In this document: positions 1 through 27,298 of the stretch, one piece after another
Layout of the letters: every line of letters begins with the position of its first letter
Numbering within the stretch: position 1 is the stretch's first letter
IMG/VR virus record: IMGVR_UViG_3300042363_000450
Location: 1 to 27,298 of that record
Strand: one strand, 5' to 3'
Length of the DNA stretch: 27,298 nucleotides
Origin: a virus
Taxonomy: Duplodnaviria; Caudoviricetes
Made by a program: the position numbers and the translations under genes
The notes under the pieces: generated by a model
The model's database searches: none
What the model was told of the DNA's origin: nothing
Seen by the model: only the letters and a program-made list of their open reading frames with translations

Positions 1-1316
1 TTGGTATCTTGGACATCGCTTCGCCTGCGCGTTGAGGTTGCCTGCCCTGATCCTGAGTGAATCAATCCTAGTCGATCAGCCTCTGCCATCGTCCTGATAC
101 CGTCAGCGACATGAGATGCCCATGTGTGAAGCGGCGCATTGCGTACGACTCCCAACGACGAGTCTGCTGCCATCTCGTAAGCCTTGATGCCCTTGACTCC
201 AGTTTCACACGCGGGCAGACTCCACTCAAAGCTCGGCATCAGCTCACGGACGTAGCCAATGCCCTGCCAGTAATCAGGGATCACCGGCACAACGACCATC
301 GACCGGAACCCAGCAGCAGCGGCATCAGCCTCAAAAGTAAACCCATTGCGCTGCGTTTGCCTTGCATCGTGAGGTAGGTAGTGCCGGCCATAGTTGTAGC
401 CTTTCGCGCTCATATGGGCAAACCGCTCAATGATGGTCAAATCTAGCCCAATGTCGCAATCAATCCATCTCCACCGGCCAAACGCCAGCCTCTGACCATA
501 CCAGACGACCGTGTTGCGCGGCCCGCCGAGATCCCAGAATGTATGCACCGGCGACCTGCCATCGATAGGAAACTCGCCAATGCGCTGCTCTGCCAGTGCC
601 TTGCTCATCTCGCGACCGTAGATGGCATTCTCGTTGCTGACCGAGAAGTCACAATAGAACTCCTGCCTGATGAGTGCCTCGCTCATGCCTGACTTGCGCT
701 CCTCATCGATCTGCTCGAGCGAAATGGCGCCGGTGTCCTCGACCGTCATGACCTGAGTCATCCACGCAGGATTGTCACGGTTGCACTTGAGCATGTCGAA
801 GAAGTGATTTTCTCCGCGAGGAGTGCCGTTGAACCAGGCAAAGCCTCCATTTTCAGCCAGAATCGGGCGTGTATAATCCCATGCCAACGGATTCTGGTTC
901 TGGTATTCCGAGAAGACAACGCCGTAGTAGTTACCGCCAACAACGTCGAGATTGTCAGTGCCGAGAATCTGAATCGTGGATCCGTTGATCAGTTCGATTC
1001 GCATGTCAGTCTGATTCGGTGGCTTTGCGAGCAACTCCTTCGGGATGTGGTCGATCACGCGCATGCCGTTGGTCACGTCCACGTTGAGCCACAACGCCTT
1101 CTTGCCCAGCGCAGCGGTCGGGAAGTAATACGCATAGTTTGCGCTCTTCTCAGCCGCTTTGCAGATCAGCTTGTTGAAGCACAGCTTGTCTTTGCCGGCT
1201 CGCCTGTGAAGCACCATCAACACACGCTTCTTTTCATCCATCTCACGCCAGATCGGGAGTTGATACGACCTGGGCGTGAATCGATGCGGAAGGTTGATTT
1301 CGATGGTGCGTGCCAC
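1..1316 (-). CDS. terL: Terminase large subunit (3' end runs off the window)
   Basis: Not in the ORF track because it has no stop in the window. Hand translation from GTG at 1316 gives MARTIEINLPHRFTPRSYQ...MVLHRRAGKDK (Q motif and Walker A), GVVFSEY (Walker B-like), FNGTPRGENHFF, QEFYCDF, nuclease motifs TFWDLG and YLPHDA, and C-terminal HTWASHVADG. Confidence 0.95.
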   Translation of the reverse strand, partial: MARTIEINLPHRFTPRSYQLPIWREMDEKKRVLMVLHRRAGKDKLCFNKLICKAAEKSANYAYYFPTAALGKKALWLNVDVTNGMRVIDHIPKELLAKPPNQTDMRIELINGSTIQILGTDNLDVVGGNYYGVVFSEYQNQNPLAWDYTRPILAENGGFAWFNGTPRGENHFFDMLKCNRDNPAWMTQVMTVEDTGAISLEQIDEERKSGMSEALIRQEFYCDFSVSNENAIYGREMSKALAEQRIGEFPIDGRSPVHTFWDLGGPRNTVVWYGQRLAFGRWRWIDCDIGLDLTIIERFAHMSAKGYNYGRHYLPHDARQTQRNGFTFEADAAAAGFRSMVVVPVIPDYWQGIGYVRELMPSFEWSLPACETGVKGIKAYEMAADSSLGVVRNAPLHTWASHVADGIRTMAEADRLGLIHSGSGQATSTRRRSDVQDT

Positions 1317-1317
1317 G

Positions 1318-1683
1318 TTATTGCTTGGTGATCGTGATCTTTACCTCACCGGTGACATCAGACTTCTCAGGTTCGTTCCAGCCATGCATTCGACCAAGCA
1401 GTTCAGCCGCACGCAGTTGTTGAGGATCCGCTTCAATGTGTCCATCGACAACATCCCAGATGAATTTCACAAGTTCCTCCTTTTTTCGCTCAGTTTTCTC
1501 AGCTAGCCCAGAGCGAATCTCATCAATCCGTTCCTTCATACCACGAACTACCATGAATTCAGCGGCGTGAGTGTCAGCATCTTTCGTTTTACCAGTAGCC
1601 TGTCGCCAGGCTTCAGAGGCATTCCCGCAAATGCAGTAATTCTGCGCGAATGCTTCATGCTTGGGATTTTTCAGTGCTGGCAT
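1318..1683 (-). CDS. terS: Terminase small subunit
   Basis: N-terminus LKNPKHEAFAQNY..GNASEAW is typical of TerS HTH. Ends 1 nt before the terL start. Confidence 0.85.
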   Translation of the reverse strand: MPALKNPKHEAFAQNYCICGNASEAWRQATGKTKDADTHAAEFMVVRGMKERIDEIRSGLAEKTERKKEELVKFIWDVVDGHIEADPQQLRAAELLGRMHGWNEPEKSDVTGEVKITITKQ

Positions 1684-1708
1684 AATTCAAATAGTAACGG
1701 TCGAAGCG

Positions 1709-2038
1709 TTACATTTCAACCTCAGGTTTGGCGAGCACCCACCGCTTGAGTGTCGAGTTGGTCTTACCGAACGGAACGCCGGCATCGATTTCTTTGCCAA
1801 TCTCATCGCGGAAGATTTCAGAGAATGCTTTGTTGGTTTCAAACGCTTCGCGACCGGTCATCGTTTTCTCTTCACCAAGATCTTGCTGGTTTGCGACGAG
1901 TTTGTAGCAGTGAACGGCATTGAGATAATCGACTGCTTTTTTGTTGTGCTTCTTTCTGAGCACCTTGGATCTGAGATTATCGCCAATGATTTTGTCGGCT
2001 TGTCTGATTGCTGTGAAGTATGGGTTAATCGTTCTCAT
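1709..2038 (-). CDS. Hypothetical protein
   Basis: 109-aa ORF filling the gap between the helicase and terS, with an ACACACAAC-ATG leader. Confidence 0.7.
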   Translation of the reverse strand: MRTINPYFTAIRQADKIIGDNLRSKVLRKKHNKKAVDYLNAVHCYKLVANQQDLGEEKTMTGREAFETNKAFSEIFRDEIGKEIDAGVPFGKTNSTLKRWVLAKPEVEM

Positions 2039-2046
2039 GTTGTGTG

Positions 2047-3315
2047 TTATTCCTGAATCTCTTTGAAGGTAAATGTCGCACCAGAGAACGCAAGAGGCAA
2101 CTGCCAGTGGCGTGACCCACCTCGGTTCTTATCGCACCACAGGTTTCTGAGTGCGTCATCAGTGCCGCCATCTGGTTTCTCCACCTTGCTGATGATGAAC
2201 ACACCGTCAGCATCCTGGCCGATTGCCCGTGATTCGCGCAGTTTGCCGGCATCGTTAAGCTGGGAAGCGGTGAGAATGTGGGTGCCAGTGCGTTTCGCGA
2301 CCTGCTTCATCCGGCGTGAGATGCGTGCGATAATCTCCTCGCGAGTCGCGCCTTTCCGGCCTTCGTCCTCCATAAGTTGCAGGTAATCGACGACAGCGAT
2401 GTCATATCCACCATGCTCAATGTCTGACAGGATGTCGGATGCACTTGCTGTGTCGGTATTGACCAGATCACAGCCCATGGCTGAGAGTTGTCTGATTGAT
2501 CGCGAAAGCATATCCTGCTGTCCTCGGCTCATTAAACCGCTGTAGAGCGCACCGTTATCGACTCCGCTGTCTTCACACAGGAGACGCATCGTCTGCTCGC
2601 TGGTGGGCATCTCTAGCGAATACCAAGCGACTCTGGCACCGGCTACCAGTGCATTTCTCGCGCAGTTCTGCATGATTGCCGATTTCCCGTCTGATGGTAA
2701 GCCGGCGAAGACACTGACCCTGCCTTTCTGCAATCCGCCGCATTTCTGGTCGATCATTGGGAAACCGGTTGTCCAGCCTGGTATTGCACCACCTCGTTTC
2801 ATTCGCTCTTCGATCTCATCCATCGTCTGGCTGATCGCGTCCTTGATCGTGATTCGGGACAGTTTGCGAACCACTACGTTATCGACCGCATCCAACGCTG
2901 CTTGTGCTTTTTCGATGGCATTCGCGATTGGTATGCTTTCGTCGGCAAACGCATCCAGCGCCGTCTGGTGCGCTTCGATGTTTCGTCTGGCGAGGTATTT
3001 GTCTTCGACGACTCGCTTGTATTGCAGGTAATTGCTGGAGTGTGGGACAAAGCAGAACAGTTCCGAGATGTATGCGGCACCACCGACCGACTCCAACTCT
3101 CCCTTGTTGCGGAAGTGCTGAGTGAGCAGAGGCGCATCGATTGGGGATCCTGAATCATACAGTGCCACAAGTCCGGTAAAAACCTTCCTGTGGACGTCTG
3201 AATGGAATGCAGAGACATTCAGCGTGTTCCGAGCATCACCAATGCGTTCGACAGGGTCTTGGAGGAAGCAGGAGATGAGCGAACTTTCAGCTTCGTGGGA
3301 ATGAGGTAAGGTCAT
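2047..3315 (-). CDS. dnaB: DnaB-like replicative helicase
   Basis: LPHSHEAESSLI N-terminus, Walker A GLPSDGKS, SLEM, VVDYLQL, ASQLN, LRESRAIGQDAD, KNRGG. Start moved to ATG 3315, which gives an ATGA overlap with the upstream stop. Confidence 0.95.
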   Translation of the reverse strand: MTLPHSHEAESSLISCFLQDPVERIGDARNTLNVSAFHSDVHRKVFTGLVALYDSGSPIDAPLLTQHFRNKGELESVGGAAYISELFCFVPHSSNYLQYKRVVEDKYLARRNIEAHQTALDAFADESIPIANAIEKAQAALDAVDNVVVRKLSRITIKDAISQTMDEIEERMKRGGAIPGWTTGFPMIDQKCGGLQKGRVSVFAGLPSDGKSAIMQNCARNALVAGARVAWYSLEMPTSEQTMRLLCEDSGVDNGALYSGLMSRGQQDMLSRSIRQLSAMGCDLVNTDTASASDILSDIEHGGYDIAVVDYLQLMEDEGRKGATREEIIARISRRMKQVAKRTGTHILTASQLNDAGKLRESRAIGQDADGVFIISKVEKPDGGTDDALRNLWCDKNRGGSRHWQLPLAFSGATFTFKEIQE

Positions 3316-3992
3316 AAACAAGATTGTGGGCGTTGAACTTTTGGTGCTGGTTTCTCGTCTTGATATCGTTTTGCGTTCAGGTAACTAGCTGGATATGGAA
3401 TGTATCTCCCGCCATCTTTTGTCCATTCGTCTGACTTCCGTTGCCAGTTTAATGAGTCGATGACCGCTTGAGCGTCTGGCCTGATTTTATCCCAAGCTTT
3501 TTCTGCATCGGCTTTGGCGATCTTTCTGGGATATGCAGACCAAAATTCTTCAAAACCTTCTGTCGTAGGCTTAAGCTTTTTTTCTTTTTTTGGCGACTCT
3601 TTTTCCGTTTCCGTTTCTTTATCCGTTTCCTTTTCCTTTTCTTGTAGGGTATGGATACCCTTTGGATACCCTTTCAAACCATGTTTTTCAAGACTAATGA
3701 AGATTGGATTGTGAGCCTTACATTCTCTCGAAAGATTGCCATATTGGAACTCAATGAATTTAGGAATAAAGAATTTACCACATGGCAATTTAATAACCCT
3801 ATGAGCAAACTCTGATAGGGTATCCATAGGGTATGAATAGCCTATCTGAAAGGATGCCAGTTCAATGTCGGCATCAATGACTCCAGCATTATCACAGCTA
3901 TCCAAAAGCCATGACCATAAAAGCTTCATTTCAGGTTTTAGCTTCCTGAACCAAGGGTCTTCCCATTTATTAGTTTCGGTAAATCGTTTCAT
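3312..3992 (-). CDS. Replication initiator (lambda O-like / replisome organizer)
   Basis: MKRFTETNKWEDPWFRKL..KLLW..LLDSCDNAG N-domain, KEKEKETDKE linker, FEEFWSAYPRK..K..A.KAW and YIPYPASYLNAKRY C-domain. Lies directly upstream of dnaB. Start set to ATG 3992. Confidence 0.85.
   Translation of the reverse strand: MKRFTETNKWEDPWFRKLKPEMKLLWSWLLDSCDNAGVIDADIELASFQIGYSYPMDTLSEFAHRVIKLPCGKFFIPKFIEFQYGNLSRECKAHNPIFISLEKHGLKGYPKGIHTLQEKEKETDKETETEKESPKKEKKLKPTTEGFEEFWSAYPRKIAKADAEKAWDKIRPDAQAVIDSLNWQRKSDEWTKDGGRYIPYPASYLNAKRYQDEKPAPKVQRPQSCL
3646..3847. repeat. Putative iterons / replication origin inside the initiator gene
   Basis: GGATACCCTTT x2 (3653-3674); palindrome AGGGTAT-GG-ATACCCT (3646-3661); the inverted unit as three 11-bp tandem copies ATAGGGTATCC/ATAGGGTATGA/ATAGCCTATCT (3815-3847). 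Confidence 0.7.
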
Positions 3993-4183
3993 AGATTGCC
4001 CTCCGTCCATTGCGTATTCATCGCCTGTAGAATGTCGATTAAAGCGGGAACACGATCCCATTCAAAAAATACCGCGCACTCTTGATGTGGCGGCTGATCT
4101 TTTTCGCTATCAATAATGAGTATTCCCAATTCGTGGGCTTCAATAACGATTTCTTTTCTGGATTCGAATGTATAAGTGGTCAT
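3989..4183 (-). CDS. Small hypothetical protein (64 aa) translationally coupled to the initiator
   Basis: MTTYTFESRKEIVIE... from ATG 4183. Its stop overlaps the initiator start (ATGA). Confidence 0.65.
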   Translation of the reverse strand: MTTYTFESRKEIVIEAHELGILIIDSEKDQPPHQECAVFFEWDRVPALIDILQAMNTQWTEGNL

Positions 4184-4192
4184 AAACAAGGC

Positions 4193-4316
4193 CGCCCCAG
4201 AACTCCAAGGTTGGAAACCGTCATTGCTCGGCGTCCTTGAAGGCTGGGGCGTTTTATTTCTTTGTTCATGTTGCAATGTAATCTTTAAGCCGTTTCCACG
4301 CGGCTGCCTTGCGGCA
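4193..4316 (-). ncRNA. Structured leader, c4/CI-like antisense RNA plus its target
   Basis: Minus strand has TGCC-GCAA-GGCA and GCCG-CGTGGAAA-CGGC hairpins, then a long stem CGCCCCAG...CTGGGGCG that encloses GTTTCCA, complementary to the TGGAAAC loop sequence. Confidence 0.55.
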
Positions 4317-4320
4317 AAGG

Positions 4321-4348
4321 ATGCTATTTGGCAGTAACTGCCGAGCAA
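4321..4348 (-). promoter_or_regulatory. Sigma70-like promoter with a palindromic operator in the spacer
   Basis: TTGCTC-16 nt-TAGCAT on the minus strand. The spacer holds the palindrome GGCAGT-N-ACTGCC (4330-4342). Confidence 0.55.
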
Positions 4349-4376
4349 GCGATTTTTATGATTCTAAGAACGCTTT

Positions 4377-4437
4377 GCCGAACCTGCGCTGCACCGAACT
4401 GTGCCATGAGGCTTAGTCGGTGAGCTGGCTGTTCAGC
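4377..4437 (+). mobile_element. Integron attC-like recombination site (61 bp)
   Basis: GCCGAAC / CTGC / GCT-G-CACCGA-A-CT ... AG-TCGGTG-AGC / TGGCT / GTTCAGC: paired R boxes, 4/5-nt unpaired spacer, two extrahelical bases and a short terminal hairpin. Confidence 0.7.
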
Positions 4438-4631
4438 GGAAGAATGTCTCCAAGAACGGCTCGGATTGTGCGGATTTCCTGCGAGGTCAGTTCTCCGCAA
4501 CGGAGCCTCAACCCCTCATCGCTCTGATCCCGCCAGTCGATCACTCGTCGTTGCGTCTGCATGGATTCCGCCATCAGTGCCTCGCGACAGTCACAGCCAA
4601 AGTGGCATGTCATACATATTGGGTTATTCAT
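4413..4631 (-). CDS. Hypothetical protein ending inside the attC-like site
   Basis: 72 aa with CxxCxxxCxC and LRLRCGELTSQEIRTIRAVL. The last residues LNSQLTD are encoded by the right arm of the attC-like site. Confidence 0.7.
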   Translation of the reverse strand: MNNPICMTCHFGCDCREALMAESMQTQRRVIDWRDQSDEGLRLRCGELTSQEIRTIRAVLGDILPLNSQLTD

Positions 4632-4661
4632 AGTTAGGTATTCAAAAAGTTCTGGATGTCC

Positions 4662-5537
4662 TCATACAATCCCATCTCCACCAGCATCTAGTGACTCGTC
4701 AAGAGGCTTGATGAATTTAATGAAATTGATTGGGAGTCCGCAATGATGGCAGAATTTGTAACCTTGGAAGGCCGGTGGCGCATGCTCAAAGCACATGCAC
4801 TGCCTGCATCCTGTGTCCCAGTTGCCGTCATAGTCTGACCTCCAATCACAAAAATTGTTGGCTGGGTCAATAAGCTTGGCAGCCATGTATGCAGACAAAG
4901 CGGCGTCTTGCGAAGGCGTGGTGCCGTATATCGGTGATAGGCCGCCGATGGACTTAGCCAGGCCATCGGCTAAGGCCCGCAACTTGGCAAGTTGAACGGC
5001 CTGCCTTTGGATTGTCTGAACATCGCGGGCGGATGCGTGGATGTGCGATTGCGTCCGCTCTTGAAGACGTTCGAGGAGTTCGGTGATGCCGTGCTCAAGA
5101 TTACTGATTCTATCCTCATAATTCTGCTCTTTGATCTCCTGTGCCTTTTCTGGATTGCATCTCTCGCATCCGTCTCCGACGAGTCGGGTTGACAAGGAAC
5201 ACTGGCATACCTCACTCTTTGCCTTCGCGGCATTAAGCTCGCGCTCTAGTTGGCGGGCGTGATCAAGCATAAAGTTATAAATAGCAGACTCCTGACATGC
5301 CGACAATAACCCGTCATTGAGTTGGTCTGTTCGTGGTGTTGGTGACGAGTCTGGTTTCGTTACCAACTCCGTAAGCACCGCATCCCGAACAGCGGCGGCG
5401 AATGCTTGGCGGGCGGGTTCGTCGGGAATCCATGAATGTGATTTTTCCGACACTCCCATGTAATGGCAGCAGAGTCGGTCACTAGCAAATGCCGCTGCGG
5501 CTCCAATGTCTGCAAGTTCTTTAAGTGTGTGTGTCAT
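4662..5537 (-). CDS. Mosaic hypothetical protein with Cys-rich modules
   Basis: 291 aa containing TPRTD...ARQLEREL, CQCS...CERCNP, a coiled coil and a C-terminal C..W.TGC...FCHHCG zinc ribbon. Confidence 0.75.
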   Translation of the reverse strand: MTHTLKELADIGAAAAFASDRLCCHYMGVSEKSHSWIPDEPARQAFAAAVRDAVLTELVTKPDSSPTPRTDQLNDGLLSACQESAIYNFMLDHARQLERELNAAKAKSEVCQCSLSTRLVGDGCERCNPEKAQEIKEQNYEDRISNLEHGITELLERLQERTQSHIHASARDVQTIQRQAVQLAKLRALADGLAKSIGGLSPIYGTTPSQDAALSAYMAAKLIDPANNFCDWRSDYDGNWDTGCRQCMCFEHAPPAFQGYKFCHHCGLPINFIKFIKPLDESLDAGGDGIV

Positions 5538-5776
5538 TGTGTAGGTGCCTTATATTTTGAGAGTTTAGTGACCTTCAGTGGATATCCGAGATCAACTGCC
5601 CACTTCCGCATATCGTCGATATTGTATCCAACTCGGCGTTCTGCTTTTGATCCTGGGTATCCTGCCAGCAGGATTGCGTTTGCACGCTTCAGTATCCGAA
5701 ATTTTTCATCATTTGTTAGTGCAGCATGCAGAGCATACTTCCTTCGACCTGCTTCGGTTCGTTCTGTTGTGTTCAT
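5534..5776 (-). CDS. Hypothetical basic protein, possibly HTH
   Basis: 80-aa ORF with an ATGA overlap to the downstream gene. Confidence 0.65.
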   Translation of the reverse strand: MNTTERTEAGRRKYALHAALTNDEKFRILKRANAILLAGYPGSKAERRVGYNIDDMRKWAVDLGYPLKVTKLSKYKAPTQ

Positions 5777-5796
5777 TGTTTTGTTTATTGATGTTA

Positions 5797-6222
5797 TCAG
5801 AAATGAATTTCTTCAGTAGAATCAAGGTCAGGCTCAGGCTTTTGATAAGCGATCTTGCGTGACGGCAATTGATCTGATTGCTCTGGCATTGCTGGTTGAG
5901 CAGATCTTGCTTTGTCATTTGGCAGCAAGGTGAACTGGGTGACAACGAAGATGAGTTTGCGCTTTTCATCGCCGGTTGTCTTATCGTTCCACTTATCCTC
6001 ATCAAGCCTGGTTTCGAGCGCAACAACGTGACCTTTCTTCACAAAGTTAGCAAAAGTCTCAGCCGGCTTTTTCCAGATTTTGAAATCCAGAAACACGGTT
6101 TTCTTTTTGTCACCAAATCCAATGTCAAGTGCTCCGCTGAATTGAGCAACTGCTGACCCATCAGGAGTGTAACGGATGTCAGGATCACGAGTTAGGCGGA
6201 CGATAAATTGTTGTGCGTTCAT
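5797..6222 (-). CDS. ssb: Single-stranded DNA-binding protein
   Basis: RLTRDPDIRYTPDGSAVAQF, W.K.AE....VKKG..V, and acidic tail ending EEIHF. Start set to ATG 6222. Confidence 0.92.
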   Translation of the reverse strand: MNAQQFIVRLTRDPDIRYTPDGSAVAQFSGALDIGFGDKKKTVFLDFKIWKKPAETFANFVKKGHVVALETRLDEDKWNDKTTGDEKRKLIFVVTQFTLLPNDKARSAQPAMPEQSDQLPSRKIAYQKPEPDLDSTEEIHF

Positions 6223-6226
6223 TTGG

Positions 6227-6517
6227 TTATTTCTTTTTAAGGTTGGTTGATTCTGAAGTTGATGCTGCGTTCCACAGTTTGGTGACGATATCTGGCGGGA
6301 TGCAATGCGTTGAGCTACCACACAACCAGTTAACGATTCGCGACATTGGAATTTTGGATTTCTCCGAGAGTCGTTTGAGAGTGACCTCATTGCGAATCAT
6401 CTCTGATCGGATTAGTTTGGAAAGATCACGAGACAAATTGTCTGCCTCGATTGTTTGCTGAGACGCAATAACTCGTGATCGAGCGAGTGCTTTTCTCATG
6501 GGCTGGATGCTATTCAT
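6227..6517 (-). CDS. XRE/Cro-like HTH protein
   Basis: VTLKRLSEKSKIPMSRIVNWLCG fits an HTH pattern. Start set to ATG 6517. Confidence 0.6.
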   Translation of the reverse strand: MNSIQPMRKALARSRVIASQQTIEADNLSRDLSKLIRSEMIRNEVTLKRLSEKSKIPMSRIVNWLCGSSTHCIPPDIVTKLWNAASTSESTNLKKK

Positions 6518-6881
6518 TTTCTTTTGTGATCGTAATTTCGATGCGTGGATTTCTGCTGTCCTTTGCGAAGACCGGTCTTTCCGGCCACAGTGCTCTGTCG
6601 TTGACGATAATGCCGGCATCAGCAATCCCATCTTCAGCCGCTTTCAGCGATGCCATGAAATTTGATGGATCAGGGAATGCTTTTGTCTTGAAGAATGCTT
6701 TGGCGTTGAGCTTTGCTTTTTTCCATTTTGGTTGCTGTTCATTTCTGAGAGCACAGAGCGATGCCGCCCAGGCATGCATTCGATACTTTTTCACATGCTT
6801 CGCTTTCACAGCCCAGTGGCACCGAGCGTTTGGCGATAGCATGCGCGGAGGCAGGTCGAGCACTATTGTTATTTGTTCCAT
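6510..6881 (-). CDS. rusA: RusA-like Holliday junction resolvase
   Basis: LPPRMLSPNAR.HW, PDPSN..ASLKAAEDGIADAGII.ND, and PRIEITI. Confidence 0.8.
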   Translation of the reverse strand: MEQITIVLDLPPRMLSPNARCHWAVKAKHVKKYRMHAWAASLCALRNEQQPKWKKAKLNAKAFFKTKAFPDPSNFMASLKAAEDGIADAGIIVNDRALWPERPVFAKDSRNPRIEITITKENE

Positions 6882-7150
6882 CTGCGTTCCCTTTCTGCGT
6901 CGTATGCCTGATCTGACTCGTGATCACATTTATCACAGTCTCCCCATTCGTTACCATGCTTGCAGCAATCTAACGTGTAATGCTCAGGCTCGTATTGCTC
7001 AAATATGGATTCGGGATATTGATCGAAATCAGGGTCAATAGTTTTCCCACATAGAGTGCAAACGCAGGATCCATCTTCCATCACGTCCATCATCTCATCG
7101 CAGCACTCTGGTGCTTCAGGGTAGTCAGGTGGATCGTCTCGGTGGGTCAT
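6869..7150 (-). CDS. Acidic Cys-rich hypothetical protein
   Basis: 93 aa with CC...CxCxxC and CCKHG...CDKC. Overlaps both neighbours. Confidence 0.7.
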   Translation of the reverse strand: MTHRDDPPDYPEAPECCDEMMDVMEDGSCVCTLCGKTIDPDFDQYPESIFEQYEPEHYTLDCCKHGNEWGDCDKCDHESDQAYDAERERRWNK

Positions 7151-8325
7151 GATGCGCCCTCCAGTGCGATGCCTTTGACGATCTCCATGCTTCCTTTGCT
7201 CGTTTCTGTAGCATCGTGCAAGACCTCATCGACCAGGTTGTCGAGTGCCTTGCCTTTTGCGCCAGTTCCTTGTTTGATCAAAGTCTTCACGCTTCCGATT
7301 GGGATGGAGCATTCCGCCGCAAATGCATCACCGGTGACGCCATGCGCCGATAGACGATTGAAGACGGTAGTGACATCTGACACGCTGCGACGACCTTTCT
7401 TTTCGCGCAGAGAGTAACCATCGATCTCGCCGGCTGCGATGCGCTTGCGAAGCTCAAGATCATGAGCGACAAGAAACCACTCCATGAACTTTCGACCATG
7501 CTCGTATGTGCGGACAAGCATTTCATTGGACATGGAGGTGTGGTCGCCCATGCGGGCAAAGATTTGTGCTTTGACCTGCTCATCCGTGCCAGAGATTGTG
7601 TCAGGGTTGATCACGTCTGTAACCGTTAAAGCAGCGGACTGAAACGCAGTGCAACTCATCTTCGCCTTGCACCACTTGCAGTGATCGCCGGCGACAGCGT
7701 CTGCGGATGTCGATGTCTCCGCTTTGCTCAGTGTGCTGATCATCGTGTTCTGTGCCAGCATCAATGCCTCAGTGTCGTAATGCGCCACCGTTGGTTTACC
7801 GGCCCAAGGCTGGATAATTGCAACTGCTGCTGTCTCAATCGCCCGATACATGGACACGAGTGCTGCCAGTGCCATGAGTTGGTGATTATCGACCGCATCA
7901 GCAGTGGTGCCGCGACCGGTTTTGTAGTCGAGGATCAGAGCAAATGTGCCATCAATGATGATCACATCTGCCTGACCGGTGAAGCGTAGAGCAATGCGAG
8001 CACCGTCTTTGACGACGACCACCTTGCCAAACTGTGTCAGACCGAGACGCACTTCTTTCAGCGTCAACACCTCTGGGTTGCTGATATATTGAGCAATCAA
8101 GTCATCTGCTTGGGCTTTGCACATGTCATGCGTCTGCTCTTCATCCGCTGACAGAGTGCTCATTTCAGCCTCGCCGGCAAGCACCGCATGGATGCGTGTT
8201 CCCGACGCTGCCGCTGCGCTTTCCGTGTCCTCCATGCCGAGGGACATTTGGTGCGATGGAGGACACTCCACAAGCCTTTCAAATGCGCTTGCTGATGGTA
8301 AACCGTGTCTTGGGTCTGTGTTCAT
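7147..8325 (-). CDS. Cas4-like PD-(D/E)XK exonuclease (DUF2800-type)
   Basis: SAS..ERL.ECP.S, GTRIH, GQAD, LDYKTG, QL, IIQP, and GDHCKWCKAKMSC (1+3 Cys, Fe-S pattern). Confidence 0.85.
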   Translation of the reverse strand: MNTDPRHGLPSASAFERLVECPPSHQMSLGMEDTESAAAASGTRIHAVLAGEAEMSTLSADEEQTHDMCKAQADDLIAQYISNPEVLTLKEVRLGLTQFGKVVVVKDGARIALRFTGQADVIIIDGTFALILDYKTGRGTTADAVDNHQLMALAALVSMYRAIETAAVAIIQPWAGKPTVAHYDTEALMLAQNTMISTLSKAETSTSADAVAGDHCKWCKAKMSCTAFQSAALTVTDVINPDTISGTDEQVKAQIFARMGDHTSMSNEMLVRTYEHGRKFMEWFLVAHDLELRKRIAAGEIDGYSLREKKGRRSVSDVTTVFNRLSAHGVTGDAFAAECSIPIGSVKTLIKQGTGAKGKALDNLVDEVLHDATETSKGSMEIVKGIALEGAS

Positions 8326-8579
8326 TTGGATTCTCCTTTCGCTTTGGCGATTGCTGCGCGTGCAGCTTTGACAATGAGATGTTTGTCTGAATATCCGCTG
8401 TCCTGCATGGAGGTGACGGTTTGCTCCAAAGCCTCCAGCAACTCAGGAGCGGCTAATGATTGGCGCTCAATCCTTTTGCAAAGTTGAACCCATAAATAGG
8501 GCGCGTTTTCCTCTTCAAGCACTCCATCGCGATCAAATATTTTGTTGAGCAGTGCTAGCGTTTGCGGTGTGTCGCTCAT
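8322..8579 (-). CDS. Hypothetical protein with AAPELLEAL motif
   Basis: MSDTPQTL... from ATG 8579, preceded by AAGGAGG. AAPELLEAL...ARAAIAKAKG is a common phage early-protein tail. Confidence 0.75.
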   Translation of the reverse strand: MSDTPQTLALLNKIFDRDGVLEEENAPYLWVQLCKRIERQSLAAPELLEALEQTVTSMQDSGYSDKHLIVKAARAAIAKAKGESK

Positions 8580-8580
8580 A

Positions 8581-9516
8581 TTATTTGCCTCCTTTCTTCG
8601 CGAGTTCAGCGAGTTGGATGAAATTGTCGTCGAGGAATTTGAGCAACTCGGATCCTGCCTCATTGATCGGGTAGTAATTCTCGCCGCCTTCGCCGTTTGC
8701 CTGCAAAGTCTCCAGCATAGTCGACCAATGGATGCCGGCGGCATCGAGACGATCAATGATGCGATCGGTCAATGACTTAACCGGTTGCGCCTTGCTTTCC
8801 TCTTCAGCCTCCAGCTTCGCGATCTCAGCCTTGTAGACCGGCACCTCTGGAATGTCCTTTGGTTCCTCCACCTTTTTTGGTTTCTCGATAAACAGTTTGC
8901 CGGCCTTTGCTGCGACCGGTGTCACATCGCGCACAGCAGCATCTTGCGCTTCCTCTGCGGTAAGCATTCCCAGAGTGATGTCAGGAGCGTATAGACGGGC
9001 AAAGAATGCCGCTGCACGGTAGCGCAGCATGAGTTCAGGCATCGTGAGCCATTTGCTGCCTGATTTAGTGCTCCAGCCTTCAGACTTTGCCATAGCCAGT
9101 GTGATCTTTGGCCCATCAAGCACAGTGCCGTCATCTTTCGACTTTGCCCATGCAATGCAAGAGCGGTCACCGGTGCCTTCGGTGCCATCCATGCGGAATT
9201 GAAGAGGCTCAAATCGACCGCTGGAATTGACCATTGCGATCAGGAATGTGGCTCGAAAGCTGGGGCGACCGTGGATGATATCCACGTTCTGCAAGACCAT
9301 GAACGGGTCTGCTCCGAGACGCTTTGCGATGCCGATGCCGATGGCGCAGTTGGCAATGTTGCCCTGAAATTCCTTTGGGACAAGCGAGCTGGATGCGAAC
9401 ATCTTGGCCTGACGTTGCAGCATGTCGAATGCTGCTGACTCCCGCTGAATTTGAACGTCTGTGATTTCTGTGGTGGTGATTTGTGTGCTCATTGTCGTTG
9501 TGTTTCGTTGGTTCAT
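8581..9516 (-). CDS. RecT/Red-beta-like single-strand annealing protein
   Basis: SSLVPKEFQGN.ANC, PFMVLQN..II.GRPSF, GSKW.TMPELMLRYRAAAFFARLYAPD..LGM. Close to the exonuclease. Alternative start at 9492. Confidence 0.8.
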   Translation of the reverse strand: MNQRNTTTMSTQITTTEITDVQIQRESAAFDMLQRQAKMFASSSLVPKEFQGNIANCAIGIGIAKRLGADPFMVLQNVDIIHGRPSFRATFLIAMVNSSGRFEPLQFRMDGTEGTGDRSCIAWAKSKDDGTVLDGPKITLAMAKSEGWSTKSGSKWLTMPELMLRYRAAAFFARLYAPDITLGMLTAEEAQDAAVRDVTPVAAKAGKLFIEKPKKVEEPKDIPEVPVYKAEIAKLEAEEESKAQPVKSLTDRIIDRLDAAGIHWSTMLETLQANGEGGENYYPINEAGSELLKFLDDNFIQLAELAKKGGK

Positions 9517-9857
9517 TTCCCTGCCTTGATGTCTGCACTATTTTGCGCGGACGTTGTTCTGCGTTCAGCGGTTTCGCTGATGTAGATTTGCTCTGCCTGC
9601 TCTTCGCAAGCGTTCCATGTTGCCTGAGAAACAATCTCACTGATGTCAGTGCCGCCGGCATAGATGCCAACAATATTGCCTTCCTTGTGCTCAAAGAACA
9701 CGCCTGGAACTCCGACCATTTCGGTCAGTTCGCTACCATATCGGATATCAGGTGTGCTGCTGCAAATGTCTGTCAGTTCCAGCAGACTGGCAATTGCCTT
9801 GGTGATCAGAGACAATTGCTCTGGGATAGTGCTGATGTTGGTTCCGTTAATTTTCAT
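9513..9857 (-). CDS. Hypothetical protein
   Basis: 114-aa ORF with a CAACACATATACAAC-ATG leader and an ATGA overlap downstream. Confidence 0.7.
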   Translation of the reverse strand: MKINGTNISTIPEQLSLITKAIASLLELTDICSSTPDIRYGSELTEMVGVPGVFFEHKEGNIVGIYAGGTDISEIVSQATWNACEEQAEQIYISETAERRTTSAQNSADIKAGK

Positions 9858-9874
9858 GTTGTATATGTGTTGAA

Positions 9875-10045
9875 TTATTCTGCGTGAAACTTTTTATCTT
9901 GGCAATCATTCCAGCCCTTGTTGTAGCTGTTGCGGCGGATGTGCCTAATCAACCGCTCATCAAGACGACTTTGCCTCCAGATAAAGACTGTAAATAACAT
10001 TGTTGCGGCTAATGAACCGCATAGGAATGGGAGTAGAGTTGTCAT
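9875..10045 (-). CDS. 56-aa membrane protein, first gene after the early promoter
   Basis: Hand translation MTTLLPFLCGSLAATMLFTVFIWRQSRLDERLIRHIRRNSYNKGWNDCQDKKFHAE. Below the ORF-track size cut-off. Confidence 0.65.
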   Translation of the reverse strand: MTTLLPFLCGSLAATMLFTVFIWRQSRLDERLIRHIRRNSYNKGWNDCQDKKFHAE

Positions 10046-10077
10046 TGTTGTGTTGTGTTGTGTTTCCTAACAACGCA

Positions 10078-10138
10078 ATCAAAGCACAGACATCCCACAC
10101 CCGTCAACGAATTTGTTTTATTTTGTCAAAAAAGTCAA
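10078..10138 (-). promoter_or_regulatory. Early promoter region
   Basis: Three TTGAC hexamers (10133-38, 10124-29, 10102-07) and an A-rich UP-like tract. TTGACG-18 nt-TTTGAT with an extended TG. Lies at the lysis/early module junction. Confidence 0.6.
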
Positions 10139-10139
10139 A

Positions 10140-10346
10140 CTACCCGTGCCGGCGCACCCATTTTGCGAGTGTCTCAGACAGGCTGGAGGAGTCTCCATCG
10201 TTCAGGACGCAGGCGCATTTCTCGTGTTCACAACATACCCACGTCACGCCAGGCTCGTGATGCACCTGCAATGTTGCGACCTTCCGCTTTTTGCATTTAG
10301 CGGTGCTGCAAAAGTGTGCGGCGATGCGCTCCCATTCTGAGGTCAT
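10140..10346 (-). CDS. Small Cys-rich hypothetical protein
   Basis: MTSEWERIAAHFC... 68 aa from ATG 10346, immediately after the endolysin stop. Confidence 0.6.
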   Translation of the reverse strand: MTSEWERIAAHFCSTAKCKKRKVATLQVHHEPGVTWVCCEHEKCACVLNDGDSSSLSETLAKWVRRHG

Positions 10347-10347
10347 G

Positions 10348-10971
10348 TCAGAACACGTCCTGATTCGATGCCTTACGCGCACGCATCTCAGCGAGCATGA
10401 CACTTTCCTTCATGCCATTAGCCCATGCTGGACGAAGCTGGAAGTGTGGCTGATCTTGGATTGACGACCAGTCGCCACCCCATTCAAAGCCGAGTGATTT
10501 GCCGAGTTGACCAACGATCTTATAGCTGGGCGATTCGTCGATGTACTTGCTGCCATCAGCCGAGAACACACCGACATCAAATGCCACACCGAAATTGTGG
10601 TTAGAGTAGCCTCCGCGAGCATTGGTGACGATCTTGCCAGATGACGTTCGGCCTTGAGCATAGAGCGCATTCTGCTCGTCGTATGTTCGCAGTCCGCTGA
10701 TGATCTTGATTTTGATGCCTCCCAATGCTGCGCGTTGGACAAGCTGACGAGCCTTATCGCGGAGCCGTGCGTGCAGTGTCGAGATCACGCGTTCGCTGCG
10801 CTCGTCAACTGTCTCACCGGTAAAACTAATCGCCGGCACAGGGTCTGGCTTTGGTTGCTCCTTTGGCGGCAGTTGCTTATCCAATGCTGCAAGCGTGAGG
10901 TTGCCTGGGTTGCCGTCAGCAAACACGCCGAGACGAGTCTGCACAAGTTTCGTGAAGTCAGTTGTGTTCAT
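10348..10971 (-). CDS. Endolysin, M15 family L-Ala-D-Glu peptidase
   Basis: SGLRTYDEQNALYAQGRT, SNHNFGVAFDV, WGGDW, DQPHFQ. N-terminal ADGNPGNLTLAAL resembles a peptidoglycan-binding motif. Confidence 0.93.
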   Translation of the reverse strand: MNTTDFTKLVQTRLGVFADGNPGNLTLAALDKQLPPKEQPKPDPVPAISFTGETVDERSERVISTLHARLRDKARQLVQRAALGGIKIKIISGLRTYDEQNALYAQGRTSSGKIVTNARGGYSNHNFGVAFDVGVFSADGSKYIDESPSYKIVGQLGKSLGFEWGGDWSSIQDQPHFQLRPAWANGMKESVMLAEMRARKASNQDVF

Positions 10972-11057
10972 AGTTTATACATTGCCATCATCGTGAAGAT
11001 GGTCAGAGAGATAATCGCGATGATGATGCCGGCAGCATCTGCCAGAGTCGTGATCAT
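10968..11057 (-). CDS. 29-aa single-TM peptide in the lysis cassette
   Basis: Hand translation MITTLADAAGIIIAIISLTIFTMMAMYKL. Its stop overlaps the endolysin ATG. Confidence 0.55.
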   Translation of the reverse strand: MITTLADAAGIIIAIISLTIFTMMAMYKL

Positions 11058-11063
11058 GCGTTG

Positions 11064-11279
11064 TTAGCCGTGATAGCTATTGTTGATCACACCATCATCA
11101 GCCAGATCAGCGATGCGGTTGGTCGTGTCTTTGATCAGCGATGCGCCGGCAAATGCGATTGCGGCATAGCCAGCATATTGAGCGGGCAGCATTGCGACGA
11201 TTGGTAGGGATGCAACGCCAGTGCCGATTGATGCGGCTTTGGTGATGAGGGATAGCCAGAGGAGGAGTTTCTTTTTCAT
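11064..11279 (-). CDS. Putative holin
   Basis: 71 aa, basic N-terminus, two hydrophobic stretches, DLADDGVINNS tail. Lies upstream of the endolysin. Confidence 0.6.
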   Translation of the reverse strand: MKKKLLLWLSLITKAASIGTGVASLPIVAMLPAQYAGYAAIAFAGASLIKDTTNRIADLADDGVINNSYHG

Positions 11280-11282
11280 TAG

Positions 11283-11594
11283 TCAGTGGGTTTGTTGTTC
11301 GGGGTTAGGGTCAGTGCAGGGCGGAATGGATGCAGTTTGCAGTGTGCTGGCAGGAGGTGGGGTCTTGCTGATATTCATGTGTCCCTTGATGCGGGAAACA
11401 TCAATTGCCGTGGACTGTGCTTGAGTTTTGATTTCGACCAAACTTGCAGCAGTTTCGGTAACCCGCCACTCCAATCTTGCGCCCCAAAGAACGCCACCAC
11501 TTGCTGCAATCATAATCGACAAGGCGATCTTCCAGAGTTTTTCAACTCTTCCAAGCAGGATGTTACAGTGCTCAAGAACTTCAATCGGGTTCAT
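11283..11594 (-). CDS. Single-TM protein, probably lysis-associated
   Basis: One TM segment (IALSIMIAASGGVLWG), a helical region and a Pro-rich tail. Confidence 0.55.
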   Translation of the reverse strand: MNPIEVLEHCNILLGRVEKLWKIALSIMIAASGGVLWGARLEWRVTETAASLVEIKTQAQSTAIDVSRIKGHMNISKTPPPASTLQTASIPPCTDPNPEQQTH

Positions 11595-11597
11595 TTT

Positions 11598-12080
11598 TTA
11601 TGCTAGGTCGAGAGTTTTTGATGCATCGAAAATCTGATCAATTTCGTCTGTGGTTTTTCCAACAGCAGATCCGATTGCGGCAACGTAGCTATTGTCTCGT
11701 CTAACAGTCATTGATGTTGTCCACCAGATTTGAGCTTTGAGCCTTTCTGTAGCATCAGGTATGCCGTTGATCGCAGCGACAACAGACTGATAGAGTCCAG
11801 CGTCGATCAATGCCAAACGCAGTGAGCGCATAGAGACTGCAACAGGCAATGAAACTGGCTCAGGCTTTGGTGCAATCGTCCAGCTGTTCGTCACGGTTTG
11901 CGTGGTAGTGTTGACTGTCTGTGCAGGGACAAGAACCTCTGTTGCTTCGTCGAAGACTGGTTTGGCGGTATTGACTACCTGCATGATGAGGTATTCAGGT
12001 GACAGTCCAACTACATCCTCGTCATCGGCGCGGGGATAGGGTTGCAGTCGTTCGGTGAGTGTGTTGTAGAGAAGTCTCAT
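11598..12080 (-). CDS. Tail fibre-associated / chaperone-like protein
   Basis: VSMRSLRLALIDAGL...IWW...RDN....IG...DEIDQIF pattern, often seen after fibre genes. Confidence 0.55.
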   Translation of the reverse strand: MRLLYNTLTERLQPYPRADDEDVVGLSPEYLIMQVVNTAKPVFDEATEVLVPAQTVNTTTQTVTNSWTIAPKPEPVSLPVAVSMRSLRLALIDAGLYQSVVAAINGIPDATERLKAQIWWTTSMTVRRDNSYVAAIGSAVGKTTDEIDQIFDASKTLDLA

Positions 12081-12748
12081 TATGAATTAGGGAATGCCTC
12101 AGTTGGTGCAGTGAAATCAGCAGTGTATCGAGCAACTCCTTTGGTTACTCGGATATCGTCAATCTTGCTGGTTAGATAAGCCGATCCGATGTTGTCATAT
12201 CCGATCTTCCATGTTGTCGTGCATGTGAAGCTGGTGCTCGATGTCAGCGTTGATCCGCTCTGCACACCGTCCACAAAACACTTCATTGATGTTCCGCTGC
12301 GACTGATTGCGATGTGATGCCATGCATCGTTCGTGATGGTGCCAAACGTGGTCAATCCACCCACTGTGCTATACCAGACAAGCGTATTTGAGTAATGGTA
12401 AAGACCGTAGGTGCCGCTGCCAAAGATGGTCTTGTAACTACCACTTGCAGTCGTGAGATACACCCATGCTTCCAGGGTGAAGTCGCCTGCAAACTCAAAG
12501 TCTGCGCTGCTAGGCGTGTCGATATAGTCGCCAGTGCCATCAAGCAACAAAGCCGCGCTGCCATACTTGGGCGAAGTGGTGGTCAACTGAGCGTTGCCGT
12601 AAAAGGTCATCGCTCGCGCTGATGCGCTAGAATCTGTGGCACTCGTTGCTCCATTGCTGCCATCGAGGTGCAACAGCAATTTGACGCTGCTGAAATACGG
12701 ATCAGTATTTCCAGCAACTGCAAAAAGATATGGATTCACCAAGTTCAT
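12080..12748 (-). CDS. LamG / concanavalin A-like lectin tail protein
   Basis: DPYFSSVKLLLHLDG, DFTLEAWVY, WHHIAISRSG, FVDG, IDDIRVTKGVARYT. Confidence 0.9.
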   Translation of the reverse strand: MNLVNPYLFAVAGNTDPYFSSVKLLLHLDGSNGATSATDSSASARAMTFYGNAQLTTTSPKYGSAALLLDGTGDYIDTPSSADFEFAGDFTLEAWVYLTTASGSYKTIFGSGTYGLYHYSNTLVWYSTVGGLTTFGTITNDAWHHIAISRSGTSMKCFVDGVQSGSTLTSSTSFTCTTTWKIGYDNIGSAYLTSKIDDIRVTKGVARYTADFTAPTEAFPNS

Positions 12749-13755
12749 GCGCGAGTTCCAATAAGTGTCACTTTTAATCCTGCTCCTGCGATTGTTGAGC
12801 CGATTTGATCAATGTCGATGGTCATCTCAGCATCGTCCGCCAAAGCACTATCTGAGATAACAGCAGCAGTTGCAGCAGTGACACTAGTTTTCTCGGTAGC
12901 ATCAATACTCAACTTAGTGCTCAAGACAGATGTTCCACTTTCATTTAGGTCAACAACAAGAGTGCTGCCAGTTGGAGCAGTCGTAACGCTTGAACGCACT
13001 CCAGTGAGCGTCATGGCAAACGGCATTCGGAATGTCACCTTGGCAGTCCCTGTAGTCAGAGCAGTGCCTTCGTCTGAGCAAGCATAAGCAAGCTCAACAG
13101 GCATTCCAACGAAGCTACCACCTGCACGGTAGATGAGGTTGCCTTCGATAGTGACATTGCCTGCACTGCTGCGGGCTAAGGTGGTGTCGGAGGCTGCACC
13201 AAGTTCTAGCGTGCCGACTCCAAGAGCTGTGCTAGTAGAGCTAGTGAGGCCAGAGATTGGCAGTCCAGTGCATCCAGAAAGTGTGCCACTCGATGGTGTG
13301 CCAAGTGCTCCACCATTGACGACAGGAGCACCTGCACTGTCAACATTGACTGCCAAAGCCGTAGACACTCCTGTTCCAAGTCCTGTGATTGAGCCTACTG
13401 CTGGAGTGACTGTGGATGTGCTAACAGCGGTCACTAAGCCTTTGGCATTGACCGTGACTGCTGCTGACTGAGTTGCGCTGCCAAAGGAACCAACATTGCT
13501 ATTCACAGTCGCCAAAGTTAGTGCGCCTGTGCTGGCTACGGTAGCGTCGCTGCTGAGTGACACTGGAGCGTAAGCTGTTCCTCCTGCATTCCCTACAAGT
13601 AACTGACCTGCTGTAGGTGCAGTGTTTGGAACGACTGCTGCCTGAGTCTGAGCGTGGTTGGTGACATTGTTTAGCGTCAGATTCGTTCTCATAGCTGCTT
13701 GGTCAGCAGATCCCATGAATGTATCAACGTCGGTGGATGTGGTAAGGTCAGCCAT
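12745..13755 (-). CDS. Tail fibre protein
   Basis: Rich in T/S/G/A, with VTVNAKGLVTA, LGTPSSGTLSGCTGLP and a C-terminal CSDE.TALTTGTAKVTFRMP...IDIDQIGSTIAGAGLKVTL domain. Confidence 0.8.
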   Translation of the reverse strand: MADLTTSTDVDTFMGSADQAAMRTNLTLNNVTNHAQTQAAVVPNTAPTAGQLLVGNAGGTAYAPVSLSSDATVASTGALTLATVNSNVGSFGSATQSAAVTVNAKGLVTAVSTSTVTPAVGSITGLGTGVSTALAVNVDSAGAPVVNGGALGTPSSGTLSGCTGLPISGLTSSTSTALGVGTLELGAASDTTLARSSAGNVTIEGNLIYRAGGSFVGMPVELAYACSDEGTALTTGTAKVTFRMPFAMTLTGVRSSVTTAPTGSTLVVDLNESGTSVLSTKLSIDATEKTSVTAATAAVISDSALADDAEMTIDIDQIGSTIAGAGLKVTLIGTRA

Positions 13756-14504
13756 TAAGGTCGTATGTAAAGGTCTGTGCCACCTGGGCGACGATAACCG
13801 TCAATCCCATTTGGTCTAAGGTAGGTGTAATTGCTTGGAGGAACAAATGCTGGAGCAAAAACAAGTTCGTTACTGTAACCAGTTTCGGAAGCACCATTAG
13901 TGGCAATGATTTTGTATCCATAGAACGGGCCGTTTCCACCATTCCACACAACTGTCGAATCTCGGTATTCAAGAAGCGTCTCATTGTCGAGCAACGAGTA
14001 AGTGCCTGAACCATACGGAGAAGGATTTTCCGCACGGTATATTTCATAATTTGTGGCACCAGTGATTTCATTCCAATCCAGATTAACAGCTACAACAAAG
14101 TATTCTCCTAAGTCTGCTCCATCTGCTGCCTCGCCCCAACCGGTGAGAGTTGGGGCATCAAACTCCCCCGGCAAAACTACACCAACAGTATTGCTACTGA
14201 ACCCTCCACCTGCATCGTTGTGTGGAGTTATCCTGTAGGTGTAGGTTTCACCTCCTGCTGTTCCTTGAGTGTCATTATATGTTAAGTTGGTGGTTGTAGT
14301 TAACGAACCATATCCACCACCATCAATATCTACCTCAACATCATAATAGAATCCTGGGCTTGTTGTCTTGTCACTAGCAGTCCAGCTAAGAGCAGCAACA
14401 TCACTGCCAAGTTCAGTCGTTACCATCAACACTGGGGCAATAGTTGGAGGAGTTAATGCTCCACCACCTTCAAGGCTTAATGCAAGGCCGAGGCTAATAT
14501 CCAT
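13755..14504 (-). CDS. Fibronectin type III-domain virion protein
   Basis: Two FnIII-like repeats (LSW...YTYRITPHN; LDW...YEIYR...YKIIATN...YSN). AAGGAGGT lies 7 nt before the ATG. Confidence 0.8.
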   Translation of the reverse strand: MDISLGLALSLEGGGALTPPTIAPVLMVTTELGSDVAALSWTASDKTTSPGFYYDVEVDIDGGGYGSLTTTTNLTYNDTQGTAGGETYTYRITPHNDAGGGFSSNTVGVVLPGEFDAPTLTGWGEAADGADLGEYFVVAVNLDWNEITGATNYEIYRAENPSPYGSGTYSLLDNETLLEYRDSTVVWNGGNGPFYGYKIIATNGASETGYSNELVFAPAFVPPSNYTYLRPNGIDGYRRPGGTDLYIRP

Positions 14505-14554
14505 GACAGATACCTCCTTTTAAAAAGCCTAATCTTAAACCAAGATCACTCATG

Positions 14555-14815
14555 TTATTCAGTCCACAGGATTACAATTCCACCACCCAAGGTGATCGAG
14601 GATCCACGAATCGGATAGTAGCCGACTGGCAAGACGACACTCGCCAAACCTGTAGTGTCACCGGTGTAAGCCGTGTCATCAGGATTGCCGGCAGTTGGTG
14701 CGACAACAGTCGTGATAGTAGCCTCAGAGACGACCGAAAAGCCGTAAAAGTTGGCAGCAGTTGCCGCTGTGTTCTTGACTACTTTGTAGCCTTTGGACGA
14801 GTGATCTCGGTTCAT
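14555..14815 (-). CDS. Small beta-rich hypothetical virion protein
   Basis: 86-aa ORF at the head of the tail fibre block. Confidence 0.7.
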   Translation of the reverse strand: MNRDHSSKGYKVVKNTAATAANFYGFSVVSEATITTVVAPTAGNPDDTAYTGDTTGLASVVLPVGYYPIRGSSITLGGGIVILWTE

Positions 14816-14864
14816 GTGGTATGGTGATCTAAATTATCAAATTTGCAACTCATTATTGAGAACG

Positions 14865-17800
14865 TCAGTCTTCTTTGCCGTAGAATAGGGTCGAAGTGTC
14901 TTTGAAGACTCGGTCGGCAATACCTGGTGCGGATCCAGCCGGCGAGAATGGAGTGACCATCGCGCCCCCAGCCTTCATGATTTGCCATGCTCCACCAAGG
15001 TAATCTTCGTTTTCCATATTCTCTGGCAATTTCTTGATCGACTGAAGTAATTGATCAGACATATCCACCATTGGGTTTGTCGAAGATCTCCAGTTTCTCG
15101 GCGCATCCTGCTTTTCTCCGGTGAGTTGCTCGGTCGCCGCAGCAACTGCTGATGCAATAAAGAACTCAGCAGCAGCACCAAGCAGGAACAATCCCTGTAA
15201 CGGCCCAACGATCGCAGCGCGGATGAAGTTGTCGAGTTCCCACTCTTTGTCGTCGTCCTTGAATAGCGACCGAGTGACAGCATTAGCGACTTGGAACATC
15301 AGCCCAGGAATGACCCAATAAGCTAAGACCTTCCGCATTGTTTCCTCGTTGGTCGCTCCTCCCCGCTTCCATTTCATCACTGCCTCACCAACAAGTCCAA
15401 GTTTCTGTCGAGGATCCGAGGAAAACATCGACAGCAGGTTGAAGACTCCGCTGGCATCATTCTCGATCAGTGATCGACCAGACCAGTCATTCGGTTGAGC
15501 GGTTCGACTCACAGCAATCTCCATTTCACGAGCCGCATATTTGTGAGCAGCATCGTCGCCGGCACCGGCATCCTTAGCTTGAGCGAATCGGTCGCCATAG
15601 ACCATTGCCGCCGAATATGAGGTCAGCACAGCATCAGCATATTGGGTCGGCACAGACCCATACACCAATGCGTTCTCAACAAGCCTGAGAATTGCATTCT
15701 TTGATTTACCAGCATTTGCCAGGATGTGCCTGATCTCAGGAGTTCCACCAAGCTCAAGCCGGTTCTGGATGATGTTCGTGTCCCACATCTTGCCCCAATG
15801 CTCAACACCTCGCGTGAATGCCGCCGGCCATCTCGTGATTGGTATTTCACCCAATGAATAGAACACACTCGAAAGCGTCTTGATCGATGTGCCGATATTG
15901 AATGCGAGTGCCTTCATCGCCACACCTGACTTCAGGTTCCTCATCAGTTTTGACGAGTGCATGACGAGTGCGCCTTTGCCAACTCCTCGTGACATTTCAA
16001 GCTGTATCCATGCCGACAGTGTCTGCATTGCCTCTGCGCCATGACCAGACTTGATCGCATTCTGCACATCTGCATTCAGCATCACGGCTTGAGTGTCGCG
16101 AAGGTATTCAGCCATATTCACCCAGTAATCCATTTGCACGAAGTGCGCTTGATAGACTGCAAGTGCGCTTTCAATTCTCAGCGACGACGTGCGTCCTCGA
16201 CGTGATTTGACTGCGCCAGGGTTTACCGATTGCGAGACAACACCAGAGTTCAGCGGATCAAGGTTGGCTTGATTCCCCTGATGGTTTTTTAAGAGTGGAG
16301 CGTAGAACTGTATCTGCGGCATGCGCGTGTGAAACAGTTTCATGAAGACCTCGTTAGCAGTGTCATATTCCGCCGAGTATTCCGCGCCAAACCATGCCAG
16401 CCAGTTTTTGGCATCGTCGCTCATGAATGCCTCAAGCTCGGTCTGGGTAACGTGATCGTAGCCATGCACTGACTGTTGGTCGAGGATGCCTGGCTGTCGC
16501 AATGCCATTGCCATGTAAACAGCCTCCATCTGCGACAGTGGAATCTCAATGCGAGTGCCTGGTGTCTTGATCCTGTCGATGGTCAGGTTGCGCTTGCGTG
16601 CATTTGGCAGATTCGACCATGCATCCATTTCATCTTCCCATAGCTTTGCCTCTTCAGCAGAGTAACCGAATGTGGATGGAGCCTTGATGATCTTCGCCAC
16701 CTCCTCAACGGTTTTGGTGTCGCTTTCTCTGATCTCTCCGCTCAGGTATGTGACTCGACTGCGCTCGACTTTGGTTTCGAGTTTCTCCAGTTCTTTGTCC
16801 AGCTTGATCTTCGACTTGGTGCCATAGAGAGCACGCATGAAATCACGCAGGCTTTTCTTTCGTGCGGCTTGTGTTGTTTCAAACGCATTCACACCGAGGA
16901 TCATGCGCTCATCAAATACATCCGCAGTCTTATTTGACCTGCCAAAGATTGAAGACAGCACGAATCGATGTGAACCGAGTTCGCGAAGGAGTCCCTTCAT
17001 CATGCCCTTTGTAGTGCCTTTGCCTTTATCTTTACCTGCCTGCACTGTCGCTGCATTGGCCGCGCCGGCAAACGCATCAGCCTTGGCCTGCTCGACCATT
17101 TTGGCAATCTCCGCAGCACGAGCCTCGTCGATGATCTTGCGAGCATTGCGCCCCTGCGTCATGAGATCTTTGAGATACTCGTGTGCCACGTCCATCTCTT
17201 CAGCAGTCGTCTGCTTGCCGTAGAGATCGCCAAACACCTCAAGCAATTGACTCTTGGTGAGCGCATCAGCGGCATCTTCAGCAGTCTGTGCCGAGATGAT
17301 CTCAGCCTCATAGCGTGCCGCCTCTTTGACCGTGTCATCAGTCGAAAGGCTTGCCATGTCGATGATCGTGTTCAGTTCGTCCTGCACGGTGACGATAAAC
17401 TTGGATTTCGGAATCTCGCCGGCCTTACCTTTGACCGCAGCAGATTCCAACATCTTGTCGATGCGTTCGCCATACTCCTTCTTCAGGTATCGCTCGACCG
17501 CTTTTTCCATCTTCGGAATGCGCTCCTCAATAAACTTGAGACGTGCCTCGTCGGAAGACAGTTTCACCAATGTTGATATGCTGCCAATAGTGCCGCGAAT
17601 CTCGGTGGGCATCGATGACACAATTGCATCGTGAAGCTGGATCCACCCATTGAGTTTATCCTTCAGCATCGCCGCCTTCGCCTGCTCTGGAGTCGTCTCT
17701 TTTTCGAGCGACTTCTTGACCCAGTCAGGAGTCTTGTCGGTGACCTTGCCGAGCTTTGCAATTCGGCTTGCCTCCATCTCCGCGAGCTTGCGCTTTGCAG

Positions 17801-20800
17801 CACCTGGGCGACCGACATTGTAGAGTGCCTCACCTGAGATCGCTTGAGCACGCTTCAACGCCATCATGCCAATCTTGAGCTTGGCATCAGGTGATCCTTC
17901 AAAGAGCGGGCGCAGAGATTGCTCTATTCGTCCGGTGAAGTCTGATCGGGAGATTGAGAAAGTTGGGCTAGTCGAAGAGGTTTCTTCATCCACCTCAGTT
18001 GTAGACCCAAGCATGCGTTGACCAGTCGCTTCATCAATAGCCTCACTAGAAATAGGAGCACCTTTGGGATCGTAGGTAAAAGCGTAGCCGTATGCATCCT
18101 TGTTTAATCCAGCGACTTCAATGCCTGTCTTAATCTTTGGATTTACAGTAGCGAGATCCCGAATGATGTTGTTATCCCAGTCGCCAGTTTTCCATGTGCT
18201 TTTTGCCTTTTTGATGTTAATCAATAAACGCTCTCCTTGGTGCTCGACTAGGCCAAAACCTTTAGGTGCTTTAAAACTGCCTTCACCAAAAACTTTAAAC
18301 CCCAAACGGTCTTTGCTGGCAATAAAGTTAGCTTGATCGTTGATGATCTTTTGGTTAATCTCGTTAAGATCGGCTCGGCTCACTTGTGGCTTAATCACCA
18401 CTTTGCCAATAGCACTTCTAGCAACACGCTGAGCTATGTCCCAGAGTAATATACTAACGCCTTTAACATTTTGATTATCAAGACCCTCAGACACAGCAAG
18501 AGCACTGAGGGCTGGCAACACAGCAGCTTTGATGTCGGTCTCACCGGTAAGGATGCGAACGTCTTCAGGCACTTTAAAAGCCTTGCCCTCTCGCTTAAGG
18601 CTCATCGCCTCCCACGAACGACCGATGAGATCGGTCATGCGTGAAATAGGATCAGCTTTTTCTACTCCCTGACTTGGCTTTGCGTTTCGTCCGAGACTGC
18701 CTGTGACACGAGAAAGGACATAACTGCGGAGCCTCGCGACAGTATCGAGTCTAAAGCTGTTTGCTGAGCTAGCCTGCCCTCGTCCCTCAACCGTTGATTC
18801 ATCCTTTCGATCGCCTCGTCTTCCGCTTTCTGATTGATAGGATTTCTGCGGGTTGTTTTCATAAGATTCGACTACTTTTTTACTGATTTTAATCTTTGTA
18901 GGACCAAAGACTGTGTCTGTGATTTTTTCTACCTTATCTAATACAGAATCCAATTCAACAGCAAAGTTGCCGTCATAGAACCCACCGTGAATAGAGATGA
19001 CTGACGCGCCTTCATTGTCTGTAAGAACAGTATGCCCACCAATAAATCCGTCACTCATTCGACCTTGTGAGTCTTGCAGTTGTCCAAGTTCAGTCATGAC
19101 TTGGAGAATTTGATTGTCCGTGTATCCTTCTGGAAGGACAATCTCCAGAACTGGTGTCAATTTTTTACCTCCAAGCTTTTCAGTAATCGACGGGTTTCGG
19201 ATGACGTTTCCGCCAGTCTGTTCAAGTGCTTCAGCAAGCGCAATGTTAAACATTGATGTTGCCCATCTCGGTCCTGACATTTCAAAGACCACATTTGGAG
19301 ACATGGTTGCCCTGTAACTGCCGGTGCCAATTCTGACAGACCGCAAATTGATAGGAAGTCGAGATTCATTTAAAGTTTTTTGCATGCCATCCAGAAACCC
19401 TGGACCAGTGACTCTTTCGAGAAGTGTTCGTACTGGGTCGGTCTCTCCGCGCAAAGCTAACTTTTTGAGCACCTCATCAAAAACAGTTTTGTAAAGTTTA
19501 CCACCTTCCTCTGATTGCATTTCAAAAGGCATAAGTTGCCGAGCCTGGGTGGCATAAGCAAGCTCAGCAGCAGATACTGAACCGAGAGCTTTGGACATGT
19601 CTTTGCCTTCAACATTTGAGATGAGATCTTTCACCACATCCCTACCTTTGCTGGCGTCTACTCCAAACTCTTGGAGTTGCTCAAGTAAGGTTTCTGTTGA
19701 ACGAATTTTAGCATTAATTGCAGCCTGCTTTTTACTATCCTTCTCTCCATTTAACTCAGTTTTAAACTCGTTAAGAGCCTTGTTGAGTTGTTTCGTCGCA
19801 GCAGACTCAACTGTGCCGTCTTCAAATGCAATCGAAAGATCTTTTAGTGCATTGACCACTTCGTCGTAACTTGAGAAGTCGCGCATGCTCTTTCTGGGAT
19901 TCTTTACCTTCTCCATGCCCCACCGGTATTCTTGGACGTTGTAAGCCGTCCAAACACTCTTGCCAGCCATACCTCCGGAGGCGTTAATAATGTCAGCCAT
20001 CATGCCGCTGAGGGCTTGAGAAATGTCGTATGTCGGACCCTCGCCGCCAGCAGCCAGCAACATTGCTCCGTCCTCATTTGGTGAGTAGATGCGAATGGTT
20101 TGAGACTCAGGATCAAAGTCTAGGGTTTCGAGTTCTTGTGGACTAAGGTCACTCCATGATGAAACGTTTTTCTTGTTTTCACCGTATCGGTTATGCCAGT
20201 CGAGAACCTGAAGACCTTCAGGCGAATCAATGGAAACGCTGCGGCCGGCTTCTGGTCGAGGATCCACCCAAATGTAATTAGTCTTCTTATTGTCAAGCAC
20301 TTCACCAATAACAAAACCAGCACGCACGTTTCCAAGTGCAGCCTGATCCCACATGTCTGATGTTACCAGTCGGTCAAGCTCACGCTTTAACAACTCAATG
20401 TCGTCCATTGTTTCGACCTTCACCTCAACTCCGCCGGCAGTTTTTACAGAGACACTCAAAGATGTCGCCAGTTTTTTTGCAAGGTTAAGGATGCTGTCAG
20501 GATTTAAATCCAACCTGATTGCTTTGTGAAGTAGTTCAGCCGCACCGTTAAGGTAAAAGTTGCGGACCTTGTTATCAACGCCGGTAAGGTGCATTGCAAA
20601 CGCTTCACCATTTCGCCATTCATCAACAATGGTGCTCATACCAAGCACCTGATTTACTGTGCCTGCTTTGAACCCAGGAGTGAACTCTGAAGCAAACGCG
20701 CTAGCACCACCGCCGATTGCTTTTGCTGCGTTTGAGATGACAGATGCCCTAGGAGACAGAAATGCAAACCACCGCAGATAAAGGTCCGCAGCGTCGATAT

Positions 20801-23800
20801 CTCCAGTCGCAAGGTCATAACCGGCATCAGCCATGCCAGAGTAGAATCGCAAAGAAGCAGATGCAAGTTGAGGCGATGAGGCTGCCCATGTGTGCATGAG
20901 ATTCATCTGCTCATTTAGTTTTGCAATTAACGATTCACTGTCGGAAATTCCAGCAAGACCTGGAGGCAAAGAGTATGCCTTCAAATTCTCTCCTTTTGCT
21001 TTTCCAGTAACAGTGGCAACTGGATCGTAAATGTTGACTCGCGGAGGAGACATTCTGGAAGCCTCATCACCCGCAGGAGTTTTGATCATTATGTCATTCT
21101 GCGCACGCTTGCGAGTTGGGAAAGACGCGCCTTGATCGACGCTGGTCCACAACGCCTCATCGACAATAACTACTGGCTTCACACTCGCTTGAACCTGCTC
21201 AAGAGTAACTTCCTGAGCCATCGAAAAATTGATGTCTGGCGATGCTTGGTTAAACCGTTGACTTAGCGGGATGACATTACCATCGGCATCGTAGGTCACG
21301 GGGTCGGCGGATTTGATTTGATCCTTTGAAAACACTACGATTTCAGCGGTGCCATCTTCTGGATCGTCGGCGTATTTACGAATGAGCGTATCCGCATTAC
21401 CTCGATTCATACTACCTTCTGGCTCGCGTGAAATTTCCAGTTTGCGAGGCTCTAGGAATTTGTGAACAACCGTTCCCTGCTTTCCTGCCCACAATTCGGC
21501 AGTCTCGCGTTTTGGGAAAAAGTAGATGCCGCCTTGAATGGCGTCAGTCTTTACACCACGTCCTGCGTTTTCGGCGCGGAAACCTTCGATTAGTCCCGCC
21601 TTCTTCGCGGCCTCGTCCACCATGGCCTGAGCCTTCGCCATGTCGCCTGCCTTAGCCGAAGCGAGATGCTCAGCGTCTTGCGCGGGCGTGACACGTACCA
21701 TTGACATCGTCACGCCAGCATCCGCAGCAATGCCCGCAGCAGTGTCAACAACGCCATCAGCATTGCGGTTTGATACATTCAGCCCAACGCTCTTTTCAAG
21801 CGCAGCGACGAAGTCCTGGTTGAGTCCGTTCGCATCGTGGATCGCTTTCAATTGAGAAGCGCGATAGAGAATGTTGAGTGTCTTCTCACCGACAAGGTCG
21901 ATGGCATCCTTCAATTCCATGCCGGCAATGCTCGACTGGAGACTGCCAAGGTAGAGGTTGAGCGGCATGTTAGGAGTGAAGGTCGGACGCTCGACAGCTT
22001 TCGTTGTCTGCACATAATACGACTTCGCGATGTGCGAGAATGCCTCAATGATTTCCATGTTGGAAACCTTGTCGTCATCAGTGGTGGCGATGAGAGGCAT
22101 GTGCTTCTGCCCCATCTGCATAGCCTGATCCTTCATCTTTGCTTCAACATCCCTGATCTGTAGAATGAGCCTCGTGCGGCTCGTCGGATCACTCATCAAT
22201 CGTTTCACTCCGACTTCTGCGCTTTCCTCGATGAGGTCGAGAAGACTGCCTCCTTTGTAAAGCGTGATGACTCCAACAGAGATTCCTTCACGCTGCTCAA
22301 TTGAGTTTGTGCCGAGAATCCGGTAGTTCTTATTGTCGTTCGCTTCAGATTCAAGAGTAGCATTCTCAAGAGATACATCTTCAACTGCTCCATCAATTTG
22401 GCCTGTCAGCTTGATGCGCTCTTCGACTTGTGCGGTAGTCGATGGGAACAACTCGGTAAACTGTTTGGTGAACATGTCGTAGTCCATCATCAAGGCAACA
22501 TCAAGACCCTGCTTTTCCTCCAAGGTATTAACCATTGATGTAAGGAATTCCTGCTCTGCTTTTCTGATGGTGATTCGACTGTTTTTCAGATATCGCATCC
22601 ATGCTTCATTCGCTTCACTGAGTGAATCAAATTGTGCGCTGACTCCCTGATCAATGATATTGCCTTTGCCATCCTTCAGAATAGGAGTCGTAAACTGATA
22701 CTTGCCATTGCCAATGTTTGCTGGAGTTCCAAGGCCAAAGTTCTGTCTGGCTTTGTTATGCCATTCAAGTGCCGCTGATTCTCTGATGTTGATTTTTCTT
22801 TTAGATTCCTTGATCTGCTCTGGCGTTGCTTTGTTGCCTTTGTCGAAACCTTTGCGGAATAGTTTATCGACTTCAGTGTAGTTGCCCTTCAAGCCTTCAA
22901 CTGTGATCTGGTTGGCTAAGTCAGGAGCAATGCCTGTTGCCACCATATAGTCAGGCGATGTCATCAATGCGCGTGAGTTCTTCACGTCTGCAATGGAGAT
23001 TCTGCCTGCCATGAGGAATGACACGATCAGTGCCGGCCCAAATGTCTGCTCTGCAATGTCCGAGATCTTCGGCATGCGCTCATCCCAGTCAGCTTTCGAG
23101 ATTCCGCTTTCGATTGACCATGCAGATTGCCACTCAGAAAGCAGATCTTGGGTGAGCAAAGGTGTCGCAGTCTGCATGACCTCTTCAGAGATCTCGGTCG
23201 CCGTTCCGATTACAGTGCGCGTTGCAACGCGAATTGCTGCGCTCTTGACGCTTGTTGTTGCAGCTTTGAGCCATTTGTCGATAAATGGAATCTTGATCTT
23301 TCCTAGCGGCAAAGCATTTGAGATGAATTCCTGAGTTGCCATAAACGGTGCCGAAATAGCACCGACAACCTCTGCGTTCTCAAATGACACTCCTGCGTTT
23401 ACTGCCTCAATAGTTGCCTCATCCCTGAACTGACCTGTCATGATAGCAATCGACGCAGGGCTACTAATGAATGTCGCTGCCAGCAACGGAGTCATGCGTG
23501 CGACTCCAATGCCGGTTTCCTCCCACCAATTATTGCCGGCGATAGGATTGATTTTGCTGTGTGCCATCATCTTTACCTGGCCGGCTAAGACTTGGAGTTC
23601 TCGACGCTTTTTGGCAACATCTACAATTCCCTGCATCTCAGGGATGTTTTGATACAATGAAATTGCTTGTGATGTCAGCATCGACTCAGCCAATGACGCA
23701 GTGCCAGTGACTGCTTTTTCAACCTCTCGATCCATTGCAGTTGCCAGTTTCTGTAGATATGCCTGCTTCTCTTTTGGCGCAGCAGCACCCACTTCACCAA

Positions 23801-24527
23801 TGGCATTGATCACAAGTAGACGCTCTTTTGGTGGTAATGGTAGAAGACTTTCAGCTACCTTCGCAAACGTATCAGACACGCCTTCAGCTTTTGTATCATA
23901 TCCTTCAATGGTCTTCGCCGCCTGATCGATGATTGTTCGGTATGGCGCAAGTCTCTGCGTATATTCAAAGTGTATATTGCCAATCGAATCATAGTAGTCT
24001 TTTACACGACCAGCAACAGGCGAGCCGGTTAATCCCACGTCAAATTCATTCATTGCGCTAATGGCTGTAAGATTGCGAGCCGCTGCGCTAAAGGCCAGGT
24101 TGTGAGCATTGTCCTGTGCTTTGTAGTCTTCACTCACGAGTTGGTAGAACTCGTCATCAGTGACGCTTTTCTTCGGTGACTTAAAGTATTGTTGCGCGTA
24201 AGTGTCTTGATAGACTGGCAATGTCAGATTGAAATGATCAATGGGCTTTTGTTCACGCCGCGCAAGCCAGGCGACATTTGCTGCGCCTTTTTTGATGGTC
24301 GCGATTTCTTCAGGTGAAGCGCCATAACCGGCCATGACGTTGTCATCAATCTTAACACCTTCAATTGATGGTGATGTGAATGACTTTTTGATGCTTTTAT
24401 CTACCTTCAAATCTTCAGCTTGGAAGTATTCATCAAGAGCGGTTGCCATCTTGAACTTCTCACCATCAGGAACCGATGGATCTTCAATGCCTAATGCAAA
24501 TTCTTTGGCTTTTGTTTCGTCGATCAT
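14865..24527 (-). CDS. Giant internal virion / DNA ejection protein (large polyvalent protein)
   Basis: 3220 aa, third gene of the ejection trio, with hydrophobic helices near both ends. Internal degenerate zincin, ART-PolyVal-like and glycosylase-like modules. Confidence 0.85.
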   Translation of the reverse strand: MIDETKAKEFALGIEDPSVPDGEKFKMATALDEYFQAEDLKVDKSIKKSFTSPSIEGVKIDDNVMAGYGASPEEIATIKKGAANVAWLARREQKPIDHFNLTLPVYQDTYAQQYFKSPKKSVTDDEFYQLVSEDYKAQDNAHNLAFSAAARNLTAISAMNEFDVGLTGSPVAGRVKDYYDSIGNIHFEYTQRLAPYRTIIDQAAKTIEGYDTKAEGVSDTFAKVAESLLPLPPKERLLVINAIGEVGAAAPKEKQAYLQKLATAMDREVEKAVTGTASLAESMLTSQAISLYQNIPEMQGIVDVAKKRRELQVLAGQVKMMAHSKINPIAGNNWWEETGIGVARMTPLLAATFISSPASIAIMTGQFRDEATIEAVNAGVSFENAEVVGAISAPFMATQEFISNALPLGKIKIPFIDKWLKAATTSVKSAAIRVATRTVIGTATEISEEVMQTATPLLTQDLLSEWQSAWSIESGISKADWDERMPKISDIAEQTFGPALIVSFLMAGRISIADVKNSRALMTSPDYMVATGIAPDLANQITVEGLKGNYTEVDKLFRKGFDKGNKATPEQIKESKRKINIRESAALEWHNKARQNFGLGTPANIGNGKYQFTTPILKDGKGNIIDQGVSAQFDSLSEANEAWMRYLKNSRITIRKAEQEFLTSMVNTLEEKQGLDVALMMDYDMFTKQFTELFPSTTAQVEERIKLTGQIDGAVEDVSLENATLESEANDNKNYRILGTNSIEQREGISVGVITLYKGGSLLDLIEESAEVGVKRLMSDPTSRTRLILQIRDVEAKMKDQAMQMGQKHMPLIATTDDDKVSNMEIIEAFSHIAKSYYVQTTKAVERPTFTPNMPLNLYLGSLQSSIAGMELKDAIDLVGEKTLNILYRASQLKAIHDANGLNQDFVAALEKSVGLNVSNRNADGVVDTAAGIAADAGVTMSMVRVTPAQDAEHLASAKAGDMAKAQAMVDEAAKKAGLIEGFRAENAGRGVKTDAIQGGIYFFPKRETAELWAGKQGTVVHKFLEPRKLEISREPEGSMNRGNADTLIRKYADDPEDGTAEIVVFSKDQIKSADPVTYDADGNVIPLSQRFNQASPDINFSMAQEVTLEQVQASVKPVVIVDEALWTSVDQGASFPTRKRAQNDIMIKTPAGDEASRMSPPRVNIYDPVATVTGKAKGENLKAYSLPPGLAGISDSESLIAKLNEQMNLMHTWAASSPQLASASLRFYSGMADAGYDLATGDIDAADLYLRWFAFLSPRASVISNAAKAIGGGASAFASEFTPGFKAGTVNQVLGMSTIVDEWRNGEAFAMHLTGVDNKVRNFYLNGAAELLHKAIRLDLNPDSILNLAKKLATSLSVSVKTAGGVEVKVETMDDIELLKRELDRLVTSDMWDQAALGNVRAGFVIGEVLDNKKTNYIWVDPRPEAGRSVSIDSPEGLQVLDWHNRYGENKKNVSSWSDLSPQELETLDFDPESQTIRIYSPNEDGAMLLAAGGEGPTYDISQALSGMMADIINASGGMAGKSVWTAYNVQEYRWGMEKVKNPRKSMRDFSSYDEVVNALKDLSIAFEDGTVESAATKQLNKALNEFKTELNGEKDSKKQAAINAKIRSTETLLEQLQEFGVDASKGRDVVKDLISNVEGKDMSKALGSVSAAELAYATQARQLMPFEMQSEEGGKLYKTVFDEVLKKLALRGETDPVRTLLERVTGPGFLDGMQKTLNESRLPINLRSVRIGTGSYRATMSPNVVFEMSGPRWATSMFNIALAEALEQTGGNVIRNPSITEKLGGKKLTPVLEIVLPEGYTDNQILQVMTELGQLQDSQGRMSDGFIGGHTVLTDNEGASVISIHGGFYDGNFAVELDSVLDKVEKITDTVFGPTKIKISKKVVESYENNPQKSYQSESGRRGDRKDESTVEGRGQASSANSFRLDTVARLRSYVLSRVTGSLGRNAKPSQGVEKADPISRMTDLIGRSWEAMSLKREGKAFKVPEDVRILTGETDIKAAVLPALSALAVSEGLDNQNVKGVSILLWDIAQRVARSAIGKVVIKPQVSRADLNEINQKIINDQANFIASKDRLGFKVFGEGSFKAPKGFGLVEHQGERLLINIKKAKSTWKTGDWDNNIIRDLATVNPKIKTGIEVAGLNKDAYGYAFTYDPKGAPISSEAIDEATGQRMLGSTTEVDEETSSTSPTFSISRSDFTGRIEQSLRPLFEGSPDAKLKIGMMALKRAQAISGEALYNVGRPGAAKRKLAEMEASRIAKLGKVTDKTPDWVKKSLEKETTPEQAKAAMLKDKLNGWIQLHDAIVSSMPTEIRGTIGSISTLVKLSSDEARLKFIEERIPKMEKAVERYLKKEYGERIDKMLESAAVKGKAGEIPKSKFIVTVQDELNTIIDMASLSTDDTVKEAARYEAEIISAQTAEDAADALTKSQLLEVFGDLYGKQTTAEEMDVAHEYLKDLMTQGRNARKIIDEARAAEIAKMVEQAKADAFAGAANAATVQAGKDKGKGTTKGMMKGLLRELGSHRFVLSSIFGRSNKTADVFDERMILGVNAFETTQAARKKSLRDFMRALYGTKSKIKLDKELEKLETKVERSRVTYLSGEIRESDTKTVEEVAKIIKAPSTFGYSAEEAKLWEDEMDAWSNLPNARKRNLTIDRIKTPGTRIEIPLSQMEAVYMAMALRQPGILDQQSVHGYDHVTQTELEAFMSDDAKNWLAWFGAEYSAEYDTANEVFMKLFHTRMPQIQFYAPLLKNHQGNQANLDPLNSGVVSQSVNPGAVKSRRGRTSSLRIESALAVYQAHFVQMDYWVNMAEYLRDTQAVMLNADVQNAIKSGHGAEAMQTLSAWIQLEMSRGVGKGALVMHSSKLMRNLKSGVAMKALAFNIGTSIKTLSSVFYSLGEIPITRWPAAFTRGVEHWGKMWDTNIIQNRLELGGTPEIRHILANAGKSKNAILRLVENALVYGSVPTQYADAVLTSYSAAMVYGDRFAQAKDAGAGDDAAHKYAAREMEIAVSRTAQPNDWSGRSLIENDASGVFNLLSMFSSDPRQKLGLVGEAVMKWKRGGATNEETMRKVLAYWVIPGLMFQVANAVTRSLFKDDDKEWELDNFIRAAIVGPLQGLFLLGAAAEFFIASAVAAATEQLTGEKQDAPRNWRSSTNPMVDMSDQLLQSIKKLPENMENEDYLGGAWQIMKAGGAMVTPFSPAGSAPGIADRVFKDTSTLFYGKED
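18662..18862 (-). CDS. Candidate overprinted small protein in the +1 frame of the giant gene
   Basis: 66 aa with charged helical composition (KAEDEAIERMNQRLRDEGR) and an A-rich leader. The host frame becomes R/G/S-rich over the same stretch. Confidence 0.4.
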   Translation of the reverse strand: MKTTRRNPINQKAEDEAIERMNQRLRDEGRLAQQTALDSILSRGSAVMSFLVSQAVSDETQSQVRE

Positions 24528-24547
24528 TTGGATTCAGTCGGATTGTT

Positions 24548-26107
24548 TTATTTTTTTTGCTCGCGGATAATGCTTTGAACTTGTGATTTAGTTTTCTCCC
24601 AATCTGCTTTTGGTAGAATTGGATTAACCGACTCTGCGCCTGAGAGTTTTAAGATACTTTCAAAGGACGAATAGATTATCTTTTTCAATGACTCAAAGTT
24701 TTGCTGTTCCTTTGGCAATTTATTGAATTCATCTTCAATTTGAAATTCAAGAGTCTGTTTAGCCATTAAGGCTTTTACTCTTTTTGGTGAGTCCTTGTCA
24801 TTTTTTTCATCACCAAGATCTCCGAATCGTCCGCTGCGATAAAGGTCATTGAATATTTCGTGTGTCTCTTTTGCGTAAAAAAAGAATCCAGTTGCCTTGC
24901 CGTCTTTGATTCTTTTTTCAAATTCAAATTTAAGACCATCAGCCATATCTGGTCGATATTTCCTCATGCTTGAAATTGATTTGGCGATCTGCGCTCTGGT
25001 GGCACTGTCGATATCTTTTTCAGAATCGTAATTCTTAATCAATGCCATTGTGTCTTGATTGAGCTTTAACGCCTGATCTTCACTCGATGGGCCAGGGTTT
25101 CTGAACATCTTCTCGATCTCTAATTGCTGAGAAGGATCACTCCATTTGAAAAGAGGTTTTGCATCTTCAAATGTTTTGACTTGCCCATCGATTGCAAGAT
25201 TAACAATAGCTTCCGACTCTGAACTCTGAAACCTTTTCAGTGTGTTTTGGGATTGAACAATCAAAGAGGCGCGATCATCAGGATTTAACCATGAGAGATA
25301 GTTTTTATCGCTCTGCAATTTGTTGGCATTGCCAATTGGATCTTGGTTTCTTTGTTCAGAATCAATAGCCAATTGCTTTTGCTTATCAGCAGAATCTTTG
25401 ATGAGTTTATAGTTCTCTTCAGAAATGTGATTATTGGCAAACATTTCATTCGCCATTGCATCGATCCGATCCGCTGCATCAGCGGTTCCTTCTTTTCTTA
25501 ATGCTCCAACGGTATTGCTGAAATCGTTCAAGATTTGTGTTCGTTTTGATTCATTCATATCGTTGCGAAGTCGTTCAATTTGCCAAGATGGAAGAATTGC
25601 TTCCGCAGCAGTTATCGCAGACTGTCCAGCATCCCATTGTCTTGCTGATTTTGCTGAATCGATGGCAGATAACACCTTGTTTTCAGACTGCTTAAACACA
25701 TCTGCCTGCACACGAATTGCTCCATTGGTGCTCCAGTTAGACAGTTTGCTTTCAAGATGCAATCTAGCCTCTGGCGTGAGTGCCATTGTCTTCACATCCT
25801 CACCGACCTTGCTTGAGATCTCGCTCCATTTCTTGCTCCAATTGGCATCGTCATTCATTCCTTCAGGCGACTGCTGATACGCGATGAAATCCTTGTGAGC
25901 CTTGTCCATCGAAAGAGTCGCAGCAGTGACATTTGTGATGTCGTCAGCTTTCTTCTTCATCTCAAGCATCTTGAACCCAGCTTGGCCGATATTCATCAAG
26001 CCTTCACCGAGTGCCGCATTGGTTACGGCTGGAAGATCCGGTGTCTTGATCGTCGCGTTGCCCGTAGCCTGCGGCGTTGGGCTTTGTAGAATTGGAATGC
26101 GTGCCAT
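24548..26107 (-). CDS. Internal virion / ejection protein (T7 gp15 positional analogue)
   Basis: MARIPI N-terminus, all-helical 519 aa, located between the small and giant ejection genes. Confidence 0.7.
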   Translation of the reverse strand: MARIPILQSPTPQATGNATIKTPDLPAVTNAALGEGLMNIGQAGFKMLEMKKKADDITNVTAATLSMDKAHKDFIAYQQSPEGMNDDANWSKKWSEISSKVGEDVKTMALTPEARLHLESKLSNWSTNGAIRVQADVFKQSENKVLSAIDSAKSARQWDAGQSAITAAEAILPSWQIERLRNDMNESKRTQILNDFSNTVGALRKEGTADAADRIDAMANEMFANNHISEENYKLIKDSADKQKQLAIDSEQRNQDPIGNANKLQSDKNYLSWLNPDDRASLIVQSQNTLKRFQSSESEAIVNLAIDGQVKTFEDAKPLFKWSDPSQQLEIEKMFRNPGPSSEDQALKLNQDTMALIKNYDSEKDIDSATRAQIAKSISSMRKYRPDMADGLKFEFEKRIKDGKATGFFFYAKETHEIFNDLYRSGRFGDLGDEKNDKDSPKRVKALMAKQTLEFQIEDEFNKLPKEQQNFESLKKIIYSSFESILKLSGAESVNPILPKADWEKTKSQVQSIIREQKK

Positions 26108-26110
26108 AAA

Positions 26111-26683
26111 TTATAGTCCAGATGGAGTGGCTGATACGGTTTTTGGAGTATATCCTGAAGGGATTGTCGATTTGCCACCGGTTGTTTGCGGTCGTGTGCT
26201 GTATCCTTGATAAGCCTGGCCGGCGATCTGTCCAATGCTGGACACTAATTGAGCATTGCCCTGCGCCTTGATTGCCGCTGACTGCTGCTTGCCCATTGCC
26301 AGAAGCGATTGACCTTCATACGACAGTTGTCGCTGAGACAGATCTGCCATGTGCTGCTGGTCGCTCAGTTCAGTCTGCTGCTTTGCCCATGTGTCTGCCT
26401 CCAGTGACAGGCTTGTGCCGGTTCCGAGTGTTGCTCCGCTTGCTGCCATTGCTGCTGTCTGCTGCGCTCTAAACCTAGCCTGCTCAGTGACTGCTCGACG
26501 TTGGTTCTCTTCGTTCTGTTGCGCCTGACGAATCTGCTCCTGACCAATAGCCTTGTTTTGCGCTTCGGCATTGAGTTCTGCCTGCTTTGCAGCGGTTCTT
26601 GATGCCGAATATGCTACACCTGCGCCTGCTGCTGACGTTGCGACTGAGGCGAGGGCAATGATTGTTGCTGTTTCAAGTCCCAT
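26111..26683 (-). CDS. Internal virion / ejection protein (T7 gp14 positional analogue)
   Basis: Hydrophobic Ala-rich N-terminus, Q/A coiled coil, and A.MAASG...GTGTSL motif. Confidence 0.75.
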   Translation of the reverse strand: MGLETATIIALASVATSAAGAGVAYSASRTAAKQAELNAEAQNKAIGQEQIRQAQQNEENQRRAVTEQARFRAQQTAAMAASGATLGTGTSLSLEADTWAKQQTELSDQQHMADLSQRQLSYEGQSLLAMGKQQSAAIKAQGNAQLVSSIGQIAGQAYQGYSTRPQTTGGKSTIPSGYTPKTVSATPSGL

Positions 26684-26686
26684 AAT

Positions 26687-27094
26687 TTAGATGATGTAAT
26701 GACATTTTTTGAACATGCGTTGAGATACTATTCCGCCTGCACGTTGAGCTTCAAATTCCATGACAGGATTCATCACAATCTCGAGAAGTGAATAGCCATA
26801 CCCATTGAGATTGTTGATGATTTTGACCCATGCGCGAATTGTATTCAGAATCAAAGTCCATGCTACCCTCAAATCATTGAGATTAAAGCGTCTTGGCAGG
26901 TAAACATGATCAATCTGCACAATGGGAACATCCATCGTTAATGCCGCCCAAGCACACAGAATAGGCTTGTCATCATCGCATGCGAGGAATCCGTGAGGAC
27001 TCAATAGATTAGGAAGAAGCACGCACCCACGAGCCTTTGCCCAAGACTGCAAGGTTGGAAGGTCATTGTCAGTGATTTTGCGGACAGTGATCAT
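26687..27094 (-). CDS. GNAT-like internal virion protein (T7 gp13 positional analogue)
   Basis: MITVRKITDNDL..L..W start is GNAT-like. Lies between the nozzle and ejection genes. Start set to ATG 27094. Confidence 0.55.
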   Translation of the reverse strand: MITVRKITDNDLPTLQSWAKARGCVLLPNLLSPHGFLACDDDKPILCAWAALTMDVPIVQIDHVYLPRRFNLNDLRVAWTLILNTIRAWVKIINNLNGYGYSLLEIVMNPVMEFEAQRAGGIVSQRMFKKCHYII

Positions 27095-27095
27095 A

Positions 27096-27298
27096 TTATC
27101 TTCCAGCCCCCGATGTGCCGTCGATCTCGACATCCAGTATCATGCCGGTGAGATTAAATGGCAGCGGATGCTTCGATGCGATCACGATATCCAAGCAGTT
27201 TCCCCAGTCGTGGTTCACAGCGTCAGGCAATGTCTGACCGGTGACATAACCGGTGGTGGTCGCAGTGAGTGATGGTGATACTGGGAACGCATCGATGT
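27096..27298 (-). CDS. C-terminus of tail tubular protein B / nozzle (partial)
   Basis: Hand translation ...TGYVTGQTLPDAVNHDWGNCLDIVIASKHPLPFNLTGMILDVEIDGTSGAGR*. The PLP-type C-terminal motif and gene position fit. Confidence 0.65.
   Translation of the reverse strand, partial: IDAFPVSPSLTATTTGYVTGQTLPDAVNHDWGNCLDIVIASKHPLPFNLTGMILDVEIDGTSGAGR

Follow-up and report, generated by a model that had tools for sequence, protein, structure and literature searches.

A short attC-type hairpin in a tailed phage that probably closes a backward array of gene cassettes

A hairpin of the attC type lies among the replication genes of a tailed phage and, together with its relatives, points to gene cassettes that are carried backward and exchanged at a single point. 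The window analysed here comprises 27,298 nt and is the whole of virus record IMGVR_UViG_3300042363_000450 (G000). Our best explanation, which we hold to be rather probable, is that the site at 4377-4437 closes a backward cassette array, that cassettes would enter and leave at G|TT 4431/4432, and that the enzyme is likely a host integron integrase acting in trans. Comparison with relatives showed where crossover takes place, what makes up a cassette, that the polarity is reversed, that short sites of this kind are terminal, and that no integrase could be detected in the phage. In the window, the array consists of the anchor and its flanking module only, and no further site was found. The site, its parts and the neighbouring genes are as follows.

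4377..4437, - strand: attC-type hairpin of the short 'anchor' family; the - strand is the bottom (recombining) strand and the coding strand
4377..4383, + strand: R'' box, from pairing and the covariance model match
4384..4387, + strand: R''-L'' spacer of 4 nt, by 1 nt shorter than the spacers of host and class 1 sites and conserved in the anchor family
4388..4425, + strand: L''/L' stem with short terminal loop and extrahelical G4391 and A4398 (bottom strand: C, T), from pairing and fold
4431..4437, + strand: R' box, with the crossover G|TT between 4431 and 4432 and the neighbouring cassette from 4432 on, from comparison with relatives
2047..3321, - strand: DnaB helicase (Pfam and PHROG), used for collecting syntenic relatives
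3312..4061, - strand: replication initiation protein, downstream of the site (PHROG 270, E 5e-21)
4356..4376, - strand: methyltransferase remnant, last 7 codons (21-mer comparison across loci and methylase family assignment)
4413..4631, - strand: 72-aa gene; in relatives its 62-aa core is a cassette module, with AAC in frame at site entry and a stop codon from the hairpin arm
4662..5537, - strand: 291-aa mosaic gene, upstream of the 72-aa module, with parts found in other combinations in relatives

All main genes of the window lie on the - strand. Pfam and PHROG searches assigned a terminase small subunit, DnaB, the replication initiator, SSB, RusA, an exonuclease, a RecT-like protein and an endolysin; there is also an internal virion protein gene, which is adjoined by a gene for a 3220-aa protein (14865-24527, - strand) without a Pfam or PHROG family. 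The complete 37,677-bp genome G001 is >99% identical to the window, and the rest of it holds head, tail and terminase genes or genes without assignment. The runs containing the stretch are labelled as lake or freshwater metagenomes. Contigs of runs X7 and X8 bridge the site without any differing letter, ruling out an assembly artefact. One contig of run X7 carries an allele of window positions 4376-4434 (59 nt, 4 differences) that is embedded in unrelated DNA. The 72-aa protein and a 64-aa protein matched no Pfam or PHROG family, an Rfam search of the window returned nothing relevant, and the DNA of 4330-4640 had no match among GenBank phages; the 72-aa gene has relatives on viral and metagenome contigs. 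Ahead of the 64-aa gene and the initiator gene, the - strand forms a stem-loop at 4180-4265 (RNA fold of 4180-4345, z -2.64; no Rfam match). A similar leader is present in locus L024, and the stem-loop is possibly a leader controlling the replication genes. In L015, a 347-aa open frame (14695-15738, - strand) overlaps the methyltransferase gene of relative G003 in another frame.

In the hairpin, the R'' box (4377-83) pairs with the R' box (4431-37) with one C/A mismatch, which is a G-T pair on the - strand, and spacers occupy 4384-87 and 4426-30. The inner pairs are 4388-90/4423-25, 4392-97/4417-22 and 4399-4400/4415-16, with G4391 and A4398 unpaired, a 2x2 internal loop at 4401-02/4413-14 and a cap at 4403-12. 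All pairings named in a preliminary description of this DNA were found in the sequence. Folding of the - strand gave -15.2 kcal/mol (z -3.43), a value that none of 200 shuffles equalled; this fold bulges out both extra bases and pairs two bases of the spacers. The + strand reached -12.7 kcal/mol (z -2.06), i.e., the bottom strand folds better than the top. A search with an attC grammar returned 4377-4437 as the single match in the window and no match in any of 60 dinucleotide shuffles.

As a reference we used 22 regions around IntI genes from the family of the Verrucomicrobiaceae MAG G006, which carries the short site; in these host regions, 26 attC sites run in the usual direction relative to intI and one runs the opposite way. 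The covariance model R1, trained on 8 of the 26 host sites only, all of them bacterial attC beside intI, matched 4377-4437 exactly on the - strand with 29.2 bits (E 6e-6, a rough value, as are the E-values of all our own covariance models), the next best match scoring 10.2 bits. The same model scores class 1 attC sites at 19.9-43 bits and missed the 51-nt anchor-family site of G003 at E 0.5. A second model, built from three class 1 sites, one TJE1 site and one Shewanella-phage site, ranked the window site first, weakly, with 16.1 bits (E 0.039, equally rough). Alignments A2, A3 and A6, in which the arms were out of register, were excluded from model building. On a score matrix from 16 non-redundant host sites, the window site obtained 29.0, at the low end of the host range of -4.4 to 47.4 and not far above the shuffle maximum of 25.3, a score reached only when a 4-nt spacer is allowed. 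The weak score on the second model, the matrix result, the G003 site missed by R1 and the lack of 4-nt spacers in host sites count against our best explanation. Both covariance models agree with the attC architecture proposed in the preliminary description, which had passed over the 4-nt spacer, the bottom-strand C at the first extra base and the 2x2 loop.

The invariant AAC and GTT of the R''/R' boxes are present and pair in the folded strand, and the two extrahelical bases on the R''-L'' arm, at 4391 and 4398, lie within the attC definition of two or three such bases 6-8 nt apart. The stem pairs covary in an alignment that was fitted to the model. In two respects the site departs from the class 1 pattern. 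On the bottom strand, its first extrahelical base is C instead of G, and the R''-L'' spacer measures 4 nt, compared with 5 in class 1 sites and 5 or 6 in host sites (0 of 26 with 4). The first extra base, a top-strand G, is the same in 24 of the 26 host sites, and the bottom-strand C also occurs in two class 1 array sites, so that G as the first extrahelical base is not universal. HattCI works with a spacer length fixed at 5. As far as the available text on classical attC sites goes (aadA7, VCR; Bouvier et al. 2009, PMC2727003), these sites share with ours R and L boxes, an unpaired spacer, the two extra bases on the R''-L'' arm and the crossover in R', and their length range of 57-142 nt includes that of the window site, whereas the bottom-strand C in place of G, the 4-nt spacer and the reverse polarity set the window site apart. 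Judged from sequence, the hairpin at 4377-4437 is confirmed as real and of the attC type, with most of the defining features in place and with the spacer and the extra-base identity off the class 1 pattern.

Comparison with relatives located the crossover. In blast searches, the DNA matches of relatives to the window start at 4427-4431. We aligned 11 contexts for the breakpoint, 8 of which have AAC in register, and in the 7 of these that share one register identity was 0.84 over the 60 bases before AA|C and 0.28 after it. The DNA after AA|C differs in each relative and is usually another attC-type hairpin. L057 and L058 carry the same core as read from the cassette set and failed the motif test in the breakpoint alignment; L054 and L056 show an altered core followed by a hairpin-like arm, and L052 shows none. 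The 72-aa module is also preceded by a hairpin arm in L055, L056, L064 and L066, and so makes up a full cassette in those loci.

The closest comparison came from G003 (L062) and L063, which are identical over 1824 bp up to a family site, after which L063 has 251 extra bases. This 251-bp unit consists of a hairpin with an ATG in its loop and a 77-aa ORF, it is bounded by the AA|C of the family site, and its core end pairs perfectly with the R'' of its own hairpin. L062 and L063 form one close pair, compatible with insertion or excision alike. The gene-content breakpoint predicted at GTT 4431 in the preliminary description thus holds in relatives, including this precise cassette difference. Its broader proposal, that the phage gains or shuffles accessory genes through a host integrase, is supported in its first part by the gene switching at G|TT 4431, and the host enzyme is likely. 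Sequence differences occur on the R'' side as well; they are not accounted for by bottom-strand IntI chemistry and count against our best explanation. Eight runs, one of which gave no yield, contained no loose end at 4431 within 85% likeness when approached from the side of the 72-aa gene. L063 and L064 share a near-identical hairpin body and start peptide before two unrelated genes, with the switch directly after R'', an observation that bears on cassette making.

The cassette unit can be written as a hairpin body, then a gene, then the AA of the next core. We parsed 38 cassettes from 23 arrays, taking neighbours <1 kb apart, dropping pairs without AAC/GTT at the parsed ends and setting a few coordinates by hand. 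The R box pairs 4/4 with the cassette's own end in 31 of the 38, as expected if cassettes are circular and cut at AA|C, and with the partner in place in 4 of the 38. Own-circle pairing was better than in-place pairing for 32 cassettes, worse for 3 and tied for 3 (sign test, p 2e-7), and 0 of 5000 random pairings reached this result.

On the R'' side of the site, a DNA methyltransferase gene stands whole behind the anchor in the three closest relatives (L146, L147 and L178), where the anchor occupies the same place before the methyltransferase and initiator genes, and it is deleted in the window. The 21-mer of the methylase end (≤3 mismatches) was found only in G001 and these three among 79 loci. 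The deletion junction lies at the R'' box of the site, with a few bases common to both. Such a short shared stretch, along with the RecT-like gene and the exonuclease in the window and the position of the hairpins on the mRNA strand, where they supply starts and stops, would suit a different account, with the hairpins as relics or RNA signals and with the phage RecT-like annealing protein swapping genes at short shared sequences. However, just 3-8 bases are common at junctions, own-circle pairing would be purposeless without a circular DNA form, and the invariant AAC/GTT, the two bulged bases and the unpaired spacer are recombinase signals. Nor did the coding strand yield a terminator-like site; a sigma-70 and terminator scan stayed at chance level. 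We regard swapping by RecT as quite improbable.

The polarity of the cassettes was read from the 79 dnaB loci, in which a model search returned 61 sites (43 distinct) in 25 loci. The bottom strand lies on the dnaB coding strand in 60 of the 61 model matches. That only 25 of the 79 loci, many with short flanks, gave any model match counts against our best explanation. An ATG/GTG start lies within 33 of 37 longer sites, with an ORF that runs at least 40 codons past the site, and 30 of the 37 are entered with AAC (Asn) in frame 0; a cruder polarity test on the longest open frame agreed for only 22 of 37, which likewise weighs against it. Host cassettes have the normal polarity, with the gene on the top strand before the site in 23 of 26. 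The comparison places the cassette genes on the predicted recombining strand, with starts inside the hairpins, which is the reverse of host integrons. The antisense gene that was said to end inside the site does so, and antisense is the rule in the arrays of relatives. One idea is that, with the polarity reversed, the bottom strand would lie on the lagging-strand template, for which an effect is described in the available text of PMC5371416; GC skew, examined for replication direction, was about zero in G001.

Open frames also cross former sites. In G003, a 334-aa ORF reads through old junctions of the module, and in L054 the module is joined to a domain with which the 291-aa gene of the window ends. 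Both cases are domain fusions across spent sites. A core-like GTT at 4857 coincides with the start of the last domain of the 291-aa mosaic gene; in L054, the domain follows a spent hairpin arm.

The window site belongs to a family of short hairpins. A scan for the two L arms without spacer constraint found 23 loci, comprising 17 full sites (one of them G001) and 6 chance matches, and all 17 full sites carry spacers of 5 nt and 4 nt, the 4 nt being on the R''-L'' side. A second scan with the 4 nt imposed gave 38 loci, and the 4-nt spacer is present in 22 of 22 distinct sequences, a set partly selected for 4. Decay of the site by a 1-nt deletion was ruled out because the 4-nt spacer is conserved. 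Scanning the genome collection for the short site yielded four matches, three by chance inside genes and one real. We tabulated 23 short-site loci, leaving out three duplicates and including two with a downstream flank of <1 kb. In 15 of them all further sites are upstream, 7 lack a second site, and L051 has a further site 5.5 kb downstream; the 7 loci and L051 count against our best explanation. Downstream of the anchor, the end of its own cassette is lacking in 22 of 24 loci; for the window site, the single one in G001, it is absent within 3.9 kb. The ORF upstream of the anchor enters it in frame 0 in 19 of 21 cases and stops within 21 bases. In six groups of loci that share the anchor and the downstream gene, the place before AA|C is taken by 17 different genes.

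Terminal sites of other arrays are also short and have 5-6-nt spacers; an array end therefore does not require 4 nt. Clusters of at least two attC sites without an integrase, the CALIN criterion, occur in relatives such as L147 and L181 and are absent from G001. L181 (8409-11884) has a ten-site backward array after dnaB, in which the same hairpin body recurs on different genes, and its short terminal site is directly followed by a -35/-10-like promoter sequence. From these comparisons, the short hairpin family appears to end arrays and to behave as a fixed anchor would. What is new in this work is the anchor family, attC sites in phages having been published already. A single attC without integrase would by count be a SALIN (Loot et al., 10.1101/2022.09.11.507474); in the available part of that source, however, a SALIN is one cassette dropped at a genome site, whereas the window site lacks its own cassette end and in relatives forms the fixed array end.

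The lack of any other site in the complete genome G001, the deletion suffered by the DNA behind the site and the absence of an inserted-cassette variant of the lineage from eight runs, whose contigs drop rare variants, would also fit an active family of which the window copy is a spent end-piece, kept only as a stop codon and hairpin. We consider this very improbable, given that all boxes are intact, that run X7 has the same 59-nt allele flanked on either side by other genes and that sister sites show a fresh cassette indel.

The source of the enzyme was examined in phage and bacterial genomes. No intI had been seen in the window, which we confirmed, and the complete genome G001 likewise has no PF00589 or TIGR02249 match. 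Among 39 array-bearing or related phage records, 5 have PF00589 matches (1 of 22 near-complete ones), none of which is IntI, and no IntI was found in any of the 39; PF00239 resolvase was absent from all five records examined. By comparison, 46 of 121 genomes of the Verrucomicrobiaceae, the family of G006 and the candidate host family, encode IntI above cut-off. The short site also lies on the phage-like contig L051 of G006, an assignment that rests on MAG binning, and the attC sites of the family share R boxes and extra bases with the window site. More precisely, Verrucomicrobiaceae chromosomal attC sites have the same R boxes and top-strand G and A extra bases six apart, with a mutual model match; they differ in their top-strand genes, which end before or in R'', in their spacer of 5-6 nt and in having intI adjacent. 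A host search by RecT and DnaB gave no close match (0/145, 0/145 and 0/401 bacterial genomes), which weighs against our best explanation; the link to this host family is indirect, through the likeness of the sites and the one MAG contig. Since no IntI was found in the phages and genes switch at G|TT, accessory genes are best read as gained and lost through a borrowed integrase, likely a host integron integrase acting in trans.

The same cassettes and crossover might instead be served by an IntI-like recombinase from other co-infecting phages or elements. In virus Rctr41k (KX853513.1), five sites with 4-nt spacers come after an IntI gene that is in line with the other genes; viral contigs hold eight further genes of the IntI-like kind, and backward cassettes are absent from the host arrays examined. 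The eight viral IntI loci are, however, 36-39% identical to the query, with attC by grammar in only one, and the 39 phage records without IntI apply here as well. Rctr41k resembles our case in its phage-borne sites with a 4-nt R''-L'' spacer, and it differs in having its own IntI, long sites (127-131 nt) and normal polarity. We judge a co-infecting source to be unlikely. The five Rctr41k sites beside a true IntI do provide a precedent for the 4-nt spacer. In this genome (L228), the IntI in line with the operon and the five long attC-like sites span 4680-9434, and the locus is absent from the tables of PMC9892861 that were available.

The preliminary description had also suggested that the phage may integrate through the site. 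One intact site per genome would suffice for the whole phage to enter a host integron as one giant cassette, no integrase was found, and PMC9892861 describes a Vibrio prophage with attC sites on its two flanks. The comparisons lend no support to integration of this kind: no close prophage relative was present in 145 and 401 bacterial genomes (weak negative evidence), all junctions seen at family sites, also on the MAG contig L051, join phage gene to phage gene, and complete relatives are classed as having direct terminal repeats. We consider it highly improbable.

Under our best explanation, that of a backward array served by a host integrase, the coding strand would fold while single-stranded during phage replication, in keeping with the description in PMC2727003, in its available text, of folding on single-stranded DNA and of recombination by the bottom strand only. 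IntI would then join the folded coding strand to the folded attC of a circular cassette. The newcomer would land just upstream of the anchor and be read from the phage operon, its gene starting in its own hairpin loop and stopping in the arm of the next site. The anchor would stay put because it has no cassette end of its own, and would do the job of attI in bacteria.

Phage CALINs have been reported by Qi et al. (2023; PMC9892861), who described 17 of them and found that IntI1 recombined five of six sites tested. These resemble our arrays in having attC without a phage integrase and methyltransferase cargo nearby. Most of their arrays were called typical in structure, and two sites within 3 kb were required, so that a lone site as in the window would be missed. 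Bottom-strand genes, in-hairpin starts, a fixed terminal site and sister-phage cassette indels are not described in the available parts of that paper, and its annotation file may hold backward arrays. In the literature searched, which covers few subscription journals, we found neither backward phage cassettes nor a terminal anchor site described; the available text of PMC9668308 mentions reverse orientation for Spirochaetota integrases only.

In its widest form, which we put forward tentatively and hold at somewhat less than even probability, the proposal is that integrase-less phages run their own backward integron on host IntI. The short hairpin family would replace attI as the docking point, genes would start in the hairpin loop and the swap point would be crossed in one frame, so that whole genes are shuffled and, where a hairpin decays, domains are fused in frame. 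Phage attC sites would thereby turn from stray pieces into a functioning device for gene swapping whose unit, polarity and docking site are defined, and for which L062 and L063 offer a natural before/after genome pair. The 4-nt spacer family would test the geometry tolerance of IntI, and in-frame reading through sites would be a natural route for domain shuffling. If host IntI does the work, an enzyme of bacterial adaptation would also be used by phages to renew their accessory genes.
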